The notes below the pieces were generated by a model. The model was not told the origin of the DNA, made no database searches, and worked only from the letters and a program-made list of their open reading frames with translations. 64,000 bases of DNA from an uncultured Bdellovibrionales bacterium (GTDB lineage Bacteria > Patescibacteriota > Minisyncoccia > Moranbacterales > UBA1568), in the NCBI GenBank assembly GCA_964500505.1, contig CAZCNN010000002.1:4081-68080 (forward strand), read 5' to 3'. This document shows positions 1-64,000 of this stretch, one piece after another. Positions within the stretch are counted from its first letter, which is position 1. The number at the start of each line of letters is the position of its first letter. A program made the position numbers and the translations under genes.

Positions 1-169
1 TATTTTTTCAAATGTAAAGCCGACTTGCCCGCCTCTGGTGGGTGGTAGCCTCCGGGCAAGAGTAGGTCAGTGCCGGGAACATTCCGCTTCAAATACTTTA
101 CGATTTACCTCGCCGTGGCGGGGTTTTTTCGTGCTATAATTCAAGTATTCAGAAAGTAACGACGCGCGT

Positions 170-982
170 ATGTCACGGATGGTGCGACGGATTATTATTG
201 CTACGGTATTCTTTGTCTTAAACGCTCTGTTTTGGACGGGAGTGTACTATGCTTTCATCAAGGCGCCGGAGACCTGCTTTGATATGAAACAAAATCAGAA
301 CGAAGAGGGAATGGACTGTGGTGGGGTCTGCGCATCCGCCTGCTATGTACCCGTGACTGGCAAGGAATTTGAGAAGCGTGAAGTGGCCTTTGTGCCAGGT
401 GGGGTGGGCCGCTACGATGTCTTTGCGAAGATTGTGAACGGCAACAGTGACGTCGGAGCCTCATCATTTCGTTATACTTTCAATCTCCTTGATGCTTCTG
501 GCCAGGTCATTGCCTCACGCTCTGGCGAGAATTATATCTTGCCTCAGGAGACCAAGACGCTCATGGAGCTCAACCTCGAATCGGGAGTGACGCCGGCTCT
601 CGCTCTCCTCACGATCACTGACGTCAATTGGGAGCGCTTCTCGGGTTACCAGGAGAAGCCGACCGTCAATATTTATCAGAAGCGCTTTGAACAAACGGGC
701 CTCACCTTTGGCTTTGGCAAGGCCTATGGTCTCGTCTCAAACGAAAGTCCCTATGATTTCCGCTCTATCATAGTGACGGTGATTCTCCGGGATGTTGCTG
801 GTCGACCGCTTGCCATGAACAAAACCGAACAAAATACGGTCCGAGCCGGTGATGCTCGGGACTTCTCACTCGTCTTTCCAACGCCTTTCGTCGGGGAGGT
901 AGCCCGCCTCGACATGGAGGTGGACGCTGATGTCTATCACTCCGACAACTTTGTGAACCAATACTTCGAGGTAGGACGATAG
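170..982 (+). CDS. hypothetical membrane-anchored protein (N-terminal TM helix, Cys-rich segment)
   Basis: ATG start. N-terminus has a hydrophobic stretch (IIIATVFFVLNALFWTGVYYAF). No motif recognised. Putative extended -10 (TGcTATAAT) at ~133-141. Confidence 0.5.
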   Translation: MSRMVRRIIIATVFFVLNALFWTGVYYAFIKAPETCFDMKQNQNEEGMDCGGVCASACYVPVTGKEFEKREVAFVPGGVGRYDVFAKIVNGNSDVGASSFRYTFNLLDASGQVIASRSGENYILPQETKTLMELNLESGVTPALALLTITDVNWERFSGYQEKPTVNIYQKRFEQTGLTFGFGKAYGLVSNESPYDFRSIIVTVILRDVAGRPLAMNKTEQNTVRAGDARDFSLVFPTPFVGEVARLDMEVDADVYHSDNFVNQYFEVGR

Positions 983-1010
983 TGGCCGCGAGTGATTGAT
1001 TTCTTACCCT

Positions 1011-2126
1011 ATGACTCGCCTCTTCTCCAAGTTTGACTGGATTCTTGTGACGGTCTCAGCCCTGATTCTTCTGGTGGGACTCTTGGCGCTCTACAGTCTC
1101 TCAGCAGCAGGGGGAACCAACTACTTCCTGAAGCAGGCCCTCTTCGGCATTCTCGGCTTCGGAGCCATGTTTTTTATGGGGTCGCTTGATTACCGCCATA
1201 TCCAGCGATATAGCACGCTTCTTTACTTTGTCACCGTGATCGTCCTTTTCTTGGTGCTCCTCTTTGGGACCACCATCAATGGGACCGCTGGTTGGCTCTC
1301 CTTTGGTTTCTTTCAGGTCCAGCCGGTCGAGGTAGCCAAGGTAACCCTCATCATTTTCCTTGCGAGCTTTATTTCCAAGAAAAAGTCCGAGCTCGGCGAG
1401 TGGACTCGCGTGATTGCTTCGCTCATCCTCTCGGCAGTGCTCATTTTCCTCGTCTTACGTCAGCCTGACCTCGGGTCATCCTTGGTCCTTGCCTCTATCT
1501 GGGGTGGGATGATCCTCGCTTCGGGACTCCACCTCAAGCACTTTGTGGTCCTCAGTATCTTGGGGGCGCTCCTCGTCTCAGGGAGTTGGTTCCTGTTGGC
1601 GGACTATCAGAAGGCTCGCATTGATACTTTTCTTCATCCAGAGAACGATCCACAGGGATCGGGGTACAATGTCCTCCAGGCCATGGTGGCGGTCGGTTCT
1701 GGGGGCGTTTCTGGCAAGGGCCTCGGGTATGGTTCACAGTCTCAGCTGTCGTTTCTCCCCGAGAAGCACACCGACTTTATCTACGCGGTGATAGCGGAAG
1801 AGCTCGGGATGGTAGGGGCGTGGTTTGTGATCGCTCTCTATGCGGTCCTCCTCTACCGGATCAGGCGGATTGGGGTGCTTGCGAGTGACAACTTTGGCTA
1901 TCTTCTCTCTCTTGGTGTGATGATCATGATTTTTGTCCAGATTCTCATCAACCTCGGGATGAATGTAGGTCTCCTCCCGGTGACCGGTCTCCCCGCGCCG
2001 CTTCTCTCGTACGGGGGGAGTTCACTCCTCTCGCTCTCAGCCTCGCTCGGCCTCCTTCTCTCCGTCTACCAGCGCAAAAAAGGGGTTGATGATATGCGTA
2101 TGTCCCTCGAACGGAGTCTCCTCTAA
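1011..2126 (+). CDS. SEDS-family peptidoglycan glycosyltransferase (FtsW/RodA/SpoVE)
   Basis: Multi-TM protein. The C-terminal region NVLQAMVAVGSGGVSGKGLGYGSQSQLSFLPEKHTDFIYAVIAEELG is characteristic of FtsW/RodA. The ORF track starts at a TTG at 996; the first in-frame ATG is 1011. Confidence 0.85.
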   Translation: MTRLFSKFDWILVTVSALILLVGLLALYSLSAAGGTNYFLKQALFGILGFGAMFFMGSLDYRHIQRYSTLLYFVTVIVLFLVLLFGTTINGTAGWLSFGFFQVQPVEVAKVTLIIFLASFISKKKSELGEWTRVIASLILSAVLIFLVLRQPDLGSSLVLASIWGGMILASGLHLKHFVVLSILGALLVSGSWFLLADYQKARIDTFLHPENDPQGSGYNVLQAMVAVGSGGVSGKGLGYGSQSQLSFLPEKHTDFIYAVIAEELGMVGAWFVIALYAVLLYRIRRIGVLASDNFGYLLSLGVMIMIFVQILINLGMNVGLLPVTGLPAPLLSYGGSSLLSLSASLGLLLSVYQRKKGVDDMRMSLERSLL

Positions 2127-2234
2127 ATATGCTTTATCGGTTGACGTTTTTCTCCTTTTTTGCTAGACTAAAAGGGCTTAAAAAAGGGATTATTGACCAA
2201 AAATTGGTCAGTTTTCGGACAAATTTTGTACTCT

Positions 2235-2456
2235 ATGCGTTCGCTCCTCATCGCTCAAACTGTGGTCGCTGTGCTCCTTTCGGTCTCGATTCTCCTACAG
2301 AATCGGGGATCTGGTCTGGGGGCGGCCTTTGGCGGTGATTTTGGTGGGTTTTACACCAAGCGGGGTCTGGAAAAGTTTTTTATCTATGCGACGGTAGTGT
2401 TTGCCGTCGTCTTTCTCGCGCTCGGGATTATCAACGTCCGATTGTCTGTCATTTGA
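2235..2456 (+). CDS. secG: preprotein translocase subunit SecG
   Basis: Small two-TM protein with an LLQ..GSGLGAAFGG glycine-rich loop typical of SecG. The ORF track begins at a TTG at 2193; the ATG at 2235 gives a SecG-sized product (start uncertain). Confidence 0.6.
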   Translation: MRSLLIAQTVVAVLLSVSILLQNRGSGLGAAFGGDFGGFYTKRGLEKFFIYATVVFAVVFLALGIINVRLSVI

Positions 2457-2511
2457 TGAGCGAGGGGTGTAAGAATTAATACCAAGTTTTATTAGTCGCA
2501 TCTTCCGCATC

Positions 2512-4200
2512 TTGAATATCTTACGGAGACGCCAGTGGTTGGCTCTGTTTCAGGCGCTCCAGATTCGTGATCGTATTCTCGTCCTCTTTTTTGCGACTCT
2601 CGGCTTAGGAGCTCTCCTCTTTTGGCTCGGTGCGCTCTATATCGCCTCGACCCAGGCCGTCCCGGATTTTGGAGGGGAGTATACCGAGGGCATCGTTTCA
2701 CAGCCACGCTATATCAACCCGATTCTTTCTCAGACGAGCGAGGCTGATGCTGATATCTCCGGCCTCATTTATGAAGGTCTCTATGGCTATGACCGCGAGG
2801 GGAAACTCGAGAAGCGATTGGCTACGGATTCTACGCTTTCAGAAGACGGGCGTATCTATACTGTGACCTTGAGGCAGGGAATCAAGTGGCATGATGGCGA
2901 AGAATTGACCGCCGATGATGTGCTCTATACGGTCCAGGCTATCCAGGACCCGGCCTACAAGAGCCCACTCCGGGCCAATTGGTTGTCAGTGGAGGCAGGA
3001 GCGGTCGATCGTTATACTCTCACTTTTACCCTCAAAAAGAGCTATTTTGGTTTTCTCGAGAATTTGACCGTCGGCATCCTCCCCAAGCACATCTGGGAAA
3101 ATATTGCTCCAGAAAACTTTCTCCTCGCTGACTATAACTTGGCACCGATAGGGGCTGGTCCCTACCGTTTCTATGATTCCGAAAAGGATTCAAGCGGCAA
3201 TATGTTGACCTATGAGCTCCGTGCCTTTGACGGGTACTATGCTGGTATGCCACATATCGAGAAAATGGCCTTTCATTTTTACCCAGATGAACCTTCACTT
3301 CTCGATGCCTACAACCGGAAAGAAGTCCTCGGGATTAACTCTGTCACGCCAGAAAATATCGCACTCGTAGAAGAACGCAAGAGTGCTCGTGTCTACGAGA
3401 TGGCAATCCCACGTATCTTTGCGGTATTTTTCAACATCACGAAGAGTGCGGTTCTGGCTCACGACGAGGTCCGGGGAGCGCTCTCGTATGCGACTGATCG
3501 TGAAGCTATCATCCGTGAAGTACTCCTCGGCAAGGGAGTGCCTGCTGAGACAGCCCTCCTCCCGTTTATGAATGGCTATGCTACTGATATCACCTTTCCA
3601 CGTTATGATGAGAACCAAGCCAATACCATCCTCGATCAGAATAACTGGAAGCGTGGGGAAGATGGTATCCGAGCCAAAGATGGTACGGTGCTTGCTTTTG
3701 AGCTCAAAGTGCCTGACTGGCCGGAACTCGTCCAAACGGCCGAACTCCTTCGGGCCCAGTGGGAAAAGGTAGGAGCTCGGGTGACCGTGACCGCCGAGAG
3801 CGCGGGGGATCTCCAGCAGAATAGCGTGCGACCACGCGAGTATGGGGCACTCCTCTTTGGTGAGGCAGCGATGATTGATTCGGACCCGTATTCGTTTTGG
3901 CACTCCAGTCAAAAGCATGACCCAGGTCTCAATCTGGCGGTGTTCGATAACAAAGACGTCGATGATATCCTCTTGTCGCTTCGTGAGACGACGGATGTCG
4001 AGAAACGCAAAGAGTACTACCGTTCTTTTCAGGATATCTTGGCGCGAGAGCACCCGGCAGTATTCCTCTATAGTCCGACCTATCTCTATGTGGTGAATAG
4101 CTCGCTCAAGGGCATCGAAGTGAAAAGTATCAATGCTCCAGCTCACCGGTTTAGCACCGTCAAGGACTGGTATATTAAAACGAAGCGCGTAAAAAAATAA
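2512..4200 (+). CDS. ABC transporter substrate-binding protein, family 5 (oligopeptide/nickel OppA/DppA-like)
   Basis: 562 aa with an N-terminal TM/signal anchor. Overall SBP_bac_5 architecture and motifs (YTxGIVSQPRYINP, GIKWHDG). Start is a non-ATG (TTG) in the ORF track. Confidence 0.7.
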   Translation: MNILRRRQWLALFQALQIRDRILVLFFATLGLGALLFWLGALYIASTQAVPDFGGEYTEGIVSQPRYINPILSQTSEADADISGLIYEGLYGYDREGKLEKRLATDSTLSEDGRIYTVTLRQGIKWHDGEELTADDVLYTVQAIQDPAYKSPLRANWLSVEAGAVDRYTLTFTLKKSYFGFLENLTVGILPKHIWENIAPENFLLADYNLAPIGAGPYRFYDSEKDSSGNMLTYELRAFDGYYAGMPHIEKMAFHFYPDEPSLLDAYNRKEVLGINSVTPENIALVEERKSARVYEMAIPRIFAVFFNITKSAVLAHDEVRGALSYATDREAIIREVLLGKGVPAETALLPFMNGYATDITFPRYDENQANTILDQNNWKRGEDGIRAKDGTVLAFELKVPDWPELVQTAELLRAQWEKVGARVTVTAESAGDLQQNSVRPREYGALLFGEAAMIDSDPYSFWHSSQKHDPGLNLAVFDNKDVDDILLSLRETTDVEKRKEYYRSFQDILAREHPAVFLYSPTYLYVVNSSLKGIEVKSINAPAHRFSTVKDWYIKTKRVKK

Positions 4201-4216
4201 TACATCTCCAAATCCT

Positions 4217-5242
4217 ATGACTCATCCACTCGATACCTCCAACCTCCGTCAGATGATTCTGGAAAGCCCGAGCCAGCTCCCCGTGGGTCTTTCACTTGGA
4301 AAAGGCGTGAGCGTGCCGGGCACCTTTCGCTCGATTATGATTTCTGGGATGGGAGGATCTGCTCTTCCGGGCAATCTGTTCCGTATTTACCTCCATGAAT
4401 TGTTCCGCACCGCCGAGTCAGCTCCTCAGCCACTCGCCATTTATCAGAATCGTTCGTATAGCTTACCGCCTGAGAGTTTTGATCAGTGTCTCAATTTTAT
4501 CTGTTCGTATTCAGGTAATACCGAAGAAACCGTCGCTTCGTTTGAAGAAGCTCTCAAGCACAAGCTCCCGTGTATTGCTGTCTCAGCCGGGGGCAAGATA
4601 GAGGCCATGGCCAAAGAGCATGGCATCCCTCATATCAAGCTCCCGATTCCGTTTGAGAATTTTCAACCGCGAGTTGGAACCGGGTATTTCTTTGGAGCGA
4701 TGTTCCAGGTGCTCGTCAATCAGGGACTGGTGCCGGATGTGACCTCGACCCTCATCGCCGAGGCGGAGGCACTCCAGACCCAGATAGGGGCGCTCGAGGA
4801 GCAGGGGAAAGCGCTCGCTGAGAAAATGGCGGGCAAAACCCCGGTTATCTATGCTACCGCCAAGTACAAATCAGTCGCAATGGTCTGGAAAATCAAGCTC
4901 AACGAAAACGCCAAAACCCCAGCTTTTTGGAACTTTTTCCCGGAGCTCAATCATAACGAAATGGTTGGTTGGACCCTCCCACAGAGTCAGTTTTTTGTCC
5001 TCATGCTGCGTGATCTGGCGACCCATCCCCAGAACCTGAAGCGGTTTGAGATAACGGCCGAATTATTGCGCAAACAAGGGGTAGAAGTCGAGATACTTGA
5101 CATGGCAGGCGGAAGCGTGTATAGTAAGGTATTCACAAGTATCGCCTTGGGCGATTTCACTTCTTATCATCTCGCCCTCAAGTATGGGCAGGATCCGACG
5201 CCGGTGGCTATGGTAGAGGAGCTGAAGAAACTACTCGCGTAG
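4217..5242 (+). CDS. bifunctional phosphoglucose/phosphomannose isomerase (SIS domain)
   Basis: SIS-domain signature (CSYSGNTEET) and the C-terminal PMI-type region typical of archaeal/bacterial PGI/PMI. Confidence 0.65.
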   Translation: MTHPLDTSNLRQMILESPSQLPVGLSLGKGVSVPGTFRSIMISGMGGSALPGNLFRIYLHELFRTAESAPQPLAIYQNRSYSLPPESFDQCLNFICSYSGNTEETVASFEEALKHKLPCIAVSAGGKIEAMAKEHGIPHIKLPIPFENFQPRVGTGYFFGAMFQVLVNQGLVPDVTSTLIAEAEALQTQIGALEEQGKALAEKMAGKTPVIYATAKYKSVAMVWKIKLNENAKTPAFWNFFPELNHNEMVGWTLPQSQFFVLMLRDLATHPQNLKRFEITAELLRKQGVEVEILDMAGGSVYSKVFTSIALGDFTSYHLALKYGQDPTPVAMVEELKKLLA

Positions 5243-5418
5243 TTTTGTATTACAGACGGGTGGAGATTTATGATTGCAGAGTGGAGTGTTTGCCCAATTG
5301 GGCAAATCTTCGGTCTTCAGTCCTCAATCTTTGTGGCATGCCCTGGTGACAGGAATTCCTGCCCGCAATGTCTACGCCATAGGCGTTGCAGGCGGGGGGT
5401 AGACGCAAGCAAATAATA

Positions 5419-5505
5419 GCCGACGTGGTGAAATTGGTATACACGCTAGCTTCAGGTGCTAGTTCTCGCAAGGGAGTGAGAGTTCAAGTCTCTCCGTCGG
5501 CACCA
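5419..5505 (+). tRNA. tRNA-Leu (anticodon CAG), class II with long variable arm, encoded CCA
   Basis: Acceptor stem GCCGACG/CGTCGGC. Anticodon stem CTAGC/GCTAG with loop TTCAGGT (anticodon CAG). T-arm GAGAG-TTCAAGT-CTCTC. Discriminator A plus CCA. Long variable arm. The overlapping 177-aa ORF 5386..5919 is spurious. Confidence 0.85.
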
Positions 5506-5669
5506 CGTAAAACGAATCTTGAGAGATTCGTCACGTGGCAAGCAACAAACCATTTTTTGGTGAGGTGTCTGTCATGTGGATATATTTCGTGTAAATCATT
5601 CTTAGTAGGGTTCATGGTGAGCCAGAGGCGGTTTCCGCTTCCGCGCACCTCCGAACCCCAAAACGCAGT

Positions 5670-7793
5670 ATGCAGCAGTATAACAACAATGGAGGAGGCA
5701 ATCGGTCCACACGACCGATGGATGTCTCTCCCCACGGAAGCCAGCCTTCACGTGGTCAACTCGCGAGAAAACCAGCTCCTGTGCTCGGTGTTCCCAAAAC
5801 AAGCGGTATTGGTGCCTTTGAGGGCATCGTCGCTCGTGAGCAGGCACCCAAGGGTACTCCTCGGGGTCCTCTCGGTGGCAAACCCGCTCCGCGTCCGTTT
5901 GTCAAAAAGACGGAGGTAAAAGTAGGGGGCGCACCAGTCGTGGCTGGGAGCAAGTCCGAATCACAGAATCGTACCCACGCTCCACGCCAGGGTGGCGCCA
6001 AAGGAGGACAGCGTGGTGGAGCGCGCGGGGGCCGTGGTGGCAACCGTCGTTTTCAGCAGACCATGCCGAACCGGCTCGAGCCGAAGAAGATAGGCCCAGC
6101 GATCCCGACTATCCCCGAGAAGACACTTCGGATCATTCCACTTGGTGGCCAGGAAGAAGTCGGTCGCAACATGACTGTCTTTGAGTATGGCAACGACATC
6201 GTCATCATCGACATGGGCGTCCAATTCCCCGAAGAGGACATGCCCGGCATCGACTATATCGTGCCAAACGTGAGCTATCTCAAGGGCAAAGAAAAAAATA
6301 TCCGTGGTGTGCTCTTTACTCATGGTCACCTCGACCATATCGGGGCCGCTCCGATACTCTTGAAGCAACTGAATTACCCGACCATTATCGGTCGTGATTT
6401 TACCCTCGCCCTCATCAAACACAAGGTGGAAGACCAGGAAAAGGGTGCAGCCAGCCGTCTCAAGACGGTGCGCGTCAAGTCCCTCGAAGATCGGATCAAG
6501 CTCGGCGTATTCGAGGTCCGTTTCTTTGAAGTGGAGCACTCGATTATGGATGCCATGGGCATCGCGCTCGTGACGCCGAACGGCTCTATTATCCACCTTG
6601 GTGACTGGATGATTAGTAACGAGCCAGTCGAACCAAACGACGTCTCCTACAATCATCTCGAGTCACTCCCACAGCCGACCTTTCTCATGCTCGAGAGCCT
6701 CGGAGCGACCAAGAAGGGGATGCCACCATCAGAGACCGAAGTCCATACCAACCTCCAGAACCTCATCCGGACGGCACCAGGGCGGATCATCATAGGGACC
6801 TTTGCCTCGCAGGTACGTCGTATTGCATACCTCATCGAGTACGCGGAGAAGCAGGGGAAGCGAGTGGCTCTTGAGGGCTACAGCATGAAGATGAACATCG
6901 AAGTAGCCAAAGAACTCGGCTACATCAAGGTGAAGAAGGAGACTCTTATCACCGTAAACGACATCCACAAGTATCCCGACAACCAAATCGTGGTCATCTG
7001 TACCGGTGCTCAGGGCGAGCAAAACGCCGCTCTCTCGCGCATCGTGACCGACAACCACCGGTTCATCAAACTCCAGAAGAACGACACCATCGTCTTTTCG
7101 AGTTCGGTCATCCCCGGGAACGAGCGCAGTATTCAGCGTCTCAAAGACAACCTCTATCGGAAGTGTGACAACGTGATTCATAGTGATATCATGGAGATCC
7201 ACGTCGGTGGTCACGGCACCATCTGGGAAATCGAGGAAATCATCCGTCAGGTCAAAGCGACGTATATCCTCCCAGTCTATGCCAACCACTACTTTATCAA
7301 GGAAGCGGCCAAAATTGCCTATCGCCTGGGATATCCCGATAAGAACGTCTTTGTGATGGACAATGGTCACGTCCTCGAAGTGCCCGCGAAAGACGAGGGC
7401 TTCCCGCATCTCATCGCTGAAAAGGCTGACTCAAGCTATGTCTTTATCGATGGTCTCGGCGTCGGTGATATCGGCCACGTCGTCCTCCGTGATCGTCAGA
7501 TGCTCGCTCAGGATGGGATGGTGGTCGTCACTGTCGTCATCGACAGCAAATCCAAGAAAATTATCGGTACCGTCCAGGTCACCTCACGGGGCTTTATCCA
7601 CGTCAAAGAGAATTTTGACCTGGTGAATGAAGCCAAGCGCAAGGTAGAAAAGGTGGTCAAAGACACGACTTCCAAAGAAACTTCGATTGACTGGGATATG
7701 GTCCGGAATCAAATCCGCGAAGTCCTCGGCCAGTTCCTCTTTACCAAGACGGAGCGCCGTCCGATGATCTTGCCAGTCGTGATTGAAGTGTAA
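5670..7793 (+). CDS. rnj: ribonuclease J (beta-CASP metallo-beta-lactamase RNase) with ~160-aa Arg/Gly-rich N-terminal extension
   Basis: HGHLDHIG metal-binding motif, beta-CASP and C-terminal domains. The canonical RNase J N-terminus (LRIIPLGGQEEVGRNM) begins ~aa 160. Alternative internal starts exist (M17, M132), so the extension is uncertain. Confidence 0.9.
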   Translation: MQQYNNNGGGNRSTRPMDVSPHGSQPSRGQLARKPAPVLGVPKTSGIGAFEGIVAREQAPKGTPRGPLGGKPAPRPFVKKTEVKVGGAPVVAGSKSESQNRTHAPRQGGAKGGQRGGARGGRGGNRRFQQTMPNRLEPKKIGPAIPTIPEKTLRIIPLGGQEEVGRNMTVFEYGNDIVIIDMGVQFPEEDMPGIDYIVPNVSYLKGKEKNIRGVLFTHGHLDHIGAAPILLKQLNYPTIIGRDFTLALIKHKVEDQEKGAASRLKTVRVKSLEDRIKLGVFEVRFFEVEHSIMDAMGIALVTPNGSIIHLGDWMISNEPVEPNDVSYNHLESLPQPTFLMLESLGATKKGMPPSETEVHTNLQNLIRTAPGRIIIGTFASQVRRIAYLIEYAEKQGKRVALEGYSMKMNIEVAKELGYIKVKKETLITVNDIHKYPDNQIVVICTGAQGEQNAALSRIVTDNHRFIKLQKNDTIVFSSSVIPGNERSIQRLKDNLYRKCDNVIHSDIMEIHVGGHGTIWEIEEIIRQVKATYILPVYANHYFIKEAAKIAYRLGYPDKNVFVMDNGHVLEVPAKDEGFPHLIAEKADSSYVFIDGLGVGDIGHVVLRDRQMLAQDGMVVVTVVIDSKSKKIIGTVQVTSRGFIHVKENFDLVNEAKRKVEKVVKDTTSKETSIDWDMVRNQIREVLGQFLFTKTERRPMILPVVIEV

Positions 7794-7833
7794 TTGCCGA
7801 TGAATTATGAATTCTGAAGCATGAATCTTGAGA

Positions 7834-7860
7834 AAAAGCTCCCTTCGGGGAGCTTTTTTC
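7834..7860. terminator. bidirectional rho-independent terminator (GCTCCC-TTCG-GGGAGC flanked by A-run and T-run)
   Basis: Perfect 6-bp GC-rich stem with tetraloop; TTTTTT follows on the + strand and AAAAA precedes it. Lies 40 nt after the RNase J stop. Confidence 0.7.
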
Positions 7861-8040
7861 GAAAACTCCCCACTCCACAAGTAACTTTTTGTCTCTGTTT
7901 CGGACTCAGAAAGGCTCTGGATAAGCAGAAAAAGTCGCCCCCATAGAACGGCGGGCCACAGCTCTTTTTCTGAATCCAGAGCCATTCTTCAGACAACGAA
8001 ACAGTAGCCAAAAAATTCTTGCGAGCAGGGAGTTTTTTGT
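7861..8040 (+). ncRNA. candidate structured ncRNA (6S-like architecture: closing stem, internal bubble, long terminal hairpin, T-run)
   Basis: AAAACTCCC (~7862) pairs with GGGAGTTTT (~8030), followed by TTTTTT. Inner long imperfect hairpin ~7888-7997 (CTGTTTCG/CGAAACAG, CTCTGGAT/ATCCAGAG, CAGAAAAAG/CTTTTTCTG). Unpaired ~20-nt segments on both sides lie between the outer and inner stems. Only spurious antisense ORFs cover the region. Confidence 0.25.
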
Positions 8041-8102
8041 TTCTCTCTCGTTGGAGGGCAAGTATGCTACAATAGAGCTGTTAACCGTTCGAATACACAT
8101 CT

Positions 8103-9083
8103 ATGAAACGGCTTTTTTCGGGCATCCAACCATCGGGCAATCTCCACCTCGGGAACTATCTCGGCGCCATCAAGCAGTGGGTGGACATGCAAAACGACCA
8201 CGAGGCGATATTTTGTATCGTGGATTTGCACGCCATCACTGTAGCCCAGGACCCCGTGGCACTGCGTGCCAAGACCCTGGAGATTGCCAAGATTTATCTC
8301 GCTTCTGGTATCGACCCTGAGAAATCCACACTTTTCATCCAGTCCCACATCCCAGCCCACACCGAGCTCGGGTGGATACTGAATACCATCGCTCGAATGG
8401 CCGAGCTCGAGCGGATGACCCAGTTCAAGGACAAGGCGCAAAAGGGTGGTGCGAGCGAGTCAGGCGTCGGACTTTTTGCTTATCCAGTCCTGATGGCCGC
8501 AGATATTCTCCTCTATGATACCCATGTGGTACCGGTGGGGGATGACCAGATGCAGCATATTGAATTAGCCCGTGATTTAGCCGAGCGCTTCAATAAACGA
8601 TTTGGTGAAACCTTTGTGGTACCAGAGGGCCGGGTGACCAAAGAAGGGGCGCGTATCATGGGACTCGACGACCCGAGCAAAAAAATGTCCAAGTCCGCTC
8701 CGAGCGAGTACAACTATATCGCGCTCACCGATGATGCTGATACCGTGAGACGCAAGATCAAGAAGGCGGTGACGGATTCAGGAAGTGAGATTGTGTATTC
8801 TGATGAGAAACCCGCACTCAAAAACCTCATTAACATCTACACGCTCCTCTCAGGGAAAACCCCACAGGAGATAGAAGCTCTGTATGTGGGCCGAGGGTAT
8901 GGTGATTTCAAGACCGACCTGGCCGAAGTCGTCGTGGGATTCCTCGCTCCCTTTCAGGAGCGCCTCTTGGCCCTCTCTGATGATGATGTCCTCACGATCC
9001 TCCGCGCTGGCGCCAACAAAGTGCGTCCACTGGCCGAGGACAAACTCCGCCAGGTATACGACAAAATGGGTCTGATTGCCTAA
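8103..9083 (+). CDS. trpS: tryptophan--tRNA ligase
   Basis: Class I aaRS motifs: GIQPSGNLHLGNYLGA (HIGH-type) and KMSKS. TrpS-length (326 aa). Putative extended -10 TGcTACAAT ~8063-8075. Confidence 0.95.
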   Translation: MKRLFSGIQPSGNLHLGNYLGAIKQWVDMQNDHEAIFCIVDLHAITVAQDPVALRAKTLEIAKIYLASGIDPEKSTLFIQSHIPAHTELGWILNTIARMAELERMTQFKDKAQKGGASESGVGLFAYPVLMAADILLYDTHVVPVGDDQMQHIELARDLAERFNKRFGETFVVPEGRVTKEGARIMGLDDPSKKMSKSAPSEYNYIALTDDADTVRRKIKKAVTDSGSEIVYSDEKPALKNLINIYTLLSGKTPQEIEALYVGRGYGDFKTDLAEVVVGFLAPFQERLLALSDDDVLTILRAGANKVRPLAEDKLRQVYDKMGLIA

Positions 9084-9094
9084 CACGTTCCGGT

Positions 9095-10069
9095 ATGCGT
9101 CAAAAATTTGACTTTGTCGGTCCAAACATAACTCCCAAGGCTGAAGTACGGGCGACACATGCTCTGGCGTTGGCGCAGAGACAAGAAAATACTTTTCACA
9201 AAGAGGAACTCGAAAAGACTCCTGGTGAGCGAGCCGCTATCGAACTCTTTGATAAATTCCTCAAGCAAGAATTTCTTGAATTGGATATTCCAGAAGTGCC
9301 TGAATTACGTCCTGATCGATTCCATGTCATGTCTGAGGCGTGGTTTAGTAAGCACAGGAATAAGAGTACTCAGGGTTCTTATGTGCACCTCTATGACAAA
9401 ACTCTCATTTCTCGCGAACGTCCCGGGTCCCCGGTGCAGGTATACACGACGATACTCCATGAAGCGATACATTCTGTAGCCAAGCTTAAAATCCGTTTGA
9501 GCGGCGAAGAAGCTATCCCTACGATCTATCGTCTCGGATATGATATAAAAAATACCTCTGATACAGATAACGCGCATGCTCATCTCGTCGGCTTCAATGA
9601 GGGCGTGGTTGAGCTCACGACCCAAGACATTTTTGAAAAACGAGAAAAGGAAATTGCAGCGCGATTGAACCTTTCAAAGCGAGAGATGGAAGAAGCCAAA
9701 TTTTACTATGCGGATGGTCGTGCCGTCACGCGATCACTTTGTCATGGTCTGGGAGAGGCGACAGGTGTAGGTCCCAAAGTGGCTTGGGATAAAATTAAGC
9801 GAGGTCAGTTTACGGGAGAAATGATGCATTTACGCGATATAGAACGCACCTATGGCAAAGGATCTCTACGGATACTAGACGCTCTCGATGTAACGTCGGA
9901 CCTATCAACGGCTCAAACAATTGAACAGGAAAAAATTTCACGCAGAAACGAGCAAATCCGGGCCTATTTTGAGAGTTATGATCGGCCGGGTCAATCACTA
10001 GCTGTTACAAGGAGTCGCCTAGCCATCGCTATCTTGGGGCTTGAGGGCTACAAGCAGTATTGTCAGTAA
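9095..10069 (+). CDS. hypothetical protein with HExxH motif (ILHEAIHSV)
   Basis: ATG start 12 nt after the trpS stop. No family recognised. A single HEAIH motif suggests a possible zinc-dependent hydrolase. Confidence 0.5.
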   Translation: MRQKFDFVGPNITPKAEVRATHALALAQRQENTFHKEELEKTPGERAAIELFDKFLKQEFLELDIPEVPELRPDRFHVMSEAWFSKHRNKSTQGSYVHLYDKTLISRERPGSPVQVYTTILHEAIHSVAKLKIRLSGEEAIPTIYRLGYDIKNTSDTDNAHAHLVGFNEGVVELTTQDIFEKREKEIAARLNLSKREMEEAKFYYADGRAVTRSLCHGLGEATGVGPKVAWDKIKRGQFTGEMMHLRDIERTYGKGSLRILDALDVTSDLSTAQTIEQEKISRRNEQIRAYFESYDRPGQSLAVTRSRLAIAILGLEGYKQYCQ

Positions 10070-10404
10070 AAAAGAAAAAGCCTGCCCGAATCGCATACGC
10101 GAAACGTTGCAGGCGGGCCCGCTGCCAGGTTCTGAGGCGGGTTTTGGCTTTGCAACCTGAGAGGGGCCTAGCGCACGGATGTTTCCGGCGTCTTTTCCTG
10201 TTGTTCCGGGACTGAGGGAGGAGCATTCGTAGTCGGACTTTGAATGACCCATGTCCCGGACGCACGCAGTGGCGGGCGGCCAGATGGGTTGAGAGCACGA
10301 AAGCGCTCCATTCGATGGCTTTCAGCCCCAAGTCTTGGCTCAAATTTTTCGGTGGCCATCGTGTATCTCCTTGAGAAGGTACAGACAAGTGGAGTTTCTG
10401 AACC

Positions 10405-10460
10405 AGAAAAAAACCGCCCCATGGCGGTTGTTCACGCTTTGTGGACGGCGGTTTTTTTGT
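10405..10460. terminator. bidirectional terminator-like hairpins (A-run-AACCGCC-CCAT-GGCGGTT ... ACGGCGG-TTTTTTT)
   Basis: Hairpin AACCGCC/GGCGGTT is preceded by an A9 run (a minus-strand terminator). A second GC stem followed by T7 on the + strand lies at ~10445-10458. Confidence 0.4.
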
Positions 10461-10869
10461 GGGTTGGGTGGTTCATTAGTGGATATGGTACACCTCTTTC
10501 CAAAACCGTGCAACCCCATGATTATATAGGGGAGAAACTTCCCAATCGCTCACTCTACAAACGTGTTTCTTCAAAAATACCTTCCCTTTTCTTACCCTTT
10601 CGTAACTGTCGAACATTTCTTTGCTCGCATTGCCGAACAGGGAGCTCTCGGGTCGAGACCGTCCCTACTCGCTCGACTGTTACCGGCACGCTCACAAGAA
10701 ATGTTACCGACGCTACCCGGAGAAAGAAAATGAAAGGTATTTTCGAGAAACTGCGTTATTCAACATATTCCCCCTCACAAGAATCCTCTCGGGCGAATTT
10801 TGAGCCGAAAGCAGGTCTTTTTGTGAAAGCAAAAAGTTTCGGATCAAACTTCAACAAAAATCTCGCTGG

Positions 10870-10897
10870 CCTGCCTGCCGGTAGGCAGGGATTTTTG
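10870..10897. terminator. bidirectional terminator hairpin CCTGCCT-GCCGGT-AGGCAGG with T-runs on both strands
   Basis: Perfect 7-bp stem. GATTTTTG follows on the + strand and GAGATTTTTG follows on the minus strand. Sits 58 nt beyond the pgm stop (10955). Confidence 0.5.
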
Positions 10898-10954
10898 TGG
10901 CCAGAGAGGGTTGCTTGGGAGTGGAGAACCCTTATGTGTGTAGGTCGAAAGAAG

Positions 10955-12316
10955 CTACCCTCTTATGAGCGCAAGGAGTTCGGCTTGCTTTTCAGCCATG
11001 AGTTCGGGGGTATTGGCCTCGAGGTTGAGGCGGAGGAGTGGCTCGGTATTGGATGGACGGACGTTGAACCACCAGTCGGGATACTCGACTTTGAGACCAT
11101 CAAGTTCGTGCTGTTTGCCATCGGCATACTTGGCCTTGAGCGTGGCGAGGACAACGTCTTTATCCTTCACTTCGCTATTGATTTCGCCTGAGTGAGAGTA
11201 GCGACGTAGTTCGGCGACCAGCTCCGATATGGGCTGGCCGGTTTCGGCCATGAGATTGAGGAGCATGAGGGTGGCGAGGGTACTTGCTTCGGCGTTCGAG
11301 TTTTCTTGGAAGTAGTAGTGACCCGAGAGTTCACCGGCAAAGACGGCCCCTTCCTCGGTCATCTGGCGCTTGATATAGGCGTGGCCGACGCGACATTCTT
11401 TGGCTACCCCGCCATTTTCTTCGATGATTTCTTTGACGGCCTTGGAGGAACGGAGGTCATAGAGGACGGTGCGACCAGGGTAGTGCCGTAGGATAGTCTT
11501 GGCGATGAGGCCAGTAGTGAGGTCCATAGGAATCACGGTCCCAGTTTCGTCGACAAACCCGACTCGGTCAGCGTCTCCGTCATAGGCAATGCCGAGATCG
11601 GCGTTGACCTCGGTCACTTTGGCTCGGAGCTCGTCGAGGGTCTCGGTTTTGAGGGGATTGGCTTCGTGGCACTCAAAGGGGTGGGTGAGATCGTTGTAGA
11701 GATTGACCACCGAGAGGTTGTCGGCGAACTGCTCGTAGATCGGGAGTTCAAACACGCCCATGGAGTTGGCGGTGTCGATGGCGATGGTGAAGTGCTTGTC
11801 CTTGAAGTCGGCAAAGGAGGCAAAGTAGCCGTAGTAGGCGTGTTTGATGTCCTCGCTCGTCATCGTGCCACGCTCGGATACGGGAGCCCATTCCTTGCGG
11901 AGGGCGAGGTCGCGAATCTCTCGGAGACCGGTACTTTCACCGACCGGGACCGCCCCGCGGAGGGCGATCTTGAGGCCATTGTATTCTGGGGGATTGTGGG
12001 AAGCCGTGAGAGAGACCGCAGCGTCAATCTCGAGACGACCAGCGGCAAAGTAGACCATAGGTGTGGTGATCACACCGAGGTCAATGACATCGGCTCCACC
12101 ATCCATCACGCCACGAGCAAAGCTCTCAAAGAGGCTCGGGCTCGAGGCGCGGATATCACGTCCGACACCAAGGACCTTGGGCCGGAGGTGCTCGACGACC
12201 GCTCGTCCGATGTGGTAGGCGTCGTCTTCATTGAGCTCGGAGGGGTAAATACCACGAATATCGTAGGCTTTGAAAATACCTAGTTTCATAAGGGCTTCAT
12301 AGGGATTATTGCCCAT
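10955..12316 (-). CDS. phosphoglucomutase/phosphomannomutase (alpha-D-phosphohexomutase family)
   Basis: N-terminal MKLGIFKAYDIRG and the active-site region SLTASHNPPEYNGLK are typical of PGM/PMM. The ORF track extends to 12466; the first plausible ATG (MGNNPYEALMKLGIF) is at 12316. Confidence 0.85.
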   Translation of the reverse strand: MGNNPYEALMKLGIFKAYDIRGIYPSELNEDDAYHIGRAVVEHLRPKVLGVGRDIRASSPSLFESFARGVMDGGADVIDLGVITTPMVYFAAGRLEIDAAVSLTASHNPPEYNGLKIALRGAVPVGESTGLREIRDLALRKEWAPVSERGTMTSEDIKHAYYGYFASFADFKDKHFTIAIDTANSMGVFELPIYEQFADNLSVVNLYNDLTHPFECHEANPLKTETLDELRAKVTEVNADLGIAYDGDADRVGFVDETGTVIPMDLTTGLIAKTILRHYPGRTVLYDLRSSKAVKEIIEENGGVAKECRVGHAYIKRQMTEEGAVFAGELSGHYYFQENSNAEASTLATLMLLNLMAETGQPISELVAELRRYSHSGEINSEVKDKDVVLATLKAKYADGKQHELDGLKVEYPDWWFNVRPSNTEPLLRLNLEANTPELMAEKQAELLALIRG

Positions 12317-12338
12317 AGTATAGCATCCTGATGAGGTA

Positions 12339-12368
12339 TTGACAAAATACCGAAAAAGGAGTATAATG
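12339..12368 (+). promoter_or_regulatory. sigma70 consensus promoter TTGACA-N18-TATAAT
   Basis: Exact TTGACA (12339-12344) and TATAAT (12363-12368) with an 18-nt spacer, ~90 nt upstream of the lipoprotein gene start (12460). Lies in the divergent region between pgm and the lipoprotein gene. Confidence 0.5.
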
Positions 12369-12459
12369 GTATGTTCAGTGCACTCTGCGCTGATCGCGTT
12401 CTTTCCTATCTGCAACGGCCATTTCGGCCACAACCGGGCTTTTGCCCAAGGAGATAGCC

Positions 12460-13767
12460 ATGACAAAATGGCGTCAGTACCTGGGGGCTTTGCTCCTGGG
12501 AATCTTCCTCGCCGCGTGCGGTGGTGGGGGAGCAGGCGGTCCTGTGCAAGTGGTCGAGAAGGCTACTTCGCTCGGTGATGTCAGTCGTGCGGTGGTGAGC
12601 AAGACGACATTGAGTAGTCGATCGCTGACCACCACTCGCGAGCAGGCGCTCGCCGTGAAGGTGGCGCCGACCATCACAGCCCAGCAGCTCATCTTCTGGG
12701 CACAGGACTGGGCGGCAACACAGAAGCCACCGCTCACTCTCTTCACCCCGAAGTGCTCGAAGGTCGAGCGTGCTGAGTTCGAAGGCACCACCTACGACTT
12801 CTGCTTCTACTCAGTGTCGAATGCCTACCTGGGCGTCGATGCCGGGAATGATCGCGGGGTCTATGTCTACCAGAACAACGTCCTCACCAAGTTCGGGACC
12901 CTCTCGGACTACACGTGTGACGTCGATCCGGGGCAGTGCGGTGGCAATAGCGCCGCTGGTACGCTTGACATATCGGCTACGAGCAAGGTGCTTTTGCCGA
13001 ATTACGTCAACGGCAAGCTCACGTACCTGGGGGCTGCCGATAAGAAGAGCTACGACATCACCCTGGGGCAGACCGCCAAGGTGTGCTGGGTGTCCAACCG
13101 CAAAGGTTGGGGAATCGACGCACAGGCGTGTGCTGTCCCGGCAGTCGATGGCACTCTCCGGATGGCCGGGATGTGCTCGAGCGACAAGGGCTTGGTCACG
13201 GTCTGGCGCAATGACCGGACCAAGCCGGAAGAGGCCGAGCTCTGGGTGGACTTCGCGTCGGCCAAGGGTTGGAAGCTTGCGGGCGACTTGTCGCCCAAGC
13301 TGGTCGGCGGGTTCATCGAGTACGGTGGTTACCGCGCAGCCCAGGTGTCCTACCAGAAGGAAGGTGGCAAGCTCACGGTGCGCTTCGGCTCCGACTGTCT
13401 CGGCGGCTTCGTCTACGAACAGACGCCTGGCGTCTGGAAGTTGGCGACGCTCGTGCCGGGTGACATGCGGTTCCTGTGGAACGGCCAGACCAAGCAGGAG
13501 GGATTCCTGACTTGGGACGACACGACCAAGGAATACGTCGTCGTGTTCTCAGGCATTCCGTGCGGCGAACAAGCCAACGTCTCGCTCTATAAGCTCAAGT
13601 CGAAGACGGGCGACGTGGTGGTTTGGGAAGATCAGCCGTACGCATGGCTTGGCATCCCCGATCCTGGCGCTGTCAACCCGCTTTGGGAACAAGGCACCGG
13701 CTTGAGCTTTTTGGTCAAGAAGCTCATCAACAAGGACGAGCGCTCCATCGTCCTCAGCTGCAACTGA
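12460..13767 (+). CDS. hypothetical lipoprotein (signal peptide + lipobox LAAC), high-GC gene
   Basis: ATG at 12460 preceded by AAGGAG (6-nt spacer). N-terminus MTKWRQYLGALLLGIFLAACGGGG. GC clearly above neighbours, with long shadow ORFs on other frames (12770..13510, 12474..12791). Confidence 0.6.
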   Translation: MTKWRQYLGALLLGIFLAACGGGGAGGPVQVVEKATSLGDVSRAVVSKTTLSSRSLTTTREQALAVKVAPTITAQQLIFWAQDWAATQKPPLTLFTPKCSKVERAEFEGTTYDFCFYSVSNAYLGVDAGNDRGVYVYQNNVLTKFGTLSDYTCDVDPGQCGGNSAAGTLDISATSKVLLPNYVNGKLTYLGAADKKSYDITLGQTAKVCWVSNRKGWGIDAQACAVPAVDGTLRMAGMCSSDKGLVTVWRNDRTKPEEAELWVDFASAKGWKLAGDLSPKLVGGFIEYGGYRAAQVSYQKEGGKLTVRFGSDCLGGFVYEQTPGVWKLATLVPGDMRFLWNGQTKQEGFLTWDDTTKEYVVVFSGIPCGEQANVSLYKLKSKTGDVVVWEDQPYAWLGIPDPGAVNPLWEQGTGLSFLVKKLINKDERSIVLSCN

Positions 13768-14046
13768 CCATCGGCCAACGCGCCAACAGCCCCCTCGTTT
13801 CACGACGAGCGGGGCTTTTTCTTTGACCAAAATGCTATTTTCTGAAAGAATGAAGAACATTCAAGAAATACTCTATGAGCCTCAAAGTTGGTACAGTATG
13901 GACTCTACCAGACATGATTCGAGTGATAGCTCGGTGAAATCAATCCCGTTTTCTTTCGTGATAAAGCTACCGCCTCCACTACAAAGGGGAGTAGACTATG
14001 GCTTCAAGCCATCAAAAAAGACTCCATAATCTCATTGGGATTTTCT

Positions 14047-14496
14047 ATGTACACATCGGAAGAAATTGACTATGAATTAGACGATACCTGCCTTATCGTT
14101 CCCGAACATGCAAGAACTCCTTTAGTAAAGGCTCTATCTTATCTACCAGAAGAGATTATTGATTTTGTGGTTGAAAATTGTGTCTTTGTTTCTCTAGATA
14201 AGGAAACCAGAGGAATGTACATGACAATCAATGATTTTCGTCTTGAAAGTAAGACGGGTTTCATTTTCTTCCCTGCCGAGCTCTGGTCCAAGGATGAAGA
14301 AGCCATAGCGTTTGTAGTGGCTCATGAGGTCGCTCATGCGTATAAAGGACATGGGTTTAAAAGTTTCGAAGACACGGAGGCTACTATTAATGGCAGCAGA
14401 GAAAAAGATGCGGACAAGCAGGCTATTGAATGGCTGAAGCCACATTTCAAGGGATCATTCGAGAAGTACATCTATAAGGACTGGCAATTGTCATAA
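14047..14496 (+). CDS. small HExxH protein (putative zinc metallopeptidase, ImmA/IrrE-like size)
   Basis: AHEVAHAYKGH motif. The ORF track starts at a TTG at 14035; the first ATG is 14047. Confidence 0.45.
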   Translation: MYTSEEIDYELDDTCLIVPEHARTPLVKALSYLPEEIIDFVVENCVFVSLDKETRGMYMTINDFRLESKTGFIFFPAELWSKDEEAIAFVVAHEVAHAYKGHGFKSFEDTEATINGSREKDADKQAIEWLKPHFKGSFEKYIYKDWQLS

Positions 14497-14603
14497 GATT
14501 TATCTAGGTTCATATAGTGGTGGAGTATAACCGTACCGTCAAAGGTGCGGCTTTATTTTTTGTCCCAAATAGTGTAAAGTTGTGTTAAGTTGGTAACTTT
14601 CAT

Positions 14604-14792
14604 ATGACTGAACAGAAAAAGGACGAAATCATCACTTTGGCCGAAGCCTCTGAAATTCTAGGCTTCCATCCCAATACACTCCGTAAATGGGACAACACGG
14701 GATTCTTGAAGGCAATTCGGTTTGGTAGGAGAGGGGATAGGCGATATCGGAAAAGTGATATTTTGAAGCTTCTTGATCAAAAGATGAAATAA
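14604..14792 (+). CDS. MerR/excisionase-family helix-turn-helix DNA-binding protein
   Basis: 62 aa. LAEASEILGFHPNTLRKWDNTGFL resembles the Xis/MerR-type HTH. Stops 12 nt before the next gene. Confidence 0.55.
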   Translation: MTEQKKDEIITLAEASEILGFHPNTLRKWDNTGFLKAIRFGRRGDRRYRKSDILKLLDQKMK

Positions 14793-14804
14793 GTAAGAAA
14801 ACCT

Positions 14805-16928
14805 ATGGCAAAGATATCTAAGCTGTTGGATGCGATTAAAGACAAGGAGATTGTTGTTCCTGAATTCCAGAGAGAGTATGTATGGAGTTTGGAGCAGGCG
14901 AAAGAGCTCATGGCATCCTTGTTTCAGGAATATCCCACAGGAAGCATTTTGATCTGGGAAACAACGACTCCTCCAGAAATCAAAAATGATGCAGTCAAGA
15001 AAGATAAGATGGGTTGGATCAAAGTACTTCTTGATGGACAGCAGCGTCTGACGACTCTCTATCTCCTCATAAAAGGGGATATACCGCCGTACTACAAAGA
15101 ATCTGAGATCACTCATGATCCACGGCATCTGTTTTTTAATCTGAGAACAGCGGAGTTTAATTACTACCAGAAGCAGAAAATGGAGGAGAGCCCTTTCTGG
15201 AAATCGGTCGTGAGCTGCTTTAATGATAAGTTTGATGCCTTTACTCTGGTCGAAGGCCTGCATGTAGAGGATGCTAGGGAAAAACTGGAAATCGGAAGCA
15301 TTGTAAATAAGAATCTTGTCCGATTGCGGGCAATAGCGGATATCGACTATTTTGAACAGTCGGTTCCGCAGGGGCTAGATATTGATAAGGCCATCGATAT
15401 ATTCGACCGGGTTAACTCGATGGGGACGAAGCTTACGGAAGCGGAACTGGTCCTGACACATGTTGCTGGGAGATGGCCACAAGCTCGCCGGGTCATGAAA
15501 GAGAAAATAGATGCCTATGAGAAAGCCGGGTTCTCCTTTGAGTTGGAATTCCTGACCCGTTGCTTTGTTGTGCTTCTCACGAACTCGGCTCTGTACGAAA
15601 AAATGACAGATGAAATTTATAAGAATACGACGGAGGAAATTTACAAGGAGACATGGGAAAAACTGGTGAAGATACTTGACTATATCATTCCTATTCTCAA
15701 GCAGTCTGCCTATATCAGTGGGAGTCGTGATATGAACACGAATAATGTTCTTGTTCCGCTGATTGCTTATTTGTCCAAGAACGGCGGGATCTTTAGCCCT
15801 GAGCTCAAAAATCAATTTTTGCGCTGGATGTTTCTCGCTCTTATCTGGGGTCGGTACAGCGGTCAGACTGATCAGCGTTTGGATAAGGATGTTTATCTGG
15901 CAATCAGTAGTCCACAGCCGGTGTCGGATCTCATCAATGAGATTGAGGACTTGCGAGGAAGGATAGAAATTAAGCCAGCCGATCTCGAAGGCCGTGGCTC
16001 AAGCCATCCGCTCCACCGTATGCTCTATGTGCTGGCGAAATACAACAAAGCGACAGATTGGGCGAATGGCGGTTCGCTACAAGATACAATGGGTGATTAC
16101 TATAGCATCCAGAGTCACCATGTTTTTCCACAAGCATTTTTGTACAAGAACGGATACGACTCAGAAAATCACTTAGACAAGAAAAAGGTGAATGAGATTG
16201 CCAATCGAGCATTCATTACACGAGATACGAATTTTGATATCTCAGACAAACAGCCTGTCGATTATCTGGAAGAAGTTTCTGCGAAATACCCTGAGGCGCT
16301 TGGTCAACAGTTGATACCGACAGAAAAGTCTTTGTGGGAAGTTGGAAAATACAATGAATTTTTGACTGCCCGAAGAAAAATGATTGCGGATTCGGTTAAT
16401 GCCTTTTTAGATCACCTGAAAGGAGTGGAGACTGAAGAGGTGGTTAATTACGAGGAGGACATCAAGGCGGGAGAGAGCGACTACCTTGAATTCAAGTCCT
16501 CGCTTCGTTGGGATTATGAGCAGGGGACAACGAACAAGCTGATGGAGTATGTTGTTGCTAAGACGATAGCGGCATTCATGAATTCCGAGGGCGGGAAGCT
16601 CTTTATCGGAGTGAATGATGCCGGGAAGGTTCTGGGTATTGAAAAGGATTACGAGACATTGAAAAACAAGAATCGAGACAGTTTCTTGCTCCAGCTGACT
16701 CAGGTGATCAATAATTATCTGGGCAGGGAGTTTAATCAGTATGTTGGAATAAAAATTGATCAGGTGGGTGGTAAAGATATATGCATTGTCGATGTGGCCA
16801 ATAGTGCAATGCCGGTGTATCTGAAAAATAATGACAAGGAAGAGTTTTATATCCGAGCGTCCGCTTCCTCGCAGCCGATGAGTATTAGAGAGGCCAATGA
16901 GTATATTCGAACACGCTGGGAGAGCTAG
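14805..16928 (+). CDS. GmrSD-like type IV restriction/defence protein: DUF262 (ParB-like NTPase) + DUF1524 (His-Me/HNH nuclease) fused to C-terminal AlbA_2/Schlafen-like domain
   Basis: DUF262 motifs PEFQREYVW and DGQQRLTT. DUF1524 motif IQSHHVFPQAF. C-terminal ~150 aa (ESDYLEFKSSL...AFMNSEGGKLFIGVNDAGKVLGI) matches the AlbA_2/Schlafen 'putative DNA-binding' domain. Confidence 0.75.
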   Translation: MAKISKLLDAIKDKEIVVPEFQREYVWSLEQAKELMASLFQEYPTGSILIWETTTPPEIKNDAVKKDKMGWIKVLLDGQQRLTTLYLLIKGDIPPYYKESEITHDPRHLFFNLRTAEFNYYQKQKMEESPFWKSVVSCFNDKFDAFTLVEGLHVEDAREKLEIGSIVNKNLVRLRAIADIDYFEQSVPQGLDIDKAIDIFDRVNSMGTKLTEAELVLTHVAGRWPQARRVMKEKIDAYEKAGFSFELEFLTRCFVVLLTNSALYEKMTDEIYKNTTEEIYKETWEKLVKILDYIIPILKQSAYISGSRDMNTNNVLVPLIAYLSKNGGIFSPELKNQFLRWMFLALIWGRYSGQTDQRLDKDVYLAISSPQPVSDLINEIEDLRGRIEIKPADLEGRGSSHPLHRMLYVLAKYNKATDWANGGSLQDTMGDYYSIQSHHVFPQAFLYKNGYDSENHLDKKKVNEIANRAFITRDTNFDISDKQPVDYLEEVSAKYPEALGQQLIPTEKSLWEVGKYNEFLTARRKMIADSVNAFLDHLKGVETEEVVNYEEDIKAGESDYLEFKSSLRWDYEQGTTNKLMEYVVAKTIAAFMNSEGGKLFIGVNDAGKVLGIEKDYETLKNKNRDSFLLQLTQVINNYLGREFNQYVGIKIDQVGGKDICIVDVANSAMPVYLKNNDKEEFYIRASASSQPMSIREANEYIRTRWES

Positions 16929-16943
16929 CACGAGTGAAATTCC

Positions 16944-18521
16944 TTGAGCAAAAAAGAAATAATTATGGCCACCAAGAAAGTCCAAAGTGAAAAATCGCTC
17001 GAGAAGTGGATCTGGGATGCCGCCTGCGCCATCCGGGGTTCAAAAGATGCCAGCAAATTTAAGGACTATATCCTCCCGCTTATCTTCGTGAAGCGGCTCT
17101 GTGATGTCTTTGATGATGAACTTCGGACCAAGATCAAGGCGGCAACGCTCTCTGATGGGAGGAAAAAAGCCAAGCTCGACAACAGCCGGGTGCGTTTCTA
17201 TATTCCTATCACTCCGAAGAATCCAGAGGACGATACTTGGAGTGCAATCAGGTCGCTCTCAAGCAATATTGGTCAGGAGCTCACTCGGATCATCCGGGAA
17301 GTGGCAGCGAGCAACCCCTTGCTCGATGATGTCATTACGAGGGTGGACTACAATGCGACGACCCGGGGAGAGCGAGAAATTGACGACCATCAGCTCTCCA
17401 ACTTGATCGAAGCAGTGAGCCAGAAGCGGCTCGGTTTGAATGATGTCGATCCGGATATCATCGGGCGAGCGTATGAATACCTCATCCGAAAGTTTGCGGA
17501 GAATTCCGGTAAATCCGGGGGCGAGTTCTTCACTCCGCCAGAAGTCGGACAAATCATGGCTCGGATTATGAACCCGGAGCCAGGGATGCATATCTATGAC
17601 CCGACTTGTGGCTCGGCAGGACTCCTCATCAAGTGCGAGTCGGTGTTGAATGACAGAATGCAGAGTGAGGGGAAAAAGGTGTTTACCCCACTTAGTCTCT
17701 ATGGTCAGGAAAAGGAGACGGACAACTGGGCGATGGCCAAGATGAACATGATAATCCATGACATGGAGGGTGATATAGAGACAGGTGACACCTTCAATAA
17801 TCCGAAATTCAAGGATGCAACAGGGCACGGCGTGCGGAAGTTTGATCGGGCGGTAGCTAATCCGATGTGGAATCAACCTGATTTTCGAGAGGAAGTTTAT
17901 ACCGATGATGCTTACCATCGTTTTCCGGCAGGGAATCCTGGCGGTAAAGCGGACTGGGGCTGGGTGCAGCATATCTTCTCAAGTCTAAAAGACGATGGTC
18001 GGGCGGCTGTGGTTCTCGATACGGGTGCTGTTTCTCGGGGAAGTGGAAGTGCTAATACTGACAAAGAGAAAGAGGTTCGGAAATGGTTTATTGAGCACGA
18101 CTTGATCGAGGGTGTTTTATATCTACCAGAGAACTTGTTTTACAACACAACTGCGCCGGGGATCATTCTCTTTCTGAACAAGCAGAAACCCGAAAAGCTC
18201 AAAGACAAGTTACTCCTCATTAATGCCAGTCATGAATTCGAGAAGGGCAATCCAAAGAATTACATTAGCTCGGAGCAGGCACAGAAGATCGCTGATGCTT
18301 TCAATGCAAAAAAAGTGGTAGAGAATTTCAGTGTGTTCGTTTCGAAGTCGGACATAGTGAAAAATGACTACAACATTTCGCCGTCGAGGTATATCCATCT
18401 CGGCGGAGTAGAGGAGTATGTGCCAGTGGAAGATATCTTGAGTGATCTAGTCGAAGTTGAGACTAAGGCAAAAGAAGTGGATAAGAATCTCCAAAAGGTG
18501 CTAAAAGAGCTTGGATTCTAG
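16944..18521 (+). CDS. hsdM: type I restriction-modification system methyltransferase subunit (HsdM, N6-adenine MTase)
   Basis: HsdM N-terminal domain. SAM motif I DPTCGSAGLL. Catalytic motif NPMW (an NPPF variant). The ORF-track start is non-ATG; the first ATG is +21 nt (16965). Confidence 0.9.
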   Translation: MSKKEIIMATKKVQSEKSLEKWIWDAACAIRGSKDASKFKDYILPLIFVKRLCDVFDDELRTKIKAATLSDGRKKAKLDNSRVRFYIPITPKNPEDDTWSAIRSLSSNIGQELTRIIREVAASNPLLDDVITRVDYNATTRGEREIDDHQLSNLIEAVSQKRLGLNDVDPDIIGRAYEYLIRKFAENSGKSGGEFFTPPEVGQIMARIMNPEPGMHIYDPTCGSAGLLIKCESVLNDRMQSEGKKVFTPLSLYGQEKETDNWAMAKMNMIIHDMEGDIETGDTFNNPKFKDATGHGVRKFDRAVANPMWNQPDFREEVYTDDAYHRFPAGNPGGKADWGWVQHIFSSLKDDGRAAVVLDTGAVSRGSGSANTDKEKEVRKWFIEHDLIEGVLYLPENLFYNTTAPGIILFLNKQKPEKLKDKLLLINASHEFEKGNPKNYISSEQAQKIADAFNAKKVVENFSVFVSKSDIVKNDYNISPSRYIHLGGVEEYVPVEDILSDLVEVETKAKEVDKNLQKVLKELGF

Positions 18522-19725
18522 TATGGCAACACGAGTCTCTACAAAGGAATGGAGAAAAACAAGATTGGTAGATGCTTGTGATTTGAACATGGGCCAATCT
18601 CCAGATTCAAAAACATACAATAACACTGGCGAGGGACTACCATTTTTTCAAGGGAAAACAGACTTCGGTCGAAGGCATCCGAGTGTTCGAATATATTGCA
18701 GTGACCCGAAAAAAGTCGTTGATGTGGGCGACATCTTAATTTCTGTACGTGCACCTGTAGGGCCAGTAAACATTGCAGATGCAAAAAGTTGTATTGGCAG
18801 AGGTCTTGCCGGGTTAAGGTCCAAGAATGAAGTACTGGATCAAGATTTTCTGTATTTTGAACTTTTGTTGAACGAAAAAAGCATTGCCTCTCTTGGTTCC
18901 GGAAGTACTTTCCATGCAATCAACAAATCACAATTGGCGGATCTCGAGTTTGATCTCCCGTCATTACCAGAACAAAAGGCCATTGCACGAGTGCTGACAA
19001 CTGTGCAGGATGCGATTGCTGAGCAGGAAAATCTCATTGCAAAGCTCAAGGAGTTGAAGCGGAGCATGATGCAGCATCTGTTTACTCACGGCACTCAAGG
19101 CGAAGTGACCAAAATGACTGAGATAGGGGAGATTCCAGAGAGTTGGGCAATCGAGAAGTTGGGCGATATCTGCGAGACAAGTAGCGGTGGTACTCCGAGT
19201 AGGACTAAAAAGGAATACTACTCAGGACATATCCTATGGGTAAAGTCTGGTGAAATGAACGATGGCTATATTTCTGATTCGGAGGAGAAAATAACTAGAG
19301 AGGCAGTAGAAAATTCATCGGCGAAATTGTTTGAGTCGGGTACTTTATTGATAGCAATGTATGGGGCAACCGCTGGAAAAACAGCAATTATTAGCCGGGA
19401 GGCAACGACGAATCAGGCTGTTTGTGGAATTTTTAAGAACAGTAGGGTAGATCTTGAATTTATTCGTTACGCCTTGATTTTGAGAAGAGGGTTTCTATTG
19501 GATCAGCGGCATGGTGGTGCTCAGCCGAACTTGAGCCAGACTAGTATTAGAAATCTCTACATACCATTACCAAAAATTGAGGAGCAGGAAAAAATCTCCA
19601 ACAGTCTCATTGCAATAGAGAAGAAGATCGTGTCGACACGGGTCAAGCTGGCGTCGTATCAAAGCCTTTTTAAAACACTACTTCATGAGTTGATGAGTGG
19701 AGAAGTGAGAATAAAAAATATATGA
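18511..19725 (+). CDS. hsdS: type I restriction-modification system specificity subunit (HsdS)
   Basis: Two target-recognition domains separated by the conserved central helix LPSLPEQKAIARVLTTVQDAIAEQENLIAKLKELKRSMMQHLFTHG, with a similar C-terminal conserved region. Overlaps hsdM by 11 nt. Confidence 0.85.
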   Translation: MDSSMATRVSTKEWRKTRLVDACDLNMGQSPDSKTYNNTGEGLPFFQGKTDFGRRHPSVRIYCSDPKKVVDVGDILISVRAPVGPVNIADAKSCIGRGLAGLRSKNEVLDQDFLYFELLLNEKSIASLGSGSTFHAINKSQLADLEFDLPSLPEQKAIARVLTTVQDAIAEQENLIAKLKELKRSMMQHLFTHGTQGEVTKMTEIGEIPESWAIEKLGDICETSSGGTPSRTKKEYYSGHILWVKSGEMNDGYISDSEEKITREAVENSSAKLFESGTLLIAMYGATAGKTAIISREATTNQAVCGIFKNSRVDLEFIRYALILRRGFLLDQRHGGAQPNLSQTSIRNLYIPLPKIEEQEKISNSLIAIEKKIVSTRVKLASYQSLFKTLLHELMSGEVRIKNI

Positions 19726-22601
19726 TCAATCCATACCTAAAAGGATCAATATGGCGAAAATGGGACCTGCAAACGCAGACCATTTTGGACGATAGCTATA
19801 TCTCTCTTTCCGAATATAGTGCTGAAATAAAGAAGACGAACCTTGCTGAGTGGCAACGGTATGTTGCCAAAGTTGGAGGCGAAGCCAACGCACTGCTCTA
19901 TGACTCAAAAGCATATTTTAATGACACGAGGATCGCAAAGAGTGATAGATGCGTAAATTATGTAAGGAATTACTTCGCTTTTCTCGAAGTGTTCAACCCT
20001 GATTTGGAGTGTGTGGGAATCACAGATCACAATTATTTTGACGACACCTTACTGGATACTTTCATTGAGTATTCACAACAATCAAAGTGTAGAATCATAC
20101 CGGGGGTAGAGATCAACTGTCAGGGTATTCACATGCTTCTGTTCTTTCCAAACAAGTTATATGGAAAGTCGACCTTCTCAGCTGGCATCCATGCATTTTT
20201 AATGAAGTTTAATATTGATAATCGAACGACTGATGCTGGAGTTCTCACTACTACATCACGAGACATCAAAGAGATTCTTGATGAGGTGAAAAAGAATGGT
20301 GGCATCGTTATATACCCTCACTGCAATAGCAGTAATGGACTCTTTCAAGAAAGAACAGCTAGTGATCGTACATATCTTGCGGACATTTTTAACCATCAGA
20401 AGGTGAACCTCCTGCAATCACAACACAACCAGTCGTCTGTGATATTGAGTGATTACATAAAAACAAATGCATCACTGACTGCAAAGTTCTGTTCGCATAT
20501 CAGCTCTGACGCCCGATCTCTGCGGGACTATGGACGCAGTGATCAAGACAATAACTTTTTATGGATTAAAGCGGATCCAACTTTTGAGGGATTGCGACAG
20601 ATTATTTATGAGCCAGAGCAACGCATCTTTGTTGGCCCACAGAAACCGGAAGAAAAGAAGTCATACTTCGTGATCGATAAGGTTCGCTTCATTGATAACT
20701 CTAGTGATGCAAAATTCACTAGTGATCAAATAGAGGTCAATCAGAATCTGACCACAATCATTGGTGGCAAATCGACTGGTAAATCGCTTCTGCTCTACTA
20801 CATGGCAAAAACGATTGATGGTCAGGAGGTCAAAAATAGGACAACTGATGCAGGCGTATCAATCAAGTATGACTTCGATACATCACCAGACTTCAACTTT
20901 GAGGTACTGTGGAAAGATGGTCAAAAGACACTATTGAAAGTGCCAGAAGGAACAAACGAAGAGGGGTCGAAAGAGCGTAAAATACTATACATACCGCAAA
21001 AGTATCTCAATACTCTCTCTGAAGCAAACATAGCAAGCCGTGAAGCTCTCAACGAGTTTGTTTTGGGCGTCATACTACAAGATGCAACTATTAGGGAAAA
21101 ATATGATGAAACTCTTCAAGAAATAAAAACCAAGACTAAGTCTGTGCCGAATGAGATCAATGAGCTTTTTTCTGACTTGGCGGATATCAAGAAAACTGAG
21201 GAGGAGCTGAAGCAGGCTGGTGATGAGAAAGGTATTGAGAGTTACATAGAGACTCTTCAAAAACGGGCAGACGACATCAAGGCGAAGTCTGGATTGACCG
21301 AGGATCAGATTAATCAATTCGAGGAATTGGTAACAAAGGAAAAAGAGATAAGTACACAGATCTCGAATCTTGAAGAAGACAAGAAAACCATAAAGAACCT
21401 CAATGTCAGTCTAGCTTCTCAAGTAGAAGGCCTTCGTACCACGACCGAAGAGTATGAGGCATACCTCAATGACGCTGACATCAAAACGAAATTTAAAACA
21501 GAGCTGAAAATCATTGACTCTTTTGTGCCAAATATTAAAACTGGTACAACAAATCTCATTACGGTTATAGATGCAAGAATTAAAGTTCACAACTTGGAGT
21601 TGGTAACAATCAAGGCAGGACTTGTACCATTACTGGCGAAAGTGCAAATGCAGACAGAGTTACAGGCACAAACAGATGCAATTAAAAAGGAACAGCAGAA
21701 GTTGAACGAGATAGCACTCAAAGCAAACAATCTCAAGACCAAGAAGGCCTCCTACAAAAAGAAGGCGGACGGAGTCATGGATTCATATAGCCAAATCATT
21801 GCGAAGTACGAGGGCTTAAGGAATGAGTTCAAGAAGTTTGAAAGCAAGTTTGGAGACATAACACTTGGAGTCCATGTCAGTTTTAATGACGATGCTTTTA
21901 ATGCAGAAGTGGTCAAGGAATATATCAACAAAAACGACCTAAAACGAGTGATAGTAGAGGCCGAGTGGGGCGATGAGTTTGTGTATCAATACGATCCGGT
22001 TAAACACTCGGCAAATATTACGACCGTATTCGAAGGTCTTATTGGTGGCACGATCAACACAGTCAAGAATCGTCAGCCCAAAGATGCGGTGGCGAAATTA
22101 CTAGAGAATTACTTCTTTCTCGATTTCCATATCTTCTACAAAAACGACTCGCTAGACAAGATGTCGCCCGGCAAAAAAGGATTGGTACTACTTCAGTTGC
22201 TAATAAACTTGAGCGATGAGGAGTGGCCTATTCTACTTGATCAACCAGAGGATGATCTTGATAACCGCTCGGTATACGACGACCTTGTGGACTTCCTAAA
22301 AAAGAAGAAGTTACAGAGGCAAATAATCATTGTTACCCATAATCCAAACCTTGTTGTTGGCGCTGACGCAGAAGAAACTATCGTTGCAAATCAATCAGGA
22401 CAAGAGGTGGGCAGAGAGAATAAGAAGTTTCGTTTTGAATATGTTACCGGAGCTCTAGAGAATACGTTTGAGGTTGATGTGACAGTCGAGCCAGCAATCC
22501 TGTACCGTAAAGGCATTCGCCAGCATGTTTGTGAGATACTCGAGGGTGGTAAAGAAGCGTTTCAAAAGCGTGAGCAAAAGTATAGTTTTCCACAAGAATA
22601 A
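19722..22601 (+). CDS. PHP-family phosphoesterase domain fused to SMC/Rad50/RecN-like ABC ATPase with long coiled coil (putative defence effector embedded in the type I R-M operon)
   Basis: N-terminal ~300 aa carry PHP-like metal-ligand blocks (GITDHNYFDD, PGVEIN, IHMLLF, IVIYPHC). Walker A IIGGKSTGKS at ~aa 345. About 450 aa of K/E-rich heptad-like sequence follow. Then the ABC signature MSPGKKGLVLLQLL, Walker B ILLDQPEDDLD and H-loop IIIVTHNP. Starts with ATGA overlapping the hsdS stop and ends 8 nt before hsdR. Confidence 0.6.
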   Translation: MINPYLKGSIWRKWDLQTQTILDDSYISLSEYSAEIKKTNLAEWQRYVAKVGGEANALLYDSKAYFNDTRIAKSDRCVNYVRNYFAFLEVFNPDLECVGITDHNYFDDTLLDTFIEYSQQSKCRIIPGVEINCQGIHMLLFFPNKLYGKSTFSAGIHAFLMKFNIDNRTTDAGVLTTTSRDIKEILDEVKKNGGIVIYPHCNSSNGLFQERTASDRTYLADIFNHQKVNLLQSQHNQSSVILSDYIKTNASLTAKFCSHISSDARSLRDYGRSDQDNNFLWIKADPTFEGLRQIIYEPEQRIFVGPQKPEEKKSYFVIDKVRFIDNSSDAKFTSDQIEVNQNLTTIIGGKSTGKSLLLYYMAKTIDGQEVKNRTTDAGVSIKYDFDTSPDFNFEVLWKDGQKTLLKVPEGTNEEGSKERKILYIPQKYLNTLSEANIASREALNEFVLGVILQDATIREKYDETLQEIKTKTKSVPNEINELFSDLADIKKTEEELKQAGDEKGIESYIETLQKRADDIKAKSGLTEDQINQFEELVTKEKEISTQISNLEEDKKTIKNLNVSLASQVEGLRTTTEEYEAYLNDADIKTKFKTELKIIDSFVPNIKTGTTNLITVIDARIKVHNLELVTIKAGLVPLLAKVQMQTELQAQTDAIKKEQQKLNEIALKANNLKTKKASYKKKADGVMDSYSQIIAKYEGLRNEFKKFESKFGDITLGVHVSFNDDAFNAEVVKEYINKNDLKRVIVEAEWGDEFVYQYDPVKHSANITTVFEGLIGGTINTVKNRQPKDAVAKLLENYFFLDFHIFYKNDSLDKMSPGKKGLVLLQLLINLSDEEWPILLDQPEDDLDNRSVYDDLVDFLKKKKLQRQIIIVTHNPNLVVGADAEETIVANQSGQEVGRENKKFRFEYVTGALENTFEVDVTVEPAILYRKGIRQHVCEILEGGKEAFQKREQKYSFPQE

Positions 22602-22609
22602 GTAATCCT

Positions 22610-25486
22610 ATGAAACCATCCGAAGCAAAATCAGTACAAGAGCGAATTATTAAGTATGCGGTCGAGTCCGGGTGGGCACTGGTTTCTCGTGCCGAAAGCG
22701 ACGCCCGCCGTGGTGATGAAATGGTATACAATGGCCAGCCCTACTATTCGGATGTGCTGATGCCAAAACTGCGAGAATTCAACCCATGGCTCCCGGCAGA
22801 CTATAGTGTTCCGACACCGGTCTCAAAGATAGAAGGAAATCGGCAGATACTACTCGCTCTCCGCGGACAGAGTACAGCCTATGATGAGGCAGAAAAACGA
22901 GAGCGCAATGTGAAAGTGATCGATTTTAAGCGCCTGGAGCGCAATGTCTATGAAGTAACGAGCGAGTTTGCTTTCTCGAATGGCCGATACAGTAATCGGC
23001 AGGATATCGTTTTCATGATCAATGGAGTGCCGATTATCGATCTGGAATGCAAGAACCTGACCACAGCGGAAGGGATTGATAAGGCACTGGATCAGATACG
23101 AAGGTATCATCGTGAGACGCCAGAGCTCTTGGTCCTTGAGCAGGGCTATGTTGCTAGTGAGGGGATGCGGCTTGAGTATGGCGTGACTTGGAATACGGTG
23201 AGGCGCAATATCTTCAAGTGGAATGGCGATAAGGTAGGGGAGCTCGAGAACAAGATTAAGACTTTTTTCGATATCAAGCACATTCTCAATTTGGTGGAGA
23301 AATATATCATGTTCATCGAGAAGGATGAAGAATTGACCAAGCTCGTCCTACGGGAGCATCAGGCGAATGCGGTGGAGGCGGTGTTGACCCGGGCATTGAA
23401 AGAAGATGCAACGAGAGGATTGGTCTGGCATACACAGGGCTCAGGGAAGACTTTTACCATGATCAAGACAGCCGAGCTCTTGTTCAAGAGTGATGAGGCA
23501 GACAAGCCGACGGTCATCATGATGCTCGATAGGAATGAGCTCGAGGGACAGATGGAGGGGAATTTGATGGCTGCCGGACTCTCGAATGTCCGAAAGGCGC
23601 TGAGTATTACGGACCTGGTAGAAATACTCCGTTCAGACTATCGGGGTATCGTCATTACCATGATCCATAAATTCCGTGGATTGCCGGCCGATTTGAACAC
23701 CCGAAAGAATATCTTTGTCTTGATTGATGAGGCGCATCGTTCAACTGGGAGCGACCTTGGGACATTTGTAATGGCAGCTATGCCGAATGCGACCTTTGTT
23801 GGGTATACCGGAACGCCGATTGATAAAGCGCAGTACGGCAAGGGGACATTCAAGACTTTTGGAGTGGATGATGCCAAAGGGTATCTGCATAAATACAGTA
23901 TTAGTGAGAGTATCGCTGACGGCACAACATTACCGCTCTACTATAGCTTGGCACCCAATGAGATGCTTGTACCCAAAGAAACGCTTGAAAGGGAGTTTCT
24001 AAACCTCGCCGAGGAGCATGGAGTGACGGATATCGAAGAGTTGAATGCAATTCTCGAGCGAGCGGTGAATACCCGGAACTTTCTCAAGGGTGCCGGACGC
24101 ATCGAAAAGGTAGGTAAGTTTATCGCTGAACACTTCAAGGAATATATCGAGCCGATGAACTATAAGGCATTTGTCGTCGCTGTCGATCGTGAAGCGTGTG
24201 CCTTGTACAAAAAGGAACTAGACAAGTATCTGCCGAAGGCATGGAGCGAGGTGGTCTACACGAGCAATAATAACGATACCGAACTCTTGAAGGAGTTTGA
24301 CCATGATGAGGAGATCGAGAAGAAGATCCGGCGAGACTTCGCCCGATTTGGCGGCACGCCAAAAATCCTTATCGTGACTGAAAAGCTCCTGACGGGTTAT
24401 GATGCACCGATCCTGTACTGCATGTATCTGGATAAGCCGATGCGTGACCATGCATTGCTCCAGACTATCGCTCGAGTGAATCGTCCGTATGAGAATGAAG
24501 AGATGAAAATGATGAAGCCTCACGGTTTTGTGCTCGACTTTGTGGGAATATTCGACAAGCTCGAAAAAGCGCTGTCGTTTGATAGTGATGAAGTGAATGC
24601 CATCGTCAAAGACTTGTCGCTTTTGAAAGAGCGGTTTGTGAAGAAACTAACTGAAGAGGCAAAGCCGTATTCGGATCTCCTTGTTGGTCCGTTTGATGAC
24701 CGGCTCGCAGGGGTCTTGATTGAGCATTTCCGGGATGAAGAAGTGAGGAAAGCATTCTTCAAACTCTACAACGAGATTGAGATGTTCTATGAGATCATTT
24801 CTCCGGATGCGTTCTTACGACCCTATGTGGATCAGTACATGACTCTTTCAAGCGCCTATCAAGTGGTACGAAATGCCTATGCCGACCATGTCTCTATCGA
24901 CCGAGAGTTTCAAAAGAAGACAGCGGCACTGGTGCAGGAACATATTCAGAGTAGTCCGATCAAATTGGGTACGGAGATAGTCCGACTTGATGAGAAGGGG
25001 ATCGCACTGATCAAAGAAAAGAATCAGCCGGATGAGGTGAAGATTATCAACCTGATCAAGAGTATTCAGCGATTGGCTGAGGAGAAGTCCAATGACCCAG
25101 TGCTCATTTCGGTCAAAGAGCGGGCTGAGGATATCTTGGATGCGTACTCAAGCCGACAGATGACCACGCAGGAAGCCTTGAAACAGTTGCTTGCTTTGGC
25201 TGAAGGCGAGGCGGAGCGGAGTGCGGAACAGGAGAAAGAGGGTATTTCTTCGGTAGCTTGGTTTATCCGGGATTTACTGGCGGAGAGCAAGATTATCGAT
25301 ATGCAAGTGGTAAAAGAGCTTGAAACGATAATCGGGCAGTATCCAGAGTTTGCCAAGAGCGAGAAGCTGACTCGTGATCTTCGAAATCATATCTATAGAG
25401 GTCTTGGCGCACTTGATCTTACTCCCACGGAGGAGAAAAGAATAACTGATCAGTTGCTCGAGACTCTCGTGCGAACAAGTCTATGA
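22610..25486 (+). CDS. hsdR: type I restriction enzyme endonuclease/helicase subunit (HsdR)
   Basis: SF2 helicase motifs HTQGSGKTFTM (I) and DEAHRS (II). N-terminal nuclease domain and the characteristic ~950-aa length. Confidence 0.9.
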   Translation: MKPSEAKSVQERIIKYAVESGWALVSRAESDARRGDEMVYNGQPYYSDVLMPKLREFNPWLPADYSVPTPVSKIEGNRQILLALRGQSTAYDEAEKRERNVKVIDFKRLERNVYEVTSEFAFSNGRYSNRQDIVFMINGVPIIDLECKNLTTAEGIDKALDQIRRYHRETPELLVLEQGYVASEGMRLEYGVTWNTVRRNIFKWNGDKVGELENKIKTFFDIKHILNLVEKYIMFIEKDEELTKLVLREHQANAVEAVLTRALKEDATRGLVWHTQGSGKTFTMIKTAELLFKSDEADKPTVIMMLDRNELEGQMEGNLMAAGLSNVRKALSITDLVEILRSDYRGIVITMIHKFRGLPADLNTRKNIFVLIDEAHRSTGSDLGTFVMAAMPNATFVGYTGTPIDKAQYGKGTFKTFGVDDAKGYLHKYSISESIADGTTLPLYYSLAPNEMLVPKETLEREFLNLAEEHGVTDIEELNAILERAVNTRNFLKGAGRIEKVGKFIAEHFKEYIEPMNYKAFVVAVDREACALYKKELDKYLPKAWSEVVYTSNNNDTELLKEFDHDEEIEKKIRRDFARFGGTPKILIVTEKLLTGYDAPILYCMYLDKPMRDHALLQTIARVNRPYENEEMKMMKPHGFVLDFVGIFDKLEKALSFDSDEVNAIVKDLSLLKERFVKKLTEEAKPYSDLLVGPFDDRLAGVLIEHFRDEEVRKAFFKLYNEIEMFYEIISPDAFLRPYVDQYMTLSSAYQVVRNAYADHVSIDREFQKKTAALVQEHIQSSPIKLGTEIVRLDEKGIALIKEKNQPDEVKIINLIKSIQRLAEEKSNDPVLISVKERAEDILDAYSSRQMTTQEALKQLLALAEGEAERSAEQEKEGISSVAWFIRDLLAESKIIDMQVVKELETIIGQYPEFAKSEKLTRDLRNHIYRGLGALDLTPTEEKRITDQLLETLVRTSL

Positions 25487-25812
25487 AAAGAAAAACAGTA
25501 AAAACATGGGAGTCGAAGAAGGAATTTAAGGAGGAGGTATATCTGTGCGCCAATAAAATCAAAGTGAAACTGAAGCAGGTGACACTCCGGCTGATGACTC
25601 GAAAGTGGGCGAGCTGTTCGACTAATGGCTATTTTACTTTCAACACCGAACTCTTGGGTATGGATCGTTCGCTGGGTGAGTATGTGATCATGCATGAGCT
25701 CCTTCATTACCATGTCCCGAACCATGGAAAGCTTTGGAAGAGTCTAATGATGGTACATATGCCGGACCATGAGAAGAGGGCACAGAAGCTGAAAGTCATG
25801 CATAGTAGATAG
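25483..25812 (+). CDS. DUF45/YgjP/WLM-type zinc metallohydrolase commonly linked to type I R-M hsdR
   Basis: HELLHYHVPNHGKLW is the HExxH...H motif of the M48/YgjP family. Start overlaps the hsdR stop by 4 nt. Confidence 0.7.
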   Translation: MKRKTVKTWESKKEFKEEVYLCANKIKVKLKQVTLRLMTRKWASCSTNGYFTFNTELLGMDRSLGEYVIMHELLHYHVPNHGKLWKSLMMVHMPDHEKRAQKLKVMHSR

Positions 25813-26165
25813 AATGCTTTATCTAAGCCACAAGACTGGATTTTTCAGTGAAAATTTGATAATATGTAGAGGTGAGAACAATTTGAAAAAGTAGCCTAAA
25901 CCAGTAGCGATACTGGCATGGTGAAAAAGTCCAGTTAGACATAAAGATCCCATCGTATGGGGTGTCTAACTGGCCGTATCGGGAAACTGGTACGAGGAGC
26001 TTCGGCTTCTACCTATGCGGTGGGTTTTTTGCATTTATTTTTACAAAACTATGAAAGAAGATTTTTTTAATCCATTCGCCATGATATTTGGAGGGATACC
26101 GATTTCACTCGGTATATACGGTCTAATGACAAACGGCGAACAATGGTTCTCCTATATTCTGATTT

Positions 26166-26687
26166 TTGGCGGAGCATATTTTTGGTGGTGGTGGGTCAAG
26201 TAATTCGGTAGAGAACATGAGTGAATTTTGCTCAAAATGCGGAGTCGAAACAAGTGATAGTGATGACCTACACTGTCGCAGAGTATTTGTTGATGAAATG
26301 AATAAACTCCTGTCGTTGCAGGACTTTGAAAAAGCGCAGGCCCTCTACCTTTCAGTATCGTTCGATGACGTGTGGAAGGAGCACTTTTTACACAGTAAGG
26401 GAGGCAGTTTAGGTCGACTGATACTAAATGAGGTAAAGAGAACAAAAACTAAACAACGCCATCGAGAACTACTAACTTCTTCAGGTATAGCCTACAAAGG
26501 GGTATCAGCTATTTCAGCGATGAAGAAACATCGTATTACTCATTGTTACGAATGCAAGGAATCTTTAGATAACTCAAGCGATATCGAGTGCAATATCTGT
26601 GGATGGATTATCTGTGATCTTGGTCACTGTGACTGTGTGCGCCGAGAAAATCAGAGACAACTAAGTAGTGTAGATATAAGCATATGA
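26166..26687 (+). CDS. hypothetical Cys-rich protein (multiple CxxC zinc-ribbon-like motifs)
   Basis: CSKCG...HC and CYECKE...CNICGWIICDLGHCDC clusters. No family recognised. Confidence 0.4.
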   Translation: MAEHIFGGGGSSNSVENMSEFCSKCGVETSDSDDLHCRRVFVDEMNKLLSLQDFEKAQALYLSVSFDDVWKEHFLHSKGGSLGRLILNEVKRTKTKQRHRELLTSSGIAYKGVSAISAMKKHRITHCYECKESLDNSSDIECNICGWIICDLGHCDCVRRENQRQLSSVDISI

Positions 26688-27289
26688 AAAACAAACTTCT
26701 CTATATCGCGGTATCAGTCTTTCTCTTCATCGGAGTCTTTTATCTTGTCTGGCAAAGGCTTCACTCCGAACGAGCACCCACAACAGAAGCTGTCGCACCT
26801 ACTGTCCAAGATCAAGTAGTCGAGGCAGTAGCAGAAGAGAATTACCCTGTAGCCGAAGAAATCACTTTTACTGCAGATCAACTGAAATCCTACTATGCCG
26901 TCTACGATGATTCATTTGTTATCCATATTAGGAAAGCCTTGAATGGGTATCTCTCAGGAACGAATGAGGGGATGGAGATACCGGCTGCCGTCATAGAAAA
27001 ACATGATATGACCAGTGGCTCTCTTGGGGGACTGGCAGCGTTTGAGAAAGACTACTATCAGAGCAAGTTCGTCGTGGTAGCCCTAGAAGATGCCCTGATG
27101 GGAGGGAAGACGGCAACCATCATCTTTCAGGATAGGCCGGACCGAGTCTTTACCGCCTGGGTATACAAGCTAGGTGAGGATCAATATGACCTCCGAGGAT
27201 TCTGGGAAGACGGAAAAGCTACTCAGAATATCGACGAAACCCTCAAGACTCTTGGAAAATTCGTTTTTGATAAAGAGCACAGTCTATAA
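26684..27289 (+). CDS. hypothetical membrane-anchored/secreted protein
   Basis: N-terminal TM helix LLYIAVSVFLFIGVFYLVW. Start overlaps the previous stop by 4 nt. Confidence 0.45.
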   Translation: MKNKLLYIAVSVFLFIGVFYLVWQRLHSERAPTTEAVAPTVQDQVVEAVAEENYPVAEEITFTADQLKSYYAVYDDSFVIHIRKALNGYLSGTNEGMEIPAAVIEKHDMTSGSLGGLAAFEKDYYQSKFVVVALEDALMGGKTATIIFQDRPDRVFTAWVYKLGEDQYDLRGFWEDGKATQNIDETLKTLGKFVFDKEHSL

Positions 27290-27311
27290 GTAATTACTCT
27301 AAAGTAACACT

Positions 27312-27485
27312 ATGACATCGAGAGGAATGTTTTTCGCATCAGCCCTTGTCTATTTTGTAGCGACAGCCCTGAGAGAGTACGGTTACGATGTTTTAGCGAG
27401 CGGTCTGAGCGTGAGTGGACTCGTTATGCTGTTGGCTGGGGGTCTTGTGTATTCCAGAGAAAAGCGAGCTGAGAAAAATGTCTAA
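27312..27485 (+). CDS. possible small membrane protein (57 aa, two hydrophobic helices)
   Basis: ATG..TAA ORF below the ORF-track size cut-off (MTSRGMFFASALVYFVATAL...LVMLLAGGLVYSREKRAEKNV). Its last 10 codons lie inside the left direct repeat. Confidence 0.3.
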   Translation: MTSRGMFFASALVYFVATALREYGYDVLASGLSVSGLVMLLAGGLVYSREKRAEKNV

Positions 27486-27499
27486 GGTCTTATGTGGGC
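27456..27499. repeat. left copy of imperfect ~45-bp direct repeat (AGAGAAAAGCGAGCTGA...CTAA..CTTATGTGGG) flanking the AT-rich glycosyltransferase locus
   Basis: Matches 31807-31849 (16/17 identical in the first block, 10/10 in CTTATGTGGG, shared CTAA). Confidence 0.5.
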
Positions 27500-28101
27500 A
27501 GGAACTTTTAGTGAGAACATCCTGTTTCCTCAAGGCTACAACCATCCTATGGCTTCCATGGTCTGGGGGTGGAAAGCGTGACTATGTGACGTGGTTTAGT
27601 GGGAGCCGAACGGATCTTGCCCATAGCCGTGAAACAGCCAACGATCAAATCCGGTGTTTTACTCTATCAAACTGTATACCAGACTAAAAGTAGAGTTGAC
27701 AGGAAGCAGCCAATTCTGTATTATAATTAGGCCTTTTTGATGTATTCTTGGAGGTTTATGATTAAGAAAGATGTAGTTCATTCGGATAACGAGCAGAAAG
27801 GGGAGGATCGTGTAGAGGACAGTGTTCTTGTGGACAGATCGCTTGAGAGGATTCCTCCAGGAAGATCAGTTGAGGAAGGACGCCTGTTCGACTCCTTGGC
27901 TAGGTATCCTCACAAGTGGGATTCAAAATCAGATGTACTGTAGCCAAGAGCGTTTGGTTGTATGGCGAGAGAAATCTCGCCTTTTCTACTCTAAAGAATT
28001 CGGATGAGACACTCACATTTGCTAGAATTCATGAGAATATTATTCATTACTAGCGGCAGAAAAAGCCTTTCAAGGCTTTTTATTGTCTAATATAGGTTTT
28101 T

Positions 28102-29334
28102 ATGAGTATAGATTTGAGCCAGTTTTTTTTCTTGATTCTCACGATTCTACTTATTTCACTCATTGATTTTGTTGTCTTAGTACGAGCACGTTTAAAAGAT
28201 CATCATACTGTTGAGGAATACACCAAATCAGACCTGAATTATACTATTCTCGTTCCTATATTTGGTAATATTTCTTACCTCAGAAATATAGATTTTCTTA
28301 AGCAATACGCTAAACACGTTGTTCTTTGTACGACCACTAAAGAAAATGCGGAATTTGATGAAGCGATTAACAACATTGCTTCTGAACATGGATTCCGAGT
28401 CTTTCGCTCAGAGGTTCCGATTGCTTCTGCTTCACATAGACCAAATCCCTGGCGTCTTTTTACTCATACGTTGCATGGCAAAGGAAATTTACACGTAACA
28501 GAAGATGTTTCTTCGGTTGGCGATAGGTTTAACAGAGAAATTGCACGAGATGAAATCATCAAAGATAGTTTTTCTGCCATTGAGACAGACTACTGTATCT
28601 TTTTGGATGGAGATACTACTGCTAAAGAGAAGCTTTTCAAATTAGTGCATCTTGTTAGGGAACTTGACTTTGATTTAGCCTCTGTTCGGGTGCTTGCATC
28701 CAAGCAAGAAACTATAATGGAAAAACTCCAGGCTGTCGAATACGATCTAGCTATGGATGCACGGAAGATCTATCCTTGGCTGACATCGGGTGCTTGCATG
28801 GTTGCCAAGACAGAAGTAATTAAAGACATTATGCAGCACCATTCCTTGTTCTTTTCGGGTGGAGATATTGAAATAGGGAAGCTTGCTGGTATATTAAAAT
28901 ACAAAGTAGGGCACGTAAGGTTTGAATTTTATACAGATGTGCCATCTACATTTAAATCTTGGTTTAAACAAAGAATGGCCTGGTTTGGGGGGGGATTTAG
29001 ACATGCTGTTGTGAACTTGCATAGATATGCATGGAGACACCCTCTTTTCTATTTCTATACAACAATTCTGGTCTATCTTTTGACTCCTCTCCGGTGGTAC
29101 GAAGTAGTGAAGCATCCCGAAGCCTTACCTATTGTGATTGTTCTCTATTGGTTTCTTATCTTTGCTTTTCACTGGAAAACAAAAAAATGGTTTTATTTTC
29201 TCTTCCCTTTCTATGCGTTACTTCAAATTCTGATTCTCATTCCGTTAGGAGTTTTGACTTATATAAGAATGGCATTCAGTACGAGTAATATTGGGATGAT
29301 TCGATTGCGGGGGAAGCTTAGAAATAATATGTAA
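28102..29334 (+). CDS. membrane glycosyltransferase family 2 (DxD motif, C-terminal TM bundle; PgaC/IcaA/cellulose-synthase-like)
   Basis: N-terminal TM. DxD motif FLDGDTT. QRMAW resembling the Q(R/Q)xRW motif. Multiple C-terminal TM helices. Strongly AT-rich codon usage. Confidence 0.65.
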   Translation: MSIDLSQFFFLILTILLISLIDFVVLVRARLKDHHTVEEYTKSDLNYTILVPIFGNISYLRNIDFLKQYAKHVVLCTTTKENAEFDEAINNIASEHGFRVFRSEVPIASASHRPNPWRLFTHTLHGKGNLHVTEDVSSVGDRFNREIARDEIIKDSFSAIETDYCIFLDGDTTAKEKLFKLVHLVRELDFDLASVRVLASKQETIMEKLQAVEYDLAMDARKIYPWLTSGACMVAKTEVIKDIMQHHSLFFSGGDIEIGKLAGILKYKVGHVRFEFYTDVPSTFKSWFKQRMAWFGGGFRHAVVNLHRYAWRHPLFYFYTTILVYLLTPLRWYEVVKHPEALPIVIVLYWFLIFAFHWKTKKWFYFLFPFYALLQILILIPLGVLTYIRMAFSTSNIGMIRLRGKLRNNM

Positions 29335-29340
29335 ATTATC

Positions 29341-30384
29341 ATGAAGAACATTTTTCTCTTCTCTTTATTTCTGATAATTTCTTTAGTCTTTGTAGTATCT
29401 AGGTACTTTATTAATGTTGTTCCAAACGAAAATATAGTGGAAGAAAATAAAGTTGTTGAAAGAAAGACCTTAGCCAAGGAATACGGAAATGCTGTATGGG
29501 ATTGGCAGCCTCTAAAAAGAGAAGACACGGATACTTTTTTCTCTGATCTTCAGGCAAGAGGAGTCAATTCTGTCTACATGAACATAGGGGATTATGTGGA
29601 TATTCATGAAATAAAAGATGATACGAAAAAGGGGGAAAAAACTGAAGAATTTAATACAAAGGTAGAGGAATATATAAATACTGCTCAAGAGTATGGGATT
29701 TCCGTGCACGCCCTAGCGGGTAACGTAGACTGGGGGAACTCCTCTCATCGTTACCTGAACGAAGTTGTTATTGAATATACTAGGAGTTTTAACAAAAATA
29801 ATCCTGAAATAAAGTTTCAAGGAGTACAGTTTGATATTGAACCATATAGCCAGGAGGGTTTTGCTACGAAAAATAGAGAAGCTATTTTCCTAGACTACCT
29901 CGATACTGTTTCTGGTATTGTTTCAATATTCGACAAGTATCAAGGACAAGATTCGGAGTTTAAAGGGATGAAACTAGGTTTTGTTATACCGTACTGGTTC
30001 GATGGTGAGACAGAGTACTCAAAAAAGATTATTTGGAATGGGGAGGAGAAATACCTTTTCTATCACATTTTGAATAGGATTAATAGGATTCAAGATGGCT
30101 ACCTTGTAATAATGGCCTACAGAAATTTTGCTGAAGGATCAGGAGGATCTATTGAGCATAGTTTGGAGGAGGTAAAGTTTGCGCAACAGAATACCCCGAG
30201 GGTGAGGATTGTTATTGGTCAAGAAACTTCAGATGTAGAACCGGAGAGGATCACATTCTTTACCATGCCATTTAATAATATGGTTGACGAGGTAAAAAAA
30301 ATTAGCACAAGGTACGAAATATTCCCAAACTTCGGAGGTTTCGCTTTCAACAATGCTGATTCTTTCCTGGGGTTGGATTGGTAA
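29341..30384 (+). CDS. hypothetical exported protein (possible polysaccharide-active enzyme partner)
   Basis: N-terminal signal/TM helix. Lies between two GT2 genes in the same AT-rich block. No motif recognised. Confidence 0.5.
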   Translation: MKNIFLFSLFLIISLVFVVSRYFINVVPNENIVEENKVVERKTLAKEYGNAVWDWQPLKREDTDTFFSDLQARGVNSVYMNIGDYVDIHEIKDDTKKGEKTEEFNTKVEEYINTAQEYGISVHALAGNVDWGNSSHRYLNEVVIEYTRSFNKNNPEIKFQGVQFDIEPYSQEGFATKNREAIFLDYLDTVSGIVSIFDKYQGQDSEFKGMKLGFVIPYWFDGETEYSKKIIWNGEEKYLFYHILNRINRIQDGYLVIMAYRNFAEGSGGSIEHSLEEVKFAQQNTPRVRIVIGQETSDVEPERITFFTMPFNNMVDEVKKISTRYEIFPNFGGFAFNNADSFLGLDW

Positions 30385-30449
30385 GTAACTTTGAAATAAG
30401 CGTGTTAAAACAAAAACATTTTTGACTCCTCTTTTGTTTTGATACGCTT

Positions 30450-31808
30450 ATGAGCTTTGCCAAAGTTTCTATATTTGCTAGTAAGTCGAAAGGGTATTTC
30501 GGCTCTTTCTTTGCTGCGTTATTTGTAGTCGCTACGACTGGGTATTTTTATACGCAGATTATTGCTCAAGAGAATATCTTCGATTCTTTTCTCATCGGTG
30601 TCGTCTTCTTATCTGCTTCCACTGACGGTTTTTTCCTTTTGCTGAACATATTTAGAAAGTCAAAAAAATCGAGTAACCTCAGCTTCGACCCTTCTAAGCT
30701 GAGTATTCTTATTGCTTGCTATAATGGCGAGCAAATAATTGGAGAAACCATCAGGCAAGTATTAACAAAAGTTCCAAAAGAACAAGTCTTTGTTGTTTCT
30801 GATGCTTCAACAGACCAAACCGGAGTGGTGGTTAAGCAGTGGGGTGTGAATCTCATCGAAAATGAAGTGAATAAAAATAAGGCACTGAGTATTAGCCATG
30901 CTATTGAACAAGTTAAAACCCCTTACGTGCTTATTTTGGATGATGACACTCATATCGAAAGTACTTTCATCCCCACTAGTCTTATAGATGACGGTTATGC
31001 AGCCGTTGCTTTTAATGTCATGCCGGAACCGCATCCCTCACTTATTAATAGGTTACAACAATTTGAGTATAGAAAAAGCATGGTTTTAGGGAAAGAACTG
31101 AGAGCAGCGGTAGGTGCGATAGGCAATGTATCGGGGGCTATAGGACTTTTTAAGACCCGAGATCTTGTTGCCCAAATACGGAAACATTCGGGACAATTTG
31201 GCGGAGAAGACCAGCAGAGGACCATGATGGTGCATTTGGAGAGTACTGGTAAAGGGATTGCTTATACCGATTCGACTGTACTCACCGAACCACCGAGTAC
31301 CTTTTATAAGGTATTCAGGCAAAGATATAGGAGTTGGAATTGCTCTACTCATGAAACTTTTTTTCTTTGCTGGAAAATAATTCTGTCACCAAAATTGCAT
31401 TACATGCTTAAGCTTGAGAGGGCGTACCTGATTTTCATTTTACTTACAGACCCTATAAGGATGCTATTCTTTTTCAGCATCCTTTTCTATCCGATAAATC
31501 TTGTTATTTTATACTGCCTATATTTATTTCTAGAGACTTGTTGCTGGTTAAAGACAGGGAGGAAAGACAGTTTTTTTATTGTGATTCTCACTCCCTTTTA
31601 CGGCATGTTTAAAACTTTTGCAAGATTCATAGCTCACTTTTGGTGGTTCAAACTAAAATATGACTACCTTTTTAGGAAGAAGTTTCATGTATATATTACG
31701 GAACGAGCGTTGATTTTAGAGTATGCTGGCATTGCAATTGCTCTGGTATTTGTTTGGTATTATGCCTTTTTGCAATTTTCAAGTCATATTAGTGAGTTAT
31801 CCCGTTAG
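30450..31808 (+). CDS. processive family-2 glycosyltransferase (beta-glycan synthase type; DxD and QxxRW motifs, TM-rich)
   Basis: GT2 N-terminal block ILIACYNGEQ. DxD motif LILDDDT. FRQRYRSW is the Q(Q/R)xRW processivity motif. Four or more C-terminal TM helices. Confidence 0.7.
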   Translation: MSFAKVSIFASKSKGYFGSFFAALFVVATTGYFYTQIIAQENIFDSFLIGVVFLSASTDGFFLLLNIFRKSKKSSNLSFDPSKLSILIACYNGEQIIGETIRQVLTKVPKEQVFVVSDASTDQTGVVVKQWGVNLIENEVNKNKALSISHAIEQVKTPYVLILDDDTHIESTFIPTSLIDDGYAAVAFNVMPEPHPSLINRLQQFEYRKSMVLGKELRAAVGAIGNVSGAIGLFKTRDLVAQIRKHSGQFGGEDQQRTMMVHLESTGKGIAYTDSTVLTEPPSTFYKVFRQRYRSWNCSTHETFFLCWKIILSPKLHYMLKLERAYLIFILLTDPIRMLFFFSILFYPINLVILYCLYLFLETCCWLKTGRKDSFFIVILTPFYGMFKTFARFIAHFWWFKLKYDYLFRKKFHVYITERALILEYAGIAIALVFVWYYAFLQFSSHISELSR

Positions 31809-31849
31809 AGAGAAGCGAGCTGACAATCTACTAAAACCTTATGTGGGAA
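31807..31849. repeat. right copy of imperfect direct repeat (AGAGAGAAGCGAGCTGA...CTAA..CTTATGTGGG)
   Basis: See 27456-27499. Begins 1 nt before the stop codon of the GT2 gene. Confidence 0.5.
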
Positions 31850-32005
31850 AAGATCGTAGAATTCTTGATAGCATCACAGACCTTTGTATCAGCTTCCCTT
31901 TGTCGTGCCCGAGCCGCCAGTCATAATAGACCAAACATTGCTTTTAGGGGGTAAAAGTGAGATATTCGTATCATAAAGGACAAAAGTAGTTAAGATTGCA
32001 TACCT

Positions 32006-32356
32006 ATGAAAGAACAGGAAGAGCAAGATCCTGATTACATCAAGAACTTACTTTCTCGAGTGAAGCTTTCGCCTGAAAACGAAAAAGACTTCGATAGTTT
32101 CGTTCAGGCATCTGTTGATAGTCTAAATAGGAGTTCTGGTGAAAGTGTTGAGAGGAGCAATCGATATGACAAGATATATGCTGTCGAACGGAAAAAGTGG
32201 CCGCATGGGATGGGGAGTATGAAAACTAGAGATGATGTACCAGAACATCTACAGGATGAGCTCGAGAAGTGTATCATCAGATCGCAAATTGTTGCTCGTG
32301 ACGCCTGTCAGACTCAAGAGCTAACAGACAAGTATCTAGCGGAAAACCTAGGATAG
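32006..32356 (+). CDS. hypothetical protein
   Basis: ATG-start ORF with no recognisable motif. Confidence 0.35.
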   Translation: MKEQEEQDPDYIKNLLSRVKLSPENEKDFDSFVQASVDSLNRSSGESVERSNRYDKIYAVERKKWPHGMGSMKTRDDVPEHLQDELEKCIIRSQIVARDACQTQELTDKYLAENLG

Positions 32357-32419
32357 ATATTCCTAACAAAAAACGGCGAAACCTCACTTAGGAATCGCCG
32401 TCTTGAGTGTCCGTTGCCA

Positions 32420-33103
32420 TTATCGATGCGCTGGCATGAGGAAGGATGAAATCAGTTCCGAAGCATCGTACTTCGAACATGACTCAGCCTCTTGAAGCCA
32501 CTTCTCCCTCTCTCGTGGGTTATAGATCTTCTCAGCTATAAGGGAATAGAGTAGAGTTTTCTGCTTTTCCGTGATTGGCTCGTCCCCGGGTTGGTACGGA
32601 CCTTTCGGGGGAATGCCATTGGTAGCCTCAGCCGGAGCCTCCTGAATCTTCTCAATAGGCATATCCTCCAGATCACTGGTGAATATATCGGAGAGCCCTG
32701 TGGATCGGATGACGCCGGAGATATAGGCAGATTTCTCCGACATCTTGATCGTCTTATTGGGGTCATTTCCATTGTCCATGAGCGTGGCGGCACCTCGACC
32801 CTGCCCAACTATCTCACCGAAGCGTGTGAGTGTGCAGGTATAGGCAATCAACCCATCTATGCTTCGAAATGAATCCATGGTTTCGGTATCTTTTTCGAAG
32901 GTAGCAACGAGTGAATAGATTGCTGCTAGTTTTTCGGCACCGGACTTCCCGAGGCTCTTCCGGTTTTTGATGATGTAGTAGTCTCTGTTTTCCTCTAGTT
33001 TCGGGAGAATCTTCTGAATGAAGTAATCCCGTTTCTGGAGCAGAGTATCGACACCAGCTTTGAACTGGTCGACACTGTCCGATATGGTCAACGCTGTCGT
33101 CAT
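32420..33103 (-). CDS. hypothetical phage-associated protein (weak resemblance to single-strand annealing/ERF-like proteins; unverified)
   Basis: 227 aa, acidic C-terminus. Lies in the phage-like block. No firm motif. Confidence 0.4.
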   Translation of the reverse strand: MTTALTISDSVDQFKAGVDTLLQKRDYFIQKILPKLEENRDYYIIKNRKSLGKSGAEKLAAIYSLVATFEKDTETMDSFRSIDGLIAYTCTLTRFGEIVGQGRGAATLMDNGNDPNKTIKMSEKSAYISGVIRSTGLSDIFTSDLEDMPIEKIQEAPAEATNGIPPKGPYQPGDEPITEKQKTLLYSLIAEKIYNPREREKWLQEAESCSKYDASELISSFLMPAHR

Positions 33104-33120
33104 AATTTTGAATAAAAGAA

Positions 33121-33327
33121 TTAGTATTCTTCGGGGAGCATAGCCGTGTAGCCAAACTCGCCGTTATCAGCGACAAAGTACTTTTTGCCGTTGATTTCGA
33201 CTGAATAGAACCAGTCGTCTTGCGCCTTCGCTAATGCATGGAAGGCGACTTCTACTTGTTCTCGAATCTTTGATGGCTGATCCATCATGCCTTGGGTCCA
33301 GATGCCGATGAATTTTTGGCTACACAT
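33121..33327 (-). CDS. small hypothetical protein
   Basis: 68-aa ORF 17 nt downstream of 32420..33103 on the same strand. Confidence 0.3.
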   Translation of the reverse strand: MCSQKFIGIWTQGMMDQPSKIREQVEVAFHALAKAQDDWFYSVEINGKKYFVADNGEFGYTAMLPEEY

Positions 33328-34028
33328 ATTTCATAGACGCATGTGATGGCAACGCATGTTCGACGAGGCACGCAGAGGGTGAATGTTGCGAGAATTAATA
33401 ACCTCTACATGATCAAGTGGTAAGCGAACGAAAAAGAGTGGAGGTGAGTAGTCTTGAGGGTGTATAGGGGCGTATTTGGGTACTCTTTGGTATGAGCGGG
33501 TCCCTTTGAGTAAGGGTACTGACACGGGGGATTTCTTAGATACCGCTTTAGTCTTATCGGCATTATTCTGACTCTTTGGATACAAGTCAGTCTTTTGAAG
33601 TATTTTTTAGCACAGTTCAGTCTCAAGATCAGCTGCTTGCTAATTAAGAGAGCTCTGTTTACTGGATCAGTTTCCTAATTCTTCGTGCAGGTTTTTAAAA
33701 AATTCCGTATTGCTCTGATTCTATCGACCAATGCTTGACAAGGGGTTGTGGACACATCTTTTTATTTGCCAATTCAAAAATCGTGGCTTATTAGAGCCGC
33801 TTTAAAGCTATTTTTTTGAAAGTTGATGGAAAAAGTGGTTCAAAAATAACCAGTTTTATGGCTCAGATAAGCCATCATAAATCATTAGTACTGAGATAAT
33901 CTGAAAATGTTAGGTGAGTATCGCCTAATGGACACCACAAATACGGCGCATACCCTTTTTGTGGAAGCCGTCTCAGCGAAAGCTGGGGTGGTGTCCAGAA
34001 AAAGGGTTTTATTTTTTATCAGTAACAT

Positions 34029-35021
34029 ATGAAAAAACGAAGAGTCATAGACAAACGGGAGAAAGCAAAATTCATGGTGGATGATGCCTTTTTGGAGAAG
34101 ATGGCTAGGCTTTGCGGATGGCAGGGGACGATTGTGTACGCGAGTCTCTGTCGGCACGCCAACAAGGATCAAGAGTGCTTTCCCTCGATAGGGTTGATGG
34201 CTGCACAGCATCGTGTGAGTCGGACCACTGTGCTGAAGGGTATCAGGGCACTAGAAGAGAGATGTGTGATCTATGTGAACAAAGCAAGGTCGAAAGGCGG
34301 CAAATGGCTGAACAACACCTATATCTTATTAGATAAAGCTGAATGGGATTACCAAGTCCACAAGGTAGACATGGAGAGTAGTAAAAATGAGGCGATAACC
34401 GAGTCCATGTCAGATACGCTGCCAAGTCCATCAGGTGTACCTAGCCAAGTCCATTCGGGCGACACTAAGGAAGCACATGGTAAGGAAACACATGAACTCA
34501 AGGAAACACATCTTTTGCAAAACGGGGTTTTGCAGAATGGTAGTTTTTCTGGTCGAGCCTTAAAAGATTCTTTGCCATTGGAGAAGAAGAGGGTAGATAT
34601 TTTTTTATGCGGCGAAGTTGAATCACCTACTAGTGCAAAGTTGAGTGAAGTAATCAGACTCTTCGAACCAATTCTCCCGGGTGACTTTGTCGGGTCTCGG
34701 TCGGCTTTACTCAACAGTACTACTCGAGAAGCTGTAGCGGCCTTGCTCCAGAGAAAGAGTGTTGATCAAGTGGCAGAGCTAATCTGGCGTTACTACAACG
34801 CGAGAGAGGACCCTTACCGTCCGAAAGTTGGTAAGGTCTACCATTTCTGCACTTCCAGACTGGCTGATATCGAGCATCATGTCATGCAGGAGACTGCTAC
34901 CCATACGGTAGGTGATTGGGATAGCTCCAAGAAGGTGACATGGGAGTTAATCAAGAAGGACGAAGAAGAACATCGAAGGTTGACGGAAGAATGGCAGGCT
35001 TTTATAGAAAATCATAAATGA
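34029..35021 (+). CDS. replication initiator/replisome-organizer-like protein with N-terminal winged-helix HTH (phage/plasmid type)
   Basis: N-terminal region GWQGTIVYASLCRHANKD...SIGLMAAQHRVSRTTVLKGIRALEE resembles DnaD/RepA-like phage replication proteins. Preceded by a ~700-bp non-coding region with inverted repeats. Confidence 0.5.
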   Translation: MKKRRVIDKREKAKFMVDDAFLEKMARLCGWQGTIVYASLCRHANKDQECFPSIGLMAAQHRVSRTTVLKGIRALEERCVIYVNKARSKGGKWLNNTYILLDKAEWDYQVHKVDMESSKNEAITESMSDTLPSPSGVPSQVHSGDTKEAHGKETHELKETHLLQNGVLQNGSFSGRALKDSLPLEKKRVDIFLCGEVESPTSAKLSEVIRLFEPILPGDFVGSRSALLNSTTREAVAALLQRKSVDQVAELIWRYYNAREDPYRPKVGKVYHFCTSRLADIEHHVMQETATHTVGDWDSSKKVTWELIKKDEEEHRRLTEEWQAFIENHK

Positions 35022-35028
35022 ACCCTAT

Positions 35029-35259
35029 ATGGACCAATCGACCAAAGACGAGCTAAGACTGTTACGCAGAGTGGTTTGCTCGGAATGCCAAAGCAGGAAG
35101 AGTTATCTGAATCCAATGGGGAAATGTTGGGAGTGCAAAAAGAAATATTGCTTCGACCACCTGTACTCCTTGCAGGTTAATGCCGGAATGTCGGAAAACG
35201 AAGAAGTGCGATCAGTCTGCAAAGATTGCAGAAAGAAGCATGGTTACTGGACGCTGTGA
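35029..35259 (+). CDS. small zinc-ribbon protein (CxxC-N-CxxC, second CxxC pair)
   Basis: CSECQ...CWECKKKYC...CKDCRKKHG. Confidence 0.35.
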   Translation: MDQSTKDELRLLRRVVCSECQSRKSYLNPMGKCWECKKKYCFDHLYSLQVNAGMSENEEVRSVCKDCRKKHGYWTL

Positions 35260-35388
35260 TGCCTGTTTTGGCTCGTACCTGACAGTCTAGAAGCATTAAA
35301 AAGAAGGAAGTGGGGTAAATGTAGAGCTCAGAGAGAAAAGCGTGCAGGTGAAGGGACGCTTATTATTATCAATTACTAATTCAACCCT

Positions 35389-35904
35389 ATGAAGGCAACA
35401 AAGAAAGTTTCGAAGAAAGTCGTTCAAGGAAAACCGGTGTACGCGATCATCTTTTGTCGGACAAGTTCGAGACGGGGGAGTGAGCAAAAAATGAGGCAGC
35501 AAGAGCAGCGGTGCGTGAAGTTCGCTCAGGCAGAAGGGTACATTGTGAAAGAAGATGCGATATTTCGGGAGATAGCTTCTGGAACAGAGCGATACCAGAA
35601 GCGTCCTGTACTCGTCAAAATACTCGAGTATATTGAGCGGTTTCATAAAAAGCAATTTATTCTGATTGTTACTGATACGCAACGCATTAGCCGTGATAAA
35701 CGCAATGTCTCTGCTTATAGGAAAGCACTTTTCGTAAGAACGGCTTTGGTTGAGTCACTGAATTGTCTTGCAAAGCAATCAATTGAGGATCAAATGAGAA
35801 AAATAGAAGATTATCTTTTCAAATGCCACGAGCGCAATGTTGTATATGGATGGTGGGAGGAAGTGACGCCAGAGCAAGATCGCTCCGGTGTCGACCCTAA
35901 GTAA
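35389..35904 (+). CDS. serine recombinase catalytic-domain protein (resolvase N-terminal domain only, 171 aa)
   Basis: YAIIFCRTSS..GSEQ...Q...C..FA...GY......E..SGT.....RP.L..IL..I......ILIVTDTQRISRD follows the resolvase/invertase catalytic-domain pattern. Lacks a C-terminal HTH. Confidence 0.55.
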   Translation: MKATKKVSKKVVQGKPVYAIIFCRTSSRRGSEQKMRQQEQRCVKFAQAEGYIVKEDAIFREIASGTERYQKRPVLVKILEYIERFHKKQFILIVTDTQRISRDKRNVSAYRKALFVRTALVESLNCLAKQSIEDQMRKIEDYLFKCHERNVVYGWWEEVTPEQDRSGVDPK

Positions 35905-36180
35905 CGGTTACGAGTATGTCATCGCCTATGAAGCCAATGGTGGGGAGCATTATTCTGCTAGCCGTGTCTGACGGGATTCTTGTTTCTGAGACATTTGAAT
36001 CGACATCTTGCTCGTTTGTTCTTATTGACGGCATCAGTTTTGGTTATCGGTATGTCGGCGACGATAAGGCCGGTGATGCCCTTAGCCGAGTCTATGGCGC
36101 CCTGTTTGACGATGCCCTAAGAGAATTAAGGGCTGAGAATAGCCAATTTATGTTATAGACAATTAAGTACAAATAGGTAT

Positions 36181-36378
36181 ATGATAGATAATATGAAACT
36201 CCTTACGAGACAAGAAGTCGCAGCGCTGTTGCGAGTTGATCCTCGAACTGTTGAGCGATGGCTCCGAAGTGGGAAACTGAAGGGCTATAAGCTCGGTGAT
36301 GGTAAAACCGCTCCGTGGCGAATTGATGAAGCAGAGGTACAAAGGTTTCTGGAGAAAAATAATGGAAGAGACCTATGA
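36181..36378 (+). CDS. excisionase/MerR-type HTH protein (putative recombination directionality factor)
   Basis: LTRQEVAALLRVDPRTVERWLRSGKLKGYKLG matches the Xis-type HTH. Immediately upstream of, and overlapping by 4 nt, the large serine recombinase gene. Confidence 0.6.
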   Translation: MIDNMKLLTRQEVAALLRVDPRTVERWLRSGKLKGYKLGDGKTAPWRIDEAEVQRFLEKNNGRDL

Positions 36379-38033
36379 AAGAAAGGGTCCAAAAAGAAGG
36401 TAAATTGGTTGCCGTCTACGGTAGAGTCTCAACTTCAAATCAGGAGAATGAGAAGACCATTGAGACGCAGCTTTTGGCTGTCCACGAACTTGCCGAAAAA
36501 GAAAATTACACTATTGTGCAAGAATATCTTGATGAGGGTTGGAGCGGAGATAATCTCGCAAGACCAGGCCTCGATCAACTTCGCATCGATGCAAAGAAGA
36601 AGAATTGGGAAGCCGTATTGATTTATGACCCAGATAGATTGGCTCGGCGGGGAGCGTGGCAAGAAGTAGTGATGGAGGAGTTAAAAGAACTAGAGATCGA
36701 TGTTCTTTTTGTCACTATTCCAAAACCAAAAACCGACGAGGATGTCATCATGTATAAAATGAGAGGTGTGTTCGCTGAATATGAAAGAATGAAAATAGCG
36801 GAGCGTTTTCGGCTCGGAAAGAAGCGGAAAGTAGAAGAGGGACATGTTCTTACCACGGAAGCTCCTTATGGTTATCGCTACATCCGAAATGACAAGGATA
36901 AAAAGCAGCATGGATATTATGAGATCGTTGAAGAAGAAGCAAGAGTGGTGAGGATGATGTTCACTTGGATTGGTGAACATGGCTTCACTATTCGGCAAGT
37001 AGTTCGGAAGTTGCAGGAGCTCGGTATCAAACCGAAGAGGAGCAAGCGAGGAGTGTGGAATACGAGCACATTGTCTACATCGCTTCGCAATAAGACCTAT
37101 ATCGGAGAGGCTCACTACGGGAGTACTTATGCAGTAGTGCCCAAAAATCCCCAAAGCAAAGAAAAGTTTCGCAAAGTAAAAAAGAGTAGCCGAAAGAATA
37201 GACCAGAGGAGGAGTGGATAGCATCGAAAATCCCTGTACCGGCAATTATCGATAAGCCACTTTTTGCGAAAGTGCGCGCCCAATTAGAGGCGAATTTTGC
37301 TCTGTGTCAGCGTAATGCGAAGAACGAGTATTTGCTTGGAAGCAAAATATTCTGCTCTTGTGGTACAAAACGGAATGGTGAGGGTCCCCAACATGGCAAG
37401 CACCTGTATTACCGCTGTAGCAATCGGGTGTATAGTTTTCCGTTGCCTCGCACATGCCATGAAGGTGGGATTAATGCGAGAATTACTGATCGGTTGGTAT
37501 GGGAAGGAATCGACAGACTGCTGACTTCTCCGGATTTGTTACTGGCACAGATAGATCAGTGGAAGAAGAATCAAAAACATGAATCTCAGTCCGTCTTTGG
37601 GGATATTGAGGTAATAAAGAAGGAAATAGCAAAACTGAAAACGCAACAGGACCGATATAATAGAGCATACGGAGCCGAAGTCCTGACGTTAGAGCAGTTG
37701 AAGGGGTACACTGCATCCATAAGGAGTGATATTGCAGCGCTTGAGTCACAGATAAGAATGGCGGAACAGCAAGAGGGTCAGTCGAAGGTTGGTCGTGAGC
37801 CAACAAGGGAGGAGATAGAGGCCTTGGCAGAAAGAGCGACAAAAAATCTCAGGGACTTGAATTTTAACGGAAAAAGAGGGATAGTAAGAGACATTGTAGA
37901 AAAAGTCATTGGTACCCAATTGCAGGTAGAAGTATCCGGAGCTATTCCTTTAACGACACTAAACTATGTCGAGTACAAAACTGAAAGTCGGAATCGTAGG
38001 ACTGCCAAACGTCGGGAAATCGACGCTGTTTAA
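36375..38033 (+). CDS. large serine recombinase (phage-type serine integrase)
   Basis: N-terminal catalytic domain (LVAVYGRVSTSNQ...LIYDPDRLARR), recombinase domain, Cys-rich zinc ribbon (CSCG...YYRC) and coiled-coil region. 3' end overlaps the ychF start by 68 nt. Confidence 0.85.
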   Translation: MKERVQKEGKLVAVYGRVSTSNQENEKTIETQLLAVHELAEKENYTIVQEYLDEGWSGDNLARPGLDQLRIDAKKKNWEAVLIYDPDRLARRGAWQEVVMEELKELEIDVLFVTIPKPKTDEDVIMYKMRGVFAEYERMKIAERFRLGKKRKVEEGHVLTTEAPYGYRYIRNDKDKKQHGYYEIVEEEARVVRMMFTWIGEHGFTIRQVVRKLQELGIKPKRSKRGVWNTSTLSTSLRNKTYIGEAHYGSTYAVVPKNPQSKEKFRKVKKSSRKNRPEEEWIASKIPVPAIIDKPLFAKVRAQLEANFALCQRNAKNEYLLGSKIFCSCGTKRNGEGPQHGKHLYYRCSNRVYSFPLPRTCHEGGINARITDRLVWEGIDRLLTSPDLLLAQIDQWKKNQKHESQSVFGDIEVIKKEIAKLKTQQDRYNRAYGAEVLTLEQLKGYTASIRSDIAALESQIRMAEQQEGQSKVGREPTREEIEALAERATKNLRDLNFNGKRGIVRDIVEKVIGTQLQVEVSGAIPLTTLNYVEYKTESRNRRTAKRREIDAV

Positions 38034-39024
38034 GGCGCTCACGCGGAAGCAGGTGGATATCAACAACTATCCTTTTTGTACCATCGAGCCCAATATCGGC
38101 ATCGTCGAGGTGCCAGACGAGCGTCTAGCCAAGCTCTCTACTCTCTCCGGGAGTAAGAAAATCATTCCAGCCGTGATCGAGTTTGTCGATATTGCCGGTC
38201 TTGTAAAGGGTGCGAGCGAAGGGGAGGGTCTCGGCAACAAGTTTCTCCAGAATATCCGAGAAGTGGATGCCATCGTCGAGGTAGTACGCGTGTTTCAGAA
38301 TCCAGACATCATCCACGTCCACAACCGGGTGGAACCCAAAGAGGATATCGAAATCATCAATACCGAACTCATCCTCGCTGACCTGGAGACCGTGACCAAA
38401 CGGAAATTGAAGACCGTGAAAGAAGCCCGAGCCGGGCACAAGGCGGCGCTCGCGGAGATGACGGTCCTTGAAAAGCTTGAGACAGAGTTTCAGGCCGCGC
38501 GACTCCCGCATGCCATGATCGAATCACTCTCCGACGAAGAGCAGAAAATCGTGCGAGAGCTCCAGCTCCTCACCACCAAGCCCTTTCTCTATGTGTACAA
38601 TGTGTCGGATGTCGAGGTGACGCTCGCGCCGGAACTTGAGATGCGTCCTCATGTGAAGCTTGATATCAAGATCGAGGAGGAGCTCATCGAGATGACGGAG
38701 GAGGAAATTGCCGAGATGGGGCTGGTCTCACACCTCGGTGACCTGGCGCGAGGGGCCTATGCGCTCCTCGGGCTCATGACCTATTTCACGACTGGCGAGA
38801 TGGAGACCCGGGCCTGGACGGTCAAGCAGGGCTCGACGGCGCCACAGGCAGGGGCGGCTATCCATGGAGATTTCGAAGAAAAGTTCATCCGGGCGGAGAT
38901 TATCCACTTTACCAAACTGATCGAAGCGGGGTCTTGGAGTGCTGCCAGAGACCTGGGGACACTGCGTCTTGAGGGGCGGGAATATGTCGTCCAGGATGGG
39001 GACGTCATCGTGTTCAAAATCTAG
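37966..39024 (+). CDS. ychF: ribosome-binding ATPase YchF (Obg-family GTPase with TGS domain)
   Basis: G1 motif [15 protein letters not shown]-terminal TGS-like [14 protein letters not shown]. Confidence 0.9.
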
Positions 39025-39108
39025 TAGGAAATCCCCAGACTTTGTGGTATAATACATCCGTCTGCAAGGCGGATTTTTTGTCCATGCCGAGCGTTTAATG
39101 AAGGGAAC

Positions 39109-42100
39109 ATGACACAACTCGTGCAGTCAAAACAAAAGGAGAAAACACAATCAATTTTTCGGCGCTTTTTTACCAAGAAAGTGCTCGTTTTGCGTTGGCA
39201 GTTCAATCTCCTCAGTCTCGTGTTCTTGGGTGTCGGTGCGCTCGCGGGATTCTATCTGACCCTCTCGGGGGTTATCCCACATATCCTCGCTGCCGATACG
39301 ACGGATACCTGGGACTTCTCTGTCAGTGGGGACTATACCCCATCTGACTCGTCACTCCTTGAGGTGACATCATCGACTGCGCGACTCAAGGTCCAGAACT
39401 ATGCGACAGACGCGAATACCGCGGCCCTCTGGCACCTCGATGAATCAAGTGGCAACGCGACGGATAGCTCTGGCAATAGTAATACGGGGACAGTGGCCAA
39501 TGGCACCTATACCACCGGCAGTCTCAACAATGGACTGACATTCAACGGCTCCACGGCATCGCTTACGGCTGCGGACTCGAGCTCACTTTCACTCACTGGT
39601 GACTTTACTGTTGAGGCCTGGACCAAGTTTTCTTCATCATTCAGTACGACATCCAATCGGAACCGACAGGGCATCCTCGACAAGGGACCATATCAGATGT
39701 ACTACGATAACGAGTCGGGGAAAGTTGTGTTTGAGATGGCACCATCGTCAGCGAACGGCTGGGCTCAGGTGGCGGGGCCGGATATGCTCAACAACAACGG
39801 TGTATCGATCAACACCGAAACCAACCAAAGTTGGGATGCGAACAGTAAGAACTTCGTGTGGAAGCAGGTGGTGGTAGGGAGTGATATCTACGTCGCGCTC
39901 GGTAGTGCGACCACGGGGACGACGGTGACCGGTGACGCTGAAGTCTGGAAGTGTACCAGCTGTGATACCAGTCCGGCATGGTCCAAGATTGGTGGGGACG
40001 GACTGAACAGTAGTTGGGCCGATGGGACATACGAAGATGCATCGTCGATTGTCTCGGACGGGACCAATATCTATACCGGTATCGGTAACAGTTCGGGTGA
40101 AGCAGAAGTGTGGCGGTACGATGGATCATCGTGGACCAAAGTAGGAGGTGATACCGTCAACTCGAGCTGGCTCATCGTGGCTCCTGGTCCTTATGAGCGC
40201 GTGACGAGTATGGTCGCGGATGGGACCACCATTTATGCTGGCTTAGGAACGACAGCAAGCGACGCTGAAGTCTGGCGCTGTACAAATTGTGATAGTAGCC
40301 CGAGCTGGTCGAAGATTGGTGGTGATGGGACAGGATCTGGTGGGCAATCCTGGGCTACGGGATATGAAGAAGTGTCGGCTCTCACCATCGTGAATAGCAC
40401 GACACTTGCCGTTGGCCTCGGGACATCAGCTGGGGACGCCGAAGTTTGGACCTGTGCGACATCGTCGTGCGCGGTGACTTCTGGTTGGACCAAGCGTGGT
40501 GGGGACGCGACTGGCTCCGGTGGCCAGTCCTGGTCAAACGTGACAGATGAAATTCGCAGTCTCGCATCAAGTGGCACCGTCATCTATGTGGGTACGGGTG
40601 TGACAGCTGGCGAGGCCGATGTATGGCGCTGTGACCTCGGTGGTACCTGCACGACGACTTCGGGGTGGACTCAAGTCGGTGGCGATGCACTGAACTCGAG
40701 CTGGGCAGCCTCAACATATGAGCGGGTCTGGTCTCTGCTTGCCAGTGGCACGACTGTCTATGCGGGTCTAGGTGATACGGCCGGTGATGCTGAAGTTTGG
40801 CAGTGTACAAGCTGTGATGGTGGTAGTCCTGTATGGACGAAACTCGGTGGTGACGGTACCGGTATCAGTGGTCAGTCTTGGGGAAATACGACCGGTGCGT
40901 CATTTTTGTACGCAGCGAGCTTGTCGATGATCGGCAATAATATCTTTGTGGGAGCGAGCTCCGGAGCCGGGACCAGTGGCGCTGAGATGTGGCGTTGTGA
41001 TACGAGCGGGACCTGTAGTAACTCAGCTGGCTGGACAAGAATAGCTGGCGACTACCTCAATGCTAGTTGGGGAGTATATGGATTGAATGGTGTCATATCT
41101 ATGACCACAACGGGTGGTAAACTGTATGCCGGAACTGGAGATGATCAGGCGGCTGCAACATCCAATGGCAACGCGACGGTATGGGAATATGACGGTACGA
41201 GCTGGACCATGATTGGTGGTCAAGGAAAAAATAGTTCGTGGGCGTATGGCCACCCCACATCAACCGCACAGACAATCCGCTCGGTGACATCGATGACAGG
41301 ATACAATGGGACACTCATCGTGGGGCTCGGTGGTGGTACCGCTGGTGATGCCGAGGTCTGGAGCTGGAATGGGAGCGCCTGGACCAAGATTGGTGGCGAC
41401 GGGACCGGGACGGGCGGTCAATCCTGGGCTACTGGAACCAAACGTTCAGTCCCAGCGATGACAGTCGTCGGCTCGACTCTCTACGCGGGACTCCAAGGGA
41501 CGGCGGCCGGTGATGGCGAGATGTGGACCTGCGATCTCGCGGTCTCGTGTACGACGACCGCTGGTTGGACGCTCCGGGGCGGTGATGCGACGGGTGCTGG
41601 TGGGCAGAGTTGGAACAACACGACGTTTGAGGCCGTATGGAGCATGGCGGTCCGAGGTACGAGTCTGTATATCGGACTCGGCTCAAGTGCGGGGGACGCC
41701 GAAGTTTGGACCTGTGATACGGGCGCATCCTGCACTCAGACGGCTGGCTGGACCAAGCTCGGTGGCGATACCGTCAATTCAAGTTGGGCCAATAGTACGT
41801 ACGAGGAAGTGACGGCGCTCACATGGTACCGGGGCGAGCTCTATGCTGGTCTCGGAGCGAGTACGGGTGATGCCGAACTCTGGAAGTATAATGGGACCAA
41901 CTGGGGGAGTGCTGCCGTCGCTGGTGACGGACTGAATGGGAGTTGGACCGATACTCTCTACGAGCGAGTGAAGTCGCTTACCACGTATAATGGAGACCTT
42001 ATAGTGAGCTTGGGTGATGGTACCGGAGAAGGTGAAGTATGGCGGTACAATACGAGCACTTGGTCACGTATCGGTGGTGATGGTGCCAATTCCGGTTGGA

Positions 42101-45100
42101 CCAATATCGTCGAGCGCATCAGTGCTCTGGCAGTGTATAAAGGCAAACTCTATGCTGGGACAGGGCTGACCGCCAATAGCGATGCAACGATTTGGGCGTA
42201 TGGCGGAAATATTGTTCTTGAGTCGACCACAACGAGTCAAGATACCAGCTGGCACCATATTGCCGTGACGTATGAGGGGAGTGAACTGACGCTCTTTATC
42301 GATGGCATTGAAGATACGAGTGTGGCGACCACGGCTACGATGTCTGATACGGTCCATCCACTCCTCCTTGGGACCCAAGCGGGGTCGACCGTAGCGGGTC
42401 GTGCTCCCTCTAGCTTCACTGGAATGCTTGATGAGGTGCGCATTAGCAATATTGCCCGCTCGTCATTTACGACGACGCCATATACGAGTAGTCGAGTAGC
42501 AGTGAGACCGTCCTCGGCTGTGCGCCTCTCTGGAATCAAATCATGGGACACATTTACTACCACAGAGACAGCGAATGGGGGCACGATTACCTATCGACTT
42601 TCGGATGATGGTGGTACGACCTGGAAGTATTGGAATGGATCGGCGTGGGCCACATCATCAGGACTGACCGATGCGAATAGTGCGAGCACGGTCAACACCA
42701 ATATCGGTACTTTTCCGGTAACTGATGATGGATTTATGTGGCAGGCCGTCCTCCTCGGCAATGGCAATCAGTTGGTGACTTTAAATGAAGTGGTAATGGA
42801 GTCAACCTCTGATATTGTGGCTCCGACGGCGCCAGATACGCTCACGGCGCTCAATCAGAACGGGGGATTGACTTCACTCACGACCAATACCTGGTACACG
42901 TATACGGCACCGTACTTTAGCTGGAGCGGAGCGACGGATACCGGTGGATCAGGAGTCGGTGGGTACTATGTCTATTTTGGGACAGACAATACTGCTGAGC
43001 CATCGACCGCTGGGACCTTTCAGGTGGCAAGTACCTACGAACCCTCAAGTATGACCAGTGGTCAGACCTACTATCTCCGGATTCGAGCACGGGACAATGC
43101 TCAGAATACGAGCTCAGTCTACGCTGCTTTTATCTACAAACTCGACAGTACCGGACCACAGAATCCGACTGGTGTGACGGTGGCGCCGACGGGATATTCA
43201 CCGACCAATGATTTTACTTTCTTCTGGACTGCGACTGCGAGCGATGCCGCCTCTGGTGTCGCTGGCTACCAGTATCAGGTGGGAGCGTCGGTTAATCCGG
43301 GGAGCTGGTCATCAACGACGTCGAGTACGAGCGTCAATCTGCCAGGGGCGGCGTACCAGACTGGCGAAAACTTCTTTTACCTCCGGACCCTTGATAACGC
43401 CGGGAACGTGGCAAGTGTCAATGTCCAGGTTGCCTTTTACTATGCGGGGAGTGGCCCGACCGCTCCACAAAATGTCGATGTCACACCGGAAACGAATACC
43501 GCGAACTCCTTTGCCTTTTCCTGGGATGCCCCATCGAGTTATTCGGGTGATGCCGCTGATTTGACCTATTGTTACACCATCAATACCCTTCCATCAGAGA
43601 TTACCTGTAGTTTTACTTCAGCGGGAGCGACATCGCTCTCTGCTTCGGCTTTTGCCACCCAGGTAGGTGCCAACACGTTCTATGTGGTAGCTAAAAATGA
43701 TGATAGCGTCGGTGGAGCCATCAACTATGGAGCCTATGACAGCGTGACCTTTACGGCCAACACCAGTGCCCCGGGTATTCCCCTTAACGTGGAAATAGCT
43801 GATGTGTCGGTGAAGAGTACCAGCTCCTGGAAGATTGCCCTCTCGTGGGAGCCACCCTCGTCTGGGACGGTTGAGGATTATGAGATCTACCGCTCAACTG
43901 ATGGCACGACCTATACCTATTCGGCTGCGACCACCGGTATCGCTTTTGTAGACACCGGACTGGATCAGACCACCTACTACTACAAGGTCCGGGCCTGCGA
44001 CAACGTTCACAACTGTGGTTCGTTTAGTACCGCGGTTGAGCTTCTGCCGAGTGGTCGTTTTACCACGGCTCCAGAGCTCTCCTCTGAGCCAAAAGTAACT
44101 GCCATCACCACCCGGGCCGCGACCATCACCTGGAGCACGGATCGTACTTCAGATAGTAAGATTCAATATGGCAAGAGTGCCCGCTCATACCTGAGTGAAG
44201 AACCGAGCAATTCGGACCAACTCACTGATCACGAGATCCATCTGACCAACTTGTCACCAGGAACCAAGTACTATTTCAAAGCCAAGTGGACCGACGAAGA
44301 CGGTAACACCGGGGTATCATCGGAAGATAGTTTTGAGACCGCTCCGGCCCCAACTGTCACGGACCCGACCTTGAAGACCGCCGGACTTGAGGACGCGGTA
44401 CTTGAGTTTACGGTGCAAGACGCGAGTTCGGTCAAAATCTACTACGGCACGACGGCCGCTTTTGGTAGTATCAAAGAAATCGCCACCTCGACCACCAAGA
44501 CCACCTACAATGTCACCCTCGACAACCTCCTTGATGGGACCAAATATTACTACAAGATTAATACCCTTGATACTGAAGAAGAAGAGTATGATGGGAGCAC
44601 CCTCTCGTTTGAGACCTTGCCTCGACCAAAGATCTCCAACGTCCGGATTCAGCAGGTACGGGGATCAGCTCAGACTATTGTGCTTGTCACCTGGTCGACC
44701 AATACGGACACTTCGTCCATTGTGAGTTACTATCCCGAGGGCAAGCCAGAGGAACTCCTTGATGAGGTCAATGTGAAACTTCAGAAAGGGGAGCACCGGG
44801 TCCTGGTGCGTAATCTTCTCCCCCAGACTCCATACGTGCTCGTGGTGAAAGGACGAGATCGAGCGGGTAATGAAGCGGCGAGTGATTCTCAGCGTTTCAC
44901 GACGGCGACAGATACTCGAGCGCCCCAGGTGTCCGAGGTCAATGTCGAAGGAACAGTCTCGACCCGTGGCGGAGACAATACCGAAGCTGAAGCCGAAGCA
45001 CAACTGGTCATCTCGTGGACTACTGACGAACAATCGACTTCTCAGGTAGAATATGGAGAGGGGACTGGTTCGACGTATGCTCAGAAATCTCAAGAAGACA

Positions 45101-45294
45101 CGGGACTCGTCACTAACCACACTGTTATCATCTCCGGACTCACTCCTTCCAAGGTGTATCACCTCCGCATTGTTTCGCGTGATAAAGCAGGCAATGTAGG
45201 CAACTCTATCGATACAGTCGCGATTACACCCAAAGCCACCGCCAATGCCCTCGATCTCGTCATCACCAGCCTCCGCTCTATCCTCGGACAATAA
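39109..45294 (+). CDS. giant surface/secreted protein (2061 aa): N-terminal TM anchor, ~12 propeller-like repeats, LamG/concanavalin-like domain, multiple fibronectin type III domains
   Basis: N-terminal TM (LLSLVFLGVGALAGFYLTL). Repeated ~58-aa units carry GDAEVW(R/T)C...GGD....SW. LamG-like block LTLFIDGIEDT...LDEVRISN. FN3-like blocks YYLRIRARDNAQN, YYYKVRACDNVHN and KYYFKAKWTDEDGN. Putative extended -10 TGgTATAAT ~39045-39053. Confidence 0.75.
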   Translation: MTQLVQSKQKEKTQSIFRRFFTKKVLVLRWQFNLLSLVFLGVGALAGFYLTLSGVIPHILAADTTDTWDFSVSGDYTPSDSSLLEVTSSTARLKVQNYATDANTAALWHLDESSGNATDSSGNSNTGTVANGTYTTGSLNNGLTFNGSTASLTAADSSSLSLTGDFTVEAWTKFSSSFSTTSNRNRQGILDKGPYQMYYDNESGKVVFEMAPSSANGWAQVAGPDMLNNNGVSINTETNQSWDANSKNFVWKQVVVGSDIYVALGSATTGTTVTGDAEVWKCTSCDTSPAWSKIGGDGLNSSWADGTYEDASSIVSDGTNIYTGIGNSSGEAEVWRYDGSSWTKVGGDTVNSSWLIVAPGPYERVTSMVADGTTIYAGLGTTASDAEVWRCTNCDSSPSWSKIGGDGTGSGGQSWATGYEEVSALTIVNSTTLAVGLGTSAGDAEVWTCATSSCAVTSGWTKRGGDATGSGGQSWSNVTDEIRSLASSGTVIYVGTGVTAGEADVWRCDLGGTCTTTSGWTQVGGDALNSSWAASTYERVWSLLASGTTVYAGLGDTAGDAEVWQCTSCDGGSPVWTKLGGDGTGISGQSWGNTTGASFLYAASLSMIGNNIFVGASSGAGTSGAEMWRCDTSGTCSNSAGWTRIAGDYLNASWGVYGLNGVISMTTTGGKLYAGTGDDQAAATSNGNATVWEYDGTSWTMIGGQGKNSSWAYGHPTSTAQTIRSVTSMTGYNGTLIVGLGGGTAGDAEVWSWNGSAWTKIGGDGTGTGGQSWATGTKRSVPAMTVVGSTLYAGLQGTAAGDGEMWTCDLAVSCTTTAGWTLRGGDATGAGGQSWNNTTFEAVWSMAVRGTSLYIGLGSSAGDAEVWTCDTGASCTQTAGWTKLGGDTVNSSWANSTYEEVTALTWYRGELYAGLGASTGDAELWKYNGTNWGSAAVAGDGLNGSWTDTLYERVKSLTTYNGDLIVSLGDGTGEGEVWRYNTSTWSRIGGDGANSGWTNIVERISALAVYKGKLYAGTGLTANSDATIWAYGGNIVLESTTTSQDTSWHHIAVTYEGSELTLFIDGIEDTSVATTATMSDTVHPLLLGTQAGSTVAGRAPSSFTGMLDEVRISNIARSSFTTTPYTSSRVAVRPSSAVRLSGIKSWDTFTTTETANGGTITYRLSDDGGTTWKYWNGSAWATSSGLTDANSASTVNTNIGTFPVTDDGFMWQAVLLGNGNQLVTLNEVVMESTSDIVAPTAPDTLTALNQNGGLTSLTTNTWYTYTAPYFSWSGATDTGGSGVGGYYVYFGTDNTAEPSTAGTFQVASTYEPSSMTSGQTYYLRIRARDNAQNTSSVYAAFIYKLDSTGPQNPTGVTVAPTGYSPTNDFTFFWTATASDAASGVAGYQYQVGASVNPGSWSSTTSSTSVNLPGAAYQTGENFFYLRTLDNAGNVASVNVQVAFYYAGSGPTAPQNVDVTPETNTANSFAFSWDAPSSYSGDAADLTYCYTINTLPSEITCSFTSAGATSLSASAFATQVGANTFYVVAKNDDSVGGAINYGAYDSVTFTANTSAPGIPLNVEIADVSVKSTSSWKIALSWEPPSSGTVEDYEIYRSTDGTTYTYSAATTGIAFVDTGLDQTTYYYKVRACDNVHNCGSFSTAVELLPSGRFTTAPELSSEPKVTAITTRAATITWSTDRTSDSKIQYGKSARSYLSEEPSNSDQLTDHEIHLTNLSPGTKYYFKAKWTDEDGNTGVSSEDSFETAPAPTVTDPTLKTAGLEDAVLEFTVQDASSVKIYYGTTAAFGSIKEIATSTTKTTYNVTLDNLLDGTKYYYKINTLDTEEEEYDGSTLSFETLPRPKISNVRIQQVRGSAQTIVLVTWSTNTDTSSIVSYYPEGKPEELLDEVNVKLQKGEHRVLVRNLLPQTPYVLVVKGRDRAGNEAASDSQRFTTATDTRAPQVSEVNVEGTVSTRGGDNTEAEAEAQLVISWTTDEQSTSQVEYGEGTGSTYAQKSQEDTGLVTNHTVIISGLTPSKVYHLRIVSRDKAGNVGNSIDTVAITPKATANALDLVITSLRSILGQ
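39900..42100 (+). repeat. tandem degenerate ~175-nt (≈58-aa) coding repeats, ~12 copies, within the giant protein gene
   Basis: Recurrent GDAEVW-encoding 21-mers (ggtgacgctgaagtctgg / ggggacgccgaagtttgg ...) at ~175-nt intervals from ~39937 to ~42030. Confidence 0.6.
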
Positions 45295-45305
45295 ACACAA
45301 ACACC

Positions 45306-46214
45306 ATGGCCTCTCCTGTTTTGCGTAAGCAAACAACACCCGCGCCGACGCTCACCCCGCCGCTCCCTGATCCGGCGCCGGTGGTTTCGGATGCAGCACC
45401 GATGCCGGCTCCGATAGCGAAGACGCCACTTATCTCAACCAAGGCGCCCATCGGTCTCGGTGAAGAGATTATCCACGCCGAGGGAGTGATTAAGGCTTTT
45501 GATATCGGGACCCAAATGGTGCTTGTTTTGAAGGGAGTGACGTTTTCGGTAACGCGAGGGGATTTCGCGGTCCTCTTTGGATCCTCTGGTTGCGGCAAGT
45601 CGACGCTCCTCCATATTCTTCTCGGTCTTGAGCCACCGACCAAGGGCACCATCACATTCCTTGGAGAAGATATGTACGCGGGTCGGACTGAGGACGAACG
45701 AGCTCAGTTCCGCAAGCACCACATCGGGATGGTCTATCAGCAGTCAAACTGGGTCAAATCGCTCTCGGTTCTTGAGAATGTCGCGTTTCCCCTCATGCTC
45801 CTCGGCAAAGAAAAGACTGAGTGTCTGGAAAAAGCTTACGAAACCCTCAAGCTCATGAAGATGGAGAACTGGGCCCACTATCACCCGATGGAACTCTCCG
45901 GAGGACAGCAGCAACGTGTGTCGGTAGCGCGGGCTATCATCACTGATCCGGAGGTCCTCGTCGCGGATGAGCCGACTGGTAACCTCGACTATGAAGCAGG
46001 TCAGAACCTCATGTACCTCCTAAATGACCTGAACAATATGGGCAAGACCATCATCATGGTGACTCACGACCTCGAGTATATCCGCTATTCCAAAACCGCC
46101 CTCAATATGAAAGATGGCCGGATCGAAGGTATTTACCGTGATGGCGACAAAGACATCCTCGAATCAAAACTGACGTACAAGAAAGCTGACTTGAGCGTAC
46201 TCAACAAGAAATAA
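45306..46214 (+). CDS. ABC transporter ATP-binding protein (MacB/LolD/FtsE-like) with ~50-aa Pro/Ala-rich N-terminal extension
   Basis: Walker [10 protein letters not shown], signature [14 protein letters not shown], Walker [12 protein letters not shown]. Confidence 0.85.
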
Positions 46215-46217
46215 CCT

Positions 46218-48344
46218 ATGAAATTTTGGCCCTTCAACAAAAAAGAGACGAACACGCCGGCACCTCTCGCTAACGAGGTTCCGTCTGTACCACGACACTG
46301 GGGCGTCATGGGCTGGCTGAGGCATGCTGGAGACTTCTTCCGCCACAGTTTCATGCGGATTTTCATGTTTATCCTCCTCATTCTGGTTTATATTTTTGCC
46401 AAGATTGCCTTTCATATCTGGTACTTCCGAGTCCTGTGGCGTGAAAAGCATAGCTCGAATCAGGATGCGGATGCGATGGGGACACCCTCGGAAATACTCT
46501 TTTCTCGTTTTTCGAGTCGACTTTTTCGGTTCTTTCATACGGCGAGTGGGGAGAGTATCGACAAGATTAATCTCATAGAGATTGCTATCCGCAACATGAA
46601 AGGAAAAAAGACTCGTACGGCGGTCACGATTGGTGGTATGGCCATAGGTATCGGGTCTATTGTGTTCCTCGTCTCTATCGGCTATGGTCTCCAGCGGTTA
46701 GTGATTTCTCAGGTGGCCAAACTGGAAGAAATGCAACAGGCCGATGTCTCGCTCCAACCTGGGGGCAAGATCAAAATCAGTGACGACACCATCAATGATT
46801 TTGCGCAAATTCCCAATGTACGGTCGGTGGCGCCACTTATTGGCGTCGTCGGCAGGGTCAACTATCAGAATTCTATCTCAGATATGGCGGTCTATGGTGT
46901 CACAGGAGAATACCTCAAGCAGTCCGCTATCAGACCAGTGCAAGGGAAGTTCTTTGAGAGTAATGACCTAGTCCTCTCATCGGGCGGAAGTGAGAGCGTG
47001 ACGCCAACTCGAGAGATTCCCAAAAAATCAGGCGATACGATCGGTGACATCGCTTTTTCTGGCAATGGACTCAATTGGGTACGGTTGAGAGAGGATCCAG
47101 ATTCGGATGCTCCGCTTTTGGGGTACGGCAAGGTAGAAACTTCCGAAGTGTTTGGGGCGATGGTGTGGGGTGGGAGCTACACCGCCAAGGACGAGTTCGG
47201 GAATGCTGCGACCGATGCCAATGGCAAAGCGCTTGGCAAGTGGGTTCGCGCGAGCTTCTCGGTGTTCGAAGAAACAGCGTGTTCCGAGACCGAGACAGAC
47301 TGTGTCGGGGGTACCTATCTCCTCCTTCGTGATGAAAACAATGACCCAGTGGTGAAGCAGGGTTACTTTGCGGTGACTGATGATTGGCTGGTTCTTCGTG
47401 AGCCGACCGCCAAGGAACTGGCGGAGCTCTCACAAGGGGGCGGTACTCTCCCGACGCTCAATATCAAGGATTCGGGTGACGGCTGGGTAGAGGTCGAAGG
47501 TGAGGGTGAAGTCACTGCCGAAGAAGCCGTTGAGCGCGTCGCTCTCTCATCGAGTGCTAAGCGCGAGGCCGTCGTCAGTCGGGCGATGCTCCGTATCCTC
47601 TCCATTGATGAGGCGACGGCAGTGGGGCAGACGTTCAATACCAGTTTTGTGATTACGAGTTCTCTCCTCCCGGACAGTCAGAAAAAAGTCGAGTCGGTTT
47701 CAGCTGATTATACGATTGTCGCCGTGATTCCTGAGGACAAAAGCCCGATATTTTATGTGCCCTTTATTGATCTCCGAGGTCTCGGTATCGAGTACTACTC
47801 TCAGGTCAAGATCACCGCAGCGAGCCAGGAAGTGCTCTCTGATGTACGGAAGCAGGTGGAGGGTATGGGCTATGTCACCACATCGGTCGCTGATACCGTC
47901 AGTCAGATTAATTCTTTTTTTGCCAGTGCTCGCATCATCCTCGGACTCCTCGGCATGGTGGCGCTTGGGGTGGCGGCGCTCGGAATGTTTAACACTCTCA
48001 CCGTGTCGCTCCTCGAGCGTACCCGTGAAGTTGGTCTCATGAAGGCTATCGGGATGAAATCAGTTGAGGTGCAGGAACTCTTTTTGACCGAGTCGATGGT
48101 AATGGCGTTCTTCGGTGGTATCTTGGGTCTCTTGGTCGGGCTCATTGGGGGCAAGGCCCTCGGGGCTGGACTCTCACTCCTCGCCATCTTCAAGGGAGCG
48201 GGAGCTATCGATGTCTCTTATATCCCACCATCGTTTATCGTGGCTATTCTGATTTTCTCCCTCATCGTCGGTATCGTCACTGGTATCTATCCAGCAAGAA
48301 GAGCGACCAGTATCTCAGCCTTGAATGCCCTCCGGTATGAATAA
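46218..48344 (+). CDS. ABC transporter permease, FtsX/MacB-like with large extracytoplasmic domain
   Basis: N-terminal TM, ~400-aa periplasmic-type domain, and C-terminal FtsX-like 3-TM bundle (MKAIGMKSVEVQELFLTESM...). Starts 4 nt after the ABC ATPase gene. Confidence 0.75.
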   Translation: MKFWPFNKKETNTPAPLANEVPSVPRHWGVMGWLRHAGDFFRHSFMRIFMFILLILVYIFAKIAFHIWYFRVLWREKHSSNQDADAMGTPSEILFSRFSSRLFRFFHTASGESIDKINLIEIAIRNMKGKKTRTAVTIGGMAIGIGSIVFLVSIGYGLQRLVISQVAKLEEMQQADVSLQPGGKIKISDDTINDFAQIPNVRSVAPLIGVVGRVNYQNSISDMAVYGVTGEYLKQSAIRPVQGKFFESNDLVLSSGGSESVTPTREIPKKSGDTIGDIAFSGNGLNWVRLREDPDSDAPLLGYGKVETSEVFGAMVWGGSYTAKDEFGNAATDANGKALGKWVRASFSVFEETACSETETDCVGGTYLLLRDENNDPVVKQGYFAVTDDWLVLREPTAKELAELSQGGGTLPTLNIKDSGDGWVEVEGEGEVTAEEAVERVALSSSAKREAVVSRAMLRILSIDEATAVGQTFNTSFVITSSLLPDSQKKVESVSADYTIVAVIPEDKSPIFYVPFIDLRGLGIEYYSQVKITAASQEVLSDVRKQVEGMGYVTTSVADTVSQINSFFASARIILGLLGMVALGVAALGMFNTLTVSLLERTREVGLMKAIGMKSVEVQELFLTESMVMAFFGGILGLLVGLIGGKALGAGLSLLAIFKGAGAIDVSYIPPSFIVAILIFSLIVGIVTGIYPARRATSISALNALRYE

Positions 48345-48386
48345 TTCATGTTAGAATAAGAGTAACTCGTGTAATATCTATTTTCT

Positions 48387-48833
48387 ATGGAAGTCCGCGA
48401 TATCATGACGACCAATATCATCTCCGTCAAGCCGACCAGTTCGGCTCAGGCGGTAGCTGACCTCATTACCCAGCACAAGATTCATGCTGTGCCTATCGTG
48501 AATGAACTCTTTGAACTGCAGGGTATCGTGGCGGAAGGAGACTTTTTTTATGGCCGGTCGGGTCCAGTATCGATGGCGTCGTACCTCGTGGGTCGGCTGA
48601 CCGCCAAAAAGGGGACGGTTGAGGGCAAGTCTCTGTCCGAGATCACCGTGGGAGAGATTATGACATCGCCCTGCATCTCTATCCTCCCAACCCTCTCGGT
48701 TGAGGAGGCAGGATGTCTCTGTGTCGAGAAGAATTTTAATACTATCCCCGTGGCCGATGAGGGTGGTACGCTCCTTGGTATCGTGACGGCTCACGATATC
48801 TTGAAAGCGCTCCTTCCCCAGTGCCAACGTTGA
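48387..48833 (+). CDS. CBS domain pair protein
   Basis: Two CBS-like repeats (IMTTNIISVKPTSS...HAVPIV; IMTSPCISI...IPVADEGGTLLGIVTAHDILKAL). Confidence 0.7.
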   Translation: MEVRDIMTTNIISVKPTSSAQAVADLITQHKIHAVPIVNELFELQGIVAEGDFFYGRSGPVSMASYLVGRLTAKKGTVEGKSLSEITVGEIMTSPCISILPTLSVEEAGCLCVEKNFNTIPVADEGGTLLGIVTAHDILKALLPQCQR

Positions 48834-50257
48834 TATTTATAGATTATTTTATGAAGCTTTCATTTCGGACCAAAATATACGGGAGTATCATTGTAACGGC
48901 GACATTCGCCTTCTCGGTGCTTTGTCTTTACCTGTGGTTTGCTGAAGAAAAAACCCTTGAGGAGCTTCAGGTATCCGATGCCAAGAATCGTTTGGCCACG
49001 CTGAGTCGTCTTGTTGAAAACGAGCTAGAACATCAGGTGAAGAAGCAAGCGGACTGGGCTCGTTGGGATGATACGTATCAGTTTGTGACAGACAAAAACG
49101 ACGCCTTTATTCTCTCCAACATGAACGATGAGTCGCTCAAGCTGATTGAGATTAACATGATGGCGTTTGTGAACAATGCTGGCGAGCTCGTCTATGGGAA
49201 GCAAGTCTACTCTGGCGAGCCAGGGGTACGGAGCATACCTGAAGAGTTCTCCAAGATGTTTACTGGCGAGAGCGCCCTTCTTGATTTTGACGAACTTATT
49301 TCTGACAAAAAGGGAATTCTGGTGACGCCTGATCATTTGCTCCTCGTGACGGCTCAGCCGATTACCACGAGTGATGGCAAGGGAGCAAGACGAGGGACGC
49401 TCATCTTTGCTCGTTATATTGATGACCAATATATTGACTCACTCAGTCAACTTTCGGGGCTCAATGTCTCGTTTCGGCCGTATGGATTCACGTCTCAGGC
49501 TGGAGATGCGATGCTTCGACGTGGCGTGCCGTTAGTGACGGTCAAGGAAGAGTTGGTAGAGGGGAGCCTCCTTATGGACAATATATTTGGCAATCCTTCG
49601 CTCACGCTTGGTGTCACGTATCCGGGCGAGATAATCGAAGGTGGGCACACCACAGTAGCACGGACGTTGGGGTCGCTCTTTCCTGGATTTCTCGTGTATC
49701 TGAGTCTTACCCTTTTGTGCATTGAAGTCTTTCTCGTTCGGCGTATTGAGCGTATTCGTGAGACGGTACGTCAGGTCAATGCCCTTCATCCTGGTGGGGC
49801 CGAGAAAGGTGACCTCGAGGATTTCTCATATCTGGCGACCGTCATGGCGGGTGCGATCGAAAAAGTTCGTCAGTCAGATGAACTCGCTGACGTCACGTGG
49901 AACGAAATTGCCAAGTTCCGCGTGGCTCTTGACCAGAGTTTTGATCACATGGTCATCACTGATGTAGACGGCAAGATCCTCTATGCCAACACCGCGGCCG
50001 AAAAGTTGACGGGGTACTCTCGTATTGAGATGCAGGGGAAGACGCCGGCCCTCTGGGGGCGCCAGATGCCACGGGAGTTCTATGAGAAATTTTGGGATTT
50101 GATCCGACGAGAAAAAAAGCCTTTTGAGGGTGTGGTCAAGAATAAACGAAAGGACGGGACGATTTATCAGGCCGAAGTGCGAGTAACGCCGGTCCTCGAT
50201 GATAAGAAACGAATTCTCTATTTTATTGGTGTCGAGCGTCCAGCCAAGCCGTGTTGA
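48821..50257 (+). CDS. membrane sensor protein with extracytoplasmic domain and C-terminal PAS domain (no kinase/output domain)
   Basis: N-terminal TM; second TM at ~aa 280. PAS-like block MVITDVDGKILYANTAAEKLTGYSRIEMQGKTPALWG. Ends after the PAS domain. Confidence 0.55.
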   Translation: MPTLIFIDYFMKLSFRTKIYGSIIVTATFAFSVLCLYLWFAEEKTLEELQVSDAKNRLATLSRLVENELEHQVKKQADWARWDDTYQFVTDKNDAFILSNMNDESLKLIEINMMAFVNNAGELVYGKQVYSGEPGVRSIPEEFSKMFTGESALLDFDELISDKKGILVTPDHLLLVTAQPITTSDGKGARRGTLIFARYIDDQYIDSLSQLSGLNVSFRPYGFTSQAGDAMLRRGVPLVTVKEELVEGSLLMDNIFGNPSLTLGVTYPGEIIEGGHTTVARTLGSLFPGFLVYLSLTLLCIEVFLVRRIERIRETVRQVNALHPGGAEKGDLEDFSYLATVMAGAIEKVRQSDELADVTWNEIAKFRVALDQSFDHMVITDVDGKILYANTAAEKLTGYSRIEMQGKTPALWGRQMPREFYEKFWDLIRREKKPFEGVVKNKRKDGTIYQAEVRVTPVLDDKKRILYFIGVERPAKPC

Positions 50258-50308
50258 GTACCAAATATTTGAAGGCCCAAGGGAGACTCTCGGGTTGTTT
50301 TGCGTATC

Positions 50309-50349
50309 TTGACGACATAAATTTAGCAATCTATAATTGAGAGTGCTAA
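50309..50349 (+). promoter_or_regulatory. groEL promoter (TTGACG-N18-TATAAT) overlapping CIRCE operator TTAGCAATC-N9-GAGTGCTAA (HrcA site)
   Basis: CIRCE halves at 50323-50331 and 50341-50349 match the consensus TTAGCACTC-N9-GAGTGCTAA at 17/18. The -10 TATAAT lies inside the 9-nt spacer. 18 nt upstream of the groEL ATG. Confidence 0.75.
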
Positions 50350-50367
50350 TGAAGTAATGATAAACAC

Positions 50368-52020
50368 ATGTCCAAACAGATAGCATATGGTGTCGATGCT
50401 CGTAAGAAAATCAAAGCAGGCATTGATCAGGTAGCGGAAGCGGTCAAAGTGACGCTTGGTCCGAAAGGACGTAACGTGATTTTGGGTAAGAGCTATGGTG
50501 GTCCGACTATCACCAATGATGGTGTTTCAATCGCCAAAGAAATAGAATTGGCCGATAAGCTCGAGAACCTCGGGGCCAGTCTCGTGAAGCAGGTAGCCGA
50601 AAAGACGAACGATGTCGCTGGTGATGGGACGACCACGGCGACTGTCATCACCCAGGCTCTCGTCCGGGATGGCCTCCGTGCGGTGGAAGCCGGGGCCAAT
50701 CCGGTCTCAGCACGCCATGGTATGGAAGAGGCCAAGGATGACTTGGTAACGCTCCTTAAGGGGAGTCGCAAGACGATGAACTCCAAAAAGGAAGTAGCTC
50801 AGGTGGCGACTATCTCTGCCGAATCAGCTGAGATGGGCAATCTCATCGCCGAAGTGATGGATATGGTAGGGCAGGATGGTGTGGTCACTACGGAAGAGTC
50901 GCAAACCTTTGGATTGTCCAAAGAAGTGGTTGAGGGAATGAATTTTGACAAGGGCTATATCTCACCGTATTTCATGACCAATGCAGAGGATCAACGGGCA
51001 GAGCTCATGAGTCCTACTATCCTCATAACGGATAAAAAGATTTCGGCCATAGCTGAGATTGTCCCGGTCCTCAATGAACTGGCCAAGACTGGTAAAAAGG
51101 ATATCGTCATCATTGCCGAAGACGTGGATGGGGAGGCCTTGGCCACACTCGTGGTGAACAAGCTCCGGGGAGTACTCAACGTATTGGCGCTCAAAGCACC
51201 GGACTATGGCGAAACGCGCAAAGCGATCCTTGAGGATATCGCCATTTTGACCGGGGCTCAAGTCATATCGGGAGACAAGGGGATGAAGCTTGAGGCAACC
51301 ACGCTCTCGATGCTCGGTTCTGCCCAAAAGGTCATCGCCACCAAGGACGACACTACCATTGTCGGAGGCAAAGGTACCAAGAAGGCCATCTCGAGACGGA
51401 TTGAAGAGCTGAAGGCACTGGTTGCGAAAGCCAAGAATGAGTACGAAGGTGAGAAATTACGCAAGCGCTTGGCCAAACTCACTGGTGGCGTAGCAGTCAT
51501 CCGAGTAGGGGCCGCGACTGAGACCGAACTCACCTACATGAAGCACAAGATGGAAGACGCGGTGGCCGCGACCAAGGCTGCTATCGAAGAGGGAATTGTC
51601 GCAGGCGGTGGGACTGCCCTTGTCAAAGCCTCCGTCAAAGCGCTTGAGGCGGTGAAGAAGCGTCGGGAATTTTCCGATCCAGACTACGCAGATTGGAAAG
51701 CGGGATACCTCGCGGTCCTCTCGGCCGTCAATGAACCACTCATGCAGATGGTGCGAAACGCTGGTGGTCATGAGCAAGTGGTGTTTGATAGAGTTGCTTC
51801 GGCCAAGACGGCCTACAGTGGGTATAATGTCCTCTCCGCTACGTATGAGGATGACATGCTCAAGGCGGGCATCATTGATCCGCTCAAGGTCACTCGTTCG
51901 GCTCTCGAGAATGCTGTCTCGGTGGCAGCGCTCCTCCTCACCACGGAAGCAGCCGTGGTCGAAGAAGAGAAGCCAGAGTCGCCGGCCCCGAGTATTCCCG
52001 GGATGGGTATGGGGATGTAG
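50368..52020 (+). CDS. groL: chaperonin GroEL (60 kDa)
   Basis: AVKVTLGPKGRNVIL, ATP-binding DGTTTATV, C-terminal GMGMGM tail. 550 aa. Confidence 0.95.
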   Translation: MSKQIAYGVDARKKIKAGIDQVAEAVKVTLGPKGRNVILGKSYGGPTITNDGVSIAKEIELADKLENLGASLVKQVAEKTNDVAGDGTTTATVITQALVRDGLRAVEAGANPVSARHGMEEAKDDLVTLLKGSRKTMNSKKEVAQVATISAESAEMGNLIAEVMDMVGQDGVVTTEESQTFGLSKEVVEGMNFDKGYISPYFMTNAEDQRAELMSPTILITDKKISAIAEIVPVLNELAKTGKKDIVIIAEDVDGEALATLVVNKLRGVLNVLALKAPDYGETRKAILEDIAILTGAQVISGDKGMKLEATTLSMLGSAQKVIATKDDTTIVGGKGTKKAISRRIEELKALVAKAKNEYEGEKLRKRLAKLTGGVAVIRVGAATETELTYMKHKMEDAVAATKAAIEEGIVAGGGTALVKASVKALEAVKKRREFSDPDYADWKAGYLAVLSAVNEPLMQMVRNAGGHEQVVFDRVASAKTAYSGYNVLSATYEDDMLKAGIIDPLKVTRSALENAVSVAALLLTTEAAVVEEEKPESPAPSIPGMGMGM

Positions 52021-52055
52021 TATGTAGAATGTTGAATGAAGAGAAATGGTAAAAA

Positions 52056-52081
52056 GAGGCTCAGTAGAGCCTCTTTTCTGT
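52056..52081 (+). terminator. rho-independent terminator after groEL (AGAGGCTC-AGTA-GAGCCTCT + TTTCT)
   Basis: Perfect 8-bp stem 35 nt after the groEL stop. Confidence 0.7.
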
Positions 52082-52186
52082 ATCATTTGGCAAAAATACT
52101 ACAACAGTATACAGTAGAAATGTTTTGGGAAACTCCCAAACCGTTCAGTGATGGACGAAACGCACGTTTGAAAAGGAGACTTTCTC

Positions 52187-52801
52187 ATGACTCCCTCGAC
52201 TCCTCCTGATACAGCGTACTTCACCTGCAAGCAGGTGGTGCTACTGCCGTCTGGTCGGGTGCATCGGGGCATCACAGCCAAGCTTTTTCCAAGTACCTAC
52301 TTCAGTGCCTGGAGCAGAAAGGAACTCACTCCCGATCTGCGACTCGACATCGGTACTCGCGTGTCGCGCTTGGTGCTACCGACCCTTGACCCAGTCGAGG
52401 TCACTCATATCCCTGTTCGGCGGGCAGCCTTCTGCTGGTGGCCCCGTCAGGGCGTTCCGGTGACCTGGGGCGATGTCTATCGGAGTTTCCCGCGGCACGG
52501 TGTGAAGCCCGACGATCACCAGGTGACTCCTTGGCAGTATCTTCAGGAACTCGCCTTCGGCTGGGACTCTGTTCCAGCTATTATCCCACGCAACGATCGT
52601 GGGGCACTGTTTATGCTCGGCGATGCTGGCTGTGACAAGCCCACGCCATCGGGAGCAATGGTCAGGGGGAAGGAAAAATTTCTGGTACAACTCAGTTTCT
52701 TCACCCCGGTGAGCGTGGCTACTTGGACGCTGGGATTGCCGGATCGAGAGACGAGTGACCAGATTCTGCCCCCAGATATGACTATCATCACTGTTGAATG
52801 A
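52187..52801 (+). CDS. hypothetical protein, high-GC orphan gene
   Basis: ATG preceded by AAAGGAG (8-nt spacer). 204 aa with no recognisable motif. Multiple shadow ORFs reflect local GC richness. A hairpin + T-run follows at ~52816-52860. Confidence 0.35.
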   Translation: MTPSTPPDTAYFTCKQVVLLPSGRVHRGITAKLFPSTYFSAWSRKELTPDLRLDIGTRVSRLVLPTLDPVEVTHIPVRRAAFCWWPRQGVPVTWGDVYRSFPRHGVKPDDHQVTPWQYLQELAFGWDSVPAIIPRNDRGALFMLGDAGCDKPTPSGAMVRGKEKFLVQLSFFTPVSVATWTLGLPDRETSDQILPPDMTIITVE

Positions 52802-53037
52802 GTGATGGGTCGCCACTCCTCCTCCTTGTCTGCGGACCGGGCAGGAGTTTTTTCTTTTTTTGGCTCTGTTCCTATGCTATACTTGAAACAAATACAGATA
52901 CAAAACCATGCCCGGTAGTGAGATTTCGACCAAGCATCTTTTGTTGATTACCTATCGCGAGCATGTCTGTAAAAATAAAGTAAACAGGTAGTTTTTGACA
53001 TTTCGTTTTGAAACTGTCGAAATTCTACTGACCGGGT

Positions 53038-54786
53038 ATGCGCATTGAACTCAAACAACTGGAGCAGTTTTTGCTTGATTCGAGTCTCGTCCCGAAGGAT
53101 AGTCTGACGGAGGCGGTGGTGCTTGCCCAAAAAGAACAAAAAGACTTGGGAGCGCTCCTCCTCGAAAAAAATCTCATCAAAGAGGCGGATCTCCAAAAGA
53201 CCTACGCCTATATTCTCGGGTTTCCGTTTGTTGATCTCTCCCGTGAGGCCGTCCCGATTGAGATTCTTCAGATTGTCCCAGAGCTGATTGCCAAAAAATA
53301 CAATATTGTTTCGTTTGAAAAGAGCGGGACCAATTTGAAGGTGGCCATGCTCAATCCTGATGACCTCCAGACAATCGATTTCATCAAGAAAAAAACGGGA
53401 CTCAAGATTGTGCCGTGCCTCACCAGTCGGGAGAGTATCCAGAGTGTCCTCCGGCAGTACGGCAAGAGTCTCGAGGCCGAGTTCGGCGATATTTTGACTG
53501 CCGATGTGAAGACTGAGGGAGAAGGAGAGGATGGACAGAACCTCGAGGCAGTCGCAGCCGGACTCCCAGTCATCCGAGTCGTTGATACGCTCCTGAAGCA
53601 CGCCATCCTCCAGTCGGCGAGTGATATTCATATCGAACCTGAAGAAAAAGAGGTCCACGTGCGCTACCGCATCGATGGAGTGCTCCACGATGCGATGACC
53701 CTTCCCAAGGATGTGGCGCTCGGGCTCGTGGCTCGTATTAAGGTCCTTTCCAATCTGAAACTCGATGAGCATCGACTGCCTCAGGACGGTCGCTTCAAGA
53801 TTGAAAAGGACGATTACAAGATTTCCTTTCGGGTGAGCATCCTCCCAGTGTTTGATGGTGAGAAGATCGTCATGCGTCTCCTCGATGAATCCTCCAAGGG
53901 ACTGACACTTGAGAAGATGGGACTGAACGGTCAGGCACTCGAAGCCGTGCATCGGGAAATCAACAAGCCAAACGGCATGATCCTCGTGACTGGTCCGACC
54001 GGTTCCGGGAAGACGACGACCTTGTATACGGTCATGGATATCCTGAACACGCCCGAGGTCAATGTCTCGACCGTTGAAGACCCAGTCGAATATCGGATGC
54101 CTCGGGTCAACCAGACTCAGATTCAGCCCAAAGTTGGCATGACCTTTGCCGCTGCGCTCCGGGCTCTCCTCCGGCAGGACCCGGATATCATCATGGTCGG
54201 TGAAATCCGTGACCAGGAGACGCTTGAGATCGCTATGCATGCCGCGATGACTGGTCACCTCGTCCTCTCGACTCTCCACACCAACTCGGCCGCGGCTACC
54301 CTCCCACGTATGCTCGATATGGGAGCGGAGCCGTTTCTCATTGCCTCGACCGTAAACGTCATCATCGCTCAGCGTCTGGTTCGTCGTCTCTGCCCCGAAT
54401 GTCGGGCCGAGTACAAGCTCGAGAAGAAAGAAATTGAGTTACTTGGTAAGTCCTACAATTTGGATGCGGTCTTTGAATACCTGAAAAAAGCCCCGGAGAG
54501 CAAGAAGTTTGTGGAAGCAGCTAAGTCTTGGGAAGAGGTGTCGTTTTACAAGGCGGCCGGGTGTGACCAGTGTGGCGGTGAGGGGTACCGGGGACGAAAC
54601 GGTATCTATGAGGTGCTCGCTATGGATACCAATATCCGCAAACTCGTGACCCAGGCCGCGACGACCGAAGAGATAGAGACGGAAGCGCGCAAGACCGGTA
54701 TGGCTACTATGGTCGAAGATGGATTCTCCAAAATTGTTCAGGGAGTGACCTCACTCGAAGAAGTGATGCGTGCGACGAAAGAGTAG
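53038..54786 (+). CDS. type II secretion/type IV pilus assembly ATPase (GspE/PilB family)
   Basis: N-terminal T2SSE_N domain. Walker A GPTGSGKTTT. Asp and His boxes. C-terminal tetracysteine CPEC...CDQCGG. Confidence 0.85.
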   Translation: MRIELKQLEQFLLDSSLVPKDSLTEAVVLAQKEQKDLGALLLEKNLIKEADLQKTYAYILGFPFVDLSREAVPIEILQIVPELIAKKYNIVSFEKSGTNLKVAMLNPDDLQTIDFIKKKTGLKIVPCLTSRESIQSVLRQYGKSLEAEFGDILTADVKTEGEGEDGQNLEAVAAGLPVIRVVDTLLKHAILQSASDIHIEPEEKEVHVRYRIDGVLHDAMTLPKDVALGLVARIKVLSNLKLDEHRLPQDGRFKIEKDDYKISFRVSILPVFDGEKIVMRLLDESSKGLTLEKMGLNGQALEAVHREINKPNGMILVTGPTGSGKTTTLYTVMDILNTPEVNVSTVEDPVEYRMPRVNQTQIQPKVGMTFAAALRALLRQDPDIIMVGEIRDQETLEIAMHAAMTGHLVLSTLHTNSAAATLPRMLDMGAEPFLIASTVNVIIAQRLVRRLCPECRAEYKLEKKEIELLGKSYNLDAVFEYLKKAPESKKFVEAAKSWEEVSFYKAAGCDQCGGEGYRGRNGIYEVLAMDTNIRKLVTQAATTEEIETEARKTGMATMVEDGFSKIVQGVTSLEEVMRATKE

Positions 54787-54789
54787 AGA

Positions 54790-56289
54790 CTATTCTTTGC
54801 CGAATTCCGTGTGACGGAGTTCACGCCGGATGTGATATTTGGCCGCTGAGGTCTTCACAAAGTCGAGCCAATCCCGGCTCGGCTTTTTTTTGTCTTTGAC
54901 GGTAAGAATCTGGACGACCTGACCATTTTCGATGTGATGATCGAGGGGGACCATCTTGCCGTCGACTTTGGCGCCCGTGGCCCGATGACCGATTTCACTG
55001 TGGATAGCATAGGCGAAGTCAATCGGCGTCGCCTCTTCGGGGAGCTCGATGATATCGCCCTTTGGGGTAAAGGCAAAGATGTGGTTTTTGAAGAATTCAA
55101 TCTTGAGACCCTCAGCAAACTCCTGGTCATCGCGACCGATATCTTTTTGCCATTCTTTGAGCTGGTTTACCCAAGTCAGTTCGCGTGGTGGGGGCGTGCC
55201 AGCTACTTTGCGTCGTGAGAAAATATTGCGCCAGATGGAGCGGGATTTCTCGGTGTAGAGCCAGTGGGCAGCGATACCGTACTCAGCCTCGTCGTGCATC
55301 TTTTGAGTGCGGATCTGGACCTCGAGGATGCGCCCATCTGGACCAAAAATGGTGGTATGGAGCGACTGGTAGCCGTTCGGTTTGGGGAGTGAAATATAGT
55401 CCTTGATGCGACCGACCATAGGACGATACTCACGGTGGATGATACCAAGCGCCTCGTAGCAATCTGCGATCTCAGGGACGATGATGCGGACAGCGACCAG
55501 GTCATAGATACGGGTGATGTCCATATCATGACGCTTGAGCTTTTGGTAGAGTCGATAGAGGTGTTTGGTCCGGCCGGAGATATCAGTGACGCGGATCTTT
55601 TGTTTGGTGAGGACATCTCGGAAGAGGGCAATGGTTTTTTCCATATAGGAGTGACCCTCGTGGAGGTAGGTTTCTTCGAGTTGTCTTGTTTCCTCGTAGT
55701 GGAGAGGGTCGAGGTACTTGAAGCACAGATCCTCGAGCTCGCCTTTGATCTCGCCGATACCGAGACGGTTGGCGATGGGGGCATAGATCTCGAGGGTCTC
55801 GCGCGCGATGCGCTCTTGTTTCTCGGGGGGGAGATGCTCGAGAGTGCGCATATTGTGGAGGCGATCGGCGAGCTTGATGATGACGACCCGGATGTCCTCG
55901 GCCATGGCGAGAAACATCTTGCGCAGATTCTCGAGATAATACTCTTCCTTGGAGCCACGGAGTTTGATCTTGCCGAGTTTGGTGATGCCATCGACGAGGA
56001 GTCCGATATCAGCGCCAAATTTCTCGCGGACTTCGTCAAGCGTGATAGCAGTGTCTTCGGGGACGTCGTGGAGGAGACCAGCGGCGAGCGTTTTTTCGTC
56101 CATGCCGATTTCAGCCAGAATCTTGGCCACATGGAGCGAGTGGATGATATAGTCTTCGCCGGATTTGCGCTTTTGACCACGGTGGGCCAGTTCAGCAAAG
56201 CTGTAGGCAGACACGATGAACTTTTCCGCCTCCCCCGAGAAGGGGTGGGGAGCTGCCTTGAGTACATCTGTGATGGAGATGGAAGTCAT
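54790..56289 (-). CDS. (p)ppGpp synthetase/hydrolase Rel/SpoT-family protein (HD + synthetase + TGS; lacks C-terminal ACT/RRM)
   Basis: HD motif HDVPEDT. RelA/SpoT synthetase block. TGS-like C-terminus (GDIIELPEEATPIDFAYAIHSEIG). 499 aa. Confidence 0.85.
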   Translation of the reverse strand: MTSISITDVLKAAPHPFSGEAEKFIVSAYSFAELAHRGQKRKSGEDYIIHSLHVAKILAEIGMDEKTLAAGLLHDVPEDTAITLDEVREKFGADIGLLVDGITKLGKIKLRGSKEEYYLENLRKMFLAMAEDIRVVIIKLADRLHNMRTLEHLPPEKQERIARETLEIYAPIANRLGIGEIKGELEDLCFKYLDPLHYEETRQLEETYLHEGHSYMEKTIALFRDVLTKQKIRVTDISGRTKHLYRLYQKLKRHDMDITRIYDLVAVRIIVPEIADCYEALGIIHREYRPMVGRIKDYISLPKPNGYQSLHTTIFGPDGRILEVQIRTQKMHDEAEYGIAAHWLYTEKSRSIWRNIFSRRKVAGTPPPRELTWVNQLKEWQKDIGRDDQEFAEGLKIEFFKNHIFAFTPKGDIIELPEEATPIDFAYAIHSEIGHRATGAKVDGKMVPLDHHIENGQVVQILTVKDKKKPSRDWLDFVKTSAAKYHIRRELRHTEFGKE

Positions 56290-56437
56290 AGGGAGAGTAT
56301 CAGAGTATCCTCAGTATAACGGGTATTTGTCTCAGGGCAAGCCCTGGCCTAGAGAGCAGGTTCAACGCTAGGTTGCGCGCCTCGCGTTGGGATGAGACTA
56401 TATAGTATACTAAAGGAGGTTCTCATGACCACTCTCC

Positions 56438-57451
56438 ATGAACAATCACGTATTTTCCAGGAATCACTTTCTTCCCTTTACGACACTTATACTCTGTATC
56501 GGAGGCATGGTGATTTTCCGGTATTTTGAGAGCCCATCTTTTGTGTTTTCTCTCAAGATGCATGATATTATCACGGTTTTCCTCAGCGTTGTTATTGAAG
56601 CCTCGCCTTTTCTTCTCCTCGGATCACTGGTAGCGGTAATAGTGAGGAGAACATCTCTTATCTCTATCCTGCTCAGACGTATCCCGAAGAACCCTCTCTG
56701 GGGGCTTCCTGTTTCTGCCGCGCTCGGAACCCTCTTGCCAGTCTGCGAGTGTGGTAATATGCCGATTGCCCGTTCTCTGGTAAAAAGGGGGTTTCCGGCA
56801 CCCTACGCCACCACGTTTCTTTTTGCGGCCCCCATCCTGAACCCGGCGGTCTTCTTTTCTACCTGGGTCGCCTTTCGGGGTCAGCCAATATTCATAGCAG
56901 CTCGTTTTGCCTTGGGCTTTATCGTGGCTGTGGCAGTTGGTGCCTATGTCCTCTTCCAAGAAAAGCGAGGGGTCAAGATATGGAACGTGTCCTGCGACCT
57001 TTCACAGAAGATGCCTGCCGAAAAGGGCCACGATCACACCCATGAACATGGCACCTCGTTCTCTTCCCAGGTGTTCGGTGAGTTTCTTGCCATCTTTCCT
57101 TATCTTGTTATCGGAGCGTTGTTCACTGCTCTCTTCCAGGCCTACGTTCCAAGAGAGGTCTTTTTCAACTCTGATTTCGGCATCGCAATCGCCATTCTCT
57201 TCATGATGCTCTTTGCTTTCGTTATTTCTGTTTGCTCCAATACTGATGCTTTTCTCGCCCTTGGTTTTACCGGTATCATGCCAGGGGCTGCCCTCATCAG
57301 TTTCTTGGTTTTTGGAGCCATGATCGACGCCAAAAATGTCCTCATTTATAGTCGGATCTTCACTGTCCGGGGACTCTTACTCGTCTCCTTTTTTGTCGCC
57401 GAGCTGGTTTTTCTCCTCTCCCTTATTCTGCATAAGTTGAGCATCGTATGA
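56438..57451 (+). CDS. DUF318-family permease (PF03773-like, CxxC-containing)
   Basis: Multi-TM protein with LLPVCECGNMPIA. Start uncertain: a strong RBS AAAGGAGG serves an ATG at ~56426 in another frame (a 34-codon uORF). Confidence 0.6.
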   Translation: MNNHVFSRNHFLPFTTLILCIGGMVIFRYFESPSFVFSLKMHDIITVFLSVVIEASPFLLLGSLVAVIVRRTSLISILLRRIPKNPLWGLPVSAALGTLLPVCECGNMPIARSLVKRGFPAPYATTFLFAAPILNPAVFFSTWVAFRGQPIFIAARFALGFIVAVAVGAYVLFQEKRGVKIWNVSCDLSQKMPAEKGHDHTHEHGTSFSSQVFGEFLAIFPYLVIGALFTALFQAYVPREVFFNSDFGIAIAILFMMLFAFVISVCSNTDAFLALGFTGIMPGAALISFLVFGAMIDAKNVLIYSRIFTVRGLLLVSFFVAELVFLLSLILHKLSIV

Positions 57452-58128
57452 AATCAGAACGCGTACATTTTTTTCTTGCCTTGGCCGCGATCAACCTGTT
57501 CGGTCTGGCGCTTTTGTACCTTGCGAGTATCGAGAAACTTGGTATCTACATCCATCCATCTTCGCAGTGGTTTGTGGTGCTGACCGGCCTCATGTTTCTT
57601 TTTCTCAGTCTCCGCGGTCTTCCCAGAAGAGAAGCACTGGTTTTCGAACGGAGTAGTCTTTTTGGCATTCTCTTTCTGCTTGGGGTCGCCGTACTCATCT
57701 TGACAGTCAAGCCTGTTCCGCTTTCGGTTGAAACAGCGAAGACTAGGATCTCAAATGGTAGCAGTCCAGTCAGCGCTAAAAATGCGGAGCGCTTTGCTAC
57801 TCGGAAGACTTCGGACTTCGGGATTATCGATTGGCTCGCGGCCTTCTCCAGTCCAGAGACAGCGTATCGTTATGAAGATACGCCAGCTGATATCACGGGC
57901 TTTTTATTGGTGCAGGACAATCAGCCGATGGTGGGTCGGCTGGTTATTACCTGCTGCGGAGCAGATGCCCAACCGGCCGTTATTCCATTTCGTTATACCG
58001 GAGTTCTCCCAAAAGAGAATACGTGGATTCGTGTCAGTGGTACGATGCATGTCGTGGACACGAAACCTGTTCTCGAAGCGACTCGCCTTGAGATAATTCC
58101 TGAACCGAAGAATCCCTATGCCGAGTAG
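57448..58128 (+). CDS. TIGR03943-like partner protein of DUF318 permeases (N-terminal TM helices + C-terminal extracytoplasmic domain)
   Basis: Overlaps the permease stop by 4 nt. Two N-terminal TM helices and a C-terminal CCGAD-containing soluble domain, as in the two-gene DUF318/TIGR03943 arrangement. Confidence 0.5.
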   Translation: MKSERVHFFLALAAINLFGLALLYLASIEKLGIYIHPSSQWFVVLTGLMFLFLSLRGLPRREALVFERSSLFGILFLLGVAVLILTVKPVPLSVETAKTRISNGSSPVSAKNAERFATRKTSDFGIIDWLAAFSSPETAYRYEDTPADITGFLLVQDNQPMVGRLVITCCGADAQPAVIPFRYTGVLPKENTWIRVSGTMHVVDTKPVLEATRLEIIPEPKNPYAE

Positions 58129-59485
58129 AGTACTTGCCTCCATCGTGGTCGTTTTGCCACATCTCTTCCTGATGGGGCTGATTTTCTTGTTTCTTGCATT
58201 GCCGGAAGTCCCGCCGAGAGTCATCGCTGTGAAAGAGATGATTCGTGCAAACGAGTCGTTCTCGATTACCTTCAACAAACCGATTCGAACAGAGGGTTCG
58301 GAGGATAGGTTGGCCGTCTTAAAAAATGGAGAGAGGGTAGCCGGTACACTCAAAACGACGGCCACGACACTGTTTTTTTCTCCAGAAGAATCGTGGGAGA
58401 GTGGCCAAGAATATCGAGTCAAAATAGCGCCACTGCCAGCAGAACGTGGCGGTACTACGACGGAACCGATTGACCTCAGTCTGAGAATCGAAAAGGCAAG
58501 AGTCCTCTTTCTCAGTCCAGATAGTCGTCTTATGGAAGGCAATCCGGAAACAGGAGTAGCAGAACCAGTGACTCCCGAAGGTATCAATATCTTTTCTTTT
58601 TCTACGGGTATCAATGGCCATGTGGTCGCCCTGTATGGATTGAATGGAGATCGCTACAAGACCGGGGTCCTTTTGGGTGAGAAACAGGGTACTCATTATC
58701 GTCTCATGATGTCTCCAGTGGTTGAAACCCCGAGGTATTCCCAGGCCCTCCTCTGCGATGGGAGTCGGGCGCTTCTCCTGGTGTCCCAGGGTAGCCAGGG
58801 CGATCCCAGAGTCGAATATTTCACTCTTGATTGGGAGCGCCCGTTGAGTAAGGAGTCGCTTCAGGAATGGAAAATAGAAGAGACCGCGCTCTATAACGAC
58901 GGCGACCTCGCCTGTTCGGAGGATACCGCCCGTGTTCTCTATCGGAAATCAAGCGGTGCCTACGTGACGAACTTCTTAGGGGAGGAGGATGAGGATATCA
59001 TCGGTGTTTTCGATTCCGCCATCGGCTTTACTCCGAAAGATACGTCGATGCTGCTCCAGAAATCAATTACAGAAACCACGGCTGATGCCGACTATCGTTC
59101 GGAGCTTACCCTGTACCGGTCGGATGGTGCCAGCGTCACCCTCTCGACCCCAGATTCGCTCTTTGAGGAATCAAGTCTCAGTGGTACTGGTACATCCCTG
59201 TCCGTCTTATCCATCGAGGGTGAGAGCTATACGTCACGCATCGAAACCTACACGCTTGACGGAATGGCGTGGACTCCCAGAGAAACCGTGTCTCCTCCGC
59301 AGGGCAAGCGCATTCTCCATCACGATCTTTCTCTTGATGGGAATCTGGTCGCACTTCAAATTGAGCCTGGAGAAATGATGACGCGGGTTCCTATGGATTC
59401 TTCGCAGATTGTGCTGTGGGACTTCCGAAAAAAGCAATATCTTCCCTTTGAGTGGACGGGTAGGGAACCACAGTGGGAGCAGTAG
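58118..59485 (+). CDS. hypothetical membrane-anchored extracytoplasmic protein
   Basis: N-terminal TM (VVLPHLFLMGLIFLFLAL). No motif recognised. Overlaps the upstream gene by 11 nt. Confidence 0.45.
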   Translation: MPSRVLASIVVVLPHLFLMGLIFLFLALPEVPPRVIAVKEMIRANESFSITFNKPIRTEGSEDRLAVLKNGERVAGTLKTTATTLFFSPEESWESGQEYRVKIAPLPAERGGTTTEPIDLSLRIEKARVLFLSPDSRLMEGNPETGVAEPVTPEGINIFSFSTGINGHVVALYGLNGDRYKTGVLLGEKQGTHYRLMMSPVVETPRYSQALLCDGSRALLLVSQGSQGDPRVEYFTLDWERPLSKESLQEWKIEETALYNDGDLACSEDTARVLYRKSSGAYVTNFLGEEDEDIIGVFDSAIGFTPKDTSMLLQKSITETTADADYRSELTLYRSDGASVTLSTPDSLFEESSLSGTGTSLSVLSIEGESYTSRIETYTLDGMAWTPRETVSPPQGKRILHHDLSLDGNLVALQIEPGEMMTRVPMDSSQIVLWDFRKKQYLPFEWTGREPQWEQ

Positions 59486-59534
59486 TGCTGTTTGCGACCA
59501 ACAGTCTGAGAGAAATGGGGTTTGCTAAGGTGTC

Positions 59535-60560
59535 TCAGTGATGATGCTGATGGTCATGCGCTGGGGTGTATCGAATAATGTCACGACTGCTGCCAAATAC
59601 CTCTCGTACCAGTTCTTGGTATGATCCGATGTGTTCGCCCATAAAAACAAGTCGTGGAGTAATGTTTTGTTGTTTCAGAGGAAAGAGTCGAAATTCACCG
59701 TATGCATAGTTGAGGACGAATAATGATCCGTCAATATTGAGAATACCTTTGATCCGGTAGAATTTCTTTGCCGGGAACGATTCGAGTGAATACGTGATTG
59801 CTTCAAGTCGGAATTGTCGTGTCGGCTCTAGCTCGATGAGATCTACCTCGAATGACTGATGGTTTTCCTCGACTTCTTTTTCCTCTTCCTTCACGCTTTC
59901 AGCTGTTATGAAGAGTTTGCTGTCGAGTCCGAAGATAACTTGAGGCGATACGTATCCCTCAGCAGTCTTGATCTTTGGGGCATCAGGATTGAGTTCGTAG
60001 ACATCATCCAAAGTATCTTCGAGGGTGCTTTCTGGGATGCCCTCATGCTTATTGATGAGGATCATGTCGGTATATTTCGCCTGGAGCTTGGCTGTGTAGC
60101 TCTTGTCTTTGTAGCCGGAGAAGTTCTTAGCGTCAATTACTGTGATGACACCATCCACATAGAGCTTTTTATTTTTTCGGATTTCCCAGACAATCGGTGC
60201 AGGTGCGGCCGACCCGGAAGTTTCGATGATGATTCGGCCTGGATTTGTGAGGAGAAGCTCCTCGAGAGCCTGTTGTAACTGTCCAACGAGAACATGACAG
60301 ATACAGCCCTGAAGCATCTCTTTGGTCGTAGCGACATGAGTCTCTTGTCCGAGAAGCGAATCAACCTCGGTGTTGCCGAACTCATTCTTAAGCCACGCAA
60401 TTCGATATTCTTTTGGTAGATCTTTGATGAGATTGAGGATGAGTGTTGTTTTTCCAGCCCCGAGAAAGCCTGTGATAATAGTGACAGGGATCGCTCCTTG
60501 ATAGGCGATTTTCGGTTGCGTCAACAGTGCTTTTATATCTTGTTCCGTAGGCATAGGCAT
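59535..60560 (-). CDS. COG0523 (CobW/YjiA/ZigA-like) G3E-family GTPase with His-rich C-terminus
   Basis: Walker [19 protein letters not shown]-type motif GCICHV. C-terminal HDHQHHH. Confidence 0.75.
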   Translation of the reverse strand: MPMPTEQDIKALLTQPKIAYQGAIPVTIITGFLGAGKTTLILNLIKDLPKEYRIAWLKNEFGNTEVDSLLGQETHVATTKEMLQGCICHVLVGQLQQALEELLLTNPGRIIIETSGSAAPAPIVWEIRKNKKLYVDGVITVIDAKNFSGYKDKSYTAKLQAKYTDMILINKHEGIPESTLEDTLDDVYELNPDAPKIKTAEGYVSPQVIFGLDSKLFITAESVKEEEKEVEENHQSFEVDLIELEPTRQFRLEAITYSLESFPAKKFYRIKGILNIDGSLFVLNYAYGEFRLFPLKQQNITPRLVFMGEHIGSYQELVREVFGSSRDIIRYTPAHDHQHHH

Positions 60561-60564
60561 GTTG

Positions 60565-61947
60565 TTATTTTTCTAATGGAGGGTTTTGACACGAAAGAAA
60601 CCCCTGAGTGAGTAGGATGCGGTTGAGATTTTTTCCAATGAAAACAATAGTGCTTTTTCGGTCTTCGTCGGCTTTCCAGGCTCGTCCCGGTTGGATCGTA
60701 AAAAGCATATGAACCCCTTGGAGCACGACCTGTCGATGTTCGCCGGCAATGGACAGGATACCTTTGTATCGGTACAAATCATTTCCGAACATTCGGATGA
60801 TGCTTTCGATATAGTAGATGAAGTTTTCTGCAAGCAAAGGAGCGGTGGTTTCAGCACCGACCGAAGAGACAGTGCTATCGTGCTCATGCTGTGGCCTGAA
60901 CGTATGGCTCATGGTTGAGGCAAGAGGAGTATGGCCATGAGTGAGTTTAAGACTGAATTCTTCTGGGAGGTGTTCAGTGAAGAGGAGGTATGCTCCGGTG
61001 CTTGATATTTCGAGTGGGTAAGATGATTGTTTCGAGAAATCAAGTATGAACGGGGCTTGGCGTGGCGTGAGCGCGTTGACGGTCTCGTTTGCATCGGTGG
61101 GCATTGAAAAGAGTACAGCAGCGGGATTTGCGATGGCTGTGAGTTTCTCAAGTGAAGTGACCTCATCAGCTTTCAGGCAGAGTATACGCATCTTGGTCTC
61201 CTCTCCATGTGGCTGACCGGAGAGACTGTAGGTTCCGGTCTCAAGTTGGTAGATCCCGGCCCACTCGAACGGGTATTCGATTTCAAGAAAACGAGGATCG
61301 ATTTCAAGTGCTCGCTGGACATCGAAACCGCCGACGGTGAAGATTTTTTCGATTGGGATATCGGCATTTCTCGTTTCGTAGATGGTTGCAAATTTATTGA
61401 TGCCGGCAATTTTTTCTCGGACTGCGGCGAGCTCTTCATCTGAAACGAGGTCAATTTTATTAATGATGATGATGTCTGCAAAGGCAATCTGATCCTTAGC
61501 CTCTGGTGTTGAATCAAGATGGCCGGGGGTGTGTTTGGCATCGACGAGCGCGATAATAGCATCGAGATCCACGTGCTTGGAGAGATCAGGATCTGTCATA
61601 AATGTCTGTGCGACGGGCGATGGATCTGCCAGACCAGTAGTCTCAATCAGTATGTGTTCCGGGGGATTGGGGAGAGCGAGGAGCTGTTTAATAATTCGAA
61701 TTAAGTCGCCACGTACAGTGCAGCAAATGCAGCCATTGTTCATTTCCACCACTTCTTCGTTTTCACGGATAACTAAGTCTTGATCAATTCCAACTTCCCC
61801 AAATTCATTTTCGATTACGGCGATTCGTTTTCCGTGCTGTTCCTTGAGGATGCGGTTGAGGAGCGTCGTCTTGCCGGCGCCAAGAAAGCCCGTTAATACA
61901 GTGATGGGAATTTTCTGCGATTGACGATTATGTGCTTGGTTGTTCAT
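60565..61947 (-). CDS. COG0523 (CobW-like) G3E-family GTPase with CobW_C domain
   Basis: [15 protein letters not shown]. Canonical [11 protein letters not shown]. Long C-terminal domain. Confidence 0.8.
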
Positions 61948-61981
61948 ATATGTAGGACTGTCTCTAGTAAATCAGAGAATT

Positions 61982-63010
61982 TTAATGATGAGCGGAAAGG
62001 GCATCCTGTATTGACTGAAGCTGTGTCAGGAGAACGTCATGAAATTGAACTTTCTCTGAAGGACTCAGTCTCTGCTTTGACTGGTCAAGATGTGTCCAAT
62101 AGGTGAGCAGAGGATCTTGAACAGCTCTTGAAAAAGATGCTGTAACCGGCCAAGGAAAGGGTCTGTGGGAAACTATTGAACGTAGATGGATGATGGCATC
62201 TTCCGATGATTGTCCCCCGGAGAGAAAAACAATGCCGCCGGTAGTAGGGGGGACAAATGCCTGCAAGCAAGTAGCCGTCGTTTTGCCAATCAATGTCGCA
62301 CTTGCTTTTTCAACACCATCTTTTCCTGGTAGGGCCATAGATGTTTTGAGTATGAGTCCTGGGAGGAGAATCTCTGATGTCTTGAGAGTGAAAAAGAGTT
62401 TTTCCAAGACATGTTCCATGGTTTCTCTCGTATTCTCTAATAAGTGCTCTCCTTCGAAGAGTACCTCTGGTTCAACGATGGGCACCATACCATGCTTTTG
62501 TGACAGTTCGGCAAAGCGTGCGAGGTCGCCAATATTTTTCTCCCAAATCACCTGCGGCGATAAGAGGGTTTTGTTCATTTCGTCGACACGTACCGGAAAA
62601 ACTGATCGCCATTTTGTAAAATGTACTCCGGCGCGTGACCATCGTTTGAGGCGATCATCGAGGTCTTCGATACCTACAGTATACTGCTCAGTATTAAATC
62701 CAGGATAGGGAGCAAGGCCACGATCGACTTTGAGTCCAATAAGAATATTTTGATCCTGGCAATATTTAGGGACGGCTTGTCCATGTATTTCCTGCTCTAG
62801 AGTTTCCTCATGGAAGATAATGCCACTGACAAAATCACAAAGACCAGGTGTCTCAAGTATTTGAGACCGATATGACATTCTCTCCTCGGTAGTTGAATGC
62901 AATAGACCGAATTGAGCACAGCGTCGTTGAAATGATTGAGGGCTTTCGTCGAGCGCGAGTAGCATACGGTTTGGACGCATGAGCTCTCGAGTAGTAGCGA
63001 TAATTTCCAT
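61982..63010 (-). CDS. fructose-bisphosphate aldolase, class I (Schiff-base, metal-independent)
   Basis: LLALDES, IIFHEETL, GLKVDRG, FTKWR, GMVPIVEPEVL and FLSGGQS blocks match class I FBA. The ORF track extends to 63184; the ATG at 63010 (MEIIATTREL) matches the family N-terminus. Confidence 0.8.
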   Translation of the reverse strand: MEIIATTRELMRPNRMLLALDESPQSFQRRCAQFGLLHSTTEERMSYRSQILETPGLCDFVSGIIFHEETLEQEIHGQAVPKYCQDQNILIGLKVDRGLAPYPGFNTEQYTVGIEDLDDRLKRWSRAGVHFTKWRSVFPVRVDEMNKTLLSPQVIWEKNIGDLARFAELSQKHGMVPIVEPEVLFEGEHLLENTRETMEHVLEKLFFTLKTSEILLPGLILKTSMALPGKDGVEKASATLIGKTTATCLQAFVPPTTGGIVFLSGGQSSEDAIIHLRSIVSHRPFPWPVTASFSRAVQDPLLTYWTHLDQSKQRLSPSEKVQFHDVLLTQLQSIQDALSAHH

Positions 63011-63014
63011 ACTC

Positions 63015-64000
63015 TTATTCCTTTGCATTTGTTGGTTTGACCAAGGCAGCATTGAGTTCGGCGGCAATCGTCGCTTCATCCATATCAATGCCAATAAAGA
63101 CGATGCTTTGCTCCGGATGAATTTCTCCGTCTGGACTCTGTTCCCAGTGGCCATAGGGCTCGAGATGAATAATGTTGCCTGCATGATTCCAAAGGAGGGC
63201 TACATCGGGCTTGGCATCGGTCCAGGCGAATCCTTTTGACCGCAGAACTGATCGTAGCTTCCCTCCATTCAGTAACTCCATGAGTGCTCCGTCGTGGAAC
63301 GGTTGTTTGGATGTGAAGACGAAGCTCTTGATTCCGTACGATTCGGTTTCTGGAGTATGTTCGCCGCGAATCTCCTTGAGCCACCCAGGGTTTTGAGAGG
63401 CTTTTTCCATATCAAAGAGCTGGGTATTCAGGATTGATTTCAGATCAATATCACCCTGACGAATAGGATAGATGATAGCGTCCGGGTTGAGTTGTTTTAT
63501 CACGGCTTTAACTCGGCTGAGTTCACTTTCTGATACGAGATCGGTTTTCGAAAGGAGAATAATATTGGCAAACTCAATCTGATCAGTCAGAAGATGAACG
63601 ATAGGTCGGTCATCTTCATTTGATACTCCGAGTTTTCTTTCGGCGAGCGTTGATTCATCACCATAATGGTGAAAGAAATTTTTGGCATCAACAACTGTTA
63701 CCATAGTGTCGAGGCGCGCGATATCATTGAGAGAGTGACCATCTTCATCGGTAAAGGTAAATGTTTCAGCGACTGGGAGCGGCTCGGATATGCCGCTTGA
63801 TTCGATAAGGATAGCGTCAAAACGGTCGGCTTGAGCGAGTTTCGTCACTTCTTCCAAGAGATCTTCTCGGAGAGTGCAGCAGATGCAGCCGTTAGACATT
63901 TCGACTAACTTTTCCTCAACACGATCCAGCTGAGCTTCGCCTTGTTTGACAATAGCAGCATCGATGTTGATAACGCTCATGTCATTGACGATAACGGCGA
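63015..64000 (-). CDS. COG0523 (CobW-like) GTPase, third paralogue, N-terminus beyond window
   Basis: NGCICCTLREDL motif. C-terminal CobW_C-like domain. The ORF runs off the window end. Confidence 0.7.
   Translation of the reverse strand, partial: AVIVNDMSVINIDAAIVKQGEAQLDRVEEKLVEMSNGCICCTLREDLLEEVTKLAQADRFDAILIESSGISEPLPVAETFTFTDEDGHSLNDIARLDTMVTVVDAKNFFHHYGDESTLAERKLGVSNEDDRPIVHLLTDQIEFANIILLSKTDLVSESELSRVKAVIKQLNPDAIIYPIRQGDIDLKSILNTQLFDMEKASQNPGWLKEIRGEHTPETESYGIKSFVFTSKQPFHDGALMELLNGGKLRSVLRSKGFAWTDAKPDVALLWNHAGNIIHLEPYGHWEQSPDGEIHPEQSIVFIGIDMDEATIAAELNAALVKPTNAKE

What the first reader, a model, noticed from the sequence alone, without database searches (positions are those of the whole stretch)
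59535..64000. Operon of three COG0523 zinc-chaperone-like GTPase paralogues interleaved with a metal-independent class I fructose-bisphosphate aldolase
COG0523 proteins (ZigA/YciC/ZagA/Zng1) are zinc-starvation metallochaperones. Bacteria usually use the Zn-dependent class II FBA, whereas the embedded enzyme is the Schiff-base class I type (FLSGGQS, active-site Lys block). This looks like a zinc-sparing module: a metal-free aldolase co-expressed with Zn-trafficking GTPases. Three tandem paralogues is unusual. The first has a His-rich tail and a variant GCICHV motif.
Basis: inference. Interest (0 to 1): 0.6.

Follow-up and report, generated by a model that had tools for sequence, protein, structure and literature searches.

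The report
Zinc-starvation gene cassette in Moranbacteria
An uncultivated Moranbacteria (CPR) bacterium carries a strain-variable seven-gene cassette, probably repressed by zinc, that joins three different COG0523 zinc-chaperone GTPases to a metal-free class I aldolase and an extra methionine aminopeptidase, most likely to keep sugar metabolism and protein maturation going when zinc is scarce.

Summary
On the minus strand of 59535-64000 lie COG0523-C, COG0523-B, a catalytically intact class I FBA, and COG0523-A, which the window end cuts. Contigs 100% identical to the window extend it and show a seven-gene string: YpdA-like flavoprotein, SBF-like transporter, type I methionine aminopeptidase, A, FBA, B, C. 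About 2.5 kb upstream of this string lies a Fur-family gene fused to a zinc-type ZnuA/AdcA-ZnuC-ZnuB uptake operon. A 7-1-7 palindrome, TGCAACT-N-AGTTGCA, sits 15 nt before the first cassette gene. It also fills the -35/-10 spacer of the Fur-family promoter in every related lineage, and it is absent from the 64-kb window itself. The whole 7.7-kb cassette is missing from sister strains that are 94-99% identical, so this aldolase is accessory rather than housekeeping. The nearest class I FBAs (about 43% identity) sit in ordinary carbon-metabolism operons. The best reading is a Zur-type zinc-starvation cassette with a zinc-sparing aldolase. Two things remain untested: whether the genome has a class II FBA, and whether the operator responds to zinc. 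It is a new variant of the known Zur/COG0523 cluster with substitute enzymes. The aminopeptidase gene next to a ZigA-like GTPase gene is the most interesting by-product.

The parts
63015..64000 (-). COG0523-A, a ZigA-like G3E GTPase. These are the 3' 327 codons; the first 36 codons lie beyond the window end. The full gene is 363 aa at L001 7842-8933.
   Evidence: The cobW and CobW_C domains are present. NCBIfam ZigA scores 513.8 bits against a cutoff of 600. The motif is GCICC. L001 is 100% identical to the window.
61982..63010 (-). Class I (Schiff-base, metal-independent) fructose-bisphosphate aldolase, 342 aa. It starts 4 nt after the stop codon of COG0523-A.
   Evidence: PF00274 scores 249 bits and NCBIfam FrucBisAld_I 284 bits against a cutoff of 250. 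Catalytic residues align with 1a5c. dN/dS is 0.15 against the L007 orthologue. Only two 90% clusters of this lineage exist among 5.8 billion proteins, and all other hits are at most 44% identical.
60565..61947 (-). COG0523-B, a YjiA-like G3E GTPase, 460 aa. It has a conserved beta-rich insert of about 130 aa (EYPFEW motif) and an HxH motif before CobW_C.
   Evidence: Domain and family matches are. The AF2 model has pLDDT 84 and its best structural match is YjiA 1nij/4ixm.
59535..60560 (-). COG0523-C, 341 aa, the last gene of the cassette. It has CxCH instead of CxCC, NKHE instead of NKxD, and a C-terminal His tail.
   Evidence: The CxCH motif and the His tail are conserved across the nearest Moranbacteria clade, while more distant members, including eukaryotic ones, have CxCC. 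In L019/L020 this gene alone sits divergent from zur-znuABC across the box.
59486..64000 (-). The in-window part of the strain-variable 7.7-kb cassette. The cassette runs from window 59486 to about 67170-67200 in extrapolated coordinates (L001 about 4752/4782 to 12463).
   Evidence: Sister strains L012, L013 and L016, with 94-99% nt identity in the flanks, have 31-62 bp in its place.
56438..59485 (+). A convergent three-gene unit: ArsP_1-family permease (56438-57451), TIGR03943/DUF1980 permease subunit (57448-58128) and a Big_5-like 455-aa protein (58118-59485). It is a probable metal-transport adjunct of the same island.
   Evidence: Family matches are. In relative L021 these three genes follow COG0523-B and COG0523-C on the same strand, downstream of the box. 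No box lies upstream of them in the window.

Best explanation
The region is the 3' half of an accessory zinc-starvation cassette in a Candidatus Moranbacteria (CPR/Patescibacteria) genome.

**Proposed mechanism**
1. A Fur-family repressor, encoded about 2.5 kb upstream of the cassette and fused to a zinc-type ZnuA/AdcA-ZnuC-ZnuB importer operon, acts as a probable Zur.
2. When zinc is sufficient it binds the 7-1-7 palindrome TGCAACT-N-AGTTGCA at four promoters: its own, the divergent CbiA-like/His-rich membrane protein pair, and the cassette promoter.
3. When zinc is scarce, repression is lifted and the seven cassette genes are transcribed as one unit: YpdA-like flavoprotein, SBF-like transporter, type I methionine aminopeptidase, COG0523-A, class I FBA, COG0523-B and COG0523-C.
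4. The three COG0523 GTPases, which come from three subfamilies, allocate the remaining zinc to priority clients. The co-encoded aminopeptidase is the obvious candidate client, by analogy with eukaryotic ZNG1-METAP1.
5. The Schiff-base aldolase does the FBP aldolase reaction without metal. It thereby replaces or relieves a zinc-dependent class II enzyme.

**Shown here**
- Gene content, motifs and domain matches.
- The zinc-type importer.
- Position and conservation of the palindrome.
- The accessory status of the cassette.
- Purifying selection on the four core genes.

**Inferred**
- That the Fur-family protein binds the palindrome and senses zinc.
- That the seven genes are co-transcribed.
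- That a class II FBA exists in the genome.
- The identity of the chaperone clients.
For: **Extension of the window.** Contigs 100% identical to the window over 13.4 kb show the seven-gene string with gaps of 4-69 bp. Next to it lie FUR, a substrate-binding protein, ABC_tran and ABC-3.

**Zinc specificity of the importer.** The binding protein best matches B. subtilis YcdH/ZnuA (225 bits) and AdcA (199 bits). It has an HEEHEEHEEHEEHE loop and the three-His ligand set.

**The palindrome.**
- L001 has four copies with at most 1 mismatch, and 0 of 100 shuffles reach the observed count.
- The 64-kb window and the unrelated loci have none.
- One copy is 15 nt upstream of the first cassette gene.
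- One copy fills the spacer of the TTGACA-17-TATACT promoter of the CbiA-like operon, and another fills the spacer of the zur promoter.
- Upstream of zur in six loci from four lineages, the only conserved block is TTGAC-(2)-box-(G/T)ATAAT.
- In L019/L020, where Fur is the only regulator nearby, the box still lies between zur and COG0523-C.

**Accessory status.**
- The cassette is absent from three independent assemblies that encode the identical Fur protein.
- One strain has a 2-bp deletion in the FBA gene only.

**The aldolase itself.**
- Its nearest homologues (43% identity) sit in GAPDH-RpiB-FBA-Rpe-transketolase operons.
- Class I FBA loci in three other genomes have no COG0523 gene within 10 kb.
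- Its catalytic residues are intact.
- dN/dS is 0.04-0.15 for the four core genes.

**Literature.**
- Zur-regulated clusters of COG0523 genes with zinc-independent paralogues are an established pattern (PMC2770081).
- In S. aureus, the class I aldolase FdaB replaces the metal-dependent FbaA under metal starvation (PMC9973326).
Against: - No class II FBA could be looked for in this genome. FBA is patchy in CPR, so cassette-less strains may simply lack any aldolase.
- The Fur-family protein is equidistant from the Fur, PerR and Zur models. All scores are far below cutoffs, so zinc sensing rests on context alone.
- The palindrome resembles no published Zur box that I know of (from memory, not tested).
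- The cassette promoter has only a weak -35 element (and my reading).
- In relative L007 the A-FBA-B-C core has no box directly upstream. It follows a terminator-like hairpin after the box-controlled 167-aa gene.
- No expression data exist.
- The roles of the flavoprotein and the SBF-like transporter are unexplained.
Confidence: 0.6

Rival explanations
1. Housekeeping reading. The class I FBA is simply this organism's only glycolytic aldolase and sits next to the metal genes by chance. There would be no isozyme switching.
For: Some CPR lineages use class I FBA as their ordinary enzyme, within carbon-metabolism operons (and the Saccharimonadales names). I could not show that a class II FBA is present.
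Against: The gene is missing, together with the whole cassette, from sister strains 94-99% identical, and it is frameshifted in another strain. It keeps its place between two COG0523 genes in a relative that is 78% identical at the protein level. A housekeeping glycolytic gene placed behind a repressor operator shared with a zinc importer would be odd.
Confidence: 0.1
2. Metal-excess or mismetalation reading. The cassette would protect against toxic metals or metalloids (Ni, Co, Cd, As). The metal-free aldolase would bypass the class II enzyme, which is a known target of nickel poisoning, and the transporters would act as exporters.
For: There are weak similarities to ACR3 (59 bits), ArsO (44 bits), ArsP_1 and SO_0444 Cu/Zn efflux (63 bits). 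[quoted passage not shown]
Against: All of these similarities are far below the family cutoffs. The operator is shared with a high-affinity zinc uptake operon. That implies induction under starvation, which is the opposite of a detoxification regulon. No ArsR/MerR/CzrA-type sensor gene is present in the locus.
Confidence: 0.1
3. The palindrome and the Fur-family protein respond to another signal (Fe, Mn or peroxide). Alternatively, the palindrome is bound by a different regulator. In either case the cassette would not be zinc-regulated.
For: The Fur-family protein scores best against Fur and PerR models (83 and 73 bits) and only 46 bits against Zur. ABC-3/ZnuA-family importers also carry Mn and Fe.
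Against: The binding protein has the His/Glu-rich loop and three-His site of zinc-specific ZnuA/AdcA, and it ranks YcdH and AdcA far above the Mn proteins. COG0523-A is closest to the ZigA model at 514 bits. The box co-occurs with the Fur-family gene in every lineage, including the one where no other candidate regulator is nearby.
Confidence: 0.15
4. The aldolase homologue has a changed function: another ketose-bisphosphate substrate, a moonlighting role, or a role as a partner of COG0523-A. This would explain why it has diverged so far from all other class I FBAs.
For: It is at most 44% identical to anything outside its own small clade. It is the fastest-evolving gene of the core, at 78% against 88-92% amino-acid identity and dN/dS 0.15. 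Its C-terminal region does not match the family model. Its start lies 4 nt after the stop of COG0523-A.
Against: All catalytic and phosphate-binding residues that I checked are conserved, and it passes the NCBIfam equivalog cutoff. Nothing in the locus points to another sugar pathway.
Confidence: 0.1

Closest known systems
Zur-regulated COG0523 (YciC/ZigA/ZagA) gene clusters with zur, znuABC and zinc-independent paralogues of zinc enzymes (Haas et al. 2009, PMC2770081)
   Same: A Fur-family repressor gene and a znu-type importer lie next to COG0523 genes. A palindromic operator sits at their promoters. Co-located genes could substitute for metal-dependent enzymes. Several COG0523 subfamilies can fall under one regulator.
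   Different: The nine substitute families listed there (HisI, PyrC, Cam, HemB, CysRS, ThrRS, AmiA, QueD, DksA, plus FolE2) include neither an aldolase nor an aminopeptidase. Here the substitute is a non-homologous analogue (class I for class II), not a paralogue. Three COG0523 genes sit in one operon. The operator sequence is different. The host is a CPR bacterium, and the unit is a strain-variable cassette.
Staphylococcus aureus FdaB/FbaA aldolase pair (PMC9973326)
   Same: A metal-independent class I aldolase functionally replaces the metal-dependent class II enzyme during metal starvation.
   Different: There the limiting metal is manganese, regulation involves ArlRS and unknown factors, and no COG0523 gene or Fur-family operator is linked. 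The aldolase belongs to the other class I family. Here the context is zinc, and the function has not been tested.
Eukaryotic ZNG1-METAP1 metallochaperone-client pair (reviewed in PMC11672702)
   Same: A COG0523 GTPase gene is genetically associated with a type I methionine aminopeptidase gene under zinc limitation. Here the two genes are 55 bp apart in one string.
   Different: The bacterial aminopeptidase (258 aa) has no N-terminal zinc-finger domain, and COG0523-A has no CPxLxP motif. Any interaction would therefore use another interface. The review states that there is so far no evidence for a bacterial MAP-COG0523 dependency.
Cupriavidus metallidurans CobW1/CobW2/CobW3 (three COG0523 paralogues in zinc handling; from my own knowledge)
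   Same: Several non-redundant COG0523 proteins in one organism are tied to the zinc-starvation response.
   Different: To my knowledge those genes are dispersed and only partly Zur-regulated. Here three subfamilies are strung together in a single cassette.

Membership tests
COG0523 / G3E P-loop GTPases (PF02492 + PF07683) | N-terminal cobW/HypB/UreG nucleotide-binding domain with a Walker A motif GxxGxGKT | tested here: met
   PF02492 scores 125-202 bits for A, B and C. GFLGAGKTT is present in all three.
COG0523 / G3E P-loop GTPases (PF02492 + PF07683) | CxCC metal-binding motif | tested here: inconclusive
   A has GCICC and B has GCICC, so both meet it. C has GCICH and does not. The CxCH form is conserved in the nearest Moranbacteria clade of the C subfamily, while more distant members have CxCC.
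COG0523 / G3E P-loop GTPases (PF02492 + PF07683) | G4 guanine-specificity motif NKxD | tested here: inconclusive
   B has NKID and A has SKTD. C and its whole subfamily have NKHE/NKxE. The nucleotide preference of C is therefore open.
COG0523 / G3E P-loop GTPases (PF02492 + PF07683) | C-terminal CobW_C domain | tested here: met
   A scores 73 bits and B 69.5 bits. C scores 24 bits, just above the cutoff of 22.
ZigA (NCBIfam NF038288 equivalog) | Whole-protein score at or above the curated cutoff of 600 bits | tested here: not met
   A scores 513.8 bits, so it is ZigA-like and not filed as ZigA. B scores 171 bits and C 62 bits.
Class I fructose-bisphosphate aldolase (PF00274 / NF033379) | Family score above the curated cutoffs | tested here: met
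   PF00274 scores 249 bits (cutoff 22) and NF033379 scores 284 bits (cutoff 250).
Class I fructose-bisphosphate aldolase (PF00274 / NF033379) | Schiff-base lysine and catalytic Asp, Lys, Glu, plus phosphate-binding Ser and Arg | tested here: met
   The alignment to 1a5c shows DES, KVD, KWR, EPE, LKtsM, FLSGGQS and SRA all conserved.
Class I fructose-bisphosphate aldolase (PF00274 / NF033379) | Metal-independent FBP cleavage activity | not testable with these tools
   This needs an enzyme assay with and without EDTA.
Zur regulon | Fur-family repressor gene linked to a zinc-specific uptake system | tested here: met
   The FUR gene overlaps the gene for the binding protein. That protein best matches YcdH/ZnuA and AdcA and has a His-rich loop.
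Zur regulon | Conserved palindromic operator overlapping the promoters of the regulated genes, including the cluster in question | tested here: met
   A 7-1-7 palindrome is found at four promoters. It is conserved in four lineages and absent elsewhere. That the Fur-family protein binds it is inferred.
Zur regulon | Sequence assignment of the repressor to Zur rather than Fur, PerR or Mur | tested here: inconclusive
   The best NCBIfam hits are Fur at 83 bits, PerR at 73 bits and Zur at 46 bits. All are far below their cutoffs, and the PDB hits are equally mixed.
Zur regulon | Zinc-dependent repression | not testable with these tools
   This needs EMSA with and without Zn, or transcript data.
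Zinc-sparing isozyme replacement | A zinc-dependent counterpart (class II FBA) encoded in the same genome | not testable with these tools
   The genome is not in the genome collection. There is none in the 64-kb window. The only support is indirect: most CPR bacteria have class II, and sister strains lack the class I gene.
ZNG1-METAP1-type chaperone-client pair | CPxLxP motif in the GTPase and a zinc-finger domain in the aminopeptidase that mediate binding | tested here: not met
   The MAP is a 258-aa catalytic domain only, and A starts directly with the P-loop region. Only gene adjacency supports a functional link.

The most novel reading that the evidence does not exclude
The cassette would be a self-contained, gain-and-loss 'zinc-famine kit' of a CPR bacterium with two novel features. 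First, a ZigA-like COG0523 GTPase would metalate a dedicated bacterial methionine aminopeptidase, making it the first prokaryotic counterpart of ZNG1-METAP1. Second, a Zur-type repressor would switch the cell from a zinc-dependent class II aldolase to a metal-free class I aldolase. The repressor would use a previously undescribed operator, TGCAACT-N-AGTTGCA.
Probability: 0.35. Interest if true: 0.7.

Novelty: new variant of a known kind. Interest (0 to 1): 0.55.

Why it matters
Zur-controlled clusters that pair COG0523 chaperones with zinc-independent substitute enzymes are a textbook zinc-sparing strategy. Neither an aldolase class switch nor a methionine aminopeptidase has been reported in one.

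If the reading holds, three things follow:

- **Zinc sparing would reach central carbon metabolism.** It would do so through a non-homologous analogue rather than a paralogue.
- **An open question would become testable.** A 2024 review explicitly asks whether bacterial MAP depends on a COG0523 chaperone. This cassette offers a concrete gene pair to test.
- **It would say something about CPR ecology.** Even organisms with genomes of about 1 Mb would be investing in a swappable metal-starvation module, which suggests zinc is a real selective pressure in their habitats.

The natural strains with and without the cassette provide a ready-made comparison.

Tried and rejected
**Searches that led nowhere**
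- The genome collection scan with the FBA did not find this organism. It returned only three distant class I FBA loci with no COG0523 gene nearby.
- A Pfam survey of essentially all large ORFs of the window found no class II FBA. It found only PGI, phosphoglucomutase and unrelated genes.
- Literature searches for COG0523 or the Zur regulon together with class I or bisphosphate aldolase gave nothing relevant. Searches for DUF1980, TIGR03943 and YcgQ also gave nothing relevant.
- Rfam found no riboswitch or other regulatory RNA in the cluster.
- Foldseek on a confident model of COG0523-B returned only YjiA and other G3E GTPases. The fold of its 130-aa insert was not identified.

**Ideas considered and dropped**
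- *A box upstream of the ArsP_1 permease unit in the window.* Only a degenerate inverted repeat is there, CAAC-5-GTTG, with the wrong spacing. I did not count it.
- *A box directly upstream of COG0523-A in L007.* None is present. I noted an AGAAT-8-ATTCT repeat near a TATAAT but did not consider it convincing.
- *The three GTPases as tandem duplicates.* They are only 28-41% identical and have distinct best-matching families.
- *A mobile-element origin for the cassette.* No integrase, transposase or flanking repeats lie at the junctions, and GC is only slightly lower than in the flanks, 47.8% against 50.5-52.3%. Deletion in some strains and acquisition in others are both possible. A degenerate box remnant in the cassette-less strains slightly favours loss.

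Full report
**1. The observation**

The minus strand of 59535-64000 holds four closely spaced genes.

- **COG0523-C** (59535-60560, 341 aa) has a cobW domain, a weak CobW_C domain, GCICHV in place of CxCC, and an HDHQHHH C-terminus.
- **COG0523-B** (60565-61947, 460 aa) has both domains and a canonical GCICC.
- **The class I fructose-bisphosphate aldolase** really starts at 63010 (342 aa). The 400-aa ORF in the mechanical list overlaps the upstream gene.
- **COG0523-A** starts at 63015 and runs off the window end.

The aldolase passes the NCBIfam equivalog cutoff, 284 bits against 250. It keeps every catalytic and phosphate-binding motif when aligned to Plasmodium aldolase 1a5c, including the Schiff-base lysine. 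The description is therefore correct, with one small correction: the gene with the His tail is the last one transcribed, not the first.

**2. Extending the window**

An exact-protein look-up found many public contigs carrying COG0523-B. L001 is 100% identical to the window over the 13,436 overlapping bases, so it can stand in for the sequence beyond 64000. A window coordinate equals 71948 minus the L001 coordinate.

On the same strand, upstream of COG0523-A (363 aa in full) and separated by gaps of 6-69 bp, lie three more genes:

- A 381-aa YpdA-like flavoprotein that ends in SCCGGGCGC.
- A 329-aa SBF/ACR3-like membrane transporter.
- A 258-aa type I methionine aminopeptidase. It scores 249 bits on TIGR00500 against a cutoff of 171, and all five metal ligands can be read in the sequence.

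Further upstream, on the opposite strand, the order is: a CbiA-like P-loop ATPase, an SCO5389-family protein, a 101-aa protein, a 144-aa Fur-family regulator, a substrate-binding protein, an ABC ATPase and an ABC-3 permease.

The binding protein best matches B. subtilis YcdH/ZnuA (225 bits) and pneumococcal AdcA (199 bits). It carries an HEEHEEHEEHEEHE loop and the three-histidine ligand set of zinc-specific members. The importer is therefore a zinc importer, and the Fur-family gene that overlaps it is a probable Zur. On sequence alone, however, the regulator is equidistant from Fur, PerR and Zur.

**3. A candidate operator**

Reading the intergenic DNA showed a perfect 7-1-7 palindrome, TGCAACTTAGTTGCA, 15 nt before the start codon of the flavoprotein gene, the first gene of the string. 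A pattern search found four copies with at most one mismatch in L001:

| Position in L001 | Location |
|---|---|
| 2241 | 14 nt before the Fur-family start codon |
| 4060 and 4098 | between the divergent CbiA-like gene and a 178-aa His-rich membrane protein gene |
| 4770 | head of the cassette |

None of 100 shuffles reached the observed number. The 64-kb window has none.

The consensus promoter scan placed the box at 4098 inside the spacer of an 11/12 promoter, TTGACA-17-TATACT. It placed the box at 2241 inside the spacer of TTGACT-17-TAATAT.

The boxes recur at the same relative positions in every related locus I fetched. They are absent from unrelated loci.

I aligned the 200 nt upstream of the Fur-family gene from six loci representing four lineages. 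The only conserved block is TTGAC-(2 nt)-TGCAACTNAGTTGC-(G/T)ATAAT. This is a textbook footprint of a repressor site embedded in a promoter.

In L019/L020 the neighbourhood contains no other regulator, yet the box still sits between the Fur-family gene and COG0523-C. The Fur-family protein is therefore the best candidate for the binding factor. That it binds, and that it senses zinc, are inferences.

**4. The cassette is accessory**

I looked up the identical Fur protein. It returned contigs with the seven-gene string (L011, L014, L015, L018). It also returned three independent assemblies without it: L012 from NCBI GCA_013565695.1, L013 from ENA and L016 from Logan.

BLAST shows that the flanks are 94-99% identical and that 7.7 kb (L001 about 4752/4782 to 12463) is replaced by 31-62 bp. 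The left junction lies at the box and promoter. The right junction lies 50 bp after the stop codon of COG0523-C. Cassette-less strains keep a degenerate remnant of the box.

One strain that is 98.9% identical has a 2-bp deletion splitting only the aldolase gene. An assembly error cannot be excluded for that case.

The class I aldolase is therefore not an indispensable housekeeping gene of this species. By the same logic the aminopeptidase must be a second copy, because MAP is essential in bacteria (established knowledge).

**5. How the locus was assembled**

GroEL places the organism in Candidatus Moranbacteria / Moraniibacteriota, at 83-85% identity to named members. Related loci form a series:

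| Locus | Arrangement |
|---|---|
| L019/L020 | znuCBA-zur, box, COG0523-C, relA |
| L021 | zur ... CbiA-like, box, 167-aa membrane protein, B, C, ArsP_1 permease, DUF1980, Big_5 protein, all on one strand |
| L007 | 167-aa membrane protein, A, FBA, B, C, relA |
| Window | 178-aa membrane protein, box, flavoprotein, SBF, MAP, A, FBA, B, C, then convergent Big_5, DUF1980, ArsP_1, then relA |
| Complete Moraniibacteriota genome (L022) | a C homologue alone, with no box |

From this series:

- COG0523-C is the ancestral Zur-linked chaperone of the clade.
- A and FBA travel as a pair, 4 nt apart.
- The slot between zur and relA is a hot spot where zinc-related genes accumulate and are lost.

Between the window and L007, the four core genes are under purifying selection. 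dN/dS is 0.07 for A, 0.15 for FBA, 0.08 for B and 0.04 for C, with dS near saturation.

**6. The three GTPases**

They are 28-41% identical to each other and differ in kind.

- **A** is closest to the ZigA model, at 514 bits against a cutoff of 600. I call it ZigA-like and do not file it as ZigA.
- **B** is closest to the YjiA model and to YjiA structures. It belongs to a subfamily of roughly twenty 50%-identity clusters that share a beta-rich insert of about 130 aa with an EYPFEW motif, and an HxH motif before CobW_C.
- **C** belongs to a subfamily common in Patescibacteria, with homologues at 42-46% identity in chytrid fungi and algae. Its nearest Moranbacteria clade uniformly has CxCH instead of CxCC and a C-terminal His tail. 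The whole subfamily has NKxE instead of NKxD.

**7. The aldolase in context**

Among 5.8 billion clustered proteins, only its own cluster and the L007 orthologue (78%) are close. Everything else is at most 44% identical.

The two nearest homologues whose contigs I fetched sit in GAPDH-RpiB-FBA-Rpe-transketolase operons, which is ordinary carbon metabolism. Three class I FBA loci from other genomes have no COG0523 gene or MAP within 10 kb. The linkage to zinc genes is therefore specific to this small clade.

According to Jaffe et al. [quoted passage not shown]

I could not test whether this genome has a class II enzyme. The organism is not in the genome collection, and the window contains none. 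The window does encode PGI and phosphoglucomutase.

**8. Mechanism proposed**

- With zinc present, the Fur-family repressor occupies the palindromes and shuts off the importer, its own gene and the cassette.
- Under zinc starvation, all of these are expressed.
- The importer scavenges zinc.
- The COG0523 proteins route the remaining zinc to priority clients. The co-encoded MAP is the obvious candidate, by analogy with ZNG1-METAP1.
- The Schiff-base aldolase removes one abundant zinc enzyme from the cell's zinc budget.

The steps shown and the steps inferred are listed under the best explanation. I put about 0.6 on this reading.

The rivals each have some support but fit the regulatory context and the strain polymorphism less well. 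They are the housekeeping aldolase, the metal-excess protection cassette, a non-zinc signal or a different regulator, and a changed aldolase function.

**9. Comparison with what is known**

The pattern matches the Zur/COG0523 clusters with substitute enzymes defined by Haas et al. 2009. That paper lists nine paralogue families plus FolE2, and mentions neither aldolase nor aminopeptidase.

The closest functional precedent for the aldolase is S. aureus FdaB replacing FbaA under manganese starvation. Its authors speculate that class I enzymes might serve under zinc limitation elsewhere (PMC9973326).

A 2024 review states that there is so far no evidence that bacterial MAP depends on a COG0523 protein, and calls the question worth investigating (PMC11672702).

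Searches of the held literature found no report of a class I FBA in a Zur regulon or next to a COG0523 gene. Subscription-only papers are not covered by that search.

**10. Verdict**

The zinc interpretation is supported by independent context. The specific 'replacement of class II FBA' step remains to be shown.

It is a new variant of a known kind. The regulatory and physiological logic is familiar. The novel components are a non-homologous aldolase analogue, a MAP copy, three COG0523 subfamilies in one transcription unit, a new operator sequence, a CPR host, and cassette-like gain and loss.

I score interest at 0.55. A metal-homeostasis specialist would find the MAP/ZigA-like pairing and the aldolase switch noteworthy and directly testable in vitro, but the overall principle is not surprising.

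Noticed in passing
L001 7010-7786 (about window 64162-64938, just beyond the window end): A second-copy type I methionine aminopeptidase with all five metal ligands lies 55 bp upstream of the ZigA-like COG0523-A in the same string. This is a possible bacterial counterpart of the eukaryotic ZNG1-METAP1 pair, which a 2024 review says has not yet been seen in bacteria.
   Followed up: partly
L001 4799-7003 (beyond the window end): The first two cassette genes encode a YpdA/ArsO-like flavoprotein ending in a Cys-rich tail, SCCGGGCGC, and an SBF/ACR3-like transporter. The tail is reminiscent of the C-terminal redox centres of large thioredoxin reductases. Their role in a zinc cassette is unexplained.
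   Followed up: no
L012, L013 and L016 compared with L001 4752-12463; window 59486 onward: The whole 7.7-kb cassette is a presence/absence polymorphism among strains 94-99% identical. The junctions are clean, no mobility genes are present, and a degenerate operator remnant is left in the strains without the cassette.
   Followed up: yes
L025 4412-5438: In one strain that is 98.9% identical, the aldolase gene carries a 2-bp deletion that splits it into two ORFs, while all other cassette genes are intact. This is either pseudogenisation or an assembly error.
   Followed up: partly
window 59535-60560 and the homologues in alignment A1: The COG0523-C subfamily replaces the guanine-specificity motif NKxD with NKxE. 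It has homologues at 42-46% identity in chytrid fungi and green algae. The Moranbacteria clade additionally changes CxCC to CxCH and adds a His tail.
   Followed up: partly
window 60565-61947, residues about 225-350: COG0523-B carries a conserved beta-rich insert of about 130 aa (EYPFEW motif) between the GTPase and CobW_C domains. About twenty protein clusters share it. Its fold and role were not identified.
   Followed up: partly
L001 4149-4685 (beyond the window end); L007 8198-8701: A 167-178-aa membrane protein with 12 histidines and no family match is divergently transcribed from the CbiA-like operon across two operator copies. It always precedes the COG0523 genes and may be a new zinc-related membrane protein.
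   Followed up: no
window about 14000-38000: This is a low-GC island (37-47% against about 52%). It holds a GmrSD-like nuclease, a type I restriction-modification system (HsdM, HsdS, an SMC-like 959-aa protein, HsdR), glycosyltransferases, an HTH protein and a serine recombinase at 36375-38033. It is probably an integrated defence island.
   Followed up: no
window 25893-26010 (+): There is an Rfam match to LOOT RNA (RF03000), 80 bits against a gathering score of 46. It lies just after the type I restriction gene.
   Followed up: no
window 39109-45294 (+): A 2061-aa protein with fibronectin-III, laminin-G and purple-acid-phosphatase-N domains is followed by an ABC ATPase and an FtsX/MacB-type permease. 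It is probably a giant surface protein.
   Followed up: no
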